Assembly: GCA_963665975.1 (NCBI GenBank)
Contig: OY762508.1
Coordinates: forward strand, 2,267,353-2,331,352
Source: Rhodothermales bacterium
GTDB lineage: Bacteria; Bacteroidota; Rhodothermia; Rhodothermales; Bin80
Direction: 5' to 3'
DNA: 64,000 nucleotides
Below the pieces are notes generated by a model. The model saw nothing but the letters and a program-made list of their open reading frames with translations. It ran no database searches and was not told the origin of the DNA. Shown here piece after piece: positions 1 to 64,000 of the stretch (position 1 is the first letter of the stretch; the number at the start of each line of letters is the position of its first letter). The position numbers were made by a program, and so were the translations under genes.

Positions 1-627
1 GCGGGCGTCAACAGGTGAAGTAAACATGGGGCCGTCCACCACGCACGTGTGAAATTCGCCATTCTCACCCAGCGGGTCGACGCTTGCAGGCAGTGCAGCG
101 AGAAGCTCGCGGTCAAACCACCGTCCAGCCACATGCGCTGGCGCTCTGCGGGGATTGACGGCAGTTACGATCGCTCGGAGTCCGGAGGCGATCATTTCCT
201 CGGCAAGCACGGTGGTGTCCCGCCCCCAGATCGGAAAAATCGGAGCAATCCCGGTGCCGCGGAGCCGGTCCTCGCGATAGCGGCGAATATCTTCGAGAAA
301 AAGGTCGCCAAAGGCGAGTGTTAACGCAGTCTGGTGCCGGGGGAGCGCTCGCATGCGATCAAGGAAGCTCGTCATCGCGGCTTCATACTGCAAATTCGAG
401 CACGGATACGGTATGGGTATTAGGTGCAGCGGCACACCGAGTCGCGCAACCTGCTCCTTGAGAGCCCATATTGGCGTCGAGTGAATGGAGACGCGTTCGA
501 AATGCTCGGTCACCGTCGTAAACACACCGCGGACATCATAGCAGTCGGGTGCTTGCCGGAGGGTGTGAAGGGCCCAGGCGGAGTCCTTGCCAGAAGACCA
601 GGAGACCAGAACAGGAGTAGGGGGCAT
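1..627 (-). CDS. Dph6-related ATP pyrophosphatase (MJ0570/DUF71 adenine-nucleotide alpha-hydrolase); C-terminus cut by the window edge
   Basis: Absent from the ORF track because it runs off the left edge. Hand translation of the reverse strand from ATG at 627-625 gives MPPTPVLVSWSSGKDSAWALHTLRQAPDCYDVRGVFTTVTEHFERVSIH ... GENGEFHTCVVDGPMF. The SGKDS PP-loop and the GEFHT motif are typical of this family. The frame stays open to base 1. Confidence 0.7.
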   Translation of the reverse strand, partial: MPPTPVLVSWSSGKDSAWALHTLRQAPDCYDVRGVFTTVTEHFERVSIHSTPIWALKEQVARLGVPLHLIPIPYPCSNLQYEAAMTSFLDRMRALPRHQTALTLAFGDLFLEDIRRYREDRLRGTGIAPIFPIWGRDTTVLAEEMIASGLRAIVTAVNPRRAPAHVAGRWFDRELLAALPASVDPLGENGEFHTCVVDGPMFTSPVDAR

Positions 628-1097
628 CACGGTGCACACGACAAGTGCAGTAGGGACTGCGACCAAGGCCGCTCGAACAAGGTAGCTGTTACTTCCCAGA
701 GAATACTAGAAGATATTATAAATATGCATGTTGTACTTTATAAGTCTTGGCGAAAGCACTACAATTTGATTCTTTAGGCCCTTGTAACACCGACCAGAGT
801 TGAAATCCCATAGTGCCTTACCATACCAGGTAAATAATTCCCTAAGCAGTCGTTATTATGACGGCCATCGGTAGCTTTGAACGGGGGCAATCCCATGACA
901 GATACGGCAAGGGCACGCACAAATAGTCGACTTTCTTCGGGATCAGCGAAGTACTTCAGGGTTGATCTCGGTTATAGACAAGTGGCCGCTTTAACGTTAA
1001 GAGGTCTTCGTTCAAGATCTTGATGGGACTCTGTTATACTCTGCATAGCGAACAGAGGTAACCAAAGTGATTGCTGGTCCGGCTTCTACAACGCGGC

Positions 1098-1889
1098 ATG
1101 CTGGTCACAGATTACCACTATAACCAGGCAGAAACCCAATCGAAGCAACTCATGGATCAGATCAAGCAATACGAAACGATCGCCGACGCGTTCGCGGTCT
1201 CAATGGCGCTTCCGTTCCGCGAGGCCATCGAGCAGCACACTCTGAGAGAGCTTCTGGGAGATGTCTCCAGGGCGAACGTAGTTGACATGGCCTGCGGCGA
1301 CGGGTTCTATACACGGTGGGTTAAGCGGTCCGGAGCATTGACGGCGATGGGCCTCGATGTTTCCGTCGAAATGATTCGTCGCGCGGAAGAAATGGAACAG
1401 CGCAATCCACTCGGATGCGAATACCGGCAGTCGGATATCGCCACGGCTGTTGTGTCCAACCCCGTGGATGTGGTGATCGCTGTGTATTCCCTCGGTTATG
1501 CCCGAAGTGGTGCGCAACTCCGGCAGTTCTGCAAGGCGTGCTACCATGCCTTGCGCGAGGGTGGGCGGTTCGTCGGGCTCAACGACAACGTTCGGAATCC
1601 TCCTCCTACGGGCATCTCGTGGAGGAAATACGGATTAGAGAGATACTGTCCGAATCCACTTTCAGAGGGTGACCCGGTTCGATATACGATTATCAACGCG
1701 GACGGGCAGCGGTTCGATGTGGAGAATTTCTATCTGAAGGGCAAAACGTATGAGGATGCCTTCGAGGCAGTGGGATTCAGTGAGTTTCGATGGATCGACG
1801 TTTCGTTGGACCCAGCCGAGCATCGCAATCCGTTCTGGGATGACTTTCTGACTCACCCACCCATCGTCGGGTTTACTGCTTCCAGATAG
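1098..1889 (+). CDS. class I SAM-dependent methyltransferase
   Basis: ORF 1071..1889. Motif I is VVDMACGDGFYTRW, followed by a typical post-I/II layout. The ATG at 1098 is preferred over the TTG at 1071; the start is uncertain. Confidence 0.8.
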   Translation: MLVTDYHYNQAETQSKQLMDQIKQYETIADAFAVSMALPFREAIEQHTLRELLGDVSRANVVDMACGDGFYTRWVKRSGALTAMGLDVSVEMIRRAEEMEQRNPLGCEYRQSDIATAVVSNPVDVVIAVYSLGYARSGAQLRQFCKACYHALREGGRFVGLNDNVRNPPPTGISWRKYGLERYCPNPLSEGDPVRYTIINADGQRFDVENFYLKGKTYEDAFEAVGFSEFRWIDVSLDPAEHRNPFWDDFLTHPPIVGFTASR

Positions 1890-2523
1890 TGGCATCAGCG
1901 GCAGACGCTTCGTCATATCCGTCTGGTGATCGGCCGGTTGAGTTAGCGGTCGATTCTCGGGCGTGCCGCGCCGCGCGCATGGTAGCCCATCTGAGCGAGG
2001 ATTACTACGAGATGCGCGCCATGTTTACCAAGATCTGTACTGAGTGCGGGGCAACATGATCACGAGTGGTCCCTGCCTGTCGGATTTTACGTCATGGCCA
2101 CGGTGGGTATTTCGCGGACGTTACTGTCATACGATCCTCATGACGCGCTTTCTTCTTCTTCCTGCATGCTTCATGATCATGGTAGGCTCGTCGAGATGGT
2201 TCCTCCAGAAAATCCAGTACCCAGGATTTTCTGGTCAATTACGATGAGAATATGTCCCGCCCGCAGTTGATGGCGTGCGATGATGTCAGTGGAAGCCACG
2301 AATTGGGTCTTGCTTGATGCAGCATGGTAGAGCTAAACAGTCGCCACTGGGACAAAACAGAGCGGTAGGGCAGAGATGGCCGATCACGGCGAAATGGGAT
2401 ATGCTGCGTGTATGCCGGTAGACTGTGATGATAGAAACACGTAGGTCAACGCCACAGCAGGCCACATCTAAGCATTTCCGAAAGATCCAGGACCAACTAC
2501 CGCAGCGAGGTCGTGATGAGTGG

Positions 2524-3777
2524 TTAACCCAAGCCACGTGTCAGCACAGTGTCCATGATTGTGGCTGCCGTATCAGCCGCTTCACGGGTTACGATCATGG
2601 GTGGCGCCAGGCGTACGGCGTTATTGCCACAGCCCAGTACCAGCAGTCCGCGCTCGAAGCAGTTGCGCTCAAAAGTGCCTGCTTGTCCATGTTCCGCAAA
2701 AGCAAGGGCGAGCATGAGGCCCCTTCCGCGCACCTCGCTAATGGCATCATGGCGTGCGGCAAGCATTTGTAACTGCGCCCCGACATAGGCGCCCATCTCG
2801 CGGGCATTCTCCATGAGGTTATCTTCGACAAGGTCCAGGGTTGCCAAGCCGGCAGCGCACGCCAAGGGGTTGCCGCCAAACGTGCTGCCATGACTGCCAC
2901 GCGGCCACGTCATGACCTTATCCTTGGCCATCATGGCGCTGATGGGAAGCCCTGATCCAAGCCCTTTGCCCAGCGTTATGATGTCTGGGACGATGTCCCA
3001 CTGCTCCATTGCAAAGAAAGTCCCCGTTCGTCCCATGCCCGTTTGGATTTCGTCAGCGATCAAGAGGATGCCGAATTCGTCACACACGGTGCGGAGGTGT
3101 GCGAAGAATCCTGGTGGCGGCACGCGATGGCCACCTTCGCCCTGAATGGGCTCGACGATAATGGCGGCGACCTCCTCCGGTGTCACGGTGCGCTTGAAGA
3201 GACCGCGAAGATGGTGCTCGATACCTGCGCCATACGGCACGTGATGCACGCCTGGAAGATGTGGACCAAATCCTGCACGTTGCACCGCCTTGCTGGCCGT
3301 CAGGCTCATCGCACCGTAGGTGCGTCCATGAAACGCTCCCTCGAAGGCGATCAGGTGCGCGCGTCCGGTGTGGTAGCGCGCCAGTTTGATAGCTGCTTCG
3401 ACGGCTTCCGCCCCGGAATTGCCCAGGTAAACACGCCATGCATCTTCTCCCGGACACAGTGCAGAGAGTCGTGTGCACAGCGCGGTGTAGGTATCATAGT
3501 AGAAGTCCGTACCACAGATGTGGAGCAAACGCTCCGTTTGCCCCCGGATGCGCGCGACTACTTCCGGATGGCAGTGGCCCGTCAAGGTTACCGCAATTCC
3601 GGACATGAAGTCGAGGAATCTGTTGCCGTCCACATCTTCGATGACCATGCCCTCGCCACGGTTAACCACTAGCGGGTAGGCCTTGATAAGCGATCGGGAG
3701 GCTACGTGTCCGTCTGCTGCAATTGCAGCCTGCGCCCGCGGGCCAGGCAAATCCGTCACGATGTGGGGTAGACGCAT
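2524..3777 (-). CDS. class-III PLP aminotransferase (4-aminobutyrate/acetylornithine aminotransferase-like)
   Basis: ORF 2524..4104. The family-like sequence begins at MRLPHIVTDLPGPRAQ. Motifs seen: GNSGAEAVEAAIKLAR, IADEIQTGMGRTG and the TLGKGLGSG PLP-lysine region. The 109-codon N-terminal extension is judged spurious. The M at 3822 is an alternative start. Confidence 0.85.
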   Translation of the reverse strand: MRLPHIVTDLPGPRAQAAIAADGHVASRSLIKAYPLVVNRGEGMVIEDVDGNRFLDFMSGIAVTLTGHCHPEVVARIRGQTERLLHICGTDFYYDTYTALCTRLSALCPGEDAWRVYLGNSGAEAVEAAIKLARYHTGRAHLIAFEGAFHGRTYGAMSLTASKAVQRAGFGPHLPGVHHVPYGAGIEHHLRGLFKRTVTPEEVAAIIVEPIQGEGGHRVPPPGFFAHLRTVCDEFGILLIADEIQTGMGRTGTFFAMEQWDIVPDIITLGKGLGSGLPISAMMAKDKVMTWPRGSHGSTFGGNPLACAAGLATLDLVEDNLMENAREMGAYVGAQLQMLAARHDAISEVRGRGLMLALAFAEHGQAGTFERNCFERGLLVLGCGNNAVRLAPPMIVTREAADTAATIMDTVLTRGLG

Positions 3778-4017
3778 ACAGCTGATAGGAGAAGGGTCAC
3801 AATACGTTAGTGGGATGTTCATAGCTTGTCGGGGCAAGCGCCAAGCTTTGCTAATGCGTGTGCATAGGCGTTGTTCGGGAGAGTGAGGGCCGGCGCGGTA
3901 CCTGCCAGAATGCTCCGTCGCCGAGCGAACGTAATGCCACCGGAAATCAGCCGCCGTTACACGGTGCAGTAATCCCATGGCAGGAGCATCGCTAGCCGGG
4001 TCGGAGGCGCTTGAATA

Positions 4018-4116
4018 TACAGAATCGCAGGGCTCCGAGGCGGGAAACAGAGGCAGCCATCCACGGGTTCGGAGCACATTCTTCGAGTGTGGACCTGAAT
4101 GCATGTAGGACGTGGA
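4018..4116 (+). repeat. copy A of the ypdA-leader element (decayed)
   Basis: Core CGGGAAACAGAGGCAGCCATCCACGGGTTCGGAGCACATTCTTCGAGTGTGGAC...GGACGTGG aligns with 7700-7770 and 9833-9910. It is followed by ATG-TAG (4103-4108) and weak ypdA-like codons (TTGAAGCAGAAGCGGAATTG versus ATTGAGGCCAAGCGCAATGG). Confidence 0.5.
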
Positions 4117-4710
4117 AATTTCGGGTGTTGAAGCAGAAGCGGAATTGTTTCCAGTTTCACGATTTAGGGACTCTTGCGGTCTATATTGGCATCAGCTACT
4201 TATCCATCCCTTCTGTCACATATCCGACTGTCGGCGGCGCACGTTGAGGACCCTTCACGTGAGTATCGGTTAGGCTTGTATGCACTCTTGCAGCCTGGCA
4301 TCAGAAGTCAAAAGCGATCCACTTCGTTCACCGTGAACACGACGTGCCACGCCAGGAAATCGTTCAGTCTTAAAACGCTGCTTACTTGACAAATGCACGA
4401 TATAGCGCCAATGAAATCAGTCCTTTCTCAATCAATTGTCACATTTAGTCGTTGGGAAGCCTGATTCGGGAATCAAAATACTCCCCAAGCAGACCCAGAA
4501 AACTTGCGTTGAGGTGGAATTGCCTCTGATAGCTGTGCTTTCGATTTGCTACGACAGCATGGATGTTGGTTCGCAATTGGTCCGGCGGAATTCACAGGTC
4601 GTTGCATGGATATCGGGTGTGTGCACTATCATCGTTTCACCGGCTATCCATTTGCTTGAGGTCAGAGTATCTTAATCTCATTACGGTCGAAAAACTGCAG
4701 CATAGGCATA

Positions 4711-7563
4711 ATGGCAAGACTTTACGCGCACAACGCATGCAGGCATCTCTTGCTTCTGGCATTGCTTGGTATTGCACCAATCGCCCAGGCGCAGCCTGTG
4801 CCAACATCCCTGTCCGGAACCGTCACGGATGCCGAAACCGAGGTACCGTTGCCAGGTGCCAACGTCTACATTGAGGCTATCGCACAGGGTACAACCACTG
4901 ACGGGGATGGGGCTTACCACCTCTTCGGCCTAGCATCTGGAAGCGTCATTATTTCATTCAGCTTCACCGGATACCAAAATCAGGAAATTACGGTCACGTT
5001 GACCGCTGGAACGGCACACACTCTGGACATCGCCCTGACACCTGGCGTGGAGTTGGATCCCATTCAGGTGACGGCTGGTCGGCGACAGGCGAAGGCTCTC
5101 AATGCTCCAGCATCTGTGGACGTGGTTGGCATTAGGGATTTGAGCGAGGAAACGGGGCCGACGGCCGTAACGGCGCTACGCAATCTTGCTGGTGTTGACA
5201 TGGCACAGACGGGTTACGACCGGCAGGAAGTGGTTATTCGCGGCTTCAACAATGCGTTCACCGCAGCGCTGTATGCCCTGACGGACTATCGGCAGGCCGC
5301 CGTGGCAGCGCTTGGGGTCAATAGTCACAATATCATGCCCAGCCTTGGCATCGATTTGGAGCGTATCGAAGTAGTTCGTGGACCAGGTTCGGCATTGTAC
5401 GGTGCGGGTGTAGATGCGGGTGTCATTCACTATATCACAAAAGATGCGTTTGCCTATCCGGGCGCAACCGTTTCAGTAGCCGGTGGGGATCATTCCTTTC
5501 TTGATTTTCAGGGACGCGTTGCCGGAGTAATAGGCAACAAGCTTGGTGTTAAGGTAGCAGGAGCGTATATGAATGTGGACAATTTTCAGTTAGAGGGTTG
5601 CCCGGCGTCTGTTTTCGCTGCACGCCGTTTTGAGGAATGCCCGGATCCGCACGACGCTCAGCAGATTGCCGCATACGGTGAGCGGGAGACGGCGACGAAG
5701 CGACTGAACGTCTACGGAAGCCTGGAATACAGGTTCGGTAGCCGCACATCCCTGTTGTTCAATGGTGGCCATTCCCTCAGTTCCGGAACTACGATTACCG
5801 GTATTGGCGTCAGCCAGGCAGATAACTGGGGCTACACCTTCGGGCAGTTGCAGTTCAAATCCGGTGGCTTTTTCGCCCAAGCGTATATCAACCAGAATGA
5901 CGCAGGGGACACTTACCTCTATGCAGGGGATACGGTGGTAGATAATGGCAGGCTAGTGAATATGCAGGCACAGTATGATTTGTCCTTGGCAGGCGGGCGT
6001 GAGCAACTCGTTTTCGGCGTTGATGTAGATCTCACGCGCCCCAATACGGAAGGCACGATCCATGGTCGCTTTGAAGAAAGGGACCACATAAATGAGTATG
6101 GTGCCTACGTGCAGTCCTTGACTAGAATCGGCGACCGTCTCGAACTGATAGTCGCAGCTAGGAGCGACTACAGCAACGTCGTGGACAATATCCAGTTTTC
6201 TCCACGGGCGGCCCTCGTCTACAAACCGGCACCCGCGCACAGCATTCGGGCGACGTTTAACCGCGCCTTTTCCTCCCCGCTTGCCACGCGGGTATTTCTG
6301 GATATAGTTGCCGGACAAATTCCGGGTACCGGCATAAGACTCCGGGGACACGGTGCTTCCGAGGGATTCACTTGGGAGCGAAACACTGACTTCCTAGCGC
6401 TCGGGGCTCCAACCGATCTTGTCGCATCCAGCCTCGTGCCCGGTTCCGAGGGGGCGCCGGTTCCTGTTGGTCTGCCAACGGGCGATTTGTATGCGGCCAT
6501 TTATCGCGGACTCGCTGCCGTCCCGCCTGCAGAATTAGCCCGTCAGGTTACGGAGGCAGGCATTCCGATCAATGCCGCTACTACCGCAGTGCTTGTGCAG
6601 CTACTGAGCCCCGACGTCACGGAGGTAACCGGTTTCAGCCCTGGTGTGATGGGTCTGCTCAATCCAACGACAGCGGAAATCGAGACGTTTGTCACTGATC
6701 TGCTACCACTGCCTCCGCTTAGCCAAACGGTTTCCCAAACGTTTGAAATAGGCTACAAGGGTATCGTGAATGACCGAGTGCTAGTTGCATTCGATGGATA
6801 CTTTGGCCGAAAGAAAAATTTCATAGGTCCGCTGAGCCTGGAGACTCCCTTTGTAGTGGTGCCGACCCTGTCGCAGGACCTGACCAACGACATCGCACTT
6901 GGAATTGTGAATAACACCGTACTCGCCGGAACACTGGATGCAGCCGGATTGGCGCCCGAAACTGTGGCGGCTCTGCTCGTGCAACTAGCCGGACAATCCG
7001 GCGCGTTGCCGTCCGCTTCGACACCAGTGGCAATCGTTCAACCGGTAGAGAACAATTTAGGTGCAGGGCATGTGCCGGAGTTGATGCTCACGTATCGGAA
7101 TTTCGGAAGTATCAACTATTACGGAATTGATGCTGCAATTCAGCTGATCGCCTCGGAGAAGCTCGAATTCTTCGCCAACACGTCGTGGGTTAGCGACGAT
7201 TTGTTTGACAATGAGGAATTGAACGAACCGAGCAAGAACGTATCTCTGGCGCTAAATGCATCTCCATTGAAGATAAAGTTCGGCGGCGCCTTCCGGCATC
7301 CCAGCGGTCTCACCATCAATGGATCGGCGCGATATTCGAAGGGTTTCCCGGTGCGTTCCGGCGTTCATGTGGGGGACATTGACGATTATTTCCTCGTGGA
7401 TATGGGTGTAAGCTATAGGTTTGGCTCCCGAATGGAGGGACTGCGGATCAACCTGGGTGTCTCCAACTTGTTCAACAGCAGCCACAGGCAATTCATCGGT
7501 GCGCCCAAGATCGGCCGAGTCACAGTCGCTCGGCTCACCTATACGTTCAATTTTCCGAGTTAG
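4711..7563 (+). CDS. TonB-dependent receptor with an N-terminal CarboxypepD_reg-like domain
   Basis: 950-aa ORF. It has a signal peptide (LALLGIAPIAQA), a carboxypeptidase-regulatory-like module (SGTVTDAETEVPLPGANVYIE...TTDGDGAYHL), a plug region (VEVVRGPGSALYGAG) and a C-terminal beta-barrel ending ARLTYTFNF. Confidence 0.9.
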   Translation: MARLYAHNACRHLLLLALLGIAPIAQAQPVPTSLSGTVTDAETEVPLPGANVYIEAIAQGTTTDGDGAYHLFGLASGSVIISFSFTGYQNQEITVTLTAGTAHTLDIALTPGVELDPIQVTAGRRQAKALNAPASVDVVGIRDLSEETGPTAVTALRNLAGVDMAQTGYDRQEVVIRGFNNAFTAALYALTDYRQAAVAALGVNSHNIMPSLGIDLERIEVVRGPGSALYGAGVDAGVIHYITKDAFAYPGATVSVAGGDHSFLDFQGRVAGVIGNKLGVKVAGAYMNVDNFQLEGCPASVFAARRFEECPDPHDAQQIAAYGERETATKRLNVYGSLEYRFGSRTSLLFNGGHSLSSGTTITGIGVSQADNWGYTFGQLQFKSGGFFAQAYINQNDAGDTYLYAGDTVVDNGRLVNMQAQYDLSLAGGREQLVFGVDVDLTRPNTEGTIHGRFEERDHINEYGAYVQSLTRIGDRLELIVAARSDYSNVVDNIQFSPRAALVYKPAPAHSIRATFNRAFSSPLATRVFLDIVAGQIPGTGIRLRGHGASEGFTWERNTDFLALGAPTDLVASSLVPGSEGAPVPVGLPTGDLYAAIYRGLAAVPPAELARQVTEAGIPINAATTAVLVQLLSPDVTEVTGFSPGVMGLLNPTTAEIETFVTDLLPLPPLSQTVSQTFEIGYKGIVNDRVLVAFDGYFGRKKNFIGPLSLETPFVVVPTLSQDLTNDIALGIVNNTVLAGTLDAAGLAPETVAALLVQLAGQSGALPSASTPVAIVQPVENNLGAGHVPELMLTYRNFGSINYYGIDAAIQLIASEKLEFFANTSWVSDDLFDNEELNEPSKNVSLALNASPLKIKFGGAFRHPSGLTINGSARYSKGFPVRSGVHVGDIDDYFLVDMGVSYRFGSRMEGLRINLGVSNLFNSSHRQFIGAPKIGRVTVARLTYTFNFPS

Positions 7564-7679
7564 ACGGGAGTGCGGACATTTTGCAGGCGGATCAAATCGC
7601 CGCTTGCGAATTGCACAGGAACAGCATGACAGAACTCTCCCACATCTCCGAATGGCTCTCGTAGATTAGGGTATCCAAC

Positions 7680-7838
7680 GCAGAATCGGAGGCGCCGTAG
7701 GGTGAAACAGGGGCAACCATCCTCGGGGCTGAAAGCGCATTTTTTCGGATGCGGACCCGGATGGACGTGGTAATCATTGGAGCGGGGCCCGTAGGACTGC
7801 CCGGCGGACATCATCCTTACGGGGTTACTTGTGATTAG
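7680..7838 (+). repeat. copy B of the ypdA-leader element, with a 25-codon ypdA-derived mini-ORF (7761..7838)
   Basis: GCAGAATCGGAGG...GTGAAACAGGGGCAACCATCCTCGGGGCTGAAAGCGCATTTTTTCGGATGCGGACCCGGATGGACGTGGTAATCATTGGAGCGGGGCCCGTAGGACTG aligns with 9812-9950. The ATG at 7761 encodes MDVVIIGAGPVGLPGGHHPYGVTCD-stop. The first 13 residues match the Rossmann start of the gene at 9898. Confidence 0.55.
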
Positions 7839-7893
7839 CAAACGCGTTCATCCTATCGGGGTCTGTTTCAATGGTCCACTACTCAGGAGGACC

Positions 7894-9081
7894 ATGCGCC
7901 ATTTCTCATTGAATCACGGTAGAGTTTGGCTTTGCTCTGTCCTGGTGTGTAGTGTAGCTGCAGCGTGTGCAAATCCCGAGTCAGAAATCGGCGAGACGTC
8001 TCGCGCCATTCAGGAATTGGATGTGCAACTGCGTGACGTGCTGATCCTTGGAGCAGACGATTCCGCTTCGCCCGAATATCTATTCGGGGCGCCTCGTTTT
8101 GTCGTGACCGACAGTCAGGGTCACATTTATATAGCCGATGAGGCGGTCATGAATATCCGCTCATATGATGCTGCCGGTCATTACCTCCGTACTATTGGCC
8201 AGCGCGGACAGGGGCCTGGTGAGTTCCATAGCTTCACGGGAATGACGATCAACAGGCAGGATGAAATCATCACACTAGACAGGGGAAATGCACGGTTTAC
8301 GCGCTTCTCCCCGGAGGGGAAGGAACTGGATACGCACCCATCACGAATGTGGGCCGTGAGCCGGATACACCCATTCAGGGGAGGCTATCTCATTCTGAAC
8401 AATCATGCAGAGGGAGAAGGCGTCACCGATTACCTGTTTCGAGGCTTTAATCCTAATTTTCAGGAAACCACGGTGGTGTTTGGCAGCGCGGACGAAATAA
8501 TCGACCCGGATGAAATGCTTGAGCAGACCTCTCTATCGGCGGATCCCGGCTCCTTTATCTTCATGGACAGCGGCGTGCTTTTTGCACCGTCCCTCTACGA
8601 GGGCAAGCTCTATCTTTACACTGAGGAACAGGGGCAATGGAAGCAGGCAAGGCAGTTTCTCGGACACGTAGGCATAAGGAGATCGTATAAGAAAATTCTT
8701 GACGGCCCCATGGACACGGAGCATGTCGACGCTTTGCTCCGTTATGCCGGAAAGGATGTAGGTGCTCTGGTGCACAATAGCAGCAAAGGGCTTTTTCGCC
8801 TGCAGGATCAACATATTGTTCACTTTACCTTCTGCGAGTTCGGACAGGAGCGCCTTTTCGGTGTGGAAGTGTTCGAAGAAGACGGATCCTTGATCGGATA
8901 CGGCGTCATTGACCGAGTACCGCTAACGGCCCATGGAACGGCCAGTCTGAAGTTGCGTGTTGTGTGGAAGGATGACCAGGATCGTTTTTACATTATTGAT
9001 CAGGAAGAAAAGCCTGTAATTCGGGTTGTCGAACTGGAGTTCGGACCAATTTCCAACACTTCGGAGAAGGCCCAGAGATAA
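7894..9081 (+). CDS. putative lipoprotein, 6-bladed beta-propeller (NHL/TolB-like) fold, function unknown
   Basis: ORF 7831..9081. AGGAGG lies 5 nt upstream of the ATG at 7894. The signal/lipobox-like N-terminus is MRHFSLNHGRVWLCSVLVCSVAAAC. It has repeated G-x-IYIAD / F-x-P-x-G strand-like patterns. The fold assignment is an inference. Confidence 0.55.
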   Translation: MRHFSLNHGRVWLCSVLVCSVAAACANPESEIGETSRAIQELDVQLRDVLILGADDSASPEYLFGAPRFVVTDSQGHIYIADEAVMNIRSYDAAGHYLRTIGQRGQGPGEFHSFTGMTINRQDEIITLDRGNARFTRFSPEGKELDTHPSRMWAVSRIHPFRGGYLILNNHAEGEGVTDYLFRGFNPNFQETTVVFGSADEIIDPDEMLEQTSLSADPGSFIFMDSGVLFAPSLYEGKLYLYTEEQGQWKQARQFLGHVGIRRSYKKILDGPMDTEHVDALLRYAGKDVGALVHNSSKGLFRLQDQHIVHFTFCEFGQERLFGVEVFEEDGSLIGYGVIDRVPLTAHGTASLKLRVVWKDDQDRFYIIDQEEKPVIRVVELEFGPISNTSEKAQR

Positions 9082-9811
9082 TGCCCCCGCGTTTGGACCA
9101 GTACTAGCTGGCCTCTTCGCATTATGTTGCCATAGCTACTCGGTCGTGGACGTTCCTGGATGATATTGTTCTAGACGCTTGGCCACGAAATTGCGTCCCG
9201 CGCGGGCGCTGCGGGTATGGATGGAGTATTTCCCGCGTCCGGCCTGGCGCAGTTCGACGAGACTGGCTCCCCGTTCGGCCAGGCAGGGGGTCGCTCCCGT
9301 ACCGCCGCTGTGCCCGGATCCGTTTGGCAATCTGTCCCGCGCACCGCCCGAAACATGGCATTACGGAGAGATGGTAGGGTGCAAAGGGGAAGGTGAGCAC
9401 CTGCGCGGTCACCCACCTCCTGATAGAATAAGGAGGGTTCCCATACCCTTCGCTTGTAAGGAATCTCCTATCGCCTCGACGATTCGTAGTATGCCACGAA
9501 TCCAGCGCCATTCTGTCCTCACGGCAGACGGCCGAAATGGACGACTTCAAACGGATTCAGTATACAAATTCAGCGGAATGGGTGGGCGCCTGGTATTGCG
9601 TCATTTTCAGTTGTTTTCGAATGTCAGGCCAGTGGTTGATTGACGGGTTTGCAGATGCGTTATCAGCGCTGTGCGAAGTATCGGAGTCTCCGCGCAGTTC
9701 GGGTTTCACGTAAAGCGCTCTTCCGCGTCCAATAACGACAGCGCAACCCAGCGATGCAACTGCTCAGGATTCGTCCATCGCTTGATGCACGGCGCCCGAC
9801 TCGACTATGGA

Positions 9812-9897
9812 GATTCTCAATGCGGTTCGGCAGCGGGAAACAGAGGCAACCATCCACGGGTTCGAAGCGCACTTTTTCGAATGCGGACTGGGACGGG
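9812..9897 (+). promoter_or_regulatory. copy C: 5' leader of ypdA (candidate structured leader or operator)
   Basis: Lies immediately upstream of the ATG at 9898. It contains hairpin TTCGAA(9861-9866)/TTCGAA(9876-9881). CATCC (9851-9855) is complementary to GGATG (9896-9900), which includes the start codon. The element is conserved in copies A and B. Confidence 0.45.
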
Positions 9898-10902
9898 ATG
9901 TGTGACGTGGTAATCATCGGGGCGGGGCCCGTAGGACTGGCCTGCGGGATTGAGGCCAAGCGCAATGGCCTCGATGCGGTAATCGTGGATAAGGGCGCGC
10001 TCACCAATTCGCTGCAGGGCTACCCCCTCAACATGGAGTTCTTCTCTACACCGGAGCTTCTCGAAATTGGCGGCCATCCGTTTCCTACTCTGCGCTACAA
10101 ACCGACGCGACAGGAAACGCTCGAGTACTATCGGCGCGTGGCATTACAGGAGGATCTTCGTCTGCGCCTGTATGAGCGCGTCCTCGAAGTAAACGGGCAG
10201 AGTGGGGCCTTCACGGTCGTAACACAGAAGGGCGCCATTACGTGCCGGAAGGTGGTTGTGGCCACGGGATTTTTTGATATTCCGAACCGGCTGGACGTCC
10301 CGGGCGAGAACCTGCCCAACGTTACGCACTACTACCGGGAGCCATTCCCTTATTTCCGGCAGCGCGTTGCGGTGATTGGGGCGAAGAATTCAGCGGCCAA
10401 GGTCGCCCTCGAGTGCTACCGGCACGGGGCGACGGTCACGCTCATTCACCGCGGCAGCGGTCTGTCTGACCGTATCAAGTACTGGATATTGCCGGACATC
10501 GTAAACCGTATCAAGGAAGGGAGTATTACAGCGTATTTCAACACAAAAGTGGTCGCCATTGAACCTGATCGGCTGGTGCTGGATACGCCGGACGGACGTG
10601 TCGAAATTGAAAATGACTGGGTGCTGGCCATGACGGGCTACCGTCCCGATTATTCGTTTCTGACCACGCTGGGCATTACCATTGGGGACGATCCCGCGCG
10701 CACTCCGAAGCACGACTCAGAAACATTCGAAACCAATCGGCGCGGCCTCTATCTGGCAGGGACCGTCTGCGGTGGACTGCGCACGAGCCGCTGGTTTATC
10801 GAAAACGGACGCTTTCATGCGGGACAGATCATGCAACATATCACTTACGGAACGGTGGAGCCGCTGGCATTGCAGCAGCGGGTATGGAAGACGGCCGAGT
10901 AG
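9898..10902 (+). CDS. ypdA: YpdA-family FAD/NAD(P)-dependent oxidoreductase (putative bacillithiol disulfide reductase, thioredoxin-reductase-like)
   Basis: ORF 9754..10902. The family-like sequence starts MCDVVIIGAGPVGLACGIEAKRNGL. A second dinucleotide-binding site is VAVIGAKNSAAKVALE. Length from 9898 is 334 aa. The upstream 48 codons overlap the conserved leader and are Arg-rich. Confidence 0.75.
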   Translation: MCDVVIIGAGPVGLACGIEAKRNGLDAVIVDKGALTNSLQGYPLNMEFFSTPELLEIGGHPFPTLRYKPTRQETLEYYRRVALQEDLRLRLYERVLEVNGQSGAFTVVTQKGAITCRKVVVATGFFDIPNRLDVPGENLPNVTHYYREPFPYFRQRVAVIGAKNSAAKVALECYRHGATVTLIHRGSGLSDRIKYWILPDIVNRIKEGSITAYFNTKVVAIEPDRLVLDTPDGRVEIENDWVLAMTGYRPDYSFLTTLGITIGDDPARTPKHDSETFETNRRGLYLAGTVCGGLRTSRWFIENGRFHAGQIMQHITYGTVEPLALQQRVWKTAE

Positions 10903-10913
10903 TGGTGAACGAG

Positions 10914-13046
10914 CTACCGCGCCACGACAACACTGCGGCTTACGACGCTATGCGAGCCCGTGCCGCGAATGAAGTAGATGCCGGACGGCAGGGTGCTGCC
11001 CGCAAGCGTGAAGACATGGCTTCCTGGGGTCAAAACGCCGTCGTGCAAAAGGTGAATACGGCGGCCAAGCATGTCAAAGACGGCCAGCGTCATATGCTGC
11101 AAGCGGGGGACGCGCAGCATGAAGCGAGTCTCGGTCTGGAATGGATTGGGATGCGCGGCGCCTAACACGACGCTTCCGGGTAGCGTGTCCCGGGATCTGG
11201 TTGTTACAGAGGGCCCGTAGAGGCCGAACGCAATAGCATTCCGGGTGTCCTGGATGCCCTTAATTCCCTCTACGACATTGTATGCCGCAATACCGAAGTC
11301 AATATCAAGGTCATCGTGTGACCCAAATACTCCGTCAGGGCCGGAGCCGATGAAGGTGTGCAGGGCCGTGCTGGCATCCATGAGGTCAGTTCGATACGCT
11401 GGATGTCCCGTATGGAAGTTGGCAAAAAGATGGCCTGCCTCGTGCGAGACGATGTTACCGACCGCGGTACCGAGGGCATCAATTATGCTGGTCCCCGCGC
11501 CGAAGTCGTCCGCTTCCAATGACCCCAGCATGTCGGGACCGGTCAATCTGTCAAGGAGCACGATTGCCGTTTCCTCGGTCACAAAATTGCCTACATCTAC
11601 ACTCTCGGCAATACCGATCGTATTCAATCCCAATTCGTGGATTGTGCCGCCTATGATTATGCGACTCGTGTTCGGGTCACCCCAGGGGTCCGGGTCATCC
11701 CGACTGTTTCGAAGCTTGAGTTGAAATCCAGGATTGGCGCCCATGCGGATATCGTCTGCCAGATTTTCCGTCACCGTGGCGAGAATGCGGGTGATGACGG
11801 CGTCTTCATCGCCAGCGGGGTCCAGGCCAAGGCGGCCAAGGGATGCGGAAAGCGGAGACAGCGTGGCCATGCTGTTGCCCCCGAGGATAGCTTCCGCATC
11901 ATACACCGCGCCGTCGAAATCCAGGAACAGTGTCTGTGGCGTTTGCGCATATTCGAGCCGTGGACGGCTCCGTTGCAGGTGCAGAGTATAAGCACCATCA
12001 CCCCGCTCCACCGCGACGGCATAGGGTCCGTCATCTCTGATTACATAGGCGAGGTTGGCATTGCCGCCAAACCGCAGACCGCTTCCGAGCGGATACAGTA
12101 CGCTCAGGTCGAATGTCACGCTTATGTGCGCTATTCCGTCACCGTCAAACACAGTGATCCGGTGCGCCCATCCGTGTACGGAAATGTTTAGGATGTCCCC
12201 CGCGACGAGATCGAATCCGAAGAAGTCTACGTCACGGTCATCCACGCTGATGGTTATGTCATAGGGCCCTTCGCTACCCGCCTTCGGCCCGGAGGCAGAA
12301 TCAAATGGATCGCCTGGCCAGTCGCTGTTGATGCCGCGAACTAAGACGAAGTACTCATCCGCTGTTGGAATGACGATTTCAAGAAAGCTGTCGTGGTCGC
12401 CCCGAAATCGGTCGTCGTTCTCGAACAGGCGGACGCCGGCGCTGTTATACAGGCCAACTTTGGTGTCCAGTCGGGGATTGACATTGTGGGACGTTTCTGT
12501 TTTCGCGGTAATGACTTGCCCCGCTTCAAGACTGCCGACATGGTAAAAGTCATAGTCGCCGGTACCGATCCCTTCCCTGCCGTACGGGCCGTCGCCGATG
12601 TACGCGTCTGCTCGAATACTCTCTCCCGACACTAGGTTTGTAGCAAGAGCCAGCGGGATGGCGCCATCGTCAGCTTCTGTGATGGTGCCGAGGTCGCGAG
12701 GTGCGGGTGGTCTCAGCGTGCCAAGGAGTTCTATCTCCTGAGACCTGCCCGCAGACCAATCCGGTAACCACTCGGCAGTCGATTGCACGTCGTTCCAGCC
12801 ACGCGCATCAGCCGGCTCCTGTTCTTCGACAATCGGGTTAGCCTTGGGCAACAGCCTTTGCACTGATCTGCCAGCTTGCATGCGGGCTTGCCAGTAGGCC
12901 CAATCGGGCTCTACTTCAGGAGGAGGAAGACTGGTATAGGGGTTGGGAAGGCGATTGGAGGCCACCGGTTGCGCGTGGACCGCGAAACCTCCTTCGCTCC
13001 ACGTGAGCACGACTATGAGTATGGCGAGAGTGGCTCTGGGCGACAT
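10914..13046 (-). CDS. secreted metzincin-like zinc metalloprotease with PPC (pre-peptidase C-terminal)-like domains and a T9SS C-terminal sorting domain
   Basis: 710 aa. Signal peptide is MSPRATLAILIVVLTWSEGGFAVHAQ. It has DYDFYHV...G PPC-like segments and an HEAGHLFANFH (HExxHxxxxxH) site. The C-terminus is FDMLGRRIHLLHDGVLTPGSHVFTLAGSTLPSGIYFIRG, typical of Por/T9SS CTDs. Confidence 0.8.
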   Translation of the reverse strand: MSPRATLAILIVVLTWSEGGFAVHAQPVASNRLPNPYTSLPPPEVEPDWAYWQARMQAGRSVQRLLPKANPIVEEQEPADARGWNDVQSTAEWLPDWSAGRSQEIELLGTLRPPAPRDLGTITEADDGAIPLALATNLVSGESIRADAYIGDGPYGREGIGTGDYDFYHVGSLEAGQVITAKTETSHNVNPRLDTKVGLYNSAGVRLFENDDRFRGDHDSFLEIVIPTADEYFVLVRGINSDWPGDPFDSASGPKAGSEGPYDITISVDDRDVDFFGFDLVAGDILNISVHGWAHRITVFDGDGIAHISVTFDLSVLYPLGSGLRFGGNANLAYVIRDDGPYAVAVERGDGAYTLHLQRSRPRLEYAQTPQTLFLDFDGAVYDAEAILGGNSMATLSPLSASLGRLGLDPAGDEDAVITRILATVTENLADDIRMGANPGFQLKLRNSRDDPDPWGDPNTSRIIIGGTIHELGLNTIGIAESVDVGNFVTEETAIVLLDRLTGPDMLGSLEADDFGAGTSIIDALGTAVGNIVSHEAGHLFANFHTGHPAYRTDLMDASTALHTFIGSGPDGVFGSHDDLDIDFGIAAYNVVEGIKGIQDTRNAIAFGLYGPSVTTRSRDTLPGSVVLGAAHPNPFQTETRFMLRVPRLQHMTLAVFDMLGRRIHLLHDGVLTPGSHVFTLAGSTLPSGIYFIRGTGSHSVVSRSVVVAR

Positions 13047-13064
13047 GGGTCCGGAATAGCGGGT

Positions 13065-14978
13065 CTACCGGACAAATTCCCACAGTTTGCGGTACTGGGG
13101 ATTGGCAGGGTCACGCTCAAGCAGTCGTTGAACGTATCTCCGGGCTTCCGGCATTCTGTTCGTATTGAAATACAGCGAGGCCAAGTTTGCCAGAGACTGC
13201 TCGAGGTCGGGATCCAGGGCCAGGGCGGCAATGAAATCTTTCTCCGCCCCGGCAAAATCACGCAACAGCACACGCGCGTAGCCGCGGTTGTTGTAGGCCT
13301 CAGTAAATTTAGGATTTGCCGCAAGCACAGAGTCCAACACTGCAATGGCCTGGCGTGGAAGGTTGTCCTGGGTATAGGCCGCTGCAAGCCGACTTCTGAA
13401 CCGCAGGTGCTCGGGAGCGCGGCGCACAGCGTCCTTCAAATAGCTGCTGGCCTCCTTCGCCCTGCCGTCTACCAGAAACGCCTCCCCAATGCGGTATGCG
13501 GTCCAGGCGTCTTTGGCTATGGCTCCTGCACGCACCAACTGGATGATTGCAGAATGCTCTCCCCGTAGAAAGTGGGCCTGAATCAACGGGCCGGTGATGT
13601 TTTCAAAAGAAGTGTGGTTTCGGGCGCGCTCAAGGAGGGCAGCGGCAGAGTCCAGAAAGCCCGGGTGGTTGGTGACCTGTTCATAGTAGGTCATATATCC
13701 CCGTGCTATGTCGGTGAGCGCAGGATCCTCATCCACGAGACTGGCCAAGCGGACGAATTGCCGCTGAGCATGCTTCGCTTCAGCCGTCAGCACTTCCTCC
13801 GTGTTGCTGCCTGGTCGCCGTATAAAGTGGTCGGTAATGCGCACATGCGGTATGTCCACAGATCCCGATGTCGGCATGTGGCATGTCACACAGTTGTCCT
13901 CCGCCTCCTGGCGTTTGGCCAGGGTTTCGGTGCAGACGAGGGGTTCCGGTAGTGCGGAGTGGCACGTCTGGCAGGTCTGCCGATAGTGGTCCGCGCCGAG
14001 CGTTTCGATGCTGACATGCGGATCGTGACAGGTGATGCACGTGAGCGGTTCGGTGTTCTGCGCGCGTGATTCCAGGAAACATTCGCTCTGCCGGAGCCTG
14101 TCCGGGTGGGAGGCCATCACGAATTGCCGCAGGCTGTCTTCGTAGCGCGGCCAGAACACGTTTTCAATATCCACGAGGCGCTTTCCCGGGCGAAAATCGG
14201 CGAAGGTGAGCCCCTCCTCTGGAACTGCCGCACCCTGCAGGTGGCAACCCTGGCAGATGTCGAATTGGAGATCAATGGGCAGCTTGCCGGGATTTACGAT
14301 CGTGTTCTGCCGGTCAGCGCCGGATTGAATGGCCTCTATGTGCACACTGCCGGCCCCATGGCAACGCTCGCAGTCGATGCCGTGCGGTACGGCGTCGTAT
14401 TTGTTTTCCGATCCCTCTACATAGGTCGGCATGGCGTTGTGGCACGTGATGCACTTGAGCGGAATCGGGCGGTCAAAGCGAAAGTTGTTCCCGTCCTGGA
14501 AGCCGGGAGGCAAATCCCACCGTCTGTCCTGAGCATACCACGTCATGGGCATCTGGTAAAGGTAGCCTCCTACGTCCATGATATGCGAATTGGTATGCTG
14601 GCCCGAGCCGACGATGTAGTCGATTTTCTCTGAGCGTTGATACACCGTGTCGCGACCTGACAGGCGGTACTCCTTGATGAAAAGGTCCTGTCCGCGATGA
14701 AAGGCCTGATAGTACAGATCCTTGTGAGGGTCGTATACCGGTGCGGGATCAGCAAAGTCTGCCGCACTGTTTTCCAGCGTTGCCGCTTCCCATGACCGCC
14801 CCATTTGGGACAGGGTATAGCTGGCGTACTTGTCGGCATGACAACTCTTGCATGCCTCGATGCCTACGTAGGCCGCATCCAGGTTGCGGTAAGGAACGGG
14901 AGCCTCGTCCGGGGAGGCGCATGCAGCAAGCAGTAACAGGAGCACATGGCACACGTGCGTGGCGCGAGTGACCGTCAT
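13065..14978 (-). CDS. heptaheme c-type cytochrome fused to C-terminal TPR repeats (paralog 1)
   Basis: ORF 13065..15035. It has seven CxxCH motifs: CKSCH, CITCH, CERCH, CQGCH, CITCH, CQTCH, CVTCH. The lipoprotein-like N-terminus is LLLLLAACASP. The C-terminal TPR-like repeats include AYNNRGYARVLLRDFAGAEKDFIAALALDP. The start could be at 14978 or 15035. Confidence 0.8.
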   Translation of the reverse strand: MTVTRATHVCHVLLLLLAACASPDEAPVPYRNLDAAYVGIEACKSCHADKYASYTLSQMGRSWEAATLENSAADFADPAPVYDPHKDLYYQAFHRGQDLFIKEYRLSGRDTVYQRSEKIDYIVGSGQHTNSHIMDVGGYLYQMPMTWYAQDRRWDLPPGFQDGNNFRFDRPIPLKCITCHNAMPTYVEGSENKYDAVPHGIDCERCHGAGSVHIEAIQSGADRQNTIVNPGKLPIDLQFDICQGCHLQGAAVPEEGLTFADFRPGKRLVDIENVFWPRYEDSLRQFVMASHPDRLRQSECFLESRAQNTEPLTCITCHDPHVSIETLGADHYRQTCQTCHSALPEPLVCTETLAKRQEAEDNCVTCHMPTSGSVDIPHVRITDHFIRRPGSNTEEVLTAEAKHAQRQFVRLASLVDEDPALTDIARGYMTYYEQVTNHPGFLDSAAALLERARNHTSFENITGPLIQAHFLRGEHSAIIQLVRAGAIAKDAWTAYRIGEAFLVDGRAKEASSYLKDAVRRAPEHLRFRSRLAAAYTQDNLPRQAIAVLDSVLAANPKFTEAYNNRGYARVLLRDFAGAEKDFIAALALDPDLEQSLANLASLYFNTNRMPEARRYVQRLLERDPANPQYRKLWEFVR

Positions 14979-15239
14979 GGGAACGCGGGTTATCGTACGC
15001 GAAGGCTTGATGTACACGGTCGTCTGCATGATCACGAAATCCGATTAGTCTCTCGGCGCGAGCGGGGAGAGACGGAAATACGCTCCCGGAATGTATTCTT
15101 GTTCAGGCAGTATGTTCATTCGAAGCTCTTCTCAGATTCTGTCCTGACTGTCAACACACTGGTGTGTCCAGACTGAGGGCCCAGAGATGGCCGGAGGCCA
15201 GAATTCCTATAATGTGCGTCGAACAGCATACGGGAGGGG

Positions 15240-17384
15240 CTAAATCGCATCGATGATCTGTTGCGCGAGCGCATTTCCAGGATCGATTGTGCGCGCCTCT
15301 TTGGCGTATGCACGCGCTTCTTCGTAGTCTTCGTTGCGGAAGTGCGCCAGAGACAACTTCAGCAGGGCTTCCAGGAACGTGGGATCGACCTCTACGGCGC
15401 GTGTCAAAAATACAATGGCCCTGCCCAGATCATCCTGATCCAGATAATAGGTCCCTAGGTTGCTAAGCGCGGTAGCGCTCTCGGGGGCGGCCTCGACGGC
15501 CCGCCTAAACTGTTGCCCGGCCTTGTCGAGTTCGTGCATGCTGGCATATAACATGCCCAGGTTGCCCAATGCTCGCGGATGATCGGGGTCGAGTTCGAGG
15601 GCGCGCAACAAGGCACGCTCTGCGTTCTGGAACGCACCCTGCTGCAGAAAGGCTGTGCCCAGATTGTAATGAGCGATAGCGAGGCGCGGCATTTCTTCCG
15701 CCGCCATACTGTATTGCTGCGCGGCCTCGTCCAGGCGTCCACGAGTTTCCAGGAAACGGCCAAAGTTCAGGCGGATGTCGGCCCGGGCGGGCACATGCTC
15801 CAGAGCGCGCCGGTACAACTGTTCGGTTTCCTCCGGATTGCGGCCGGCGAGCTCGTAGGCCTGTGCCAATGCATTCAGACGCTCCGGGACATCCGGATTA
15901 TGCAGTATGGCCTCGGCCAATGGCGGGATGGCTTCCTCTACGCGGCCAAGGCGCCAGTGGGTCAACCCCAACTGATATTCTGCCTGTCCGGTAGTATCGC
16001 TTGCTTCCGCCAGAGATTCCCTGATCAATTCGATGCCTTTCTCGAGGGCTAGCGTGTCGGACCGTTGCGTCCCCAGTACTATGTAGGAGCGCGCCAGATA
16101 ACGCCGGCCGTCCATGCTCTCGCGGTCCTGTTCGAAGTAGGGTACGAGTGTGGGTGTGTCATGCGATGCGCGTGGCGCGGGCAGCTCTTCTGCGACGACA
16201 CGGATCCAATGATCGGTGAACGAAGCATGCGGCACGTCTTCCGGCTCCACGCGTGGCATGTGGCAGGATATACAGTTTCCGGTGTCCGTGTGCGGGCTGG
16301 CATCGGTAGTGAAAGTTATCGTGCCTGCTCCATGGCAGGACAGGCAGGCTTCGTTGAAATACTCAGGTCCCTTGTCCCTAAACCCCTCGTGTGGATTGTG
16401 GCAGGTAATACAGGTCAATGGGTTTGGCTCCTGCGCCGTGGCAAGAAAGCAGGCGCTGCGCTTCATTCGATCCGCGTGCGAAATAACATCGATAGCCCCG
16501 GGATCCATGGATACCTCTTCGTAAAACAGGGCGAGATGATCCTCCAGGCGCTGAGAGGGTCTAAAATCAAACGGGCCCCGCCCGTCCCGCAGAATCGACA
16601 CCGTAGTGTGCAGGTGGCACTGTTCACAGACGTCCAGTTTCAGGTCCTCATCCAGATGCGCGGGGTTAACGATCGTGTAATCGACCTCGGAGGCAGGATC
16701 GGGACTGGAGAGGCGTTCCTCTACGTGCAGGCTGCCAGGTCCATGGCAACGCTCGCACCCGATTCCCTCGGGTACGTCGATATACTTGCCTTCGACAAAG
16801 GGCACCGTCTCCGGATAGCTGTTGTGGCAAGCCATGCAGCGGTCCGGCACTAGGCGGTCGAACCGTTTGTTGTGGAATTCGTAGCCCGGACTAAAGTCCC
16901 ACCGTGCCTTTTGCGCATACCAGGTAAGTGGCAATTCGTACAGTCGCCCGCCGGACTCAGACAGGTAGGTGCGCGCCGCATGGCCGCTGCCGACAACGAA
17001 GTCCATGCGCCGAGGGAGCCGATGGGTTAGTTCGCCAGTTGAATCAACGCGGTATTCTTCTTGCCAGAAGTCACCGCCTTGTTCATACACACGATAGTAG
17101 AAGCCGCTTTCTTCATGCCAGAGGGGAGGTGCGTCAAAATTCTCGACAGTGTTCTCTCGCGTTAGCCGATAATAGGACTGTGCCATACCGTGCTCCTGGA
17201 AGCCTCGCCAGATGTCTTCGTGGCAGTCGAAACATGCCGAAGACCCGATATACTCCGCATTCACATTGCGAAATGCCGTGATATCACCTGGGGATTCCCT
17301 GTCTGGCAAGCGGTCTCGCGTCGGACTGCAGGCCACGACTGTAACCGCGAGTGCTAGGACGAGAGCACACCGGATGCGCGCCAT
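15240..17384 (-). CDS. heptaheme c-type cytochrome fused to C-terminal TPR repeats (paralog 2)
   Basis: ORF 15240..17792. The plausible start is MARIRCALVLALAVTVVACSP at 17384. It has seven CxxCH motifs: CFDCH, CMACH, CERCH, CEQCH, CITCH, CLSCH, CISCH. It is colinear with the gene at 13065 (for example LPLTWYAQKARWDFSPGY versus MPMTWYAQDRRWDLPPGF). The TPR tail is longer. Confidence 0.8.
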   Translation of the reverse strand: MARIRCALVLALAVTVVACSPTRDRLPDRESPGDITAFRNVNAEYIGSSACFDCHEDIWRGFQEHGMAQSYYRLTRENTVENFDAPPLWHEESGFYYRVYEQGGDFWQEEYRVDSTGELTHRLPRRMDFVVGSGHAARTYLSESGGRLYELPLTWYAQKARWDFSPGYEFHNKRFDRLVPDRCMACHNSYPETVPFVEGKYIDVPEGIGCERCHGPGSLHVEERLSSPDPASEVDYTIVNPAHLDEDLKLDVCEQCHLHTTVSILRDGRGPFDFRPSQRLEDHLALFYEEVSMDPGAIDVISHADRMKRSACFLATAQEPNPLTCITCHNPHEGFRDKGPEYFNEACLSCHGAGTITFTTDASPHTDTGNCISCHMPRVEPEDVPHASFTDHWIRVVAEELPAPRASHDTPTLVPYFEQDRESMDGRRYLARSYIVLGTQRSDTLALEKGIELIRESLAEASDTTGQAEYQLGLTHWRLGRVEEAIPPLAEAILHNPDVPERLNALAQAYELAGRNPEETEQLYRRALEHVPARADIRLNFGRFLETRGRLDEAAQQYSMAAEEMPRLAIAHYNLGTAFLQQGAFQNAERALLRALELDPDHPRALGNLGMLYASMHELDKAGQQFRRAVEAAPESATALSNLGTYYLDQDDLGRAIVFLTRAVEVDPTFLEALLKLSLAHFRNEDYEEARAYAKEARTIDPGNALAQQIIDAI

Positions 17385-17525
17385 GGTATTGAGGGAGAAA
17401 AGCGGCAAGATCGCCCCGTTGTCAACGGCCTTGAAGGTGATTGCGTGTACGCACAGCCGGTTAGGAGCTCCTTGAGACTCTCGCACGTTGGGACTACCTT
17501 CCGTCATCCTGATTCCAATAAGATC

Positions 17526-19223
17526 ATGAAAAGATTCCTCGCATTCATATGCCTGTCGTGTTTTGCGCTGCCATCCGCGGCCCAGAGTGGGCGCATTCCG
17601 GTTGCTGCTGAGAGCGGAATGGTTGTGAGCAGTCACCACATCGCCTCGGAAGTTGGCAACCGCATTTTGCAGCGGGGCGGCAACGCGGTGGATGCGGCTG
17701 TTGGCACGGCGTTCGCCCTTGCGGTGACGCTCCCGTCTGCCGGCAATATCGGGGGTGGCGGGTTCCTTGTCTATCACGGGGCGGACGGCCATGTTACTTC
17801 ATTCAACTTCCGGGAAAAGGCGCCGCTTGCGGCAACACCCACCATGTTCCTCGGTGAGAATGGCGAGATTCGAGATAATAGTAACCATGAAGGCCCTTTG
17901 TCGGTGGGTGTTCCGGGGACCGTGGCAGGTCTCTTTCTGGCGCATCAGCGACTGGGAAGGCTGCAGTGGAGCGAGCTCGTGGAGCCAGCTATCGCCCTCG
18001 CCCAGGAGGGGTTCCCTTCTTCACGGGACATGCAGGGGATCCAGCGGCACATCAGTCAGCTCACCGATTCGATGTATTCAGCTACGCGGGAGGCTTTTCT
18101 CAAGGACGGACACACGCCGTATGCTCCCGGTGAAACCTGGCGCCAGCCAGACTTTGCTGAGTCTCTTCGTCGGATACGTGACGATGGTCACGACGGCTTC
18201 TACCATGGCAAGACGGCGCAACTGTTGGCCGCATTCGTCCAGAGGCACGGTGGCCTGATCACGGAGGAGGATCTGGCGCGGTATGCGGCTGTCGAGCAAC
18301 GACTGATCCACGGCGTCTACCGTGGCTTTGACGTATACGCGATGGCTCCGCCGAGCAGCGGTGGCGTGGCGCTAATCGAAATGCTCAATATCCTCGAGGG
18401 CTTTGACCTCGCAGGGATGGGCCATAATTCGGCACAATACCTCCATGTGCTGACCGAGGCCATGCGACGAGCGTATGCGGATCGCGCAGAGCACGTGGGA
18501 GATCCGGCGTTCAATCCCGACATGCCGGTCCCGCGTCTAACGTCCAAGGCGTACGCGGAGGAACTGCGGGCTTCCATTGATCTCACCCGCGCCTCGGAGA
18601 GTGATTCGTCAGATTTTGCCCGCGTGTACGTGACCGCTGAGAGCGAGGAAACCACGCACTTTTCCGTCGTGGACGGGGAAGGAAACGCGGTATCATTGAC
18701 CTACACGCTTGAGTACAGCTACGGCTCACGACTGGTTGCTGACGGAACCGGCTTTCTCTTAAACAACGAGATGGGAGACTTTAATCCGGTGCCAGGACGC
18801 ACGGATACGCGCGGCCTAATAGGCACGCCCCCCAACCGTGTTGCTCCCGAGAAGAGAATGCTCTCCAGCATGACGCCCACCATTGTAGCGAAAGATGGTA
18901 AACCCTTCCTCATAGCAGGAAGCCCCGGGGGGCGCACCATTATCAATACCGTGCTGCAGATAATCCTCAATGTGGTCGATCACGGCATGAACGTCGGGCA
19001 GGCCGTCGAGGCGGCGCGCATCCATCACCAGTGGCTGCCGGACGTGACGAGTTTCGAAAGATTCGGAATTTCAGTGGATACGCGGCGGCTCTACGAGGAG
19101 CTCGGCCACTCCGTCCGATTCCGGGGAACACAGGGCCGCGCCCACTGCATTCTTATCGAGGACGGTCTGCTGTACGGCGCCGCGGACTCGCGGAGCTACG
19201 AAGGCCGCGCCGTAGGACATTAG
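17526..19223 (+). CDS. ggt: gamma-glutamyltransferase
   Basis: ORF 17445..19223. The signal peptide starts at MKRFLAFICLSCFALPSAAQ (ATG 17526). It has the GGT autoprocessing site context ESEETTHFSVVD (Thr nucleophile) and the GSPGGRTIINTVLQ motif. Confidence 0.9.
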   Translation: MKRFLAFICLSCFALPSAAQSGRIPVAAESGMVVSSHHIASEVGNRILQRGGNAVDAAVGTAFALAVTLPSAGNIGGGGFLVYHGADGHVTSFNFREKAPLAATPTMFLGENGEIRDNSNHEGPLSVGVPGTVAGLFLAHQRLGRLQWSELVEPAIALAQEGFPSSRDMQGIQRHISQLTDSMYSATREAFLKDGHTPYAPGETWRQPDFAESLRRIRDDGHDGFYHGKTAQLLAAFVQRHGGLITEEDLARYAAVEQRLIHGVYRGFDVYAMAPPSSGGVALIEMLNILEGFDLAGMGHNSAQYLHVLTEAMRRAYADRAEHVGDPAFNPDMPVPRLTSKAYAEELRASIDLTRASESDSSDFARVYVTAESEETTHFSVVDGEGNAVSLTYTLEYSYGSRLVADGTGFLLNNEMGDFNPVPGRTDTRGLIGTPPNRVAPEKRMLSSMTPTIVAKDGKPFLIAGSPGGRTIINTVLQIILNVVDHGMNVGQAVEAARIHHQWLPDVTSFERFGISVDTRRLYEELGHSVRFRGTQGRAHCILIEDGLLYGAADSRSYEGRAVGH

Positions 19224-22200
19224 GAGGACCCGGCATCTTCCTCCAGCAAGATCGCCGGCACCTCAGCCTCGCGAATCATGTGATTCAATGCTGGCAGGTC
19301 TGTGTCCAGGATTCTGCGGAGTGCTGCGAGTTCTGCGTCTATTCGCCGCGTTATGTCGTCTCGCACGTCGACAGCCTGTTCGGTGGGCCGGTAATTGCCA
19401 ATGGCCGCGTAGCGCGCGACGCCTGCCAGCTTGTTGTTCAGGCGAATCGGGAAATTGAGCGGGTCCTGACGGCTCTGATTCCTGGTCTGATAGAGAGCTT
19501 CCTCTATCCGGGTGATCTTGTCTACAAGGGCATTGCCAGCCTCCGCAATGGCTGGTTTATCCGTGTGCGCATCCGGGAGCCGGGCAATGATTTCCTTTAC
19601 CTGACCACGCACGGTGCGAATGCGCTTGATTGCCTCGTGGGTTTCGGTGAGCTTGTCTCGAATGCCCAGCAGAAACTCAAATTGCGCTTCAAGATCCTCC
19701 TGCGTGGCAGTAGAACGCGGATCGTTCCTGATCTCGAAGGCTGCATCGATAGAATCGCCACCGGCAACAAGGCGTGCGACATACGTGCCGGGGGCTGCGG
19801 TGGGCCCGCTCACGGAGCCAGCCCACATGATCAGACCATCGAATGAGGCAGCGTCTTCGTACCGCATGTTCCAGGTAAACGAATTCATGCCCGCACGCAA
19901 GCCAATTTCATCGTCTGCGGGCGTGAACGTCTTGACAACATCCCCGTCCGGCTCCAGTATGCGCAGCATGACGGTGTTGCTATCCGGGGCACTCTTGAAA
20001 AAATACCGCACGGTTACGCTCCCGCCCCCTCGGATGCGGTAGGCGGGACTGGCGTCAAAGAGCCAGATATCGCTCGTGACTACGGCGTCTGTCAGTTGGT
20101 GGAGGGGTGTCACGTCGTCCATGACCCAGAAGCTTCGCCCCTGTGTTGCCACAACCAGATCGTCCTCTTTCCATGCCAGATCGGTAATCGGAACGATTGG
20201 CAGATTACGCTGAAAACCCGTCCAGCTTGCGCCATCGTCGAACGAGATATACATCCCCGACTCAGTTCCCGCATATAGAAGTCCGGGACGCTTGGGATCA
20301 GGCTGGATGGCCCGCGTAAAGTGGAGATCGTCGATGCCGGAGGTGATTCTTGTCCACGACTGGCCGTAATCCGTAGTCTTGTACAGGTACGGGCTGAAGT
20401 CGTCCAACTTGTAGCGGGTGCCCGCCATATAGGCGCCGCCTGACTCGAAGGGGCTGGCCACGATGTCATTGATCATCATCCACTCAGGCATGTCCTCCGG
20501 CGTAATGTCCGTCCAGTCCTGACCACCATTGTGCGTGATGTGCACGAGGCCGTCGTCCGAGCCCGTCCAGAGTACGTTCGCGTCGTGGGTGCCTTCGGCA
20601 ACGGTGAATATGGTCGCGTAGTATTCCACGCCCGTATTGTCCTTTGTGATCGGTCCGCCGCTAGGTCCGAGTTTCGAGGAGTCGGCCCGCGTGAGGTCCG
20701 GGCTGATCATCTCCCAGGACTGTCCTTCGGTCGTACTGCGAAACAGGTGGTTGCCGGCGGTATACAGCACATCAGGGTTGTGCTGTGAAAACAGGATGGG
20801 AAAATTCCACTGAAACCGATACTTCATCCCTTCGGCGCCATGCCCCATCGGATTATCGGGATACACGTTGACGGCCCGTCGCACCCCCGTTGTGTGGTCG
20901 ACACGCGTGAGATATCCGCCATACGAGCCGCCGTAGACGATGTCAGGGTTGTCCGGCTTGGGCGCCAGCCATCCACTTTCGCCGCCCGCGGTCGGCTCCC
21001 AGTCGCGCTCGTTGCTCCCGTTGGACGTATGCAAGATGCGGACCGTGGAATTATCCTGCTGTGCGCCCAGAATGCGGTACGGAAAGTGGTTGTCGGTCGT
21101 GACGCGATAGAATTGGGCCGTAGGCTGGTTATAGTACGTGGTCCAGGTCTCGCCTCCGTCCATACTAACCTGTGCACCGCCATCATCGCCGATGATGAGG
21201 TGGTTGCGATCGGCGGGGTCGATCCACAGGTCGTGGTGGTCTCCGTGCGGAGTGGCGATGCTCTCATAGGTCTTGCCGCCGTCTTTGGATCGCCAGAACT
21301 GAACGTTGAGGACATAGACCATATCCGCGCTTTCTACGTCGGCATAGATGCGGGTATAGTACCAGGCCCGTTGCCGTAGATTGCGATCTTTGTTGATACG
21401 TGTCCACGAGGCCCCTCCGTCCTCCGACCGAAATACGCCACCCTCGGCAGCTTCGATTATCACCCACACGCGATCCGGGTTGACAGGAGATATCGTAACA
21501 CCGCTAATGCCGAGAGTGCCACTCGGAAGGCCATTGTCGGTGCCGGTGATCTCGGTCCACGAGTCGCCCCCGTCGGTGGACTTCCAGATTCCGGAGCCGG
21601 CGCCGCCGCTCTCCAGGCTGTAAGGCGTACGAATGACACGCCACGCGCTTGCATACAGAATGCGCGCGTTCGTTGGATCCATCGCCAGGTCCACGAAGCC
21701 TACTTCGTCGTTGATGTAGAGAATCTTCTCCCACGTAAGCCCGCCATCGGTGGTGCGAAAGATTCCTCGTTCTTCGTTGGGTCCGGAAAGGTGTCCGAGC
21801 ACGGCGGCATAGACCAGGTCAGGATTCTTCGGATGAATGCGGATGCGTGGGATGCGGTGGGAGTCCTCCAGCCCGATGGCTTCCCAGGATTTTCCGGCGT
21901 CAAGGGACTTGAACATTCCGTAGCCGTGCGATACGTTGCCTCGGACGGTCTTTTCACCACCACCGGCGTAGATCACGTTCGGATCCCATTCACTGACCGC
22001 CACGGCGCCAATGGAGCCGCCGAAATAGCCGTCCGATATATTCTGCCAGGAATCGCCGCCCGTTTCAGATTTCCACACGCCGCCGCCGGTGCTGCCGAAA
22101 TAGGCCTTCATCGGCTGTCCGGGCACACCGGTGACGGCGGCCGAGCGCCCACCCCGATAGGGGCCAATACTGCGGAAGGTGAGTGCGCTGACTAGCGACG

Positions 22201-22297
22201 TATCATACTGGACGGTCTGAGCAAAAAGATCCGGCGCGCCTGAGATGAGCAGTACCAGGCACGCAACAGTGACGCGGAGTGAGTGGTTCAATGACAT
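19220..22297 (-). CDS. sortilin/VPS10-like BNR (Asp-box) repeat beta-propeller protein, secreted
   Basis: ORF 19220..22357. The signal peptide begins at MSLNHSLRVTVACLVLLISGAPDLFAQ (22297). It has many S-x-D-x-G-x-x-W Asp-box repeats (SLDAGKSW, TTDGGLTW, STDGGDSW, SEDGGASW, SKDGGKTY, SMDGGETW, TTDYGQSW, SFDDGASW). Confidence 0.8.
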   Translation of the reverse strand: MSLNHSLRVTVACLVLLISGAPDLFAQTVQYDTSLVSALTFRSIGPYRGGRSAAVTGVPGQPMKAYFGSTGGGVWKSETGGDSWQNISDGYFGGSIGAVAVSEWDPNVIYAGGGEKTVRGNVSHGYGMFKSLDAGKSWEAIGLEDSHRIPRIRIHPKNPDLVYAAVLGHLSGPNEERGIFRTTDGGLTWEKILYINDEVGFVDLAMDPTNARILYASAWRVIRTPYSLESGGAGSGIWKSTDGGDSWTEITGTDNGLPSGTLGISGVTISPVNPDRVWVIIEAAEGGVFRSEDGGASWTRINKDRNLRQRAWYYTRIYADVESADMVYVLNVQFWRSKDGGKTYESIATPHGDHHDLWIDPADRNHLIIGDDGGAQVSMDGGETWTTYYNQPTAQFYRVTTDNHFPYRILGAQQDNSTVRILHTSNGSNERDWEPTAGGESGWLAPKPDNPDIVYGGSYGGYLTRVDHTTGVRRAVNVYPDNPMGHGAEGMKYRFQWNFPILFSQHNPDVLYTAGNHLFRSTTEGQSWEMISPDLTRADSSKLGPSGGPITKDNTGVEYYATIFTVAEGTHDANVLWTGSDDGLVHITHNGGQDWTDITPEDMPEWMMINDIVASPFESGGAYMAGTRYKLDDFSPYLYKTTDYGQSWTRITSGIDDLHFTRAIQPDPKRPGLLYAGTESGMYISFDDGASWTGFQRNLPIVPITDLAWKEDDLVVATQGRSFWVMDDVTPLHQLTDAVVTSDIWLFDASPAYRIRGGGSVTVRYFFKSAPDSNTVMLRILEPDGDVVKTFTPADDEIGLRAGMNSFTWNMRYEDAASFDGLIMWAGSVSGPTAAPGTYVARLVAGGDSIDAAFEIRNDPRSTATQEDLEAQFEFLLGIRDKLTETHEAIKRIRTVRGQVKEIIARLPDAHTDKPAIAEAGNALVDKITRIEEALYQTRNQSRQDPLNFPIRLNNKLAGVARYAAIGNYRPTEQAVDVRDDITRRIDAELAALRRILDTDLPALNHMIREAEVPAILLEEDAGSS

Positions 22298-22450
22298 ATG
22301 GGAGTCGCAATTGCGTAGGGTGGGGTAAAGAACGATGATACTTAATACCGCACTCATAGGTTACCGTTGCCTTCATTGCCTCCTCGGACTTGCCCAAGCG
22401 CAGGATGGGGTCTATGTTGCCAGACGTCTACGCAAACTTGTATCAAGCAC

Positions 22451-23203
22451 ATGATCGTTCACACGGAAGCCGTCGTGCTGCGCGGCATGGCATTTCGGGA
22501 GTCAAGTCGCATTGTGACACTGTTCACGAAAAAGAAGGGCAAGATATCTGTGCTTGCCAAGGGAGCGCGGCGCATGAAGAGCCAATTCGGGTCTACGCTT
22601 CAGCCCATGTCACACGTCCAGGCGGTGTACTATTACCGGCCTTCCCGCACCTTGCAGGTGCTCAGCGAATGCTCACATGTAAGACCGAATCATCGCATCA
22701 GCAGTAGCATTGAAAAATTGAATGTAGGATTGCGCGTGGTGGAACTCATGCAGGCCCTGCTGCAGGAGGAGGAGCCTGATCCGCAGCTATTTCGTTTGTT
22801 GGTCAATGTTCTCACGCATCTGGACGGGGCAGAGCAGAATGCGGAGCATCTCCTTTATGGATTCCAGATGCATTTGGCGGCGGGTCTTGGGTTTGCTCCG
22901 GATTTTGACAGTGGCCTCGTGGACCGACTGGACGAAGGCGGTGGACTTCTGACACTGGATACAGGGACCATTCTCCCCGCTGGGGTAGAGGCTGCGCCCG
23001 CGCGTCCGGCGTCACGTGCAGCCTTGCAAGCGTTTGCCTTTTTCGCACGGTCGGCATTGGACGCCGTCACGCAGGTGTGCCTGCCTGCCGCCGTGGCTCG
23101 CGAACTGAGCAGTCTGATCGAAGTCTACATGCGCTTCCATGTCGAAGAAGCCTATCCGGTGCGCAGCGAGGCAGTCTTTCGGCAAATGAAGAAGCGGATC
23201 TAG
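22451..23203 (+). CDS. recO: DNA repair protein RecO
   Basis: ORF 22367..23203. The RecO-like N-terminus from ATG 22451 is MIVHTEAVVLRGMAFRESSRIVTLFTKKKGKISVLAKGARRMKSQF. About 250 aa. Confidence 0.85.
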   Translation: MIVHTEAVVLRGMAFRESSRIVTLFTKKKGKISVLAKGARRMKSQFGSTLQPMSHVQAVYYYRPSRTLQVLSECSHVRPNHRISSSIEKLNVGLRVVELMQALLQEEEPDPQLFRLLVNVLTHLDGAEQNAEHLLYGFQMHLAAGLGFAPDFDSGLVDRLDEGGGLLTLDTGTILPAGVEAAPARPASRAALQAFAFFARSALDAVTQVCLPAAVARELSSLIEVYMRFHVEEAYPVRSEAVFRQMKKRI

Positions 23204-23261
23204 CGCTGGAACGCTGACAGAGCCTTCCTGTTGACATGGTCGCCGCGACTGCGCGGAACTT

Positions 23262-25316
23262 GTGACTGAAGCTTCCTATATGGCCGATCACCCTGCAATC
23301 AAGCAACTCGTCGGCATAGATGTTGGCGGGACGTTCACCGATTTTGTTTTTCTGGCGGGTGACCGGCTGGAAGTATTGAAGGTGGCCACTACCCCAGAGG
23401 ATCAGAGTCGGGCAATAGTGGCGGGTCTCCGCACCCTGGACGTGGCGGACACGGCCACGGTAGTGCATGGGACGACGACGGCGACCAATGCGCTCCTGGA
23501 GCGTCGGGGGGCCCGGACCGCGCTGCTTGCTACACGAGGTTTTGCGGACACGCTTGCCATTGGTCGACAGGACCGCCCTGAACTCTACAGCCTTTCGCAA
23601 CAACGCGCTCCGACTCTTGTGCCAAGAAGCCGGCGATTTGAGATTGTCGAACGCCTTGGCGCGGATGGAGCGGTGCTTTCTGCCTTGGACGAGAGCGCCC
23701 TTGCCGCTATCGCCGATACGCTGGAGTCTGATGATGTCGAGAGCCTCGCGGTCGTTTTTCTGTTTTCGTTTCTGAATCCCGAGCATGAGCGCCGCGCAGC
23801 ATCCGTACTCCGCAGCAGATTGCCACAGCTATCGCTCTCGTTGAGCGTCGACATACTCCCGGAATACCGCGAATATGAGCGTACGGCGACGACCGTGATT
23901 AACGCGTATGTCCAGCCCCTTGTCGGCAGCTATCTGAATATGCTCGGGGCGGCGCTCAAACGACGCCGGGTGTGGGTGATGCAGTCCAATGGCGGCACCA
24001 TAGGGATTGCTCAGGCATCTGTCCATGCTGCCCGGCTGGTGCTTAGCGGGCCTGCCGGAGGTGTGGTGGGCGCTTTCGAGTTGGCGCGACGGGCTATGCA
24101 AGTCGACGCGCCTCGCCTGTTGACCTTTGATATGGGTGGTACGAGTACGGATGTCGCGTTGTGCCCGGGAGAGATTCCTCAGACCACCGAGAGCATGGTC
24201 GCGGATCTGCCGCTACGGCTACCCTCCACACAGATCCACACGGTAGGGGCCGGCGGGGGGAGCCTGGCTCGCATGGATGCCGGAGGTATCCTGCGCGTCG
24301 GACCGCAGAGCGCCGGGGCAGATCCAGGTCCCGCATGCTACGGGAAGGGTGGCGAGGATGTGACCGTTACGGATGCCAATCTGGTGCTGGGAAGGCTGGA
24401 TGCACGATATTTTCTTGGAGGCACGGGGTCGAAGGCACTGGACGCCGATGCAGCACACCGAGCACTGGAGCGTCTTGGCGCTGGACTGGGCATGGGGCCG
24501 GAAGAGGCGGCGCTCGGTGTTATTCGCGTGGTCAACGCGTCCATGGAGCGGGCTCTCCGCCGCGTGTCGGTAGAACGCGGCTATGATCCACGCGGTTACG
24601 TGTTGGCGCCGTTTGGTGGCGCAGGGCCCCTACATGCCTGTGATCTCGCAGAGGCGCTCGGCATCCGGCGTATTATGGCGCCACCCCATCCTGGGGTGTT
24701 AAGCGCGCTCGGCCTGTTACTCGCCGATATCGTTTGTGACCGCTCACATACTGTGCTGACACCGCTGGACAGGCTAGTGGAGAACCCCTCCCTGTTGCAT
24801 GCGGAGCTTCAGGCTCTGACAGAAAGCATCAACGCAGTGTTACAGCATGAAGGAGCGGTCCCGGTGATGGAAGCCTTCTTGGATATTCGCTACACGGGGC
24901 AGAGTTACGAATTGGAGATCCCTCTCGCCTTGCCGGCTGTGACCGAGCACATCGCGCAGGTGGCAGAGAAGTTCCATGGATTACACGAGCAGCGATATGG
25001 ATACGCCACGCGGGATCGCGCCCTCGAAGCCGTTACGCTGCGTCTCCGGGGTCGCATACCGGGAGCGCGGCCATCGCTTGCTCCAGAGCCGGCCTCCTCA
25101 TCGCACGTAGCGGAGGCGAGTCTGGGTGCTAAACCCGTCTGTTTCGGTGCGGAAGGCCCGGTAGAAACGGCCTGCTACGACCGCTCGCGCCTGCGGCACG
25201 GCCACTTGTTGCACGGCCCGGCTGTTGTCTACCAGTACGATGCCACGGTGGTTGTCTCCCCAGGGTGGCGCCTCCGGGTAGATGCGTGGCGCAATGCGTG
25301 GATAGAACGGGACTGA
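23262..25316 (+). CDS. hydantoinase/oxoprolinase family protein, A subunit (HyuA-like)
   Basis: 684 aa. It has the N-terminal GIDVGGTFTDFV ATPase motif and FDMGGTSTDV. The start could be 23262 or 23280. Confidence 0.85.
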   Translation: MTEASYMADHPAIKQLVGIDVGGTFTDFVFLAGDRLEVLKVATTPEDQSRAIVAGLRTLDVADTATVVHGTTTATNALLERRGARTALLATRGFADTLAIGRQDRPELYSLSQQRAPTLVPRSRRFEIVERLGADGAVLSALDESALAAIADTLESDDVESLAVVFLFSFLNPEHERRAASVLRSRLPQLSLSLSVDILPEYREYERTATTVINAYVQPLVGSYLNMLGAALKRRRVWVMQSNGGTIGIAQASVHAARLVLSGPAGGVVGAFELARRAMQVDAPRLLTFDMGGTSTDVALCPGEIPQTTESMVADLPLRLPSTQIHTVGAGGGSLARMDAGGILRVGPQSAGADPGPACYGKGGEDVTVTDANLVLGRLDARYFLGGTGSKALDADAAHRALERLGAGLGMGPEEAALGVIRVVNASMERALRRVSVERGYDPRGYVLAPFGGAGPLHACDLAEALGIRRIMAPPHPGVLSALGLLLADIVCDRSHTVLTPLDRLVENPSLLHAELQALTESINAVLQHEGAVPVMEAFLDIRYTGQSYELEIPLALPAVTEHIAQVAEKFHGLHEQRYGYATRDRALEAVTLRLRGRIPGARPSLAPEPASSSHVAEASLGAKPVCFGAEGPVETACYDRSRLRHGHLLHGPAVVYQYDATVVVSPGWRLRVDAWRNAWIERD

Positions 25317-25322
25317 GTCGCC

Positions 25323-26894
25323 ATGTCACACCTGGATCCAATCCTTCTGGAAGTGTACCGCCACCGTTTCGCGGGTGTAGCGGAAGAAATGGGCGTAACG
25401 CTACGGCGTGCCAGTTACTCTCCCAACATCAAGGAGCGACTGGACTTTTCGTGCGCGTTCTTTGACGCAGACGGACGCCTGGCCGCGCAGGCAGCCCATA
25501 TTCCCGTGCACCTGGGCGCCATGCCCGCCAGTGTTGCGGCCGCCCTCACCGGAATTGCCTCGTGGCGACCGGGCGATGTAGTGGCGCTAAACGACCCGTA
25601 TGAAGGTGGCAATCATCTGCCGGATATTACGATGGTGTCGCCCGTCTTTGACGCCACAGAGCAGGACATCGTGTTTTTCGTCGCAAGCCGCGCTCACCAT
25701 GCGGACGTGGGAGGCATGACGCCGGGATCATTGCCGTTGTCCACCGAACTCTACCAGGAGGGGATCATTATTCCACCCGTCAAACTGTATGCGGCAGGTG
25801 TGTTGAATGAGGATCTGCTACGCATTATTCTGCGCAATGTACGTACGCCAGACGAGCGTCGCGGTGACCTGGCCGCCCAGCGGGCCGCGCATGCGGTCGG
25901 GGAGCAGCGCCTGCAGGCGCTTATGGCGCGGCACTCAAAGGAGGAGGTTCTGCGATATGTGTCACACCTTTTGGGCTACAGCGAGCGCCTGATGCGTGCG
26001 GAAATCGCTGCGTGGCCGGATGGCAGATACGCGTACGTGGATGATCTCGAATTGCCAGGTGCAGAGCGAGCCACTATACGTGTCACAGCGGAAATTCGCG
26101 GAGATACCATCACGCTAGATTTTGAGGGCACCGATCCGGCTGTGCATGCCTCCCTCAACACGGTTCCGAGTGTTACCGAGGCTGCATGTTACTATGTTGT
26201 GCTGTGTCTCGCAAAAGAAGACATTCCCGTAAATGGAGGCTGCTTCGCGCCTGTCCATGTGATCGCGCCCCGCGGCAGTCTGATCAACGCGTGCGCGCCA
26301 GCGGCCGTGGCCGGCGGCAATGTCGAAACGTCCCAGCGGATTACGGACGTGGTCCTGGGGGCATTGGCGCAGGCCCTTCCCGATCGGGTTCCGGCTGCCA
26401 GCCAGGGTACGATGAATAACGTGACTATCGGAGGTCTCCTTCAGGACGGCACTCCGTACGCCTACTACGAAACCATCGGTGGAGGAATGGGGGCAGCCCC
26501 GGACATGGATGGCCTGAGCGGTGTCCACGTTCATATGAGTAACACGCTGAACACTCCCATAGAAGCATTGGAATTGGCTTTTCCTTTCCGGATCAGGGAG
26601 TATGCGTTGATTGAAGGAAGTGGCGGCAAGGGCAGGCGGTACGGTGGTGAAGGCATCGCCCGCGAGTATGAAATCCTTCGGGCCGCTACCGTGACCATGC
26701 TCAGTGAGCGCCGAGTGCTGCAGCCGTGGGGGTTGGCGGGCGGGGAGGCCGGGGCAGCGGGACGCAACATTCTCGTTGCCGCGGACGGCAGCGAGGAAGT
26801 GCTCCCAGGAAAGTTCTCGCGCCGCCTGGCCGCGGGAGACCGGCTGCGCATCGAAACTCCGGGCGGTGGCGGGTGGGGCCGCGAAGAGGCGTAG
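25323..26894 (+). CDS. hydantoinase B/oxoprolinase family protein (HyuB-like)
   Basis: 523 aa. It begins 7 nt after the A subunit. Motifs seen: SPNIKERLDFSCAFFD, NDPYEGGNHLPDITM, ETIGGGMGA. Confidence 0.85.
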   Translation: MSHLDPILLEVYRHRFAGVAEEMGVTLRRASYSPNIKERLDFSCAFFDADGRLAAQAAHIPVHLGAMPASVAAALTGIASWRPGDVVALNDPYEGGNHLPDITMVSPVFDATEQDIVFFVASRAHHADVGGMTPGSLPLSTELYQEGIIIPPVKLYAAGVLNEDLLRIILRNVRTPDERRGDLAAQRAAHAVGEQRLQALMARHSKEEVLRYVSHLLGYSERLMRAEIAAWPDGRYAYVDDLELPGAERATIRVTAEIRGDTITLDFEGTDPAVHASLNTVPSVTEAACYYVVLCLAKEDIPVNGGCFAPVHVIAPRGSLINACAPAAVAGGNVETSQRITDVVLGALAQALPDRVPAASQGTMNNVTIGGLLQDGTPYAYYETIGGGMGAAPDMDGLSGVHVHMSNTLNTPIEALELAFPFRIREYALIEGSGGKGRRYGGEGIAREYEILRAATVTMLSERRVLQPWGLAGGEAGAAGRNILVAADGSEEVLPGKFSRRLAAGDRLRIETPGGGGWGREEA

Positions 26895-26907
26895 CCACAG
26901 GATGCAC

Positions 26908-29643
26908 CTACGCTGCAACGGGCTCCGTGCTGAGAAAATCGCGCAGGACCCAGTGCAGGATACCGCCGTGGCGGAAGTATGCGACTTCCACCGGAGTGTC
27001 CAGTCGACACTGCGTCGTAAACCGGATCTCGGAGCCGTCGGCTTTCGTAGCGACGACATCCACTGTCTGTCGGGCTTCGAGCGTGTCGTCGAAGAGTATG
27101 TTGAACGTCTCAGTCCCGTCGAGGCCTAACGTGGCGGCGGTTTCTCCGACTTTGTACTCAAGGGGCAGCACGCCCATGCCGATTAGGTTCGACCGGTGAA
27201 TGCGCTCGAAGCTTTCGACGATCACCGCCTTTACGCCGAGAAGCAGTGTTCCCTTGGCGGCCCAATCTCGGCTGGATCCCATACCGTAGTCTTTGCCTCC
27301 GAGAACTACCAGGGGCACCCCGGCCGTCTGATAGCGCATGGAGGCGTCATAGATGGGCATCACCTCGCCACCATTTGGGAAGTATGGAGTGATGCCTCCT
27401 TCGGAACCGGGCACCAATTGGTTCTTGATGCGGATGTTTGCGAATGTCCCACGCATCATCACTTCGTGGTTGCCGCGCCGCGACCCGAAGGAATTAAACG
27501 CGCGCACCTGTACGCCCCGGCTCTTGAGGTACCCGCCAGCCGGGCTGTCTCCGGGAATCGCCCCCGCGGGCGAAATATGGTCGGTTGTCGTAGAGTCGCC
27601 TGCCTTGACGAGCACACGTGCCCCTCGAATAGGTTTTAGGCCCGACACGTCCCGCGAGAGCCCGATAAAGAAGGGAGGTTCGCGGACGTACGTCGAGTCT
27701 TCTGTCCAGGCATAGTTCGAACCTTGGGGGATTTCGATGGCGTTCCATGTGTCGTTGGAAGTCTCGATGCCCTCGTATTCCTTCAGGAACATGGCGGGTG
27801 TGATAGTCTCTGCAATGGTGGCTTTGATTTCTTCGCTTGAGGGCCAGATGTCCCGGAGAAAGACATCGTTGCCTGCAAGATCCTTTCCCAGTGGTTCATG
27901 CATGAGGTCTATGTTGACCGTTCCGGCAAGCGCATAGGCTACTACAAGCGGCGGCGAGGCCAGATAATTGGCTTGCACGAGGGCGTGGATGCGCCCTTCA
28001 AAGTTCCGATTCCCAGACAATACGCCGGCCACGATCATGTTGCTCTCACGGACCGCGTTGGCGACGGGTTCGGGGAGCGGTCCGGAATTGCCAATACACG
28101 TCGTGCATCCGTAGCCGACGAGATCAAAGCCGAGCTGGTTCAAGTAGGGGAGCAGCCCGGCATCGCGCAGATAGTCGGTTACGACCTTTGATCCTGGCGC
28201 CAGACTGGTCTTGATGGTCGGACGGACAGAGAGACCGCGTTCGACCGCTTTCTTCGCCAGCAGGCCTGCCCCGATCATGACGCTCGGATTGCTCGTGTTG
28301 GTGCAACTGGTGATGGCCGCGATTGCGACGTCGCCGTTTCTTAGGGGTACGATCTGCCCTTTTTTGTCTACGAATGATGCGACATGGTCCAACTCTTCCG
28401 CTTTCCGCCCAAACCCTCTGGGACCCACAGGTCCTGTAAAGGAGGCGTGAAACGATCCCTTGAGCCCTGGCACGGCGATCCGGTCCTGTGGCCTCTTTGG
28501 GCCAGCAATGCTTGGCGCAACTTCGCCGAGATCCAGGTCGAGTACGTCCAGATAGTCCGGCTCCGGAGACTCTTGCGACAGAAACAGGCCTTGTTCCTTG
28601 GTGTAGCGCTCGACCATTTCGACCAGATCGCTACTGCGTCCCGTGCGTTGCAGGAAGCGCAAGGTTTCGTCGTCAATCGGGAAGAATCCCATCGTTGCGC
28701 CATACTCCGGCGCCATGTTGCTGATGGTTGCACGGTCGGGCACGCTCAGCGCGGATACTCCCGGACCGAAGAATTCGACGAAGCGGCCCACGACTCCGTA
28801 GCTGCGAAGGATTTCGGTGACGGTAAGCACGAGGTCGGTGGCCGTCGCCCCTTCGGGGAGGGCGCCATTCAGGCGAAAGCCTACGACTTCCGGCATGAGC
28901 ATATAGATCGGCTGCCCGAGCATGACCGCTTCCGCTTCGATGCCGCCTACGCCCCAGCCCATCACACCAAGGCCGTTGATCATGGTCGTGTGGCTGTCGG
29001 TGCCAACGAGTGAGTCCGGGTAGGCTACCGGCAAGCCATCCTCTTCACGCGTCCATACGCACCGCGCCACGTATTCGAGGTTTACCTGGTGGCAGATGCC
29101 GCTGGCGGGCGGCACCACAAAAAAGTTGTCGAATGCCTGCTGGCCCCAGCGCAGGAATTCGTAGCGTTCTCTGTTGCGACGGAATTCGATTTCCGAGTTG
29201 AGCCGCAGTGCCTCCTGTATGCCATAGTGGTCGACTTGCACGCTGTGGTCGATAATCAGGTGGACGGGCACCCGCGGATTAATGGCGTTTGGATCACCGC
29301 CCTCGCGCGCCATTGCCGACCGCATGGCGGCCAGGTCCACCACGGCGGGCACGCCCGTGAAGTCCTGTAGAAGCACGCGGGCCGGGGAGAAGGGAATTTC
29401 CCTTTGTTCGGGGGCGTCTGCGCGATATTGGGCGAGGCTCTCGACATCCTCCTGCGTAACGGTAAATCCGTCACATCCGCGCAGGAGCGCTTCAAGCATG
29501 ATACGGATGGAGAATGGCAGGCGATCTATGGCGAAACCTTGTTTGGCGAGCCGATCGAGCCGATACAGATACGCGGAGCCGGAACCTGTTTCGAATGTGG
29601 TGCGGGCTCCGAAGGGATCATTCTTTCGCCTGGTGGTATCCAT
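26908..29643 (-). CDS. acnA: aconitate hydratase A
   Basis: 911 aa. Motifs seen: [22 protein letters not shown], Fe-S cluster cysteines in [10 protein letters not shown] and [10 protein letters not shown], and the swivel-domain DHISPAG. Confidence 0.95.
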
Positions 29644-29790
29644 GATCGCGCAGTAGTTGAAATAGCGTGCGTTGAGTACTGATAATGGTACCCGTTTTAA
29701 GCCGCATTGTTCGTAGGCTCATGACAAGTGCGAAGTGATGGACAGGCGGGACCCTTCCCGCATGTTATGTGGTTGTAGGCTGCAGCACAA

Positions 29791-29863
29791 GGGGCTATAG
29801 CTCAGTTGGTAGAGCGCCTGAATCGCACTCAGGAGGTCAGCGGTTCGACTCCGCTTAGCTCCA
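29791..29863 (+). tRNA. tRNA-Ala (anticodon CGC)
   Basis: Hand-folded cloverleaf GGGGCTA-TA-GCTC-AGTTGGTA-GAGC-G-CCTGA-ATCGCAC-TCAGG-AGGTC-AGCGG-TTCGACT-CCGCT-TAGCTCC-A. It has the G3:U70 alanine identity pair. CCA is not encoded. Confidence 0.9.
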
Positions 29864-30332
29864 CAGGATGGCAGATTTATATTGGGTTGGGGAGTTAGGA
29901 TGATGGTCGCCTCATCGTGCTCCCGCCTGATTCTTAGCACGGGCTTCACGGTAGGTTGAATCGTGCGCGTTCGATATCCGAACTGGCTACCACACTTCTT
30001 AAATTGAGCAGGAAAAGCTAGGGTAGCCAACTAATCCGGCTCTCATTGATCGAGATATCTGGCACGTTCCCGGATGGTACTACCGCCAATCGGGGGTTCG
30101 AACAGCAGGGTTGGCCCAATGATGCCACGTATCCGCGCTGGACATCGGGCAACATCAACGAGAATGTCGAGCACCCAACCATGACACATTGTTGCTGGAA
30201 GGATCGAACTTGGGGTATTTCAAGGATGGGGCATTGCGGCAATTTTCTTATCACAGGTGTCAACGGATTTTCCAGCATGAAGCTACACCGAGGCGTGAAC
30301 ATCATGCAGAGATAGGCTTGGCGTCTAACGTA

Positions 30333-30348
30333 CTCTGATTGATCAGAG
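30333..30348. promoter_or_regulatory. perfect 7-bp inverted repeat CTCTGAT-TG-ATCAGAG upstream of darT (candidate operator)
   Basis: Read directly, about 100 nt upstream of the darT start. It is immediately followed by a second small inverted repeat, CTTCC-N6-GGAAG (30351-30366). Confidence 0.25.
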
Positions 30349-30449
30349 CTCTTCCTATTCGGGAAGCTAACGAGGAGGATGTGCCGTCAATGATCGTCTG
30401 CAACACCAAGTTCTGCCCGTTTATGACTTAATCAGATTCCCCTAAGTTG

Positions 30450-31103
30450 ATGAAGCTAGAGTTCAGCACAGAGAAAGCCCTGATCTTTAGAATTACGCAT
30501 ATTAATAATGTGCCTTGGATTCTGGAGAATGGGTTGCACTGTTCGAATTCAGAACAATTAGACCCATCCTTTGAGAGTATAGGGAATCCAGAACTGATAA
30601 CTAAACGCCGAACACGAGCCGTTACCATTCCACCTCACGGAAGTCTTTCCAATTATATTTCATTTTATTTCACGCCTTTTTCAATGATGATGTATAATAT
30701 AGTGACTGGCTGGGCGGGGATTAGGCAACGGTCGAATTCAGAAATCGTGATAATGACAACGTCTTTGCAGGAACTGGCCAAGAACGGGATCGCGGTGGTG
30801 TACACGGATAGGCATGCTTATCTGCAAACGGCGCGATTTTTCTCATCGATGAATGATCTCGACAATCTTGCTTGGGAGCTCTGGGAGGCAAGGGATTTCA
30901 AACGTGATTTTGACAATCCAGAAAAGACAGATCGATACCAAGCTGAAGCACTTATTCATAAGCACTTGCCTATTGAGTTTTTGTCGTGTATTGCGTGCAG
31001 TAATGAAGACACAGCACGGACCCTTCAGGGAATGAAGAAGTTAGCAGGAGTTGAACTGGAGATCGTCACACAACCGGACTGGTACTTCAAATGCTGTCGT
31101 TGA
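30450..31103 (+). CDS. darT: DarT, DUF4433-family ssDNA ADP-ribosyltransferase toxin
   Basis: ORF 30447..31103. The sequence is colinear with DarT hallmarks as I remember them: IFRITHINNVPWILENGL, YISFYFTPFSMMMYNI, VYTDRHAY, DRYQAEALIHKHLP (catalytic Glu context) and the C-terminal QPDWYF. Confidence 0.85.
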   Translation: MKLEFSTEKALIFRITHINNVPWILENGLHCSNSEQLDPSFESIGNPELITKRRTRAVTIPPHGSLSNYISFYFTPFSMMMYNIVTGWAGIRQRSNSEIVIMTTSLQELAKNGIAVVYTDRHAYLQTARFFSSMNDLDNLAWELWEARDFKRDFDNPEKTDRYQAEALIHKHLPIEFLSCIACSNEDTARTLQGMKKLAGVELEIVTQPDWYFKCCR

Positions 31104-32188
31104 GGGAGGGAAATTTGCTCGACGCCGACGTTGAGGCAGTCGTTAACACCGTTAACACTGTGGGTGTCATGGGCAAGGGGATCGCTCTCATGTTCAAGGA
31201 GCGATACCCCAGAAATTTCGCCGCTTATGCGCGCGCCTGCAAGAGCGGTGAGGTTCGAATCGGCAGGATATTCGCTACGGATACCGAAGACCTGTTCGGT
31301 CCCAGGTGGATTCTTAACTTCCCGACAAAGAACCACTGGCGCGCGAGAACTCGCTTGGAATGGGTAGAGCAAGGATTGGAGGATCTCGTTCGAGTTATCA
31401 AAGAGAAGAATATCCGTTCGATCGCTGTTCCGCCGCTCGGGTGCGGCAATGGTCGTCTTGACTGGCGCGACGTGAAGCCGCTGATCATTGCTGCGCTGGA
31501 GGATATTGACGGTCTCGACGCGTTTGTCTACTCTCCAACAACAGAGTATCAGAATGTTGTCAAGCCGAGAGGCGTCCAAAAACTCACCCCAGCTCGTGCG
31601 CTCATGGCGGAGATGGTGCGCAGGTACTGTTTGATCGGCATCGATTGTTCGATCCTAGAAGTGCAGAAGCTTGCTTGGTTTATTGATCGGGGCATCAGGC
31701 GCATGGGCTTTGGTAATCTGCTGAGATTGAATTTCAGCGCAAATAAGTACGGTCCCTACTCACATAATCTCACAAAACTACTCGACAACCTTGATGGCAG
31801 TTACCTACGATGCAGAAAGCGTCTGGCTGACGCTAAGCCGGACGACTTCATCTGGTTTAATGAGGAAAAGAAGGATTTCGTAAAGGCCTACCTGAACTCG
31901 ATGGATAAGCCTGATAAGCGTGTTGTGGAATGGGTTTCTGACACCATTGACGGATTTGAGTCACCGTATGGCATGGAACTCTTAGGGACTGTTGATTGGC
32001 TTGTAGAAAGGGAAGGGACTGAACCCACAACTGCTCGCATCTTGGAGGAACTTCACAACTGGTTAGGGGGAGAGGCTGCTGGTCGCCGCAAGGCGCGCAT
32101 CTTCGATCAGCGTTCGATCGATCTGGCACTGGATCAACTGAGGCGCGCAAGACTCAATAATACCGCATTGTTTGGGACATCTTGTTGA
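31091..32188 (+). CDS. darG: DarG, macrodomain antitoxin (ADP-ribosyl glycohydrolase) with a C-terminal DarT-associated domain
   Basis: 365 aa. It overlaps darT by 13 nt. The N-terminal macrodomain is GNLLDADVEAVVNTVNTVGVMGKGIALMFKERYP ... IAVPPLGCGNGRLDW. Confidence 0.85.
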   Translation: MLSLREGNLLDADVEAVVNTVNTVGVMGKGIALMFKERYPRNFAAYARACKSGEVRIGRIFATDTEDLFGPRWILNFPTKNHWRARTRLEWVEQGLEDLVRVIKEKNIRSIAVPPLGCGNGRLDWRDVKPLIIAALEDIDGLDAFVYSPTTEYQNVVKPRGVQKLTPARALMAEMVRRYCLIGIDCSILEVQKLAWFIDRGIRRMGFGNLLRLNFSANKYGPYSHNLTKLLDNLDGSYLRCRKRLADAKPDDFIWFNEEKKDFVKAYLNSMDKPDKRVVEWVSDTIDGFESPYGMELLGTVDWLVEREGTEPTTARILEELHNWLGGEAAGRRKARIFDQRSIDLALDQLRRARLNNTALFGTSC

Positions 32189-32914
32189 TGAACTTACTTG
32201 GGAGAAAACGCGTCAGTTCAACGCGAGACTAAAGGGGGCACATTGGAGTCCCTGTGATCGCCGGTACGGGGTTCAGGGCCGTTGATCACAGCTTCCATCG
32301 TGGCAATTCCTTTATTGTAGACGCACGATGGAGCCGGACTGAGACCCGGAACGAAGCGACGGAAGAGCTACTGAATCCTACGGATCAGCGAGCCAAGCCC
32401 TGACCCTGCTATACTTCCCTGCACACGGCTTTATCCGCTCTTAGATATTCATCAGTAGTCATAGTCTGTCCTGCTTTGCACACCATCCTTGCATCACGGC
32501 CCCTTTTTCGACGGGAATAACTCCGCGTCTTCAGTAATATGGGCCCATCTCGCCACCCTTACGGCCCAACCTGCCTCTTGAGAGGTATCAGTTGGGTTGT
32601 TTGAGCCACTGGCAGGGCTGTCCCATACGGGCGGACAGTCGAGATTCGCGATGACAGATTCGAGATTGCTCGGCGTTCACACGTTCCGGCCCGCATGGGC
32701 TCAGAGCCTCCCATTCAGCCCGTTAACCAACGGGGCTTCACACCTTGTCGTTACCTATATAATATGCTTTGATCGCTACCTACTGGGTGACAAGTGGTGC
32801 GGTATAACAGGACTCTAGGTTCAGCGAATGTTACGTTGTCGTTTGATGTCTTGCCCTATCTAGAAACGAAAGCACCTCATGTGAACTCGACTTGTTTCTT
32901 GTTCTACTATACTA

Positions 32915-33418
32915 TTACGGGGCGTCCCACGGTTTCCAACGGGGTATCCAACGTGGCACGTTTGCCTTGTAACGCCGAAAACTGTCGCCGAACCGCTTTT
33001 CAAGGCCAGGCTCCTCTACCAATAAGAAGAAGACTGTGCAGAGCAGAAAAAAGACGCACATCCAACCAAGTAAGTACCATGAGCCCAGGAGTACCGATTC
33101 GGCCGCGAGCAAGAGAAGCACGCCCGTAATCATGGGATTGCGGACATATCGGTAGGGTCCTCGGATCACCAGTTTCGTCGGCGGTGCCCATGGCGCAGGC
33201 GTACCCTTGCCAGTCGTCCAAAACAGGCGTACAGTCCGGACAGCAAGTGTGAAACCGAAAACCGCCAACAGCAGGCCGACCCAGAAACGGGATTGTGATG
33301 GGTCTGCCGGTATTACAGCTCCCGGCTTGTCACTCCACAGCCAAAGCACCACACCCGGAATATAAACGAGGGCTGTGCCCGGAAGGATGAATATGGCCTT
33401 GATCAATTCACGTCTCAT
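32915..33418 (-). CDS. isoprenylcysteine carboxyl methyltransferase (ICMT)/phospholipid methyltransferase-family membrane protein
   Basis: 167 aa with about 4 hydrophobic helices. It has the signature LVIRGPYRYVRNPMITGVLLLLAAE ... EEPGLEKRFGDSFRRYKANVPRW. Confidence 0.75.
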   Translation of the reverse strand: MRRELIKAIFILPGTALVYIPGVVLWLWSDKPGAVIPADPSQSRFWVGLLLAVFGFTLAVRTVRLFWTTGKGTPAPWAPPTKLVIRGPYRYVRNPMITGVLLLLAAESVLLGSWYLLGWMCVFFLLCTVFFLLVEEPGLEKRFGDSFRRYKANVPRWIPRWKPWDAP

Positions 33419-33439
33419 AATGTCCTTAGTGCAACGTTT

Positions 33440-33718
33440 TTTTGGACTCCACCAGACCTTGTCTCTTCAAGTAGTGCTTGCTAATCCATTGCATACTCTC
33501 GAGCCTGTTCCAGTGTTTTGCCGAAGATATTGGGTGTGCGGTTCGCTTGTTCCAGCCGCACACTGATTTCCTCGTTTGCTCAGCCGGGAACGTACTGGCT
33601 GTTATTTATGCTCAGTGCTGCCTGACTCACCGTTTTCAGTCCTTGATCGTTCGCCGGAGACGATCTCTAACACGACACTGGTCTTGAGGTCTGCAGAAAA
33701 GGAGGGACGTTTTGCCAT
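33440..33718 (-). pseudogene. decayed IS3-family orfA (HTH transposase) remnant
   Basis: Hand translation of the reverse strand from ATG 33718 gives MAKRPSFSADLKTSVVLEIVSGERS, then stop and frameshift. A second frame continues ...LKTVSQAALSINNSQYVPG*ANEEISVRLEQANRTPNIFGKTLEQAREYAMD. This resembles the IS3/IS911 OrfA layout (KR-x-FS-x-E-x-K ... leucine-zipper tail). No orfB is present. Confidence 0.4.
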
Positions 33719-33944
33719 GGTACATGTCCTGATTTGGTGATCGAAAATCTACTATTTCCTGCTAAGCAATGTGTCCTGGGAAAAAGAACCACTACAAACT
33801 GCAACTTGCCCACGAGCAACCTGCGGATCATGCAACGGCCCGTTTCAACAAAAGCGGGCAGCTAGCGCATGGCCATTTCGCAATTGACTCGGCTGGTATT
33901 GATCCCGAGCCAACACGAACCCGGCCGCAATACATACGAGCACG

Positions 33945-34745
33945 CTAACCGGATCGCCGGGATCTGCGGTCGCGATCCGTGCGGCCCGTGGTGGCATCTG
34001 AAAGATCCAGGCCAATGCCAAAGGTCGCTTGATGCCCTTCGCTACCAGGAGAGATTGCAAGCATGAGCTGATTGCCGGTCCGACGGAAAATGCCGTCGTT
34101 GGGGTTTCGGGTACTGCGCGCGCCACGTGCTGCATACGGCGGCTGGGCATGCACCTGATCGGTTAGTGCGTCGTCGAAGTAGAGTTGCGAAGTGAACTCG
34201 TAGGCGTTGGTTTGCGCTACCTGCGTGCGGATCTTGAAATGGATGTGCACCGCACGGCCCCTATACCAACCCGGATAAATTGTCGTGAATCGCGCCGCGC
34301 CGTGTTTATCGGTAAGCTGATATCCACGAAGGAATTTCTGGCTACTCAGGTTCCCTCCTGCACTCCGATCCCGAAATGCCGAGTATCGGCCATCGGCATC
34401 GCATTGCCAAATGTCCACTCTGGCGCCAGGTAGCGGTGCACACTCTTGGTTGTCAACCCGGGAAACCTGGAATGTCAATTGTAGCGGCAAGCCAGGCATG
34501 GGGGTTCCAGTCGAAGGCTCTGTTCGAATATCGGACCGGTCAAGTTCGTGATCGGTAAAGAAGGGTCCCTCGGTCTGCTCAGGACGTACGACGCAGGATG
34601 GCAACGGTACCCCACTCGCGAAAGCCAACCGGTTACCTGCGCGGTCGCCGGATATTGCCAGTAAGGCGGCCCCAGCCGCGCCGATGACCTGTATGATCTC
34701 GCGTCGGCTCAATATCCTGCCGACCGGCATATCGTCCAAATCCAT
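33945..34745 (-). CDS. intradiol ring-cleavage dioxygenase family protein, Tat-signal
   Basis: ORF 33945..34802. The likely start is MDLDDMPVGRILSRREIIQVIGAAGAALLA (34745). Motifs seen: PEQTEGPFF, ARVDIWQCDADGRYS, YPGWYRGRAVHIHFKI. Confidence 0.8.
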   Translation of the reverse strand: MDLDDMPVGRILSRREIIQVIGAAGAALLAISGDRAGNRLAFASGVPLPSCVVRPEQTEGPFFTDHELDRSDIRTEPSTGTPMPGLPLQLTFQVSRVDNQECAPLPGARVDIWQCDADGRYSAFRDRSAGGNLSSQKFLRGYQLTDKHGAARFTTIYPGWYRGRAVHIHFKIRTQVAQTNAYEFTSQLYFDDALTDQVHAQPPYAARGARSTRNPNDGIFRRTGNQLMLAISPGSEGHQATFGIGLDLSDATTGRTDRDRRSRRSG

Positions 34746-34877
34746 GATTTCTCGCGGTGTTGGTTCGCCTGGGCAGGTATATGCCGCCGGTGGCGACAAC
34801 ATAAAGTCGAGACAGAGTCTTGGGATATAGACGAGTCTTCAGATCAGGACATTCCGTATACCCCAAGCAGATCCTCG

Positions 34878-36212
34878 TCATACCCTCCAGGGACCGCGCA
34901 TGGGACGCGTGAGCAGGGCCGAAGCCTCGGCATCGCCAATGATCTCTTCCCGCTTTGGGTCCCAGGTCAGGGAGCGGCCCAACCGTATGGAGATCTCGGA
35001 GAGAAGGCAGGCGGTTAGCGCACTGTGGCCTATTTCGACATCGCAGATCGGGCGCTGGCGCGTCTTTACACAGTTGAGGAAGTCCCTCCTGTGATCATCA
35101 CTCCTATACAGGTGCGTGTCGCTTGCTTTCATTTCCAGGCTTAGCAAACGCTCGTCCGAGGCCCAGATGTCTCTTCTATTGACGCCTACCCAGCCTTCGG
35201 TGCCAATAAACTGTACCATGCCCTGGTGAGGGCCTTCCTTCTTGATGACGGGAATGTCTCCGTCATAGAGGAGGATCAGTTCGCTCTCGTCCGTCTCCGA
35301 AGCGGTGATGACCTTGATCGGGCCACTGCCGTCCTGCCCCAATCCCCAGTGGGCAATGTCGAAGTTGTGGGCACCCCAGTCGCTGATATGCCCGGCGGAA
35401 TAGGGGCGCCATGCGCGCCAGGTGCCCGTCTCGGCATTGTAACCCCCGCTAACCCTTTCCGGGTGGTAGGGTGCCTGTGGGGCGTTGCCGAGCCACAGTT
35501 CGTAGAGGAATCCATCCGGCACGGGCTCCGGGCCCAGCGGGCACGGTTTGGAAATCCCGCCGACCCGCGCATAAACCTTCTGGATATCACCCAGATACCC
35601 ATTGCGCGCGAGTTCACAGGCATGACGAAACAATGCATCTGAGCGCTGCTGACTGCCGGTCTGGAACACGCGGTCGTACTTGCGAACGGCGCGGACCATC
35701 TTGCGTCCCTCATAGATTGTTCTCGCAAGTGGCTTTTCGCTGTACATGTCCTTCTTGGCCCGTGCGGCAGCGATGGCCATATACGCATGCCAGTGATCGG
35801 GCAAGGCCAGGCACACCGCGTCAATATCGTCTCGCTCCAGCACCTGCCAGAAGAACGCATAGGCGTCGCAGCCCTGAAATGTGGCGTCCGCGCCGCGCTC
35901 GGTATAGGTGTCGTCCACGAATTGGCGCGCTGGCTCCCTACCCTTCATGCCACGCCCTGCGTAGTTATCGCCAGCCTCGTTTACGTCACACACTGCAAGC
36001 ACCTGCACATCCGGCTTTTCGATAAAGCCCCGCAGGTTGCTCATTCCCATGCTGCCCATCCCGATGAAGCCCATCGTAATGCGGTCACTGGGCGCGGTGA
36101 AGCCTCCACGTCCGAGCGCCGAAGCCGGAATGACCGTGGGAAGCGCCGCAGCGCCGGCAAAAAGCCCCATGCGCTTGACAAATGAACGCCGGTTGAGAAA
36201 ACGGTTAGTCAT
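34878..36212 (-). CDS. Gfo/Idh/MocA family oxidoreductase with a twin-arginine signal
   Basis: 444 aa. The N-terminus is MTNRFLNRRSFVKRMGLFAGAAALP. The Rossmann motif is GFIGMGSMG. It has the EKPLA catalytic-region motif. Confidence 0.85.
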   Translation of the reverse strand: MTNRFLNRRSFVKRMGLFAGAAALPTVIPASALGRGGFTAPSDRITMGFIGMGSMGMSNLRGFIEKPDVQVLAVCDVNEAGDNYAGRGMKGREPARQFVDDTYTERGADATFQGCDAYAFFWQVLERDDIDAVCLALPDHWHAYMAIAAARAKKDMYSEKPLARTIYEGRKMVRAVRKYDRVFQTGSQQRSDALFRHACELARNGYLGDIQKVYARVGGISKPCPLGPEPVPDGFLYELWLGNAPQAPYHPERVSGGYNAETGTWRAWRPYSAGHISDWGAHNFDIAHWGLGQDGSGPIKVITASETDESELILLYDGDIPVIKKEGPHQGMVQFIGTEGWVGVNRRDIWASDERLLSLEMKASDTHLYRSDDHRRDFLNCVKTRQRPICDVEIGHSALTACLLSEISIRLGRSLTWDPKREEIIGDAEASALLTRPMRGPWRV

Positions 36213-36352
36213 CGGGGGACCTCATGTTGCATTGCAGGATCACGAGTTACAAAGACAATATAGAACTTTGCTTGTATCCCTGGGTGCTGTTGCCTGCGCC
36301 TTTGCCACTCCGTACTTTGAGCACTTCTTCGCAATCTGACTGACCAGATATC

Positions 36353-37234
36353 ATGCCCAATCCATGGACGGGTGTCGGCAATCCGTATACGCGCCAGGAA
36401 GTCCTGGACCGACTCCATGCGTCGCTTGACAAGGGAGAGCCCATTATCGTCGCCGGGGCGGGGACTGGAATCAGCGCCAAGTTTATTGAGAAAGGCGGCG
36501 CTGACATGCTGATCATTTACAACTCCGGTCGCTTCCGCATGGCGGGGCACGGATCTACTGCTGGTCTGATGGCTTATGGCGATGCCAACGCAGTAGCGAT
36601 GGAAATTGGCGAATTCGAAGTGCTTCCCGTAGTCGAGGAGATTCCCGTCATCTGTGGAGTCCATGCTTCCGACCCACGGCGGCGCATGTGGCATCATTTG
36701 CTCGCGGTGAAGGCGATGGGATTCAGCGGGATCAACAATTTTCCGACCCATGCCATCGTGGACGGGCTATTCCGACAGATCCTCGAAGAAACGGGCATGA
36801 GCGTCCAGCATGAAATCGACATGATAGCGTTGGCGCAAAAGCAGGGCATTGAGTTATTCTCCATCGTATATGTCGCCACGCCGGACGAGTCTCGCCGAAT
36901 GGCGGAAGCCGGCGCGGATGTCATCATAGCCCACGTGGGCACCACGATTGGGGGGTCTATTGGTGTTACGGGAGCGACGTGCACCCTTGAAGAGGCAGCT
37001 GCTCGGACGCAGGGTATCATCGACGCCGCAAAGAGCGTGCGAAAGGATCTGATATTTCTCAGCCATGGAGGCCCGATCAGCACGCCGGATGATGCGGCCT
37101 ACATCAATGAGCATACGGGAGCCATGGGCTTTGTCGGGGCGTCGAGTTTGGAGCGCATGGGAGTGGAGCAGTCTCTTACAGATCTCACGCACTCCTTCAA
37201 ACAGATTCCGTGCCCTGCAGCCAGAAACCGTTGA
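36353..37234 (+). CDS. phosphoenolpyruvate hydrolase-like TIM-barrel family protein (PF09370-type)
   Basis: 293 aa. Motifs seen: IIVAGAGTGISAKFIEKGGADMLIIYNSGRFRMAG ... GINNFPT ... DVIIAHVGTTIGG. This matches my memory of the family. No UPF0261 partner is adjacent. Confidence 0.7.
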   Translation: MPNPWTGVGNPYTRQEVLDRLHASLDKGEPIIVAGAGTGISAKFIEKGGADMLIIYNSGRFRMAGHGSTAGLMAYGDANAVAMEIGEFEVLPVVEEIPVICGVHASDPRRRMWHHLLAVKAMGFSGINNFPTHAIVDGLFRQILEETGMSVQHEIDMIALAQKQGIELFSIVYVATPDESRRMAEAGADVIIAHVGTTIGGSIGVTGATCTLEEAAARTQGIIDAAKSVRKDLIFLSHGGPISTPDDAAYINEHTGAMGFVGASSLERMGVEQSLTDLTHSFKQIPCPAARNR

Positions 37235-37240
37235 TTACAC

Positions 37241-37654
37241 ATGCCATATTTTTTTCCGCAAGACGCTCTGCACCAGGAACCCGTCGCGCAGGGACTCAAT
37301 GAATGGATTAACTATCCATCTGTGGATGCCCAATGCCCCGGTCTCTTTGCTGCTCGCGCGACGATAGCTCCGGACATGGGCCACGACTTTCACCTGCATC
37401 CGGGCCGTGAGGAAATCATCTACGTACTGCAGGGTGCCATTGAGCAGTGGGTAGGTCGCGAGCGGCGCATATTGCGGGTGGGAGACACGGCCCTTGTTCC
37501 TTCGGGAAGAGTGCACGCTTCCTTTAACGTGGGTGCGACGGAAGCGGTGTTGTTCGTGGTGCTGACTCCCGCTGCCTCGGACGAGCCGCTTGCGATCGAT
37601 GTCTCCGCAGAGGCTCCGTGGAATACGCTACGTGCGGAATCCGACGCTACTTGA
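37241..37654 (+). CDS. cupin domain protein
   Basis: 137 aa. The cupin motifs are HDFHLHPGREEIIYVLQG and GDTALVPSGRVHASFNVG. It starts 7 nt after the preceding gene. Confidence 0.75.
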   Translation: MPYFFPQDALHQEPVAQGLNEWINYPSVDAQCPGLFAARATIAPDMGHDFHLHPGREEIIYVLQGAIEQWVGRERRILRVGDTALVPSGRVHASFNVGATEAVLFVVLTPAASDEPLAIDVSAEAPWNTLRAESDAT

Positions 37655-37679
37655 CCGCAACCCCTGACGGACAACTACC

Positions 37680-40628
37680 ATGTATAGACGGATCACGCTT
37701 CTCGCACTAGGCCTTGTACTCCTTGCCGGCTGTGCAAGAATGGCTGCACTGCAGTACGACACCGCGAATAATGATGTGCAGGAGCTGACATTGCAGCGGC
37801 CGCTAACACCGGAGCAGACGCTCACGCGCCTCGTGGTTCCGGAAGGCTTCGAGGCGAGGGTCTTTGCGGCGGAACCTGACATTGCCAATCCGATCGCCCT
37901 TGCCTGGGATGAGGCCGGACGCCTCTGGGTCGTGGAGTCGACCAACTATCCGCACGAGAGTGTAGGTGCGGAGACGGGCACCGATCGCATCACCATCTGC
38001 GAGGATACTGACGGTGACTACAAAGCTGACACCTTTATTCGTTTCGCGGAAAACCAACCACTTACGACGGCGATCACGATTGTCAAGGGCGGCGCGCTTG
38101 TGGGACAGGCTCCGGATATTGTATTCCTGGAAGACACCGACGGGGATGACCGTGCAGATCGGAAGACCGTCGTGATCGACGATGCGTTTGGGACGTTCGA
38201 CACGCATGCCGTCATGAACAACATGAAGCTTGGTATTGACAACCACGTTTGGGGAGCGGTGGGATACTCGGGCATGTACACACCGGGGTCGGCGCCAGAG
38301 GCGGAAGCGAGGATCTTGGGCCGGGGTGTTTTCCGGTTCAACAGGGATGGCGCGGGCCTTGAGCCAGTCGGAGAGTTCAACAATAACACGTGGGGTCTAG
38401 GCATAGGCGAGGACAACACCATTTTTGGCTCCACTGCCAATAACAACCACGCCGTGGTGGTGGGCATTCCGATGCGATACGAAACCGAAAAGAATGTCGC
38501 CAATGTCCAGAGCCATTATCTGGTGGCGCACGGTTCCGAACGCGCACTTCAGCAGGTGGACTTTCGTGATGGATACACCGCAGCCGCCGGGGCCTTCCCG
38601 TACGCTGGACGTCAGTATCCGGAAAAATACTGGGGCGCCCTCATGGTGACTGAGCCAACCGCACATGTCGTCCATAGCGTCTATCTGGAGCCTGACGGGG
38701 CGATATACCGTGAACAGGAAGGTGCTATTGACAACGTGCTTGAGAGCTCCGACGACTGGGTTGCCCCCGTCTTTGCCGACATCGGGCCCGACGAGAATAT
38801 CTGGGTAGCGGATTGGTACAACCCGGTCATTCAGCACAATCCGGATCGCCGCGGTATGGTCAATCAGATCTGGAATGCAAATGCAGGCCCGGGCAATGCC
38901 CACCTGAACCCGCTGCGCGACCGGCAGCATGGTCGGATTTACGTGCTCGCCTATACGGGGCGAGAATCCGATGGTCCGGAAAGCCTTTCTGCCGAGGACA
39001 CAGACGGCCTGTTGGGCGCCTTGCAGAGTACCAACCAGTTTTGGCGGCTTACCGCGCAACGTCTGATCGTCGAAAACGGGCTCAACGATCTCGTTCCTGG
39101 ACTTCTGGCGCTCGTACAGGATGAGAGTACAGATGCAACAGGTCTGAATGCCGGCGCCGTCCATGCGCTGTGGACCCTGCACGGCCTCGGGGCCATCGAA
39201 GGCGCAATTCAGGAGGTCAGGCGGGCGCTACGGCATCCGTCGGCGGCCGTGCGCAAGGCGGCCATTGCGGTGCTTCCGGCTGATGCTGCAACCGGCGAAG
39301 CCCTCGCGGAAGCCGGCGTTTTCACGGATGCCAACCTGAATACGCGCCTTTCTGCGGTGCTGCGCGTAATCGATTTGGGGGACGATGCATCCGCATCGGT
39401 GGTGGCCGCCACGCAGGCGGCCCGCGAAGGAGCGGATGAATGGATCGAAATGGCCCTCGACAAGCTCCACCTCGCGCCGGAAGAAGAGGAGGCTACAATC
39501 GCACAGGCATTTGAACCTGATGCACTTCCGATGGCTATGCTAACGCTGCATGCGCCGCCTGGCGTCATGCGATTCGAGGAGACGACGCTGCGGGCCTTTG
39601 CGGGTCAGCCAATCATGCTCGTCTTCAAGAACCTGCACACCGAGCCGCACAACGCCGTGTTTTTGCCGGCCGGGCTCGACGTGGACATGTTCGGGCGGGA
39701 GTTGGACGCCTACATGACCGATCCGAAAGCAATCGAAACCGAATACGTTCCTCCCGCCGCGGCGGACTGGGTGGTTGCCTCTACGGGAGTAATCGGGCTG
39801 GACGAGACCGTTACGATCACCATCGACGGCTTGCCCGAAGGAGCGTATACTTTTCTTTGCAGTGTTCCGGGACACTGGGCGGTTATGCAGGGCGTGCTGC
39901 AAATCGTGGAGGCTCCAACTCTCCCGCGCAACGATGCGGGCTGGACGTGGGAAGCCGTGAACGATTCAGGATTGCCCGGCATCGTATACCTCGGTGGCAG
40001 CATGTCTACCGGAAGGCAGTCTCATCACCACGCCCGTGTGTTCGGTTTTGCCGACGGGCAGGTGCTCTACGGCCAGGGAACCCGCACGTTTACGTATACC
40101 GAAGCAGCTGACGAAGCATTCGTTCAGGCACTCGACGGCGCTGGTTTGCTCGCCATGGCCAACAATAAACCGGTTGCGGACGCGGAGGCTCGCGAAGCTA
40201 TCTTCGCGCATGTGGAAGGAGGAGGTTCGCTACTTTTAACACATCCTGCGTCCTGGTATAATTGGGGAGACTGGGAAGCGTACAATCGCGAACTCGTGGG
40301 AGGAGGTTCGCGAAGCCACGAAGCGCTTGGATCTTTCACCGTAGAGATCGTCCAGCCCAATCATCCGATCATGCGTGGCGTCCCGGCCTCGTTCGACGTT
40401 GTTGACGAGCTCTATAGAGCAGAGCTGAATCCGGATGCGGAAGCCATGGTGCTGGCCATTGGACGCTCGAAGACGACAGATGCGGTCTATCCTGTTGTTT
40501 GGGCGCGGCGCAAGGGTGAGGCCACCATCGTGGTAAACACGCTTGGCCACGACGATCGCGTGCACAACCTGTCTGCTTACAAGCAGATTCTGGCCAACGC
40601 CCGGGTCTGGCTATTGGGGGACGAGTAG
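37680..40628 (+). CDS. multidomain lipoprotein: PVC-type membrane-bound dehydrogenase-like beta-propeller + HEAT repeats + azurin-like cupredoxin + ThuA-like domain
   Basis: 982 aa. Lipobox is LLAGC. The N-terminal segment is LVVPEGFEARVFAAEPDIANPIALAWDEAGRLWVVES. The HEAT-like region is ALRHPSAAVRKAAIAVL. The type-1 copper ligand pattern is HNAVF ... CSVPGHWAVM. The C-terminal ThuA-like segment is GGSLLLTHPASWYNW ... NHPIMRGV ... DELY ... VNTLGHD. No CxxCH is present. Confidence 0.8.
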   Translation: MYRRITLLALGLVLLAGCARMAALQYDTANNDVQELTLQRPLTPEQTLTRLVVPEGFEARVFAAEPDIANPIALAWDEAGRLWVVESTNYPHESVGAETGTDRITICEDTDGDYKADTFIRFAENQPLTTAITIVKGGALVGQAPDIVFLEDTDGDDRADRKTVVIDDAFGTFDTHAVMNNMKLGIDNHVWGAVGYSGMYTPGSAPEAEARILGRGVFRFNRDGAGLEPVGEFNNNTWGLGIGEDNTIFGSTANNNHAVVVGIPMRYETEKNVANVQSHYLVAHGSERALQQVDFRDGYTAAAGAFPYAGRQYPEKYWGALMVTEPTAHVVHSVYLEPDGAIYREQEGAIDNVLESSDDWVAPVFADIGPDENIWVADWYNPVIQHNPDRRGMVNQIWNANAGPGNAHLNPLRDRQHGRIYVLAYTGRESDGPESLSAEDTDGLLGALQSTNQFWRLTAQRLIVENGLNDLVPGLLALVQDESTDATGLNAGAVHALWTLHGLGAIEGAIQEVRRALRHPSAAVRKAAIAVLPADAATGEALAEAGVFTDANLNTRLSAVLRVIDLGDDASASVVAATQAAREGADEWIEMALDKLHLAPEEEEATIAQAFEPDALPMAMLTLHAPPGVMRFEETTLRAFAGQPIMLVFKNLHTEPHNAVFLPAGLDVDMFGRELDAYMTDPKAIETEYVPPAAADWVVASTGVIGLDETVTITIDGLPEGAYTFLCSVPGHWAVMQGVLQIVEAPTLPRNDAGWTWEAVNDSGLPGIVYLGGSMSTGRQSHHHARVFGFADGQVLYGQGTRTFTYTEAADEAFVQALDGAGLLAMANNKPVADAEAREAIFAHVEGGGSLLLTHPASWYNWGDWEAYNRELVGGGSRSHEALGSFTVEIVQPNHPIMRGVPASFDVVDELYRAELNPDAEAMVLAIGRSKTTDAVYPVVWARRKGEATIVVNTLGHDDRVHNLSAYKQILANARVWLLGDE

Positions 40629-40632
40629 ACGC

Positions 40633-41805
40633 TTACGTCGCCAGAATATCTGTCAGACCTGCGGCAACACGGCCGATGGCCTCAGCTACGGTTTCGCGCT
40701 GGAGTGCGCCGTAGGCAATACGGAGGTACGGACGCGTCTTGACGCCAAACGTAGTGCCGGGTATTACGGCCACGTGGTAATCCTCGATCAGACGGCGCGT
40801 AAGCGTCACGGCATCCAGATCGGTGTCAACTTCGATGAAAAAGTAAAAGGCGCCACGCGATCTCGAAACCTTCACGCGGGGCCCGAGAGCGGAGAGAGTT
40901 TCGAGTACGAGTATGCGTACGTCCGCCAGCGGTCCCAGGTACTGACGGCAATAGGCAGAGCCGGCTGTCACTGCCTCCAGGGCGACCAATTGGCTTGGAA
41001 GCGGAGCACAGATTAGCGTGGTATCCTGGATCTTCTTGAGAGCCGGCAGCAAGATCTTCGGAACGGCCATGTAGCCGATGCGCCATCCTGCCATGCCATA
41101 GGCCTTGCTAAGGGAATACAGGGACACGGTATGTAGTCCCGATCCGGTGATGGACCCCGGCGAAAAGTGCACCGCGCCATCGAACGTGAAATACTCATAC
41201 GCTTCGTCGCTGATGTGGTAACAATTGTGGGTCTTACAGAGGGCATTTACGTGTCGTAGCGTCTCGTCTTCATAGACCACGCCCGTAGGGTTGTTCGGGG
41301 AAACAGTGACAATTGCACGGGTGCGTGGCGTAATCGCCTGCTCCAAAGCATTCAGGTCCGGTTCGAAGGTATCCGTAGTTGGGACGATGACAGCGCGGCA
41401 GCTGGCGATCTGGATCGCCATTTCATGATTGAAATAGTAGGGCGCAAGTAAGATGACTTCGTCTCCGGGATCGGTGATCGCCAGGATCGTATGGGCGAAG
41501 GCCATGTTGCTGCCTGCGGTGACTATCACTTCCGTATCTGCGGAAATGTCGAGCTGGTTTTCTTGGGTGAGCTTGTTACGGAACGCATTGATCAGGGCCG
41601 TACGCCCCAGCACGTGGCCATAGCGGTGCAGGGAAGCCTCGCCCAGCCTTGCGGACATCGCCTGGAGGGCAGCAGGTGGCGGGGGGTAATGCACCATGCC
41701 TTGTCCAAGCGAAATGGTGCCAGGAGTGGCTCGTATGAGCCCCGCCACGAAAGACATGACGGGGGCCTGTACGACCTCAAGTCGATTTGCTGGCTGCATG
41801 GTCAA
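40633..41805 (-). CDS. class I/II PLP-dependent aminotransferase (aspartate aminotransferase-like)
   Basis: 390 aa. It has the SLSKAYGMAGWRIGY PLP-lysine motif and NPNNPTGVVY. Confidence 0.85.
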   Translation of the reverse strand: MTMQPANRLEVVQAPVMSFVAGLIRATPGTISLGQGMVHYPPPPAALQAMSARLGEASLHRYGHVLGRTALINAFRNKLTQENQLDISADTEVIVTAGSNMAFAHTILAITDPGDEVILLAPYYFNHEMAIQIASCRAVIVPTTDTFEPDLNALEQAITPRTRAIVTVSPNNPTGVVYEDETLRHVNALCKTHNCYHISDEAYEYFTFDGAVHFSPGSITGSGLHTVSLYSLSKAYGMAGWRIGYMAVPKILLPALKKIQDTTLICAPLPSQLVALEAVTAGSAYCRQYLGPLADVRILVLETLSALGPRVKVSRSRGAFYFFIEVDTDLDAVTLTRRLIEDYHVAVIPGTTFGVKTRPYLRIAYGALQRETVAEAIGRVAAGLTDILAT

Positions 41806-42018
41806 CAGGATACAAGTATTTGGAGGCGGTCATCCGCGGGATTTCCGGGTTGCCGCCCCGTTCACAGTGGCGCGGAGTGAATGTTTCCTGGCTGGAGTGA
41901 GACTCATGGTTGAAAAGCAGTCGCGGCTGGAGCGGCGTCGTGTCTTCTTTCCGACGAAATTCTATTTTAGCAAGCGCTGCACCGCGTAGGTTCACGCACA
42001 AAGACTTTATGCGCACCC

Positions 42019-42675
42019 GTGTTGTCCATGCTTTGTGATGCTATTCTGTTTGATCTCGATGGAGTGCTGGTGGACTCTAACCCGATGTACGAGCGTCACT
42101 GGCAGCGCTGGGCCGCCCGGCACGACGTATCGTTCGCGGAAATCGCCGCTGTCCACCACGGTCGCCCAGCGGTGCAGACCATTGGGCTCGTGGCGCCTCA
42201 TATGGATGCAGTTGTTGAGGCTGCCCGATACAACGCCGGTGTCGCCGCAGGCGGGAACGTGCAGGACGTTCGAGCCTATGCGGGCGTACATGCTCTCCTG
42301 GAGTCTCTTCCGGAGGATCGCTGGGCCATTGTGACGAGCGCCAATCGGGAGCTGTCTTCCCTAATGTTACGTGTTCTGAAGCTCCCCATTCCACGTGTAC
42401 TGGTAACTAGCGACGATGTGAAGCAGGGCAAACCCGCTCCGGATCCATATCTCCAGGCGGCTCATGCCTTGGGCTATGCGCCATCGCGGTGTCTGGTCAT
42501 CGAGGATGCACCCGCTGGCGTCGCGGCAGCAAGGGAAGCGGGAGCCCGCGTCGTGGCGCTGCGTACGACCAACAGGGCGGAAGCCCTGAAGGACGCGCAT
42601 GCTGTCGTGGAGCGGTTTGCCGATCTCTGTGTCACCCGGGTGCCGGCCGGACTGGAGCTACGCTGGCAGCGATAG
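42019..42675 (+). CDS. HAD-superfamily hydrolase (beta-phosphoglucomutase-like subfamily IA)
   Basis: 218 aa. Motif I is AILFDLDGVLVDS. Motif II is VTSA. Motifs III/IV are GKPAPDPY ... VIEDAPAGVAAA. Confidence 0.8.
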   Translation: MLSMLCDAILFDLDGVLVDSNPMYERHWQRWAARHDVSFAEIAAVHHGRPAVQTIGLVAPHMDAVVEAARYNAGVAAGGNVQDVRAYAGVHALLESLPEDRWAIVTSANRELSSLMLRVLKLPIPRVLVTSDDVKQGKPAPDPYLQAAHALGYAPSRCLVIEDAPAGVAAAREAGARVVALRTTNRAEALKDAHAVVERFADLCVTRVPAGLELRWQR

Positions 42676-42732
42676 CCTCGCGCAAGCGCGCAGGTCATGC
42701 AATGGAGGTATACGCCCAAGCCCTACAACACA

Positions 42733-43695
42733 ATGCTGTACGAATTCCTGAAACGCGGCACGTTCATCCTCACAAGCGTTCTGTTGCTTCTCTTTGCGGG
42801 GAGTTGTGACAGCCCCGCGCCCGGGAGCACCGAGCCGCCAGGCGAAGTCGTCACCGGCACAATTCATGGAACGCTTCCGCACGGTGGATTACAGCGGGAG
42901 TATATCCTATACGTTCCGGAATCCTATACGGGGGAAGAAGCTGTGCCCCTTCTACTGAACTTTCACGGCTATACCAGTAATGCGCACGGTCAGATGGGGT
43001 ATGGGGATTTTCGGCCCCTTGCGGATCGGGACGGCTTTATCGTCGCGCATCCAATGGGTTCGCTCCTGGAGGACAATACGCATTGGAATGTTGGTGGCTG
43101 GACCCTGGAGAGCACAACGGATGACGTAGACTTTACTGACAAGCTGATTACGGCCATCGGGCGGCAGTACAGCATTGACTCGGAACGGATCTATTCCACG
43201 GGCATGTCAAACGGAGGCTATATGAGCTTTCTCCTTGCATGTCAGCTAAGCGGCAGAATCGCAGCTGTCGCGTCCGTCACCGGCTCCATGACTCCGCAGA
43301 CGCACGAGGCGTGCAATCCCCAGCACCCCACACCTGTCATGCAGATTCACGGCACGACAGATGAAGTAGTGCCCTACGATGGGGACACGTGGACGCGAGG
43401 GATAGACGCGGTGCTCCAGTACTGGGTGGATCAGAACCGGTGCACGGCCCAGGCGGTCCAGCGTGACCTGTCGGACGTAAGCACAACGGACGGCAGTACC
43501 GTCAGTCATATCTTATATGGGGACTGCGACAACAGCGTCGTCGTGGAGCATTACAAGGTGGTGGGCGGGGGCCATACATGGCCGGGTAGCGGCGCGGAAT
43601 ACCCGGATACGAATTACGACGTGGACGCCTCAGGCGAAATCTGGCGGTTCTTCAGCGAATACGACATTAACGGGCGCAGGAAATCGGGTGGATGA
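42733..43695 (+). CDS. PHB depolymerase/feruloyl-esterase family (LpqC-like) alpha/beta hydrolase, lipoprotein
   Basis: ORF 42697..43695. The likely start is MLYEFLKRGTFILTSVLLLLFAGSC. Motifs seen: LLLNFHGYT, DDVDF, the nucleophile elbow GMSNGG, and IHGTTDEVVPY. Confidence 0.75.
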   Translation: MLYEFLKRGTFILTSVLLLLFAGSCDSPAPGSTEPPGEVVTGTIHGTLPHGGLQREYILYVPESYTGEEAVPLLLNFHGYTSNAHGQMGYGDFRPLADRDGFIVAHPMGSLLEDNTHWNVGGWTLESTTDDVDFTDKLITAIGRQYSIDSERIYSTGMSNGGYMSFLLACQLSGRIAAVASVTGSMTPQTHEACNPQHPTPVMQIHGTTDEVVPYDGDTWTRGIDAVLQYWVDQNRCTAQAVQRDLSDVSTTDGSTVSHILYGDCDNSVVVEHYKVVGGGHTWPGSGAEYPDTNYDVDASGEIWRFFSEYDINGRRKSGG

Positions 43696-43877
43696 CGCCG
43701 GAGTAGGCGGGGCGAACATGGCGGCAAGGAAGAGCTTCCATGCCGAAAACACGGATCGCTGTTGCCAGGGTTTATTGACTGGCAAGACCGGGTCTTGTCC
43801 GGAGTGAATCGGAACCCTGCATTTGTGTGTACGTTGCCCGTGCAATCTACACTTTACACCACACCATAGCGTCGATT

Positions 43878-44285
43878 ATGAAACGCATGCGAGTCTCCCT
43901 CGCGTCCACCATCGTTTCGGCCGCACTGCTCGTTTTTTGCAGCGCGCCCGTTTTGGCCCAACAGGAAACCGAGGCCAGCGATGACACGCGGGATCTACAC
44001 ATTAGCGTCGAGATGCGCGGTCAGGTCCAGGGAGAGGCGGACATGCTGGATTTTGCGCTGATCAATCAACTGGTGCAGATTCCGACGCTGCGTAAGCTGA
44101 AAGTTGAGCGTGATTCCCGCGACCCCGCCGAAATCGTTCATAATATCTCCGTGGTTCTCTGGTTCAGGAGCATGGACGCGCTAGAGGAATGGTACGAGGA
44201 TTCGTCAACGCGCCAATTAATCCGCGACCTTGGTGGACCGGACCGCTCGAAGTTCGCCTTCCACATCGACGTGACCATGGACTGA
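43878..44285 (+). CDS. hypothetical secreted protein
   Basis: ORF 43827..44285. The signal peptide from ATG 43878 is MKRMRVSLASTIVSAALLVFCSAPVLAQQ. I recognise no family. Confidence 0.5.
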   Translation: MKRMRVSLASTIVSAALLVFCSAPVLAQQETEASDDTRDLHISVEMRGQVQGEADMLDFALINQLVQIPTLRKLKVERDSRDPAEIVHNISVVLWFRSMDALEEWYEDSSTRQLIRDLGGPDRSKFAFHIDVTMD

Positions 44286-45157
44286 TGACAGCAGGTCTCG
44301 TCTATTGAGATCTGTGTGCACATCAAGCGTCTCGCGCATGCGCCAGTCATTGACGGCAATCCTCGCCAGGCGTGCGAGACGTAGCACGCAGCCGGGCTTG
44401 TTCCGCCGGAGCGATGTCGCTTCAGGGAGCGTTCGACCCTTGAGCGGATCAGTGGGGGGCGCAGGGAATAATGTTGAGACCGGCATGCGGGTGTGCGTGG
44501 CCCCACCCGTGTCCTTGTGCTTGCCGTTGATCAACTGATGCGCCTTGTGGGCTGCTCTCTGTATTCTAGGGCATCATTATAGGGAGTTGAAGATTTTCTG
44601 TTGGGTAGGGTACAGTGTTTTCAGTAGAACAATTGCGACCGGAATATGGCTCCGTGCATCCGAGCTGGTGGTGGGGGTTCCCGGTGTAGACCTTATCGGT
44701 GTATGCTCCGCGGAATATCATGGAAGTCAAGCAGTTGCATGACTGATGAGATGGCGCCGCTTTGCGAATGGGGCGGACACGGTAATTCTGTACTGGGTTG
44801 ACTTGATCAACCTCTCCGAGAAGAAACTATAGACTCATCCGACTTTGAATTCAAGATGCCTGGTTATCGCGCATGCAAATAAGGCTCGTCAATAATAGGG
44901 TATGAGAAGATAGCGCCATATGCCACGAGCCATGGTGACTCACGTAAGCCCACACACGCATCCAAGCAGTTAAGCGATGGCTGATGGTGTGTAGTCAGAA
45001 TGCAGGCCGCTGGCGAAATTGCGGTCGTGGGTCTGTATGCAGGATTTCGTGGCGCATTGCGCACATGCCACAACCCCGAGCCGGAAACAATGTGCTTCGC
45101 GGCGTCTACAACTTTAAGCGCAGTTGTTGTCCCTACCTGTCCAATCCTGCTTCCGCC

Positions 45158-45766
45158 ATGTCACGATCGCCCTACGCCTCCCGATGTGTACTGTTCTTAT
45201 TGACGGCGTGCTTGATAGTAGCCGCACCGGTCCTGGCGCAAGAACCGGCGACCTATGTGCTCCAGCCTGAGAGTGAGCTTTCGGTTGATGGCACGTCCAA
45301 TACTGGTGACTGGACGGTAAACGCCACAGAACTCACCGGGATGCTAACCATGCAGGCCCAGGAGGATGCGGCCCCAAGTCTCCAAGATGTTCAGATTACG
45401 ATTGCTGCCGAGGGAATCAAGGGCAGGAATATGCTGATGACCAAGAATATGCGTCGGACCTTGAAAGTGGCTGAGCACAAGGAAGTCCAGTACACGCTCA
45501 AGGAAGTGACCAAATCCGAAGAGTCTGATGGCGGGGCATTTTCGCTCGTCACGGTCGGTGATCTAACACTCGGAGGGGTGACCAAGGAAATCGAAATGAT
45601 GGTGACAGGCGCCACGCAGGAGGATGGACAAGTGCATCTGACCGGTGATTATACGCTCCTCATGAGCGACTATGACCTGACGGACAGGAGGTTTATGTTT
45701 GGCCGATTTGTCCTCGCGGACGAAGTTACAATCAGTTACACGGCGAAGTTTGGGGTGGGAGAATAG
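45158..45766 (+). CDS. YceI-like periplasmic protein
   Basis: ORF 44984..45766. The signal peptide from ATG 45158 is MSRSPYASRCVLFLLTACLIVAAPVLAQE. YceI-like strands are YVLQPESELSVDGTS ... LTLGGVTKEIEMMV. Confidence 0.7.
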   Translation: MSRSPYASRCVLFLLTACLIVAAPVLAQEPATYVLQPESELSVDGTSNTGDWTVNATELTGMLTMQAQEDAAPSLQDVQITIAAEGIKGRNMLMTKNMRRTLKVAEHKEVQYTLKEVTKSEESDGGAFSLVTVGDLTLGGVTKEIEMMVTGATQEDGQVHLTGDYTLLMSDYDLTDRRFMFGRFVLADEVTISYTAKFGVGE

Positions 45767-46117
45767 GTTGCCGCATCTGCGGAATCTGAAGATTTTGGGG
45801 ATGTCGTTTGACCATGGCGGGATCATAAACTGATCTATGCGCCGACTTGGATTCTTGCATAGGCTTTTTATGCCGAGCTATGCGCCGCGCATTAATTAAA
45901 TTCCAATAATTTAGAAGATCTAATTATCGGCGCGATTGTGCACGAGAATTTACCTGAGGACCGCGTCACCGTGGTAAGCACCAGATGGTTTGGCTCAGCG
46001 ACGCTTTGGCATTGTCCGCCTGAAATCGAACACTTTGCGGGGGTCTCATGGAACTGAATTTAGCAGGAGTGAAAAGGGTGTTGACGACGATGCATTACCT
46101 GTGCGGGAATGAACGGC

Positions 46118-48121
46118 CTATTGCTGTCCCACTGGAGTAAGACCAGAGCCCAGCCTGGCATAGCTCAAGCCAAATCCGAATGGAAAGAGTGGATCTGCAC
46201 TGTCGAACGGCACGTCCTCCAATTGCTCCCGGACCGCACGCATGGAGGACGGCATCTCAAACGGAAGACGTCCCGAGGGCTCAAGTTTTCCAAATACGGC
46301 ATCCAGGACTACTTCATCCGATGCCCCGAAATTGGCCAGAATTCCCGCGGCGCTCTCCGCTATTTCCGGGATTACGGCCGGGCGATCGAGGTAGATGTCT
46401 ACTATCGTGGGGAGGGCCTGAGTGATCGAAAGTATCTGTTCCAGTTCTTGCCCCTTGAAATCAAGATCTCCCTGATGGAACAGGCCCTCAAGTATGCTGT
46501 TGCCGCGCGGCGGATCGTATGGCGCATGGACTCTGAGCAGTGCCACAGTGGCCGCGGCGGGGTCGCCAGTTACCGTAGCGTAGCGGGCCGCTACACTGCT
46601 GTCTACATTTTGTATATAGAGCCGCTCTCCTGCCCCGAGAGGCAAAATCGGACCACGGCCCATGTCCGCATTCTTCAGTAGCACAATCGATGCCTGCTGC
46701 GCCAATCGCCCCGCCTCCATGAAGGTGGCAGATCCGACTACACTACTAGCAGCACTCTCGTTGACGAATGGATCGTCAAAGAGTCCGAGCAGGAACTTGT
46801 CTCCAAGCAGGCGGCTCACGGACCTGTCCAGGCGCTCTTCCTCCACCCTGCCTGTTTCTACCAGCTCAACAATCCATTCCGGATTGGATTCTCCGCCGAA
46901 CAAATCAATCCCTGCATTCAGCGCCTTCTCGACCCGGTCAACAGGTAACAGGTCTTCCACCCCCCATCCCGGCGACTCGAGGAGGGTGCGGCCCAGTACA
47001 CGCTTGCTGCTGAGCACAGCCCAGTCTGTGCTGATGACACCCTCATATCCCATTTTGTTGCGCAGCAGGTCGGTTACGATTTCGTGGCTGAAAGCAAAGC
47101 CCACTTTCTCTTCCGTAATGCCCACGCCCACACCGTAACTCACCATGATCTGCGCAGTGTTTGCCTCCATGGCGCCCTCCACAAACGGCGCTACATGATA
47201 GTCGAACCTGCCGCCCGGATAGACCTGATCCTTGCCATAGGAGAAGTGCGCTTCCCACCCGTCATCCTGTGGCCCTGCTCCGGGGAAATGCTTGGCCATC
47301 GTTGCCACACTCTCGGTGCCGAGTGACGAACCTTGCAGTCCGCGGATGTACGCGCGACTCATGCGGGTTGTCAGGTCTGCGTCTTCACCGAAGGTGCCAA
47401 ATATGCGTGACCAGCGCGGTTCCGTCGCCAGATCCATCATCGGATGAAGAGCGAGCCGAATACCTACAGCCATGTATTCCTGCCGTGCGATGTCACCGAA
47501 CACCTCCACCAATTGCGTATCACGCGTTGCCGCAAGCCCAATAGGCTCCGGCCAATGGGAAAAACCACCAGCGAACATGGTCGCATCCGGACTGCTCGGA
47601 TAGCCATGCCTCGGATCGGAGCCAATGGTTACGGGGATGCCAAGCCGAGTGCGTTCTGCGAGCTTCTGCACGCTATTGTGCCACTTCGCCATCGAGGCCG
47701 GGTCACTTCCCTGCATGATGTTGAAATGATTCATGTGGCGGCGCACAATCATCGTAGAATTGGTGGGAATCATGAACGTGAAGGGATTCTTCGGCGTCGG
47801 CCGCTCCTGGAGGGTGCCGTCCGGCCGCATGGCAATCATATTGATAAACATCATCCCCGCCTTCTCCTCGAGAGTCATCCTCGAGAGTATATCCTGCACG
47901 CGCTCCCCCACCGGCGCCGCTGCATTTTCGTACGGATCCATCACGCCGTTCTTGTTCAGATCCCGGTACTGTGTGCCGTCAGCCATTCTGACGGGGGCCT
48001 CCGGACCCAGGCGTGCCATCGCGTTTTCGGCAAGAACAGCATAGTAGGTGTAGAAGCCAAGTACCGCGGCACTTGCCAATGCGAGAAGACTGAGCATGAC
48101 TATGGTAATGCGACGCATCAT
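46118..48121 (-). CDS. glycoside hydrolase family 3 (beta-glucosidase/beta-hexosaminidase-like)
   Basis: ORF 46118..48151. The signal/anchor from 48121 is MMRRITIVMLSLLALASAAVLG. GH3 N-domain motifs are GIPVTIGSDPRHG, KHFPGAGP and ISTDW. A C-terminal alpha/beta sandwich is present. Confidence 0.9.
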   Translation of the reverse strand: MMRRITIVMLSLLALASAAVLGFYTYYAVLAENAMARLGPEAPVRMADGTQYRDLNKNGVMDPYENAAAPVGERVQDILSRMTLEEKAGMMFINMIAMRPDGTLQERPTPKNPFTFMIPTNSTMIVRRHMNHFNIMQGSDPASMAKWHNSVQKLAERTRLGIPVTIGSDPRHGYPSSPDATMFAGGFSHWPEPIGLAATRDTQLVEVFGDIARQEYMAVGIRLALHPMMDLATEPRWSRIFGTFGEDADLTTRMSRAYIRGLQGSSLGTESVATMAKHFPGAGPQDDGWEAHFSYGKDQVYPGGRFDYHVAPFVEGAMEANTAQIMVSYGVGVGITEEKVGFAFSHEIVTDLLRNKMGYEGVISTDWAVLSSKRVLGRTLLESPGWGVEDLLPVDRVEKALNAGIDLFGGESNPEWIVELVETGRVEEERLDRSVSRLLGDKFLLGLFDDPFVNESAASSVVGSATFMEAGRLAQQASIVLLKNADMGRGPILPLGAGERLYIQNVDSSVAARYATVTGDPAAATVALLRVHAPYDPPRGNSILEGLFHQGDLDFKGQELEQILSITQALPTIVDIYLDRPAVIPEIAESAAGILANFGASDEVVLDAVFGKLEPSGRLPFEMPSSMRAVREQLEDVPFDSADPLFPFGFGLSYARLGSGLTPVGQQ

Positions 48122-48334
48122 TACTGTACCTCCGAATTGGCACAATGCCATTGGCCTGCAGGAATAAGCTGCGGAACAGAATAAACGTATAGCCCAGACT
48201 TGTCAATAAGGCGGTAGACGAAGATGCATATGGCACAGATTAATATCTAATAAACAATTCTTTATATATAATTCCGGTAATTCAGTCGGATTATAGCTAC
48301 ACACTGTCAAGCACAGGCACTGTACTTCACGCGC

Positions 48335-48529
48335 GTGGGTCCTCGCAAGGTGGTCGGAGAATTTGATGGCGGGCGCATGCCTTTGGATGTTGGCGCACTG
48401 CTCTTGCGGGAGATCAATGAGAAGCGTAACATCTTGGCTCGTATAGCTGAGTGTTTCCCCGGCCGCCGAAGAAAATATGGAGACATCGAAAGAGGATGCG
48501 CCTCTTATTTCTCAAATGCGCTCCCCTAA
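48335..48529 (+). mobile_element. N-terminal fragment of a DDE transposase (IS1380/IS4-type), truncated
   Basis: 64-aa ORF. FDGGRMPLDVGALLLREINEKRNILARIAECFPGRRR matches the F-x-GG-x-L-x-SD-x-G-x-LLLRE-x-D-x-x-LG-x-x-x-R-x-A-x-C pattern of such transposase N-termini as I recall them. No catalytic domain follows. The flank is AT-rich. Confidence 0.45.
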
Positions 48530-48562
48530 TGTTGGGATCGCCACGTGAAATATCCATGAGCC

Positions 48563-48624
48563 CTATAAGCGTGTTATACGCGAATCTATAAGCGCGCGCA
48601 TAAAATCTATAAGCGCGCATAGCA
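48563..48624. repeat. three tandem imperfect 21-23-bp repeats (CTATAAGCG-N-ATA...)
   Basis: Read directly: CTATAAGCGTGTTATACGCGAAT / CTATAAGCGCGCGCATAAAAT / CTATAAGCGCGCATAGCATT, starting at 48563, 48586 and 48607. Confidence 0.5.
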
Positions 48625-50275
48625 TTATGAGGCGAGTTCATAGAAAGCCCATCTACGCCCTCCACGCATGACCAGTTTGCCTGAATCGACCATCCGTCTT
48701 AGGAGGCGAGAAGCTTGATCTCGTCCTGTGCTGCATAAGTGTGTCACGTCCTGGTTACGGATGCGACCGTGTTGCGCAACATAATTGAGCACCATGTGCT
48801 CCTGTTGCGTGCGGTCGAATCCGGCCTGCCGTGTGTAGCCCTCGGGCTTTCCCAGATACTGGTAAATCGCTTGACTGAGTGTGTATGTCCGCCCCCGCTT
48901 AACGCCATGTGGCTGGATTAGCCCTGCTTCCACGAGTCGCTCTAACACGGAACGCGCTGCTCCCGAATCTTTCTGTATAAGCGCAGCGACCTCTCTCATG
49001 TCGCTACGACGCGTCGCCCTGAGGTGCGAGAGGACGAGCAGGCTATCGAGTGGCATGGAACTACCCATGCTGTTTTCCTGCTCAATCACCATCCTCAGAA
49101 AATCCAGATCCGCAGCCGCGCAACTCAACTCTACGACGACGCTGGAGGAATTGCTGCGGGCAAAGTTCGGTGCGCGGCGTCCGTAGCGGAGCAGCCCCTG
49201 GTAGATTAGGTCCACACCTCGACCCGTGCGCTCTGCCAACCCAATACGCTTGAAGGCATCGGCCAGCACAGGGTTGCGAGGTTTGGGCTCTACGACTAAC
49301 AAGTTGTCTATTCCCACACCCTCAACGAAGCTGCCGGGGTTACTTACTGTTAACGCTTTCTTTTCCCAACGGATATAGACGGCGCCTAACTGCGTATAGT
49401 CGCGGTGCGTGAGAGTGTTGATCACGGCCTCTCGGAATGCCCGGTGATCCAGTACAGGCACGGATACCCGAAAAGTCCCACCTGCATCTCTTCTTCGACT
49501 ACGCGGGCGCGATAGAACTGGTCGATGTGCTCATAGAGGCGCACGAGTGGCCAGCGATAGAAATCATTGGCGCGGACAGTGGAGCCGTCGAGTTCCTGCA
49601 ATAAGACTTCATGGGAGGGAATGTACGTGCGGAAGGCCCCCTCGTTGCCGATGAGGAGGAAGCCAGCCACCGTAGGAACACGCTTTCCCCCTGCAGTGGA
49701 GGTCAGCCCCAATGCTCCATTCTGGGAATCATCGCTCAGGTCGAGGAGGGCGCGGTCTCCATGATATTGTTCGATGGCCTGCCGAATGCGCTGGCGCTCC
49801 ACGGAGTCGAGATCCCCCAAGGTTGCTTCGATAATCGGAAGCGCGGCATAATCCAACTGTCGCAGGTAGGAAGCCCGTGTGGCAAACTCGTGTGGCAGGA
49901 AAGGGACACACTCGGGCGTTCCATCTGCGCGTGCGCGTCGTCGTTGCAGCATGCGGTCCGAAGTAGCCACAAGTTGCTCGGAACGGGGCACATGGATCGA
50001 GGCCACGCGCGTTCCTTCTTCTTCGATCAATTCTGTCCGGACACTCAGCGATGGGACAGTCCGGCGAGCAATAATGGCTGCCAGTTGCGTGAGATGCTCG
50101 TGTTCCGGAAGCAACCCAGTTATGCTTCTGTCGTCTTCGACGCCCAGATATAGTGTTCCGCCTTCGGTGTTGGCCGAGCACAAGGCAGCCAAGTCCAAGT
50201 CGCGGTCTGACAGTTTTTCCTGTCACTCTTGAACTCAATTGTCAATGACTCTTTGTCTGGAATACGTCGTGGCAT
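48625..50275 (-). pseudogene. AlbA_2 (Schlafen-like) + HATPase_c_4 + wHTH protein (COG2865, 'RecG-like' regulator), disrupted by two frameshifts
   Basis: Three consecutive reverse-strand ORFs in different frames read colinearly: MPRRIPDKESLTIEFKSDRK (from 50275), then DLAALCSANTEGGTLYLGVEDD ... (49422..50198), then PVLDHRAFREAVINTLTHRDY ... GRGVDLIYQG ... wHTH (48625..49461). The frame changes occur at an A5 run (about 50213-50217) and a T4 run (about 49456-49459). Confidence 0.7.
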
Positions 50276-50488
50276 GACAAACGGATGGGACGATAGACCA
50301 CAAGAATAACATACGACCAATAAGTCAGGCGTCAAGTCCACTCGGTGATAAGACATTGGTATTGCGATACTTGCTGAGTCTGCTTTTCCGCATCGCCAAA
50401 GCAATCCTTGGTCTCACTTGTGGGGGAGAGGCGGTCCAAGCCTTCGTGCCTCGTTTGTAGATTCTACGGGCGAGAATATGTCGCCGCG

Positions 50489-51832
50489 TTACCGAGCAAG
50501 CAGCAGACGCCGTGTTGAGACGTGCTGGCCGGACGTCAACTGTGCGAAGTATACGCCGTTCGGCAGCGCGCCGGCACTCCAGACGTGTTCGTGGTGACCT
50601 GCGCCCAGATGTTGCCGTACGGGGATGGCTGCCACGCGTCCGAGCGCGTCAAAGATGACAAGCGTCGCAAAGCCTGGCTCAGCGAGTTTCCAGGATATCT
50701 GTGTCGCATCGTGGAAGGGGTTGGGGTAGTTGGTCTGCAGACCGAATTCCTGCGGAAGCTCCGCGCCTTCGGCCAGGGTGGGTGCCTCCTCTTGGCGTAG
50801 CGCGATCGATGTAGGCGCAATGCCGGCGGCAAAGCGTGCTATTTCCATTCCGTCGCGACCGTGGATGGAGACGTAGCCTGGGGTCGTAAACCCCATGACG
50901 CCAGGAGCCAGGCGCGCCGCATAGAATTGTTGCGTTTGGGCATCATAGGCGATCCCACCTACATCGTCCTCACCCGAGAGGGTGATCGTTTCCTGCATGG
51001 CATTGGTCGTCGTGGAAAAGACGAGGAGCTCCCGACCATGCAAGAGGAAGGCCTCCTGGCTGCCTGCGGAGTACCATGAATCCTGCCCCAGTGAGGCGGC
51101 GCCTGGCTGGAACTCAAAGTCAAACCGCTGCATGATTTCTCCCGTGGCTCCATTGAGTACCACTACGGCGCCGTTGATGCGTGCGATGACTTCCGTGAAG
51201 TCGTCATTGTAGATGGTTGCGCCTTTACAGAACACCCAGATGTCATGCTCTTCATCGATTTCCAAATGGCGCGGCCCCAAGCAGCCGAGATCAATAGAAT
51301 CCACGACCGTGTCGGTCAGGATGTCGATCACCGTGAGAGTAGAGTCATTCCCGAAGCCGGAATTCGCTACGTAGGCGCGGCCGCGGGTTACGGCAATATC
51401 TTCCGGATTGCTGCCAACATCAATGGCGCCCAGAATGGTTCTTGCACCAAGATCAAGCGTCGTTACGGTATTGGAGTACAAATTGGAAACGTAAGCTTTG
51501 GATCCCGGGGCGACTGCCATGTAACGTGGGCTGGCAACGCCCGGAATCTGCCCGATTCGCTCGTGCGTGGCGAGATCAAGGATGTCCACATTTCCGGAGG
51601 TATTGGACATGACGTAGACGCTGCCGCCCACGAGCGCCACGCTCTGTACGAGCGTGCCGAAGTCTGAGAGGACTTCGGAGGCCTCTCCCGTGACCGGATC
51701 GTAGTATGTGATCGAGCCATTCTTGTCGGAGAAATTACCCTGGTTTGCCACGTAGATGCCCGTGGTCTGTTGCGCCACGGAGAGAGCTGGACATAGAATG
51801 AGCAGTGCGAGAAACAGCGATGATCTGTGCAT
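50489..51832 (-). CDS. YncE-like beta-propeller surface protein with a T9SS C-terminal sorting domain
   Basis: 447 aa. Signal peptide is MHRSSLFLALLILCPALSVAQQ. It has repeated VYVANxG / AYVSN / AYVANSG propeller strands. The C-terminus is NYPNPFHDATQISWKL ... VIFDALGRVAAIPV ... LPNGVYFAQL. Confidence 0.75.
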   Translation of the reverse strand: MHRSSLFLALLILCPALSVAQQTTGIYVANQGNFSDKNGSITYYDPVTGEASEVLSDFGTLVQSVALVGGSVYVMSNTSGNVDILDLATHERIGQIPGVASPRYMAVAPGSKAYVSNLYSNTVTTLDLGARTILGAIDVGSNPEDIAVTRGRAYVANSGFGNDSTLTVIDILTDTVVDSIDLGCLGPRHLEIDEEHDIWVFCKGATIYNDDFTEVIARINGAVVVLNGATGEIMQRFDFEFQPGAASLGQDSWYSAGSQEAFLLHGRELLVFSTTTNAMQETITLSGEDDVGGIAYDAQTQQFYAARLAPGVMGFTTPGYVSIHGRDGMEIARFAAGIAPTSIALRQEEAPTLAEGAELPQEFGLQTNYPNPFHDATQISWKLAEPGFATLVIFDALGRVAAIPVRQHLGAGHHEHVWSAGALPNGVYFAQLTSGQHVSTRRLLLAR

Positions 51833-51842
51833 GGAAGGTGGG

Positions 51843-53675
51843 TTAGTAGATGGTTGCAGAAAGTCCTATGCGCCCAAGGCGTGGAGGCATCGGGTAAGAG
51901 GGCATGACCTCGTATCGGAGATTGAAGACGTTTTCGGCGGCAGCGCTCACCGTAAGCGCAACATTCCCAACACGCTGGTCCAACTCCAGGCTGCCGTCAA
52001 TAAGGGTGAACGGGACAAGGGACGAAGAGCCGTCTGTAGTGATAAAGCGTCTGCCTACGTAGCGCGCCGAGGCGCTAAGCCGTGCAAATCCCAGGTGTAG
52101 CGAGAGGTGGCTCTTGCCCTGATGGCGGGGCAGGAGTCGCACATAGGACGGCGCGGTCTGATCACTCCAGTCACGCGCGTCGGTCAGCGTATAGAAGAAT
52201 CCACCGGAGAGGTGCGCCATCTCCCACCGCCACTCGTAAGAAGTCTCCAGACCACGTGAATGGATCCGTCCCAGGTTCACCGGCGCCCAGTAGCCGCCTT
52301 CTGACGGTAGCCACTGAATCTGGTCCGTTACTCGGGATAGAAACGCAGATGCCTCAAGCCTGCCACCCCGGTGTTCCAGCCGGAGGCCCAGATCCGTACT
52401 CCAGCCATGCTCGGGCCTGAGGTCACTCCTGCCACCCGGTTGCCAGAATCGGTCATTGAAGGTGGGATTACGGAAGAATCGCCCGGCAGAAGACTTCAGA
52501 TGTAACGCCGGCCGGGACAGCAGGCGCAGGTTCAGTCCCAGGCGAGGGTTGAATTGCACAAGGAGGGGCTCACCCGGACGGTGGTATGCGTCAGCGCGGA
52601 GAGCAGGATAGAGGCGCAGACTCCCGGCGCGAATAGTTGCTGAAGCAAAGGCAGCCGCATACTGTTCGGAAGCGTTGCTTTGCAGCCTCGGATGACGGGC
52701 ACGGGCATAGCCCTGCGAAAGCCCCGTAATCAGGTCGAAGTTTTCTCCTGACCGTAGTCGGACATCGGCGTCTAACGACGAGACAAACGTTCTTCCCGTA
52801 TTATCCAGGTCAAGTTGCGGATTGACATAGCGCAGTGATCCCGACTGTGCAAGCCCGCTCAGACGCAGCCTGCCCAGGTTTCCGCCCGCGAGTACACGCA
52901 GGTGTCTGTCCCATTGCCGCTCATCGTCAGCCAGGATGGAGCCGATTGTCGGCAGCCCACGCTCCGAATCATTATACCACGCGGTCATGTGCCACGTCTC
53001 CATGGCGAAGGCGGAATACAGCGACAGCCGACGCCGATCAGCGCCTGTCCGGCGCACCTCCTGCGGTGGAAACAGGCTATTGTTGAGGTATGGCCAGTCG
53101 GCGCGAGCGGCATTTGCTTCGACCGCTACAACACCGGAGACGCTGCCAAGCTGGCCGGATGCCAACGCCGAGCCGGTACGCTCTCCGTACGCTCCGGCGA
53201 TTCCCTTGACCGTGAGGAGCCTTTCGCCGGGACGGATCGTGCGCAGGTTCACCACGCCGCCCAGCGCATCGGTACCGTAGAGCGCGGATCCCACGCCGTG
53301 CATCACCTCCACCGATTGCAACAGGACGGTGGGTAGCAGCGACAGGTCGAGTTGCCCAAGTTGCGGACTTGCAATACGGTGTCCGTCCAGTAGTACCAGC
53401 GTCTGCGAGGCCGTGCTGCCACGAAGGGACATGGAGGCAAGTCCACCCCCGCCATAGCGCCGAATGAACACGCCGGAGCGCCGCGCAAGCAATTCCGCCA
53501 TGTTCTGCGCGGCAGCTTCACTCATGGATTCGGCGTCCAACACGGTGACACGTGCCGGTGCCTCCAGGAGATGAGTGCGGAGTCGCGTGGCGGTAACCGT
53601 GACGGTCGGCAGACGGAGCGTGGTGTCTGCGAGTGACGGCTGCAAACCCTGCAGAAGGAGAAAAATGCGCAGCAT
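51843..53675 (-). CDS. TonB-dependent receptor (BtuB-like, under a cobalamin riboswitch)
   Basis: 610 aa. The plug is VTVLDAESM ... GGLASMSLRGSTASQTLVLLDGHRI ... VEVMHGVGSALYGTDALGGVVNL. The barrel ends GLSATIY. The cobalamin riboswitch lies directly upstream. Confidence 0.85.
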   Translation of the reverse strand: MLRIFLLLQGLQPSLADTTLRLPTVTVTATRLRTHLLEAPARVTVLDAESMSEAAAQNMAELLARRSGVFIRRYGGGGLASMSLRGSTASQTLVLLDGHRIASPQLGQLDLSLLPTVLLQSVEVMHGVGSALYGTDALGGVVNLRTIRPGERLLTVKGIAGAYGERTGSALASGQLGSVSGVVAVEANAARADWPYLNNSLFPPQEVRRTGADRRRLSLYSAFAMETWHMTAWYNDSERGLPTIGSILADDERQWDRHLRVLAGGNLGRLRLSGLAQSGSLRYVNPQLDLDNTGRTFVSSLDADVRLRSGENFDLITGLSQGYARARHPRLQSNASEQYAAAFASATIRAGSLRLYPALRADAYHRPGEPLLVQFNPRLGLNLRLLSRPALHLKSSAGRFFRNPTFNDRFWQPGGRSDLRPEHGWSTDLGLRLEHRGGRLEASAFLSRVTDQIQWLPSEGGYWAPVNLGRIHSRGLETSYEWRWEMAHLSGGFFYTLTDARDWSDQTAPSYVRLLPRHQGKSHLSLHLGFARLSASARYVGRRFITTDGSSSLVPFTLIDGSLELDQRVGNVALTVSAAAENVFNLRYEVMPSYPMPPRLGRIGLSATIY

Positions 53676-53711
53676 AAAAAAGCCCGAATCTCAATCTTGA
53701 GGTTCGGGCTG
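53676..53711 (-). terminator. intrinsic terminator (riboswitch expression platform)
   Basis: The reverse strand reads AGCCCGAA-CCUCAAGAUUGAGA-UUCGGGCU followed by UUUUUU and then immediately AUG (53675). Confidence 0.7.
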
Positions 53712-53854
53712 CTGTCACCACGCGGAAACATCCATGCGTCAGGGGACACCATGCCTCGAACCTCAATTCCCGGAGGTGATCGGCTAATCCAGCCTTCGGC
53801 AGATCTCCTGACTCGCCACCTGCATGTTTCCACAGAAACACGCTGTCGGGGATA

Positions 53855-53990
53855 CAGCATACAGCCTTCCCATCGTTAGACAGTGACTGCGTGCTACCAA
53901 CATCCCCGAACTTCGGGTGGCCTACAGTTGCGGGTACAGTTCCGGCATGTCCTCAACAGCGGAGGCACCGGATTCCCTCTTAGCCCCGAC
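53855..53990 (-). promoter_or_regulatory. cobalamin (B12) riboswitch aptamer
   Basis: The reverse strand reads GUCGGGGCUAAGAGGGAAUCCGGUGCC...GCCGGAACUGUACCCGCAACUGUAGG ... GCAGUCACUGUCUAACGAUGGGAAGGCUGU...CCCCGAC. The conserved AGGGAA-CCGGUG, CCCGCAACUGUA and (G)CCACUG...GGGAAGGC blocks are present. P1 is GUCGGGG/CCCCGAC. Confidence 0.85.
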
Positions 53991-54234
53991 CCTTACACGG
54001 GTTTGGGGACCGATAGGCCTATGGAAAGGAACTCGGCCAAACATAATCGTCCAAGGTGCAGATGTCAAGGAAAAAGCACCCCTTTGTCAGAGGAATTATT
54101 CGAATGTCATCGAAAGAGAGCAGTCAAGTGCTGTAAATTCTCCTTTCATAGACCAGGTCTACATTGCTTGCTGATCACGCCTGTTGCGCCTACTATTACT
54201 GCCGGGCAAATACGTACTCAAATTCATAGGTCCC

Positions 54235-54654
54235 ATGAAAACAACGTTAACAGCAACCATAGCCATTATCCTTGCACTGGCCGTTTCGGCTGCGTACCAG
54301 CAGCCTCAGGCGCTGGAAGCCTGTCCCGAAGGCACGGATCCGTACGTGGAATACCGGCTCTTCTTCGGCCGCAGCACTGCGGACGGCACGGTGTCGGATG
54401 CCGACTGGGATGCATTCCTGGCCAGCGAGGTTACAAGCAGATTTCCGGAAGGGTTGACCGTTCTGGATGCCTACGGGCAGTGGCAGAGTAGGTTAAACGA
54501 GTTGCTCCGCGAACATAGCAAGATCGTGCTGATTGTGGCGCCGCCAGGGGGCTTAGCTAAGGAGCACGCCAAGTCGATAGCCGATGCGTACAAGAGTCGG
54601 TTCGATCAAGAATCCGTCCTGTTGGTGGTAACGGATGTTTGTGCTGCCTTCTAA
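54235..54654 (+). CDS. DUF3574-like secreted protein
   Basis: ORF 54184..54654. The signal peptide from ATG 54235 is MKTTLTATIAIILALAVSAAY. YRLFFGRSTADGTVSDADWDAFLASEVTSRFPEGLTVLDAYGQW resembles DUF3574 as I remember it. Confidence 0.55.
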   Translation: MKTTLTATIAIILALAVSAAYQQPQALEACPEGTDPYVEYRLFFGRSTADGTVSDADWDAFLASEVTSRFPEGLTVLDAYGQWQSRLNELLREHSKIVLIVAPPGGLAKEHAKSIADAYKSRFDQESVLLVVTDVCAAF

Positions 54655-54693
54655 GCCCCCGGTAGCGAAGCGGGTCGTCAATCCAGCCGATTC

Positions 54694-56136
54694 TTAGGAC
54701 AGTATGCCGTGTACCACGTGGGCTTCCTCGACGCCTGTCAGCTTGTGGTCAAGGCCACGGAATTTGACCGTCAACCGCTCGTGATTAATACCGAGTTGGT
54801 GCAGTAAGGTAGCATTCAAATCACGGATATGGACAGGGTGCTCGACGATGTTGTAGGAGAAATCATCCGTCTTGCCGTACTCGTAACCAGCCTTTACGCC
54901 GCCACCGGCAACCCATAGCGCGAAGCATCGACCGTGGTGGTCCCGCCCGGAACTGGGGTGCCCTAACGTTCCCTGACTATATACCGTGCGCCCGAATTCG
55001 CCGCCCCATATAACCAGTGTGTCATCCAGCAGTCCGCGACGCTTCAAATCCTTGACCAAGGCAGCCGACGCCTGGTCTACATCACGACACTGGGCCGGCA
55101 ATTGCGACTGTAGCGCTATGTGCTGATCCCATCCTCGATGGAAGAGCTGCACGAAACGTACGCCACGCTCGACCATACGCCGGGCGAGTAGACAGTTGGC
55201 GGCGTAGCTGCCGGGCTTGCGCGACTCTGCGCCGTACAGGTTAAAGACTTCGTCCGGCTCATCCGAAAGATCCATCAGGTCTGGGACGGCAGTCTGCATA
55301 CGATAGGCCATTTCGTAGGCCTCGACGCGAGCCAGCGTCTCCGGGTCTCCCACGGCCTCCGCCTCACGCAGGTTGAGCGCTGCAAGGTCGTCCAACATCT
55401 TGCGCCGCTGCGCGCGCGAAACGCCCGGAGGATCGGCCAGGTACAGCACCGGGTTGACACCCGGGCGCAACAGTACGCCCTGATGGCTGGAAGGCAAGTA
55501 GCCGCTACCCCACAAGCGGGCAAATATTGGCTGGCCAGGATTCTTTCCCGTGCCCTGCGAAAGCAGTACGACGTACGCCGGCAGGTTCTCATTCTCGCTC
55601 CCCAACCCGTAGCTCAGCCAGGACCCGAGACTCGCATGTCCAATCTGCTGCGAACCTGTATTGATGAAAGTGATAGCCGGATCGTGATTGATCGCCTCGG
55701 TATACATTGACTTGATGAGGCAGATATCGTCGGCGATCGTCTGAATATGAGGCAAGAGGTCGCTGATCCACGTACCGTGCATGCCGCACCGGCGCATGGG
55801 CCACCACGGCGCCACCACCGGAAACGACTGTTGGTGCGCCGTCATGCCGGTAAGGCGCTGTGTGCCTCGCACGGAGTCTGGAAGCTCGGTCGTATGCAAC
55901 TCCTGCTGCACAGGCTTGTAGTCGAACAAGTCGACATGCGAGGGACCACCGGACTGGAAAAGGTAGATGACGTGTTTCGCCTTGGGCACGAAATGTGGAA
56001 GTCCGTTCCTTCGGGGTTTACCCACCAGCCCCGGAAACAGCAAGGAGGCCAGGCCCAACCGGCCAATGCCGCGTGCGGCTTTTCCCAGAAAGGTGCGCCG
56101 TGTAAGCGCGCGCTCGTAGTGAAGGAGAGGGTGCAT
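54694..56136 (-). CDS. DUF1501 domain protein (sulfatase-like fold), Tat signal
   Basis: 480 aa. The N-terminus is [21 protein letters not shown]. Motifs seen: [20 protein letters not shown] and the C-terminal GRDHH ... GGG. Confidence 0.85.
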
Positions 56137-56143
56137 GGCAGCG

Positions 56144-59100
56144 TCAGTCCCTGGTAATGGTCTCGCTGAGATTGAGCAGCAGGCTGGCGACAGTCATCCA
56201 TGCGGCATGCTCACGGGTGTCAAGCAGTTCGCTCCGTGGCGATTCCCCAATGCTTAAGTACTGCTGGGCGCGGTCAGGATCGCGCCCAAAGGTCGCCAGT
56301 TCTTCCTCGAGACGGTTTCGGAGAATGGTCATTGTGGCACGATCCGGCACGCGACCGGTCACCTCCTGGTAAGCAAAACGCAGACGGGTGTCGCGGTCGC
56401 CGGACGTCTCCAGTAAGACCCGCTCGGCGAAGGCCCGACTGGCCTCCACGAACTGGGGGTCATTGAGAAGCACCAAGGCCTGAAGAGGCGTGTTGGTGAC
56501 CTCTCGCGTGACCGTGCAGACCTCTCTCGTCGGCGCATCGAACATGAGCATTGATGGCGGCGGTGCGGTTCGCTTCCAGTAGGTGTACAGGCTCCGGCGG
56601 TATAGCTTATCGGCGTGGTCCTGCACGAAGACTTGTGCGGTAGCTGGCGTGCTGCCATAGTGGCTGATTTCCTTCCACAGTCCAGCAGGCTGGTACGGAT
56701 GTACGCTCGGACCACCCAATTGCGGGACCATCAAGCCACTCACCTGAAGGGCGAGGTCACGAATGAATTCGGCCTGCAAGCGGAATCGGGGACCACGCGC
56801 CAGGAGTCGATTCTGCGGATCGTGCGCCAGGAGATCATCGCTCGTAACGGACTGCTGGCGATAGGCGGCGGACAGAACAATCTGCTTGAGCAGGGCCTTA
56901 ACATTCCAGTCGCTGTTGATGAACTCTACCGCCAGCCAATCCAACAGAGCGGGATGGCTGGGCAGGGCTCCTCGCATCCCAAAGTCCGCAGCTGTAGATA
57001 CGAGCCCCGTGCCAAAGAGCATCTGCCAGAATCGGTTGACGGCGACACGCGCAGTAAGAGGATGATCCTTTTCGGTTAGCCAAAGTGCCAGGTCCAATCG
57101 AGATGCAGTCGCGCCGTCAGACATAGGTGGAAGGACAGATGGGACGCCCGGATCCACGCGGTACAAAGGCTGATCGTACTGCCCTCGGTTCAATACAAAT
57201 GTTTCCCGCGGTTTTGCAGCCACGTTCATCACCATGGTGGAGTGTGTTCCGGTCAGCACATCTAGCCGCTCTTCCAGATTCTCGACTTGGTAGCGCAGTG
57301 ATGCTACCTGTAGGCTGGTAGCCGCAAAAAATGCCCGGAGGCGCTCCTTCGCCTCCGATGTTCGTCGCGCCGGGTCGGTATATAGGATCTCCGCTTCATC
57401 CGAGGGCACTGATGAGCCGTCATCAGTGCCCTCCATCGCCAGGACCCGAAAATGTCCTCCAATCAGGTTGTCTCCCGCTCCAAAGTTCAGCATCAAGGTG
57501 ACAAATGGCGTCTCAGTGGGATCGATCGGTTCCTCGAGGGTGAGCGTGATGTGCTGCGAACTCCGGTTTTGTGGGTGCGGAGACCAGCCGTTGATGCGCC
57601 GCTCGTCCAGCGCGGCATTGGCCGGATAGTCCGGGTGAGCATGACTTGCCGTCACGCGGCGAATAGGCTGCGTAAGATGAGGGTCAACTTGATCCGATGG
57701 CAGGGCATCCTTGCTGACATGGACGCTCGTTAATATGAAGGAACCGTCCAGTCGCGCCCCGTGGCCAATAGAGCCTTGGCGGATGTGAGGATGCGGGGAG
57801 AATATGATGCGGAGGCCACTGAGCGGCTGGCTACCGGCCTCGCCATCCAGGCGGAGCGACACATTGTATGCCGCGAGGCCGCCTGGCTGCCCGATAAACA
57901 CGGAGCCGTCAGGAAGGATTTCTCCGGTGTAGCCGGAGTTAGGCGTGGTCACCTTAAGGACCCGAACCGGGTGCAGGGCAAGGCCTCGGCCGCGTTCTGC
58001 GAGCTCACGGCGCATGGACTCTTCCCAGACCGGTTGCTTGTGGTGGTCAGACGCCAGCGTGGCACGCAGACGGACGAGCTCTTCACGGATGGCCGTGATT
58101 TCCTCCTCGGACGCGAGTAAGGTGCTGGCCTGCATGGACGGCAAGGCATTCACGCCGGCATCTCCGTCAAGTCCACGATCTTCAATCGTGTTAAAGAAGG
58201 CGAAAAAGCGGTAGTAGTCCTGTTGCGTGATAGGATCGTACTTGTGGTCGTGGCACTGGGCACAAGCCATCGTCAATCCCAGGAAGACTTCTCCGGTCGT
58301 CTTTACGCGGTCAGCCACATAATTTGTCAGGTTCTCTTCGGGAATCGTACCGCCTTCGTGCGTAATCATGTGATTGCGGTGGAATCCCGTGGCCACCAGC
58401 TGTGCTTCGGTAGGCTGCTCCAACAGGTCGCCAGCCAGTTGCTCAATGATGAACGTATCAAAGGGTTTGTTCTCGTTGAACGCATGTATTACCCAGTCGC
58501 GCCACAGCCACAAATGGCGGCCCCCGTCTATAGAATATCCATTGGTATCGGCAAAGCGTGCTAGATCCAGCCAGAAAACCGCCATGCGCTCGCCAAAATG
58601 AGGCGAGGCAAGTAGCTCGTCGACCAGTAGCTCGACGGCATCATCCCGCGAGTCCTGAACAAATGACTGCACGCGGGCACTTGATGGCGGTAGCCCCGCC
58701 AGATCCAGGTACAGTCGCCGGATCAATGTGTAGCGGTCCGCCTCGCGGCTTGGCTCCAGCCCCTCGCGTTCCAGGCGCGCCAGGACAAAATGATCTATGG
58801 GATTTCTGGCCCAATTGCTGGCCCGCGTCACAGGAATATCCACACGGCTTGGCGGGATAAAGGCCCAGTGCGGCTTCCATTCTGCGCCCTGGCGAACCCA
58901 CTCTTTCAGGACCTCTGCCTGATATTCCGTTAGCGCCCTAGGCGCTTCGGGCGGCGGCATACGGTCCTTCGCAATCGGTGATGTTATCCGCCGGATTAAC
59001 TCACTCTTGGCAGGATCTCCAGGTACTACAACGCGCCGCGTGGAATCGTCCCGCAACGCAGCGAACAGGCCATGCTCAGTGTGTAGCTCCAGGTCGGCCT

Positions 59101-59302
59101 TCCTGCTCTCGGCATGGTGCCCGTGGCACGTGAAGCAGTGCTCGGCCAGAATGGGTTTGACGTGAAAATTGTAATCTACCTCCTCAAGAGCAGTCGCTCT
59201 TTCCTCTGCAGACGGTTCTCCCGAAGGAGAGCAAGCGCTGCATGTAAACAGAAGCACTAGTAGCAGCGCGCAGGTGAGATTGGCCTTAACTGCGGTTACC
59301 AT
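56144..59302 (-). CDS. PSCyt/DUF1549/DUF1553 protein (planctomycete-type cytochrome c N-terminal domain)
   Basis: ORF 56144..59392. The start at 59302 ([19 protein letters not shown]) avoids overlap with ggt. It has the N-terminal CFTCHG heme motif, the DUF1549-like [13 protein letters not shown] and the DUF1553-like [13 protein letters not shown]. It lies 8 nt upstream of its DUF1501 partner. Confidence 0.85.
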
Positions 59303-59321
59303 GGCTATTGCATTGAGCGGC

Positions 59322-61157
59322 TTACCAGCCAATGCCGTAGTCTTCGCCGTGGTTGCTGGCTCCGCCCCACAGGGTGCCATGCTCCCGGTCAAAGTAAATG
59401 GCAGTAATGGGTCCTGACGTGCGTGCGCCGTACTCTATGTCGTAGCCCATTTCGTCCAGCCGGCTACGGACCCACGGTGGAACAGCGTCGTTGAGCAGAA
59501 TGCGGCCGGGATGCTTTTCGTGCGCGCCGAAGGATCCGTAAAGCTGAAAGCTGTTGATGTTTGCCGCTTCAACAGACTCCTGGACATTCATGCCGAACTC
59601 GACCATGTTGAGGAAGAACTGCAACAGGTTCTGGTCCTGGCTGTCGCCTCCCTGCACCGCGAAGGAGAGGTATGGCATACCATCCTTCAGCGCCATACCC
59701 GGGGTAAGCGTGGCGCGTGGGCGCTTGCCGGGCTCGACGACATTATAGGGGTTTTCGGACGGATCCAGGACAAAGCTCTGCATCCGCTGGCTGAGCCCGA
59801 TGCCTGTACGTCCGGCAACGACAGCTGGAATCCATCCACCGCTTGGCGTGACCGAGACTACCCAACCTTCCGCGTCAGCGGCCTGAATGGAAGTAGTGCC
59901 GGCATAAAAATCCTCCTTGTAATCCGTGTCCGAAGAAACAGGCTCCCGCGCGGCGGCCCACTGCTCAAGATGGTGCAGGTAGGGATTCTCTCCGTCCTGG
60001 AATGGATAGGGGTCGCCTGGCTTGGCATCAGGATCGTTACGCTCCCAGTCGATGTCTGCGAGGCGGGACTTGGCGTATTCCTTGGATAGCAGCCCGGCCA
60101 ATGGCTCTTCCGGCGGGAAATACGGATCTCCATAGTAGAAGTCGCGGTCGGCAAAGGCGAGATTCATGACCTGGTAGAGGGCATGAATGTACCGCGCGCT
60201 GTTGTAGCCCATGTCCTGAACGTCTAGATTCTCGAGCATATTCAGCGCCTGCAGCATGACCGGCCCCTGCACCCACGAGGTGAGTTTATAGACCTCGATT
60301 CCCTTGTACTCGGTCATCACCGGCTCTTCGATGTAGACCTGCCATTGCGCTAAATCCTCCATGGTGAGGAGTCCTCCCTGCTCCCGCGTGCCACGCACCA
60401 ACTCTTCGGCGACATCACCCTTGTAGAAACGGTCGTATGCCGCATAGATGGCCTCTTTGCGCGTCTTGCCAGCCGCAAGGGCTTCCGCTTCGGTGGCAAC
60501 AAGTTTGCGCAGCGTAGCAGCGAGATCGAGCTGGCGGAAGATTTCGCCGGTCCGGGGGGCCTCGTGAGTCTCGCCGAAGTGCGGCAAGAAGATCGATCGC
60601 GAGTAGGGCCATTTCTTGATGTGTTCCTTGTTGCGTTCAATACTGGCGGAAGCTTGCGCTTCCATGGGATAGCCTTCGGCCATCTGTATCGAAGGCTCCA
60701 GGATATCCTTCAGGCTGAGCGTCCCATACTCCGCGAGCATGACCATGAGCCCACCGGGGGTGCCCGGTGTTACCGCGGCCTGGGCGCCGAACTCGGGTGG
60801 GTATTGTAATTCCTGTTCCTTGAAAAACGCGGCCGTAGCTCCCGTCGGCGCGACTCCGAGCGCATTGATGCCGACGACGTCACCGGTATTGGGGTTGTAG
60901 ATGAGCGCCTGTGTTTCACCTCCCCAACTCAAGACATCCCACATGGTTGACGTGGCGCCTAACATCGCACAGGCAGCGTCGACGGCATTGCCCCCTTTGG
61001 CGAACATCATGGCGCCAGCGGTCGCGCCGAGCGGCTTTCCGGTTATGGCAATCCAATGACGGCCGTGCAGGACAGGTTTGGCGGTCTGCTGTGCGGCGAC
61101 CGGCAGAGCGAGTAGCGCAATGAGCAGGAACGGAACACCGGTTCTATTCAGGGACAT
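59322..61157 (-). CDS. gamma-glutamyltransferase family protein (second, divergent copy)
   Basis: ORF 59322..61283. The signal peptide from 61157 is MSLNRTGVPFLLIALLALPVAAQQ. It has the processing-site context FYAGTTSIQAAD and GGDSQDQ. Confidence 0.8.
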   Translation of the reverse strand: MSLNRTGVPFLLIALLALPVAAQQTAKPVLHGRHWIAITGKPLGATAGAMMFAKGGNAVDAACAMLGATSTMWDVLSWGGETQALIYNPNTGDVVGINALGVAPTGATAAFFKEQELQYPPEFGAQAAVTPGTPGGLMVMLAEYGTLSLKDILEPSIQMAEGYPMEAQASASIERNKEHIKKWPYSRSIFLPHFGETHEAPRTGEIFRQLDLAATLRKLVATEAEALAAGKTRKEAIYAAYDRFYKGDVAEELVRGTREQGGLLTMEDLAQWQVYIEEPVMTEYKGIEVYKLTSWVQGPVMLQALNMLENLDVQDMGYNSARYIHALYQVMNLAFADRDFYYGDPYFPPEEPLAGLLSKEYAKSRLADIDWERNDPDAKPGDPYPFQDGENPYLHHLEQWAAAREPVSSDTDYKEDFYAGTTSIQAADAEGWVVSVTPSGGWIPAVVAGRTGIGLSQRMQSFVLDPSENPYNVVEPGKRPRATLTPGMALKDGMPYLSFAVQGGDSQDQNLLQFFLNMVEFGMNVQESVEAANINSFQLYGSFGAHEKHPGRILLNDAVPPWVRSRLDEMGYDIEYGARTSGPITAIYFDREHGTLWGGASNHGEDYGIGW

Positions 61158-61310
61158 GCCTCCAGGAATTCGTGAGCGGACAAGCAAGCGTCCATACAAG
61201 GTACTATACACCCGATACAAGGTGCACGTGCTATCTGCTCTCGTGCAGGCTGAAACCAAGGGTGCGCCAGCGCGACTGCGCAATAACAGGAATGGCAGGT
61301 CGGTTGAAGC

Positions 61311-62591
61311 CTATAGCGTGCGCCTCAGGGGCTTTTCTTCCAAGTCTTCCAGATCTGTCAGGATGTGGCCCATGCGGTCTCGCTTGGTCCGCAGATAGGA
61401 CTCGTTGATATCGTTGGCCGGAATTTCTATCGGAACACGCTCGACAATTTCCAGCCCGTAGCCGTGCAGGCCCACCCGCTTTGTGGGATTATTCGTCATC
61501 AGGCGGAGCTTGCGGATGCCCAGATTGCGCAGTATCTGGCAGCCGATGCCATAGTCCCGGTGATCCATTTTGAAGCCAAGCGCTTCGTTGGCATCTACCG
61601 TGTCGAGACCATCCTCCTGCAATTGGTAAGCGCGGAGCTTGTTCAATAGTCCGATTCCACGTCCCTCCTGTTTCATGTACAGGACTAGTCCCGTACCCTC
61701 CTGCGCAACGCGCTGCATGGCCTTATGGAGTTGCTGCCCGCAGTCGCATCGCTGGGATCCGAAGATATCACCCGTAACACACTGCGAGTGGACTCGCGTG
61801 AGCACCGGGTCATTCTCCGTCCAGGTTCCCTTGTACAGTGCCAGATGGGCATCACCGGTAAGTTGGTCTTCGAAGGCGGCTAACATGAATTCGCCGTACG
61901 CAGTAGGCAGCCGTACTTCCGCTACGCGCGTGACCAGCGATTCATTGCGCAGGCGATAGGCGATCAGGTCGCTAATCGTGATAATCGGCATATCGAAGCG
62001 CGCCGCGATCTTGCGCAACTCTGGCACACGAGCCATTGTACCGTCTTCATTGAGAATCTCCACCAGGACACCCACCGGCTGCTTGCCCGCAAGGATCGCC
62101 ATATCCACCGTGGCCTCGGTATGGCCAGCGCGCCGCAAGACCCCGCCTTGACTTGCTCGTAGCGGGAACACATGACCCGGCCGGGCAAAATCGGAGGCCG
62201 AGGCTGAAGGATCGGCCAGGGCGCGGATAGTTGTGGCGCGGTCGGAAGCGCTAATGCCCGTGGTGGTATCATGCCGGTAGTCCACCGATACCGTAAATGG
62301 CGTGTTGTACAGCCCGGTGTTGGCCGCAACCATCATATCTAGGCTCAGGCTGATCGTCCGGTCGGCAGCCATGGGCGCGCAAATAAGTCCCCGGCCGTGT
62401 TTGGCCATGAAATTGACCAGTTCCGGGGTAATGGTTTCTGCTGCGCCAATAAAATCTCCTTCGTTCTCACGATCCTCATCATCGACCACGATGATGAGCT
62501 TGCCCGCCCGGATTTCGGCTATGGCATCTTCTATGGTATCGAAGCTGAAGTCCTGCTGCGCGTCTGTGGACTCCATGCGCGGCACCTCCAA
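61311..62591 (-). CDS. ribBA: bifunctional 3,4-dihydroxy-2-butanone-4-phosphate synthase / GTP cyclohydrolase II
   Basis: 426 aa. DHBP synthase motifs are [10 protein letters not shown] and GHTEA. GCH-II motifs are [19 protein letters not shown] and EGRGIGL. Confidence 0.9.
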
Positions 62592-62653
62592 GTGATCGTA
62601 GCAACGTCTATCCGGCTCACATGGCGTGAGCCGGCAGGCGAAACCAATAGAAC

Positions 62654-62956
62654 CTACGGGTTGACAGTTCCGATCCCACTTTTCTCAACACGGAGCTTAA
62701 CATTGGTGTGGACTTCGACCAACACACTGGTGTCGTCAACCTTGGTCACGGTCCCGTGAATACCTCCGGCTGTGATAATCTTGTCGTCTTTCTTGACCGC
62801 TTCGATCATCGCCTTGCGCTGGCTCTCGCGCTTTTTCTGCGGGCGGATGATGAAGAAGTAGAAGACCAGGAAGATGAGTAATAGCGGCACAAGCATGCCG
62901 AATGCGCCGAATGGGCTTGTTGCCTCCTGCAGGCCTAGAATCAGGAATAGGTGCAT
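62654..62956 (-). CDS. yajC: preprotein translocase subunit YajC
   Basis: ORF 62654..62998. From the M at 62956: [18 protein letters not shown] ... [12 protein letters not shown]. Confidence 0.85.
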
Positions 62957-63046
62957 GGGATCAGGGTGAATTACGGAGCACGAAAAGTTGCTGGGCAAGG
63001 TACAATGTCACACTCACAGTCGCACGCACGGCAAGCATGCAAAAAA

Positions 63047-63150
63047 GAAGGGTAAGCTATCCGCATCGCGTCGCTACAACCTCCTACCGCTGCTGCCTTC
63101 CGGCCCTGACGGAGTTAAGAGGGAGCTGACCGTGCGGGACTCACCCTTCC
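63047..63150 (-). ncRNA. ffs: small (4.5S-type) signal recognition particle RNA
   Basis: The reverse strand reads GGAAGGGUGAGUCCCGCA...CCGUCAGGGCCGGAAGGCAGCAGCGGUAGGAGG...UGCGGAUAGCUUACCCUUC followed by UUUUUU. It has the domain-IV signature GUCAGG-CCGGAAGG-AGCAGC. The 5' GAAGGGUGAG pairs with the 3' CUUACCCUUC. Confidence 0.8.
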
Positions 63151-63238
63151 CGCTGAAGTAACGTAACGTCTGCGTGTAGGTTTCTATGAAAGCAATGGCC
63201 AGGCATGCTCGGCGCAGGACTCCCCTGGTCGTAGTCTG

Positions 63239-64000
63239 TCAGATCATACCGACGCTGTCTACATCAATAGCGATCCGATATCCGCGCGGCGGCTTGCCGA
63301 AGTTCCTGATCACCAGACGAAGGCTTTCCTGCATGCCAGCGAAGGACTTCGGCGCTTTGAGGACAAGATGATGCCGGTACAGCTTCTTGACGCGCTCTAT
63401 GAGGGCCGGCTCCGGGCCGAGAACCTGGATCGCAGCGGGCAATTCCTGGACGACCAGTTGTTTCCAGCGCTGCGCAATGTCGCCAACCTGCTTTTCTTCC
63501 GGCCCCCGAAACTCGACACCCACGATTCGGCCAAAGGGCGGGTAGCCGAGCGCCTTTCGATCCAGCAGCATACGGTCGGCAAATCCCGCAAAATCATGCT
63601 GAAGTACATGCCAAAACAGTTCCTCTCCCGGTTGCCTCGTCTGCAAAAGGACATCCCCGCGAAGATCGGCTCTCCCAGCTCTGCCGGATACCTGCATGAG
63701 TAGCTGAAAAGTGCGCTCTTCCGCCCTGAAATCGGGCAACCACATACCGGCATCGGCATTGATGACCCCCACCAGGGTCACCCGGCGAAAATCCAGCCCC
63801 TTGGCCACCATCTGCGTGCCGATCAGAATGTCAGTCTTACCGCGACCGAATTGCTCGAGAATGTCGCGATGGGCATTCCTGGTGGACGTGGTGTCCCGGT
63901 CCATGCGGGCGATTCTTGCCGCCGGAAAGCAAGCATCGAGCTCCTCTTCCACGCGCTGCGTGCCGGCGCCCACCTGCCGCAAGTCCTGAGACTCGCACGT
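63239..64000 (-). CDS. priA: primosomal protein N' (PriA helicase), C-terminal part; N-terminus outside the window
   Basis: ORF 63239..63982 stays open to the window edge. Helicase C-terminal motifs are GTQRVEEEL, ILIGTQMVAKGLDF and QVSGRAGRA. Confidence 0.85.
   Translation of the reverse strand, partial: TCESQDLRQVGAGTQRVEEELDACFPAARIARMDRDTTSTRNAHRDILEQFGRGKTDILIGTQMVAKGLDFRRVTLVGVINADAGMWLPDFRAEERTFQLLMQVSGRAGRADLRGDVLLQTRQPGEELFWHVLQHDFAGFADRMLLDRKALGYPPFGRIVGVEFRGPEEKQVGDIAQRWKQLVVQELPAAIQVLGPEPALIERVKKLYRHHLVLKAPKSFAGMQESLRLVIRNFGKPPRGYRIAIDVDSVGMI

Follow-up and report, generated by a model that had tools for sequence, protein, structure and literature searches.

Within the window, i.e., the whole stretch of 64,000 nt from a Rhodothermales bacterium that was analysed, the sequence around ypdA occurs three times. 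Reading along the plus strand there are a class-III aminotransferase gene (on the minus strand), a first copy of the ypdA upstream region (copy C), 585 nt of non-coding DNA, a TonB-dependent receptor gene, a second copy (copy B), a beta-propeller lipoprotein gene, about 720 nt of non-coding DNA, and finally copy A running into ypdA itself (Table 1). As direct repeats, the three copies all lie on the plus strand, and homologous upstream sequence precedes three non-homologous genes, those of the TonB-dependent receptor, the propeller lipoprotein and YpdA. The ypdA product starts with MCDVVIIGAGPVGL and scored 461 bits against TIGR04018, for which the cut-off is 339.9. The propeller protein consists of 395 aa with a lipoprotein-type signal peptide. 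The gene call in L201, a Logan contig from a close relative, uses the identical start, and the aminotransferase is called there with 417 aa. Copy C lies approximately 640 nt upstream of the receptor start. The two longer intergenic stretches, 4126-4710 and 9082-9799, hold no credible gene and none was called in L201; their ORFs gave no match to Pfam or NCBIfam and look non-coding, and a six-frame look for gene relics in 4100-4760 and 9060-9830 revealed no convincing coding segment.

Table 1. Features of the ypdA locus in window coordinates, unless another sequence is named. Alignment A3 contains copies A, B and C, copy B of L201, and the orthologous regions of L208 and L209.
Feature	Position	Strand	Basis
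Class-III aminotransferase gene, presumed ancestral divergent neighbour of ypdA	2524-3777	-	Pfam Aminotran_3
Copy C, left (ancestral-position) copy of the ypdA upstream region	4010-4125	+	blastn, pattern match
Lineage-specific inserted block between C and A, ~5.7 kb	4126-9799	+	absent from empty-site relatives
TonB-dependent receptor gene, first inserted gene	4711-7563	+	Pfam CarboxypepD_reg, Plug, TonB_dep_Rec_b-barrel
Copy B, diverged duplicate of the ypdA upstream region (~-80) through ~codon 17	7681-7812	+	blastn, alignment A3
Promoter-like core of B	7704-7732	+	alignment A3
Mini-ORF of 25 codons, ypdA N-terminus relic and unrelated 12-codon tail	7761-7838	+	sequence reading
DUF5128/NHL six-bladed beta-propeller lipoprotein gene, second inserted gene	7894-9081	+	Pfam PF17170
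Copy A, working ypdA promoter-like region, short leader and ypdA start	9800-9950	+	pattern match, alignment A3
GAAAC-N15-CGGGTT(CGA) sites	window 9837-9865; L001 9964; L002 9946; L208 434; L209 390; L210 6177		
ypdA, putative bacillithiol disulfide reductase (YpdA-family), source of the duplicated sequence	9898-10902	+	TIGR04018

Several features were recorded elsewhere in the window. A cobalamin riboswitch (Rfam RF00174) was found at 53781-54029 on the minus strand (80 bits, E 4e-18), with a 610-aa minus-strand ORF, 51843-53675, just downstream of it. An SRP RNA at 63046-63153, minus strand, had its best match in the "Bacteroidales small SRP" model (93 bits), here in a Rhodothermales genome. 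A tRNA gene at 29791-29863 is followed after about 600 nt by a toxin-antitoxin pair of DarT and a macro-domain, DarG-like protein (30447-32188). DarT is a ssDNA thymidine ADP-ribosyltransferase, and the tRNA gene together with the pair may represent an island at a tRNA gene.

The three copies were compared by blastn. Copy B (7699-7807) matched copy A (9832-9947) with 80% identity over 117 nt (E 5.5e-24), a separate search against the ypdA start region gave 81% over 112 nt (E 3e-24), and 7681-7768 matched 4020-4106 of copy C with 72% over 89 nt. Copies C (4010-4125) and A (9800-9921) were 74% identical over 122 nt (E 4.6e-17). Judged by these scores, the homology of B to the true ypdA start is far beyond chance, and the segmental duplication of the ypdA upstream region and first codons, which an earlier sequence-only reading had proposed as the source of B, was borne out. 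Copy C does not figure in that reading of B.

YpdA of the window is at most 77% identical to proteins from genomes of the species-level collection, and an exact-protein look-up returned no record of it. L201 is 99.47% identical over window positions 1226-10694 and carries all three copies; the arrangement is therefore real and not an assembly artefact. Among the relatives it is also the only one that retains both genes flanking B (99.5% identical), and B is present there. The sequence-only reading had asked whether relatives carry the element between the receptor and propeller genes; this one does, and the next ones, L208, a scaffold from TARA, and L209, assembled independently in Logan, have neither gene at the site. 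In both, YpdA has 94% amino acid identity to that of the window. L208 is a relative with about 87% nucleotide identity: its positions 400-10576 match window 9800-19998 at 86.9%, and positions 1-509 match window 3611-4119 at 79.5%, the left flank of copy C being collinear with this part. The N-terminus of the aminotransferase is encoded at L208 167-3 with 93% identity, and with 95% in L209, and it is separated from the divergent ypdA by 325 nt containing a single leader. In the more distant L002, a complete chromosome, the aminotransferase gene and ypdA are 98 nt apart, and in L001 the aminotransferase operon is likewise divergent from ypdA. From the empty site in L208 and L209 and the adjacency in L002, the region of approximately 4126-9799 is taken as a lineage-specific insertion at the 5' end of ypdA. 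The direct repeats thus flank DNA that is missing from the empty site of the relatives, as attachment-site repeats do. The G+C content of the inserted block is slightly lower, 0.50-0.57 as compared with 0.57-0.60 in the flanks. No homologue of the receptor or the propeller was found near ypdA among the loci of 80 relatives. Propeller homologues in other Rhodothermales (51-59% identity) occupy unrelated neighbourhoods, and no ypdA-like leader was found upstream of them. In most Rhodothermales relatives (L003-L022 and others) tadA, encoding tRNA adenosine deaminase, directly precedes ypdA with a short spacer; in the clade of the window ypdA is instead divergent from the aminotransferase gene.

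The ypdA leaders of the relatives do not align over their full length, and nhmmer searches of the 80 ypdA loci with a profile of the three copies matched mainly the Rossmann-fold coding part. A short pattern was shared. GAAAC-N17/18-GTT occurred upstream of ypdA in 8 of the 80 loci, where its overall frequency in the loci would predict 0.19, and it recurs wherever ypdA has its own upstream region, starting 37 to ~70 nt before the ATG. The longer form, GAAAC-N15-CGGGTT, was present in L001, L002, L208, L209 and L210 as well as in copies A and C; L210 was fetched after the pattern had been defined, and with L208 and L209 it gives further independent cases. The second, -10-like box reads CGGGTTCGA in A, L208, L209 and L210, CGGGTTCGG in C, and CGGGGCTGA in B. 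The spacer between the boxes varies in sequence among lineages, i.e., in the ypdA leader family two conserved boxes upstream of orthologous genes enclose a non-conserved spacer. Two conserved boxes at fixed spacing and at variable distance from the start codon make the motif read as a promoter. Promoters of ECF sigma factors (group 4) have GGAAC or GAAAC at -35 and CGT or GTT at -10 with a spacer of about 16-18 nt, and SigR/SigH-type thiol-stress promoters follow GGAAT-N18-GTT. The ypdA core resembles ECF promoters in its GAAAC-N17/18-GTT boxes, in its position at -37 to ~-70 from the ATG and in standing before a thiol-redox gene. It departs from them in that B is without GTT, in that the site in L002 and L038 is at the same time an inverted repeat, GAAAC...GTTTC, and in that neither a cognate sigma nor an anti-sigma gene came to light. 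From the resemblance to the consensus and the conservation we infer that GAAAC-N15-CGGGTT is an ECF-sigma-type promoter; an alternative would be a palindromic site for a dimeric regulator. The L002 motif sits within the 98-nt divergent intergenic region that is common to ypdA and the aminotransferase gene.

Other searches around the motif gave the following. No sigma-70 r2/r4 protein, as encoded by an ECF sigma gene, was seen among the scanned small ORFs of the window. In an unbiased search for enriched 5-mers upstream of ypdA, most of the signal came from the conserved 3' end of tadA and, after filtering, from related Acidobacteria; among the 24 closest loci without tadA, GAAAC ranked third with 7 loci against 1.25 expected, which is suggestive only. 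A metagenome scan with the 17-base core GAAACAGNGGCANCCATCC returned at least 120 loci, all of which were chance matches, and the three-copy nhmmer profile extended none of them. Predictions of sigma-70-type promoters and intrinsic terminators in 3700-10100 gave nothing above shuffled expectation and nothing at the copies, and the Bacteroidetes-type -33/-7 and sigma-54 consensus sequences fitted poorly on comparison by eye. A search of the literature for ypdA promoters brought up nothing that bears on this phylum.

The promoter-like core is intact in copy A (GAAAC at 9837-9841, CGGGTTCGA at 9857-9865, ahead of the ypdA ATG at 9898) and in copy C (GAAAC at 4044-4048, CGGGTT at 4064-4069). Copy B kept the -35-like GAAAC (7704-7708), followed at 7724-7732 by the degenerate CGGGGCTGA, which replaces CGGGTTCGA by three substitutions. 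The triplets that begin at positions +17 to +19 after GAAAC read GGG, GGC and GCT, and GTT is absent. Neither GAAAC-N15/16-CGGGTT nor GAAAC-N17-19-GTT was matched in B, and ECF-type -35 and -10 boxes at a spacing of 17-18 nt were found in A and C and not in B. No terminator-like site was found between the receptor and propeller genes (7564-7893), and B is therefore probably transcribed by read-through; if such a transcript is made, the reading frame in B could be translated.

Direct reading of the sequence at 7400-8100 confirmed the landmarks named earlier for B, i.e., CCATCC at 7717-7722, GGATGG at 7759-7764, an ATG at 7761 that opens MDVVIIGAGPVGLPGGHHPYGVTCD, and the stop, TAG, at 7836-7838. 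The mini-ORF does precede an AGGAGG (7885-7890) and the ATG (7894) of the lipoprotein gene, as had been described; the gap between its stop and that ATG, given as 56 nt, was counted as 55 nt. Over the 13 ypdA-derived codons B differs from A by two substitutions only, both synonymous. In alignment A3, the ATG of B aligns with an upstream, out-of-frame ATG, found within GAATG in copy C and in the L208 orthologue, and B is here 7 nt shorter than L208 by a deletion, which takes up 8 gap columns. It appears that this deletion fused the out-of-frame ATG of B to codon 3. The ATG of B is thus probably not the ypdA start codon, and the "start" would itself be a product of decay. The coding relic in copy C is dead, as its ATG (4103-4105) is directly followed by TAG (4106-4108).

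The copies have diverged in different parts. Upstream of the -35-like box, identity to L208 was 0.71 for A, 0.62 for B (plus 12 gap columns) and 0.88 for C. In the core, from -35 to -10, the values were 0.93, 0.79 and 0.89, respectively, in the leader (UTR) 0.78, 0.80 (plus an 8-column gap) and 0.69, and in the coding part 0.98, 0.89 and 0.62. From these values it would seem that each outer copy keeps what it still needs and decays elsewhere. Overall, B is about 79% identical to L208, and four-fold sites of ypdA, used as a neutral yardstick, are 23% diverged, so that the divergence of B from the single-copy orthologue is close to neutral. The coding part of B is somewhat better kept, 89-91% identical to the orthologue as compared with a neutral expectation of ~77%. 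This excess could reflect a younger age of B, gene conversion with A, or weak constraint.

Comparison with L201 gave a finer view of recent change. Of 50 differences, 42 fall in 6160-8229 (~2% as compared with ~0.1% elsewhere), which suggests recombination import of this tract from a more diverged strain. Synonymous divergence within the tract was 0.033 for the receptor and 0.025 for the propeller. B and its surroundings belong to the most variable stretches between the two strains, with 2 changes in 121 nt of the B core, 5 in 39 nt of the mini-ORF tail, and 4 in the 55 nt before the propeller start. All five changes in the tail are non-synonymous, none is synonymous, and the length of the mini-ORF and its stop codon are unchanged. 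The mini-ORF had been proposed to act as a regulatory upstream ORF; the all non-synonymous tail and the lack of a terminator-like site in 7564-7893 speak against that. Copy C shows zero differences from L201, and the low divergence extends across its whole flank. The N-terminal third of the propeller (7894-8229) has 8 non-synonymous and 2 synonymous differences (pN 0.031, pS 0.025), which points to relaxed or diversifying selection.

A structured RNA leader was looked for in several ways. Rfam gave no match across the element at gathering score, and none in 3800-10200 even at E<=5. The copies folded no better than their dinucleotide shuffles (z of -0.30 for C, 0.05 for B and +1.69 for A). The RNAalifold consensus had -8.4 kcal/mol with a covariation term of 0.06. 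In alignment A3, which with six sequences, five of them distinct, has low power, pairs were counted for the anti-start helix combined with either candidate hairpin; there was one double change in 13 pairs, located in C and not in B, and 268 of 500 shuffles reached the observed covariation; for the hairpin drawn in the sequence-only reading there were zero double changes, and all 500 of 500 shuffles did so. CCATCC and GGATGG do pair in the minimum-free-energy fold of B. The two boxes enclose CCATCC, however, in a spacer that is not conserved: L208 has CCGTCC instead and L210 lacks the element, which, if the motif is a promoter, would lie upstream of the ypdA transcription start. L208 is one base short in the 3' arm of the CGCA/UGCG hairpin, and through the 7748 G>C difference L201 loses a pair in each of the two candidate hairpins of B. 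An H-type pseudoknot of two overlapping hairpins was discarded on loop length. No support was thus found for a structured RNA leader in B: the claim that B retains the leader hairpin was not confirmed, and the compensatory changes attributed to it came down to the single one in C, at a level of covariation that shuffles equal.

The explanation that we consider best, with a probability of roughly 0.75, treats B as a duplication scar, a copy of the ypdA promoter region and first ~17 codons that has no function and is slowly eroding. The ancestor would have had one common intergenic region between two divergent neighbours, the aminotransferase gene on the minus strand and ypdA on the plus strand. 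In the present lineage the receptor and propeller genes would then have been inserted at the very 5' end of ypdA, each insertion duplicating ~130-170 nt of the target and leaving three direct repeats in the order C, receptor, B, propeller, and A with ypdA. Copy A would have retained the promoter-like core and the coding sequence, and copy C the upstream context and the promoter-like core. The middle copy, B, would have lost the -10-like box and acquired several indels, the 7-nt deletion among them, and its shortened frame would read on into unrelated DNA as far as the first stop. Both the mini-ORF and the complementarity of CCATCC to GGATGG would then be by-products of the duplication history. 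A neutral scar had been the fallback of the sequence-only reading, and it is now favoured by the near-neutral divergence, the lost -10-like box and the lack of an RNA-structure signal. Against a scar it may be said that B has lasted about as long as the two lineages, its own and that of L208, have been separate, that its codons differ from A synonymously only, and that the mini-ORF is open in both strains. The duplications may have arisen by illegitimate insertion of a duplicative kind, by integration, through a single crossover, of circles with a ypdA 5' fragment, or by tandem site-specific integration.

If any copy has been put to use by the inserted genes, copy C is the more plausible candidate, and B would be a passenger relic. 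The intact 4044-4072 would then drive the receptor gene and, by read-through, the propeller gene, a possibility to which we give somewhat less than even odds. GAAAC-N15-CGGGTTCG is kept exactly in C, its upstream context retains 0.88 identity to L208, it is oriented toward the receptor gene, it does not differ from L201, and no terminator-like site was found from C to the receptor gene or from the receptor to the propeller gene. The distance of ~640 nt to the receptor start weighs against it, however, as the intervening 585 nt may hold the receptor's own promoter. The conservation of C is equally explicable by the promoter region of the divergent aminotransferase gene, and the low divergence from L201 is common to the entire flank. 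Put more broadly, the duplicative insertion may, tentatively, have wired the receptor and the lipoprotein into the promoter regulon of the bacillithiol disulfide reductase through C, and conceivably through residual activity of B. If true, C (conceivably also B) would be a working copy of a conserved ECF-type thiol-stress promoter, and the locus would be a natural case, and one that can be dated, of promoter capture through target-site duplication, a sister lineage still having the empty site.

A further alternative concerns origin only. The repeats might be attachment-site relics of two tandem site-specific integrations, each element arriving with its own diverged ypdA 5' end; ypdA would have stayed intact because each element brought its own ypdA promoter and 5' end. 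In its favour, the two gene cassettes are separate and lie between direct repeats, three in all and similar in extent, the copies are 20-28% diverged from each other, which is about as much as from the orthologue of another lineage, and the insert is slightly lower in G+C. In addition, A differs from L208 upstream of the -35-like box and C does not, as expected if the left part of A came with the insert. Ordinary decay of unconstrained parts explains this divergence equally well, however, and no integrase or recombinase gene was found in or beside the block, nor were inverted repeats or mobile-element signatures seen. We regard such an origin as doubtful.

Least probable of all is that B itself is a captured regulatory element through which the propeller gene would come under control like that of ypdA, be it a promoter or an RNA leader with hairpin, anti-start pairing and upstream ORF: B does precede the propeller start, by 55 nt and in the correct orientation, with GAAAC kept, CCATCC and GGATGG able to pair, an ORF open in both strains and codons differing from A synonymously only, but the conserved feature of the leader is the promoter-like motif, whose -10-like box does not vary among A, C, L208, L209 and L210 and carries three substitutions in B, the fold and covariation equal shuffles, CCATCC is not conserved in orthologous leaders and would precede the transcription start, strain L201 breaks the hairpin and changes the peptide tail non-synonymously only, a terminator or attenuator partner was not found, and propeller homologues elsewhere lack such a leader.

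With a scar as the preferred reading of B, the locus is a cleanly resolved insertion, with an empty site, three direct repeats and a differential decay of the copies by their remaining role. The GAAAC-N15-CGGGTT motif upstream of ypdA in Rhodothermales offers a lead to the regulation of a bacillithiol redox gene outside Firmicutes, and copy C a concrete candidate for natural promoter capture.

Compared with known systems, the 25-codon ORF in B recalls leader-peptide or upstream-ORF control in that it ends 55 nt before the start of the next gene. B differs from such control in having no terminator/antiterminator pair or regulatory codon run, and its peptide is not conserved and is absent upstream of propeller homologues. 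Three gene-end direct repeats, two cassettes and an intact target gene resemble the attachment sites of tandem genomic islands. Unlike in these, the gene was targeted at its 5' end, promoter included, and not at a 3' end or in a tRNA gene, no integrase was found, and the cassettes are single genes. The locus does not belong to any RNA family, to the leader-peptide attenuators or to the integrase-bearing islands.

Among described phenomena, the closest to the three-copy locus is promoter reuse by putative mobile promoters, i.e., homologous upstream regions before unrelated genes (Matus-Garcia, Nijveen and van Passel, 2012; commentary PMC3575422); the commentary cites the Cit+ case of E. coli as an example of promoter capture. 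As in putative mobile promoters of that description, an upstream stretch of more than 100 nt recurs at 72-80% identity before two unrelated genes of the same genome, and the copies of the ypdA leader are without IS or Rfam association. Unlike the promoters described there, the copies at this locus reach into coding sequence, the direct repeats bracket the inserted genes at the donor locus itself, and B has lost its -10-like box and looks like a by-product of insertion and not like selected rewiring. B is a gene-start relic such as rearrangements leave, and it should be given no annotation as a small protein or a regulatory RNA.

Follow-up and report, generated by a model that had tools for sequence, protein, structure and literature searches.

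The locus at 30450–32188 of the 64,000-nt stretch of DNA analysed here (hereafter, the window) is, taken as a whole, best explained as a DarTG2 toxin–antitoxin module made up of two intact genes, with a probability of roughly 0.92. It pairs a predicted ssDNA thymidine ADP-ribosyltransferase toxin (DarT) with a macrodomain antitoxin (DarG), and from its sequence we infer the enzymatic activity, toxicity and rescue, anti-phage role, and mode and timing of acquisition considered below. The initial annotation had presented the pair as a known system type and not a new one; the type was correctly named and can be refined to the DarTG2 subfamily. The pair is an ordinary member of that type and neither opens nor settles a biological question; its value lies mostly in the annotation, which puts on record the full DarTG2 set for a genome of Rhodothermales-like (Bacteroidota-related) type. 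The features of the locus and its surroundings are:

29791..29864, plus strand: tRNA-Ala, anticodon CGC (ARAGORN; Rfam tRNA, 69 bits)
29865..30449, no strand: tRNA–darT spacer, devoid of recognisable genes (585 nt, GC 0.506), presumed promoter/5′ region of darTG
30450..31103, plus strand: darT, predicted DarT2-type ssDNA thymidine ADP-ribosyltransferase toxin (217 aa; Pfam, PADLOC, NCBIfam and PDB matches)
31091..31103, plus strand: darT/darG overlap, comprising the darT stop region and the darG start (…AAATGCTGTCGTTGA) (13 nt; sequence and ORF coordinates)
31091..32188, plus strand: darG, predicted DarG antitoxin (365 aa; PADLOC and NCBIfam DarG models)
31091..31540, plus strand: N-terminal macrodomain of DarG, predicted DNA ADP-ribosylglycohydrolase part (aa 1–150; Pfam Macro, PDB macrodomains)
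31646..32140, plus strand: C-terminal domain of DarG, predicted to bind DarT (aa 186–350; phmmer match to 7YK3_B)
32189..34877, no strand: rest of the window-specific segment, from darG to the conserved Gfo/Idh/MocA gene (Pfam; context)
32915–33418, minus strand: PEMT/ICMT-like methyltransferase (Pfam)
33945–34802, minus strand: Dioxygenase_C protein (Pfam)

The darT open reading frame opens with TTG at 30447, directly followed by ATG at 30450. The ATG start gives the 217-aa protein, which is also the version in a public protein collection (P0001); translation could alternatively begin one codon earlier, at the TTG. DarT matched Pfam PF14487 over the entire profile (positions 1–201 of 201; E = 6e-53, 180 bits, cut-off 22.5), the PADLOC DarT model at full length (E = 5e-60), and the NCBIfam equivalog toxin_DarT (NF048013; 219 bits, cut-off 150, profile 1–204 of 204). 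Matches in the PDB were Thermus DarT (7OMV, E = 2.6e-24) and Mycobacterium tuberculosis DarT (7YK3_A, E = 3.8e-11), and EPEC DarT (7OMU) is also among the solved structures that were aligned with the window protein.

For the roles of individual residues we relied on PMC9967889 and PMC11543638, and the numbering offset was cross-checked on H13, I14, T15 and N19 of PMC9967889. In the alignment, R53, Y73, M80, H122 and E166 of the window DarT correspond to Thermus R51, Y71, M78, H119 and E160, and T16 and N20 correspond to the NAD-contact residues T15 and N19. R53 and M80 are invariant in 31 homologues; they occupy the positions of the catalytic Arg (R51) and the oxocarbenium-stabilising Met (M78) of DarT (PMC9967889). 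The motifs ITHINN, YISFYFTP, TDRHAY and QAEALI noted at first reading are all in the translated protein, as is the C-terminal WYF, which ends four residues short of the C-terminus (…DWYFKCCR). The Glu of QAEALI had been proposed as catalytic, and alignment to the Thermus and M. tuberculosis proteins placed it (E166) on the E160 column of 7OMV, 7YK3_A and 7OMU; the His of TDRHAY (H122) aligns with the thymine-coordinating H119, and the Glu and His positions of characterised DarT are thus both kept. The E160 column holds Ala in all three crystallised chains, consistent with a catalytic-null substitution of the Glu (E160A in Thermus, PMC11543638), and E160A DarT is non-toxic (PMC5179494).

The second gene begins within the first. 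Both the ORF list and the sequence contain the 13-nt overlap (31091–31103) described initially, which suggests co-transcription and translational coupling. DarG matched Pfam Macro (PF01661, E = 7e-23), the PADLOC DarG model (E = 4.3e-119, profile positions 1–327 of 329), and the NCBIfam equivalog antitoxin_DarG (NF048014; 419 bits, cut-off 250, profile 3–338 of 338). With full-length Pfam, PADLOC and NCBIfam matches above the curated NCBIfam cut-offs, the HMM check suggested for both proteins bore out the DUF4433/DarT-like and macrodomain identities.

The DarG macrodomain matched those of solved DarG structures (5M3I, E = 2e-55; 5M31, E = 2.5e-53). Alignment against the residues listed in PMC5179494 indicated that it keeps the catalytic K80 and the ADP-ribose-binding N22, K29 and G119, mutation of which leaves TaqDarG inactive or impaired (PMC5179494), together with N8, L9, T20, T79, H82, W83, G117, N120 and G121 of the same list. 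The long C-terminal extension, which had been read as canonical DarTG architecture, does fit it: residues 186–350 match the C-terminal domain of M. tuberculosis DarG crystallised with DarT (7YK3_B, phmmer E = 3.5e-13), and the DarG models of PADLOC and NCBIfam, both matched at full length, take in this region too. The domain is only mildly acidic (net charge −2, pI 5.8), a value that does not bear on ssDNA mimicry either way.

A pair of this kind would be expected to work as follows. DarT would use NAD+ to place a single ADP-ribose on N3 of thymidine within a short ssDNA motif, and the modification would block replication and halt growth. The DarG macrodomain would hydrolyse the thymidine–ADP-ribose bond via its catalytic Lys80, while the C-terminal domain would bind DarT and occlude its DNA-binding site. 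If the pair behaves like the DarTG systems characterised so far, infection by a phage would upset the balance between the two proteins and free DarT, and the toxin would go on to ADP-ribosylate both host and phage DNA in an abortive-infection-type defence.

The module differs in composition from its surroundings. The GC content of darT is 0.440 against a background of 0.579 (sd 0.029; z = −4.8), and that of darT plus darG is 0.490 against 0.579 (sd 0.021; z = −4.2); among background windows of equal length in the 64 kb, none has a GC content as low as either. Of all 654-nt stretches in the 64 kb, 30420–31073 is the poorest in GC, and the GC3 of darT is 0.47, compared with 0.56–0.72 in the other ORFs of at least 150 aa. 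The description of the pair as lying in a lower-GC patch next to a tRNA was accurate, the darT start being 586 nt downstream of the 3′ end of tRNA-Ala(CGC).

DarT and DarG were absent from all 80 related aconitase-anchored loci. One Rhodothermales chromosome (L001) is collinear with the window on both sides and differs from it across 29865–34878. The acn–tRNA-Ala(CGC) junction is kept in six relatives, and nucleotide similarity to all six stops exactly at 29864, the 3′ end of the tRNA; as a sign of acquisition this stop is weak evidence, because intergenic DNA would be unconserved at such divergence anyway. The host aconitase is 78% identical to that of the nearest Rhodothermales relative. DarG homologues at 64–71% identity include one source-named Zhengella, and DarT homologues source-named Patescibacteria and Gammaproteobacteria are found at 59–62% identity. 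Given the compositional deviation and the absence from the equivalent site in relatives, the DarTG module was probably acquired horizontally.

The earlier proposal of horizontal acquisition thus stands on composition and on absence in relatives, whereas mobility genes and att repeats do not back it. The ORF list contains no integrase-sized ORF in 29865–34878, no att-type copy of the tRNA 3′ end turned up in a search that allowed up to three mismatches, and no convincing general direct or inverted repeats bound the segment. We also compared the window by tblastx and blastn with two homologous DarTG loci that carry integrase, resolvase and transposases (L081 and L082). No mobility-gene remnants or shared flanks were detected, including no tblastx similarity to the integrase or resolvase of L081, and similarity to the two loci was confined to 30447–32154 of the window. 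On this sequence pattern, a classical integrative element, which should show an integrase and att sites, is not supported, and no integrase, att repeat or conserved flank backs a specific insertion mechanism. Most likely, a bare two-gene cassette entered a Rhodothermales-like chromosome at a variable site that directly follows the 3′ end of tRNA-Ala(CGC). The locus would then exemplify a defence/TA cassette of this bare kind, placed directly after a tRNA gene and carrying no mobility genes.

The DNA on either side of the module offers few recognisable features. Neither of two ORFs in the spacer (30046–30315, plus strand; 30018–30305, minus strand) had a Pfam match, and the spacer itself (29865..30449) had no Rfam match and no likeness to the flanks of other DarTG loci. 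No sigma-70-like promoter was reported directly upstream of darT, and the counts from the promoter/terminator scan did not exceed those of shuffled controls. Downstream, the remainder of the window-specific segment (32189..34877) has no counterpart in L001, nor in the 80 loci; it includes a 726-nt non-coding gap after darG, and its features have individual GC contents of 0.50–0.585. We treat it as context; it cannot be shown to have arrived together with DarTG. Rfam searches also gave a weak match to group-II intron D1–D4 downstream of darG, below the gathering score and without D5/D6 or a reverse transcriptase, and found a Bacteroidales-type SRP RNA, which together with the aconitase neighbours points to the Rhodothermales-like host.

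A PADLOC scan of 46 greedily chosen window ORFs gave strong scores for DarT and DarG only and recognised no other defence system, in agreement with the initial annotation, which had called the pair the clearest defence-type cargo in the window. Three weak PADLOC matches (mad2, Aga_SIR2-PNTD) trace to generic domains, namely the SAM-methyltransferase fold of 1071–1889 and the HATPase_c_4 protein of 48625–49461, and were rejected as defence systems. Because the neighbours of the module are housekeeping genes (aconitase, RecO, oxidoreductases) and do not form a defence island, an anti-phage role is proposed here by analogy only, DarTG systems, including the macrodomain type, being able to protect against phages outside their native context (PMC11481870, PMC11543638).

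The same DarTG2 module might instead have a non-defence role, either as a chromosomal regulator of growth or replication, as in M. tuberculosis, or as a selfish addiction cassette. We consider this possible, if rather unlikely. In M. tuberculosis, DarG is essential (PMC7689832) and DarT is reported to modify origin ssDNA, coordinating growth, and the isolation of the window module among housekeeping genes, with no adjoining defence system by PADLOC, would suit such a role. However, the protection seen when DarTG systems are moved from their native context argues for defence, as do the mobile or defence contexts of the nearest homologues, and a patchy, horizontally acquired distribution is more in keeping with accessory defence or selfish cargo than with a regulator common to the lineage. 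Defence, regulator and addiction roles are, moreover, not mutually exclusive.

The window pair is an outlier, the most divergent member of its clade. At columns at least 90% conserved among 30 homologues, DarT departs from the consensus at 11 of 98 and DarG at 20 of 201. Two of the DarT substitutions, D141A and L145W, fall in columns where all 30 homologues agree, and the position equivalent to 141 is Asp in Thermus and M. tuberculosis as well; both lie between H122 and E166, in a stretch that probably corresponds to the ARTT DNA-binding loop. In DarG, G122R lies in the ADP-ribose-binding loop, and human TARG1 also has Arg at the aligned position. That DarT is attenuated or changed in its ssDNA target motif, and has co-evolved with the atypical DarG (G122R, TARG1-like loop), is a doubtful reading. 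If true, DarT would be a naturally retuned DNA ADP-ribosyltransferase, possibly useful in DarT2-based genome editing. Genome editing already employs DarT2 as an effector (PMC13368585), and DarT2 variants that diverge, possibly with another motif preference or lower toxicity, are of some practical interest; the pair described here is moderately divergent, its closest counterparts in a collection of 5.8 billion proteins reaching at most 66% (DarT) and 71% (DarG) identity.

Alternatively, the module could be decaying, with its frames intact and the toxin, the antitoxin or both inactivated or weakened by the clade-atypical substitutions, which would make it the functionless remnant of an old insertion. 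Its extreme divergence within the clade, with altered sites that include D141A, L145W and the loop residue G122R, could be read in this way, the lack of mobility genes and att scars suggests that the insertion is not recent, and no darT promoter was detected by the scan. We nevertheless find decay improbable, since both ORFs are full length against the profiles with no frameshift or stop, and all residues with published functional evidence are retained in both proteins. The Arg at the G122 position is present in the active human TARG1, an active toxin would select for just such an antitoxin, intact and with every catalytic residue kept, and the still strongly atypical GC content argues against long amelioration.

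As to the subfamily, DarT1 and DarT2 share the DarT fold, the Pfam family and most catalytic residues (PMC11543638), so a Pfam match alone does not discriminate between them. DarT2 has His and Tyr at positions where DarT1 has Asn (Asn104) and Ser (Ser63) (PMC11543638), and the window DarT has the DarT2 states, namely the base-coordinating His122 and the nicotinamide-stacking Tyr73. As expected of a DarT2 partner, a macrodomain DarG is encoded on the same strand, overlapping the 3′ end of darT, and Pfam and NCBIfam searches matched no NADAR domain in either protein. A profile built from 31 homologues detected DarT2 structures only, with no DarT1 structure even at E ≤ 10. On these sequence features (His122 and Tyr73, the macrodomain partner and the lack of a NADAR domain), the pair is assigned to the DarTG2 (thymidine/macrodomain) subfamily and not to DarTG1. 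A guanosine-specific DarTG1-type system, or another ART toxin (e.g., a protein-targeting one) beside a generic macrodomain, would share the non-discriminating Pfam match, but can be set aside as extremely improbable given the two residues, the DarT2-only structural matches, and a NADAR-free partner whose C-terminal domain is of the DarT2-binding type.

DarTG1 systems (DarT1 plus NADAR, e.g., E. coli C7) have in common with the window pair the ART fold, the Pfam family, the catalytic Arg/Met/Glu and the toxin-then-antitoxin operon logic (PMC11543638). They modify guanosine, carry Asn/Ser in place of His122/Tyr73 and have a NADAR hydrolase as partner, none of which fits the sequence of the window pair. 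The human macrodomain protein TARG1/OARD1 is distantly homologous to the DarG macrodomain (E ~ 2e-5); its catalytic Lys aligns with K80, and its loop GCGLDRL compares with GCGNGRL in the window DarG, the Arg at R122 being common to both. In contrast to DarG, TARG1 is a stand-alone eukaryotic enzyme, with neither a toxin partner nor a C-terminal DarT-binding domain.

The DarTG systems of Thermus aquaticus and Thermus sp. 2.9 (7OMV–7ON0, 5M31, 5M3E) have the same darT–darG order and domain architecture. Thermus DarT aligns end to end with the window DarT, with R51, Y71, M78, H119 and E160 all conserved, although identity is only 33% over 201 aligned positions. Thermus H13 and H65 are R14 and S67 in the window protein, and both positions also vary in M. 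tuberculosis and EPEC DarT. The Thermus DarG macrodomain (E = 2.5e-53) has K80, N22, K29, G119, H82 and W83 at identical numbering. The 13-nt gene overlap is a difference from the Thermus system, the DarT of which targets the motif TNTC.

In M. tuberculosis (Rv0059/Rv0060; 7YK3, 5M3I), DarT matches the window toxin at E = 3.8e-11, and the DarG macrodomain 5M3I (E = 2e-55) is the best PDB match of the window DarG. With the DarT-binding C-terminal domain of the same antitoxin also matched (186–350, E = 3.5e-13), the two domain matches support a dual neutralisation, enzymatic and by binding, for the window DarG. The M. tuberculosis DarTG is a growth regulator, conserved on the chromosome, whose antitoxin is essential (PMC12170906, PMC7689832), whereas the window module is a patchily distributed and compositionally foreign cassette.

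The nearest relatives belong to a metagenomic DarTG2 clade represented by P0002/P0125 (L081) and P0048/P0234 (L082), at 64–66% identity for DarT, 64–71% for DarG and ~67–69% at the nucleotide level across both genes; when clustered at 90% identity, the window DarT and DarG are both singletons. One of the two loci adjoins an integrase, a resolvase and RES-Xre, and the other a type I R-M HsdR and transposases, in contrast to the window copy, which has no mobility gene and no flanking sequence in common with them. The window DarT extends past the consensus end of the alignment, WYF, by the four-residue tail KCCR, and the window DarG has 365 aa as against 359. The architecture is nonetheless the same, the P0002 and P0048 DarT proteins each being followed by a 359-aa Macro protein in the DarT-plus-DarG arrangement of the window pair.

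Two ORFs on one strand (30447..31103 and 31091..32188) encode the toxin and antitoxin. The first opens with a TTG at 30447, directly followed by an ATG at 30450 from which it encodes 217 aa, and the second encodes 365 aa. The sequence and the ORF list agree with the initial annotation on the 13-nt overlap (31091–31103), which suggests coupled translation. The adjacent tRNA is likewise confirmed; its 3' end lies 586 nt upstream of the darT start. The genes of this interval are as follows.

26908–29643, − strand: aconitase
29791–29864: tRNA-Ala(CGC), detected by ARAGORN and Rfam
30450–31103, + strand: darT
31091–32188, + strand: darG
32915-33418, − strand: PEMT/ICMT-like membrane methyltransferase (GC 0.556, slightly low)
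33945-34802, − strand: Dioxygenase_C-domain protein (GC 0.585, slightly low)
34878–36212: Gfo/Idh/MocA gene

Identical 217-aa and 365-aa forms are present in the public protein collection, where neither clusters with any other protein at 90% identity. DarT matched Pfam DarT (PF14487; E = 6e-53, profile positions 1–201 of 201) and the PADLOC DarT model (5e-60), DarG matched Pfam Macro (PF01661; E = 7e-23) and the PADLOC DarG model (4.3e-119, profile 1–327 of 329), and both exceeded the cut-offs of the NCBIfam equivalogs toxin_DarT (219 vs. 150 bits) and antitoxin_DarG (419 vs. 250 bits). The three independent HMM libraries concur on the identities that had been proposed from sequence alone, and each protein covers its profile in full, free of frameshifts and internal stops. 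Among solved structures, DarT matched those of Thermus sp. 2.9 (7OMV series; 2.6e-24), M. tuberculosis (7YK3_A; 3.8e-11) and EPEC (7OMU; 3e-06), and the DarG N-terminus matched the DarG macrodomains of M. tuberculosis (5M3I; 2e-55) and T. aquaticus (5M31; 2.5e-53). Given that DarG residues 186–350 matched 7YK3_B (3.5e-13), the C-terminal domain of M. tuberculosis DarG from a co-crystal with DarT, the C-terminal extension is the known DarT-binding domain, and the canonical architecture anticipated for the macrodomain protein holds.

All DarT motifs quoted earlier (ITHINN, YISFYFTP, TDRHAY, QAEALI and a WYF close to the C-terminus) are in the translated protein. The DarT alignment was converted to published Thermus numbering, with the offset verified by H13, I14, T15 and N19 (PMC9967889).

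Residues of Thermus DarT and their equivalents in the window DarT
T15: T16
N19: N20
R51: R53
Y71: Y73
M78: M80
H119: H122
E160: E166

In characterised DarT, the thymine is locked in place by H119, and NAD+ is polarised by Y71 together with R51, which also removes the N3 proton; M78 serves to stabilise the oxocarbenium ion, and E160 is essential (PMC9967889). The column of E160 is Ala in the crystallised DarT chains, which fits the catalytic-null glutamate substitution of PMC11543638 and indicates that the Glu of QAEALI occupies the catalytic position, as had been suggested. DarG shares the numbering of TaqDarG and keeps K80, N22, K29 and G119, mutation of any of which inactivates or impairs that enzyme (PMC5179494), along with N8, L9, T20, T79, H82, W83, G117, N120 and G121.

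Comparison with 30 close homologues per protein, using columns at least 90% conserved, revealed that both proteins are outliers of their clades, departing from the conserved state at 11 of 98 columns in DarT and 20 of 201 in DarG; no changed column corresponds to a residue for which functional evidence has been published. The DarG change G122R (codon 31454-31456) falls in the ADP-ribose-binding loop (117–122) at a position that is Gly in 30/30 homologues and in all solved DarGs. Since the aligned residue of human TARG1 is Arg (GCGLDRL vs. GCGNGRL), R122 is compatible with activity. In DarT, D141A (30870-30872) and L145W (30882-30884) replace residues that are Asp and Leu, respectively, in 30/30 homologues, with Asp also at the position equivalent to 141 in Thermus and Mtb DarT. 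Both lie between the base-coordinating H122 and the catalytic E166, a stretch that we take to be the ARTT DNA-binding loop, and these two substitutions, the sole basis for such a reading, may alter motif preference or attenuate the toxin.

The lower-GC patch is real: GC is 0.440 for darT and 0.490 for darT plus darG, against a background of 0.579 (sd 0.029 and 0.021 at the respective sizes; z = −4.8 and −4.2), and no other same-size stretch in the window is as GC-poor. The lowest-GC 654-nt stretch across the 64 kb is 30420–31073, and darT GC3 is 0.47, compared with 0.56–0.72 in other ORFs of at least 150 aa. The next-lowest local minima are at 4071-4724 (0.476) and 676-1329 (0.483).

Related loci were anchored on the adjacent aconitase, whose best relatives are from Rhodothermales MAGs (up to 78% identity). 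A small SRP RNA of Bacteroidales type (63046-63153, − strand; 92.8 bits vs. a gathering score of 55.2) fits a Bacteroidota/Rhodothermales-related host. Neither DarT nor DarG is encoded in any of the 80 aconitase-anchored loci. One of these, a complete chromosome from a Rhodothermales MAG (L001, OZ244626.1), is collinear with the window from position ~19.2 kb to the aconitase and again from the Gfo/Idh/MocA gene; in between, a TonB-dependent receptor and other unrelated genes take the place of the window's DarTG and PEMT/ICMT-like and Dioxygenase_C genes. The latter two have no counterpart in L001 or any of the 80 loci, and the right-hand edge of the acquired DNA is somewhere within 32189–34878. 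The aconitase–tRNA-Ala(CGC) junction is common to six relatives, and nucleotide similarity to all six stops exactly at the tRNA 3' end, which is weak evidence because intergenic DNA is not expected to be conserved at such divergence. In L001, a ~2.2-kb insertion (2528-4688) splits the Gfo/Idh/MocA homologue (residues 1–403 at 1320–2528; 401–442 at 4688–4813) and carries the gene of a DDE_Tnp_1 transposase (632 aa) that includes a sigma-70 region-4 HTH, indicating an IS insertion into this gene.

For both proteins the closest homologues, at 64–71% identity, come from metagenomes; homologues with a source name are labelled Zhengella (DarG, 68%) or Patescibacteria and Gammaproteobacteria (DarT, 59–62%). 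In both homologous loci retrieved, DarT is directly followed by a 359-aa Macro protein; one adjoins an integrase, a resolvase and RES-Xre, and the other type I R-M HsdR and transposases. Similarity of the window to both is limited to 30447–32154, so the shared unit is the bare two-gene cassette. The locus with the integrase (L081) has an HTH_3 regulator upstream of darT, where the window has a 585-nt spacer (29865-30449) of intermediate GC (0.506) in which neither a gene nor a match to an RNA family or promoter was recognised; the spacer ORFs 30046–30315 (+) and 30018–30305 (−) have no Pfam match. Neither an integrase or its remnant (in ORFs and comparison with the homologous loci) nor any repeat of the tRNA 3' end resembling an att site (in repeat searches) was found near darTG. 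Composition and absence from the 80 loci support the horizontal acquisition proposed earlier well; there is no such support for a classical integrative element. In the 726 nt of non-coding DNA that separate darG from the PEMT-like gene, 32679-32817 (−) weakly matched the full Rfam model group-II-D1D4-4 (1–138; group II intron domains 1–4; 24.2 bits vs. a gathering score of 49, E = 0.003–0.013). With no D5/D6 match or reverse-transcriptase ORF nearby, it is at most a degraded intron fragment; it may mark earlier mobile-element activity in this variable slot or have arisen by chance.

When 46 greedily chosen ORFs from the whole window were scanned with PADLOC, DarT and DarG alone matched strongly, which bears out their description as its clearest defence-type cargo; the genes around them are of housekeeping type and form no defence island. 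Three weak matches were rejected, as they stem from a SAM-methyltransferase fold of generic kind (1071–1889) and from a HATPase_c_4/AlkZ-like protein (48625–49461). The latter belongs to a pair of ORFs in different frames with a 40-nt overlap (48625-50198, −):

48625–49461, − strand: ORF with HATPase_c_4 and AlkZ-like domains
49422–50198, − strand: ORF with a Schlafen AlbA_2 domain

The pair resembles one AlbA_2/HATPase_c_4 protein broken by a frameshift, matched pAgo-associated SIR2-PNTD models of PADLOC weakly only, and borders on a stretch of low GC (48032–48685; GC 0.479). A cobalamin riboswitch (53781-54029, −; 80 bits vs. a gathering score of 31.5) is located upstream of ORF 51843–53675 on the minus strand. 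It overlaps a low-GC3 'ORF' (53883–54491, +) that, lacking a Pfam or PADLOC match, is probably not a gene.

The sequence itself shows how the genes are arranged, which family and subfamily they belong to, the full set of catalytic and binding residues, and both domains of the antitoxin. By analogy with the characterised family (PMC5179494, PMC9967889, PMC11543638, PMC11481870), DarT would transfer ADP-ribose from NAD+ onto thymidine N3 within a short ssDNA motif, stalling replication. The DarG macrodomain would undo this modification via K80, and its C-terminal domain would bind DarT and occlude the DNA site. Upon phage infection, freed DarT would modify the DNA of phage and host alike and so protect by a kind of abortive infection. 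Alternatively, the role may be growth-regulatory or purely addictive, as in M. tuberculosis (PMC12170906), which is compatible with defence.

The initial annotation regarded the module as a known system type, and this can be refined. DarTG2 combines a macrodomain DarG with a thymidine-modifying DarT carrying His119 and Tyr71, whereas DarTG1 has a NADAR antitoxin and a guanosine-modifying DarT with Asn104 and Ser63 (PMC11543638). We assign the module to DarTG2 because DarT has the corresponding His122 and Tyr73 rather than the DarTG1 states, its partner is a macrodomain protein without a NADAR match, and a profile of 31 homologues retrieved DarT2 structures only, even at E ≤ 10. The window darTG is a moderately divergent new pair of the well-known DarTG kind.
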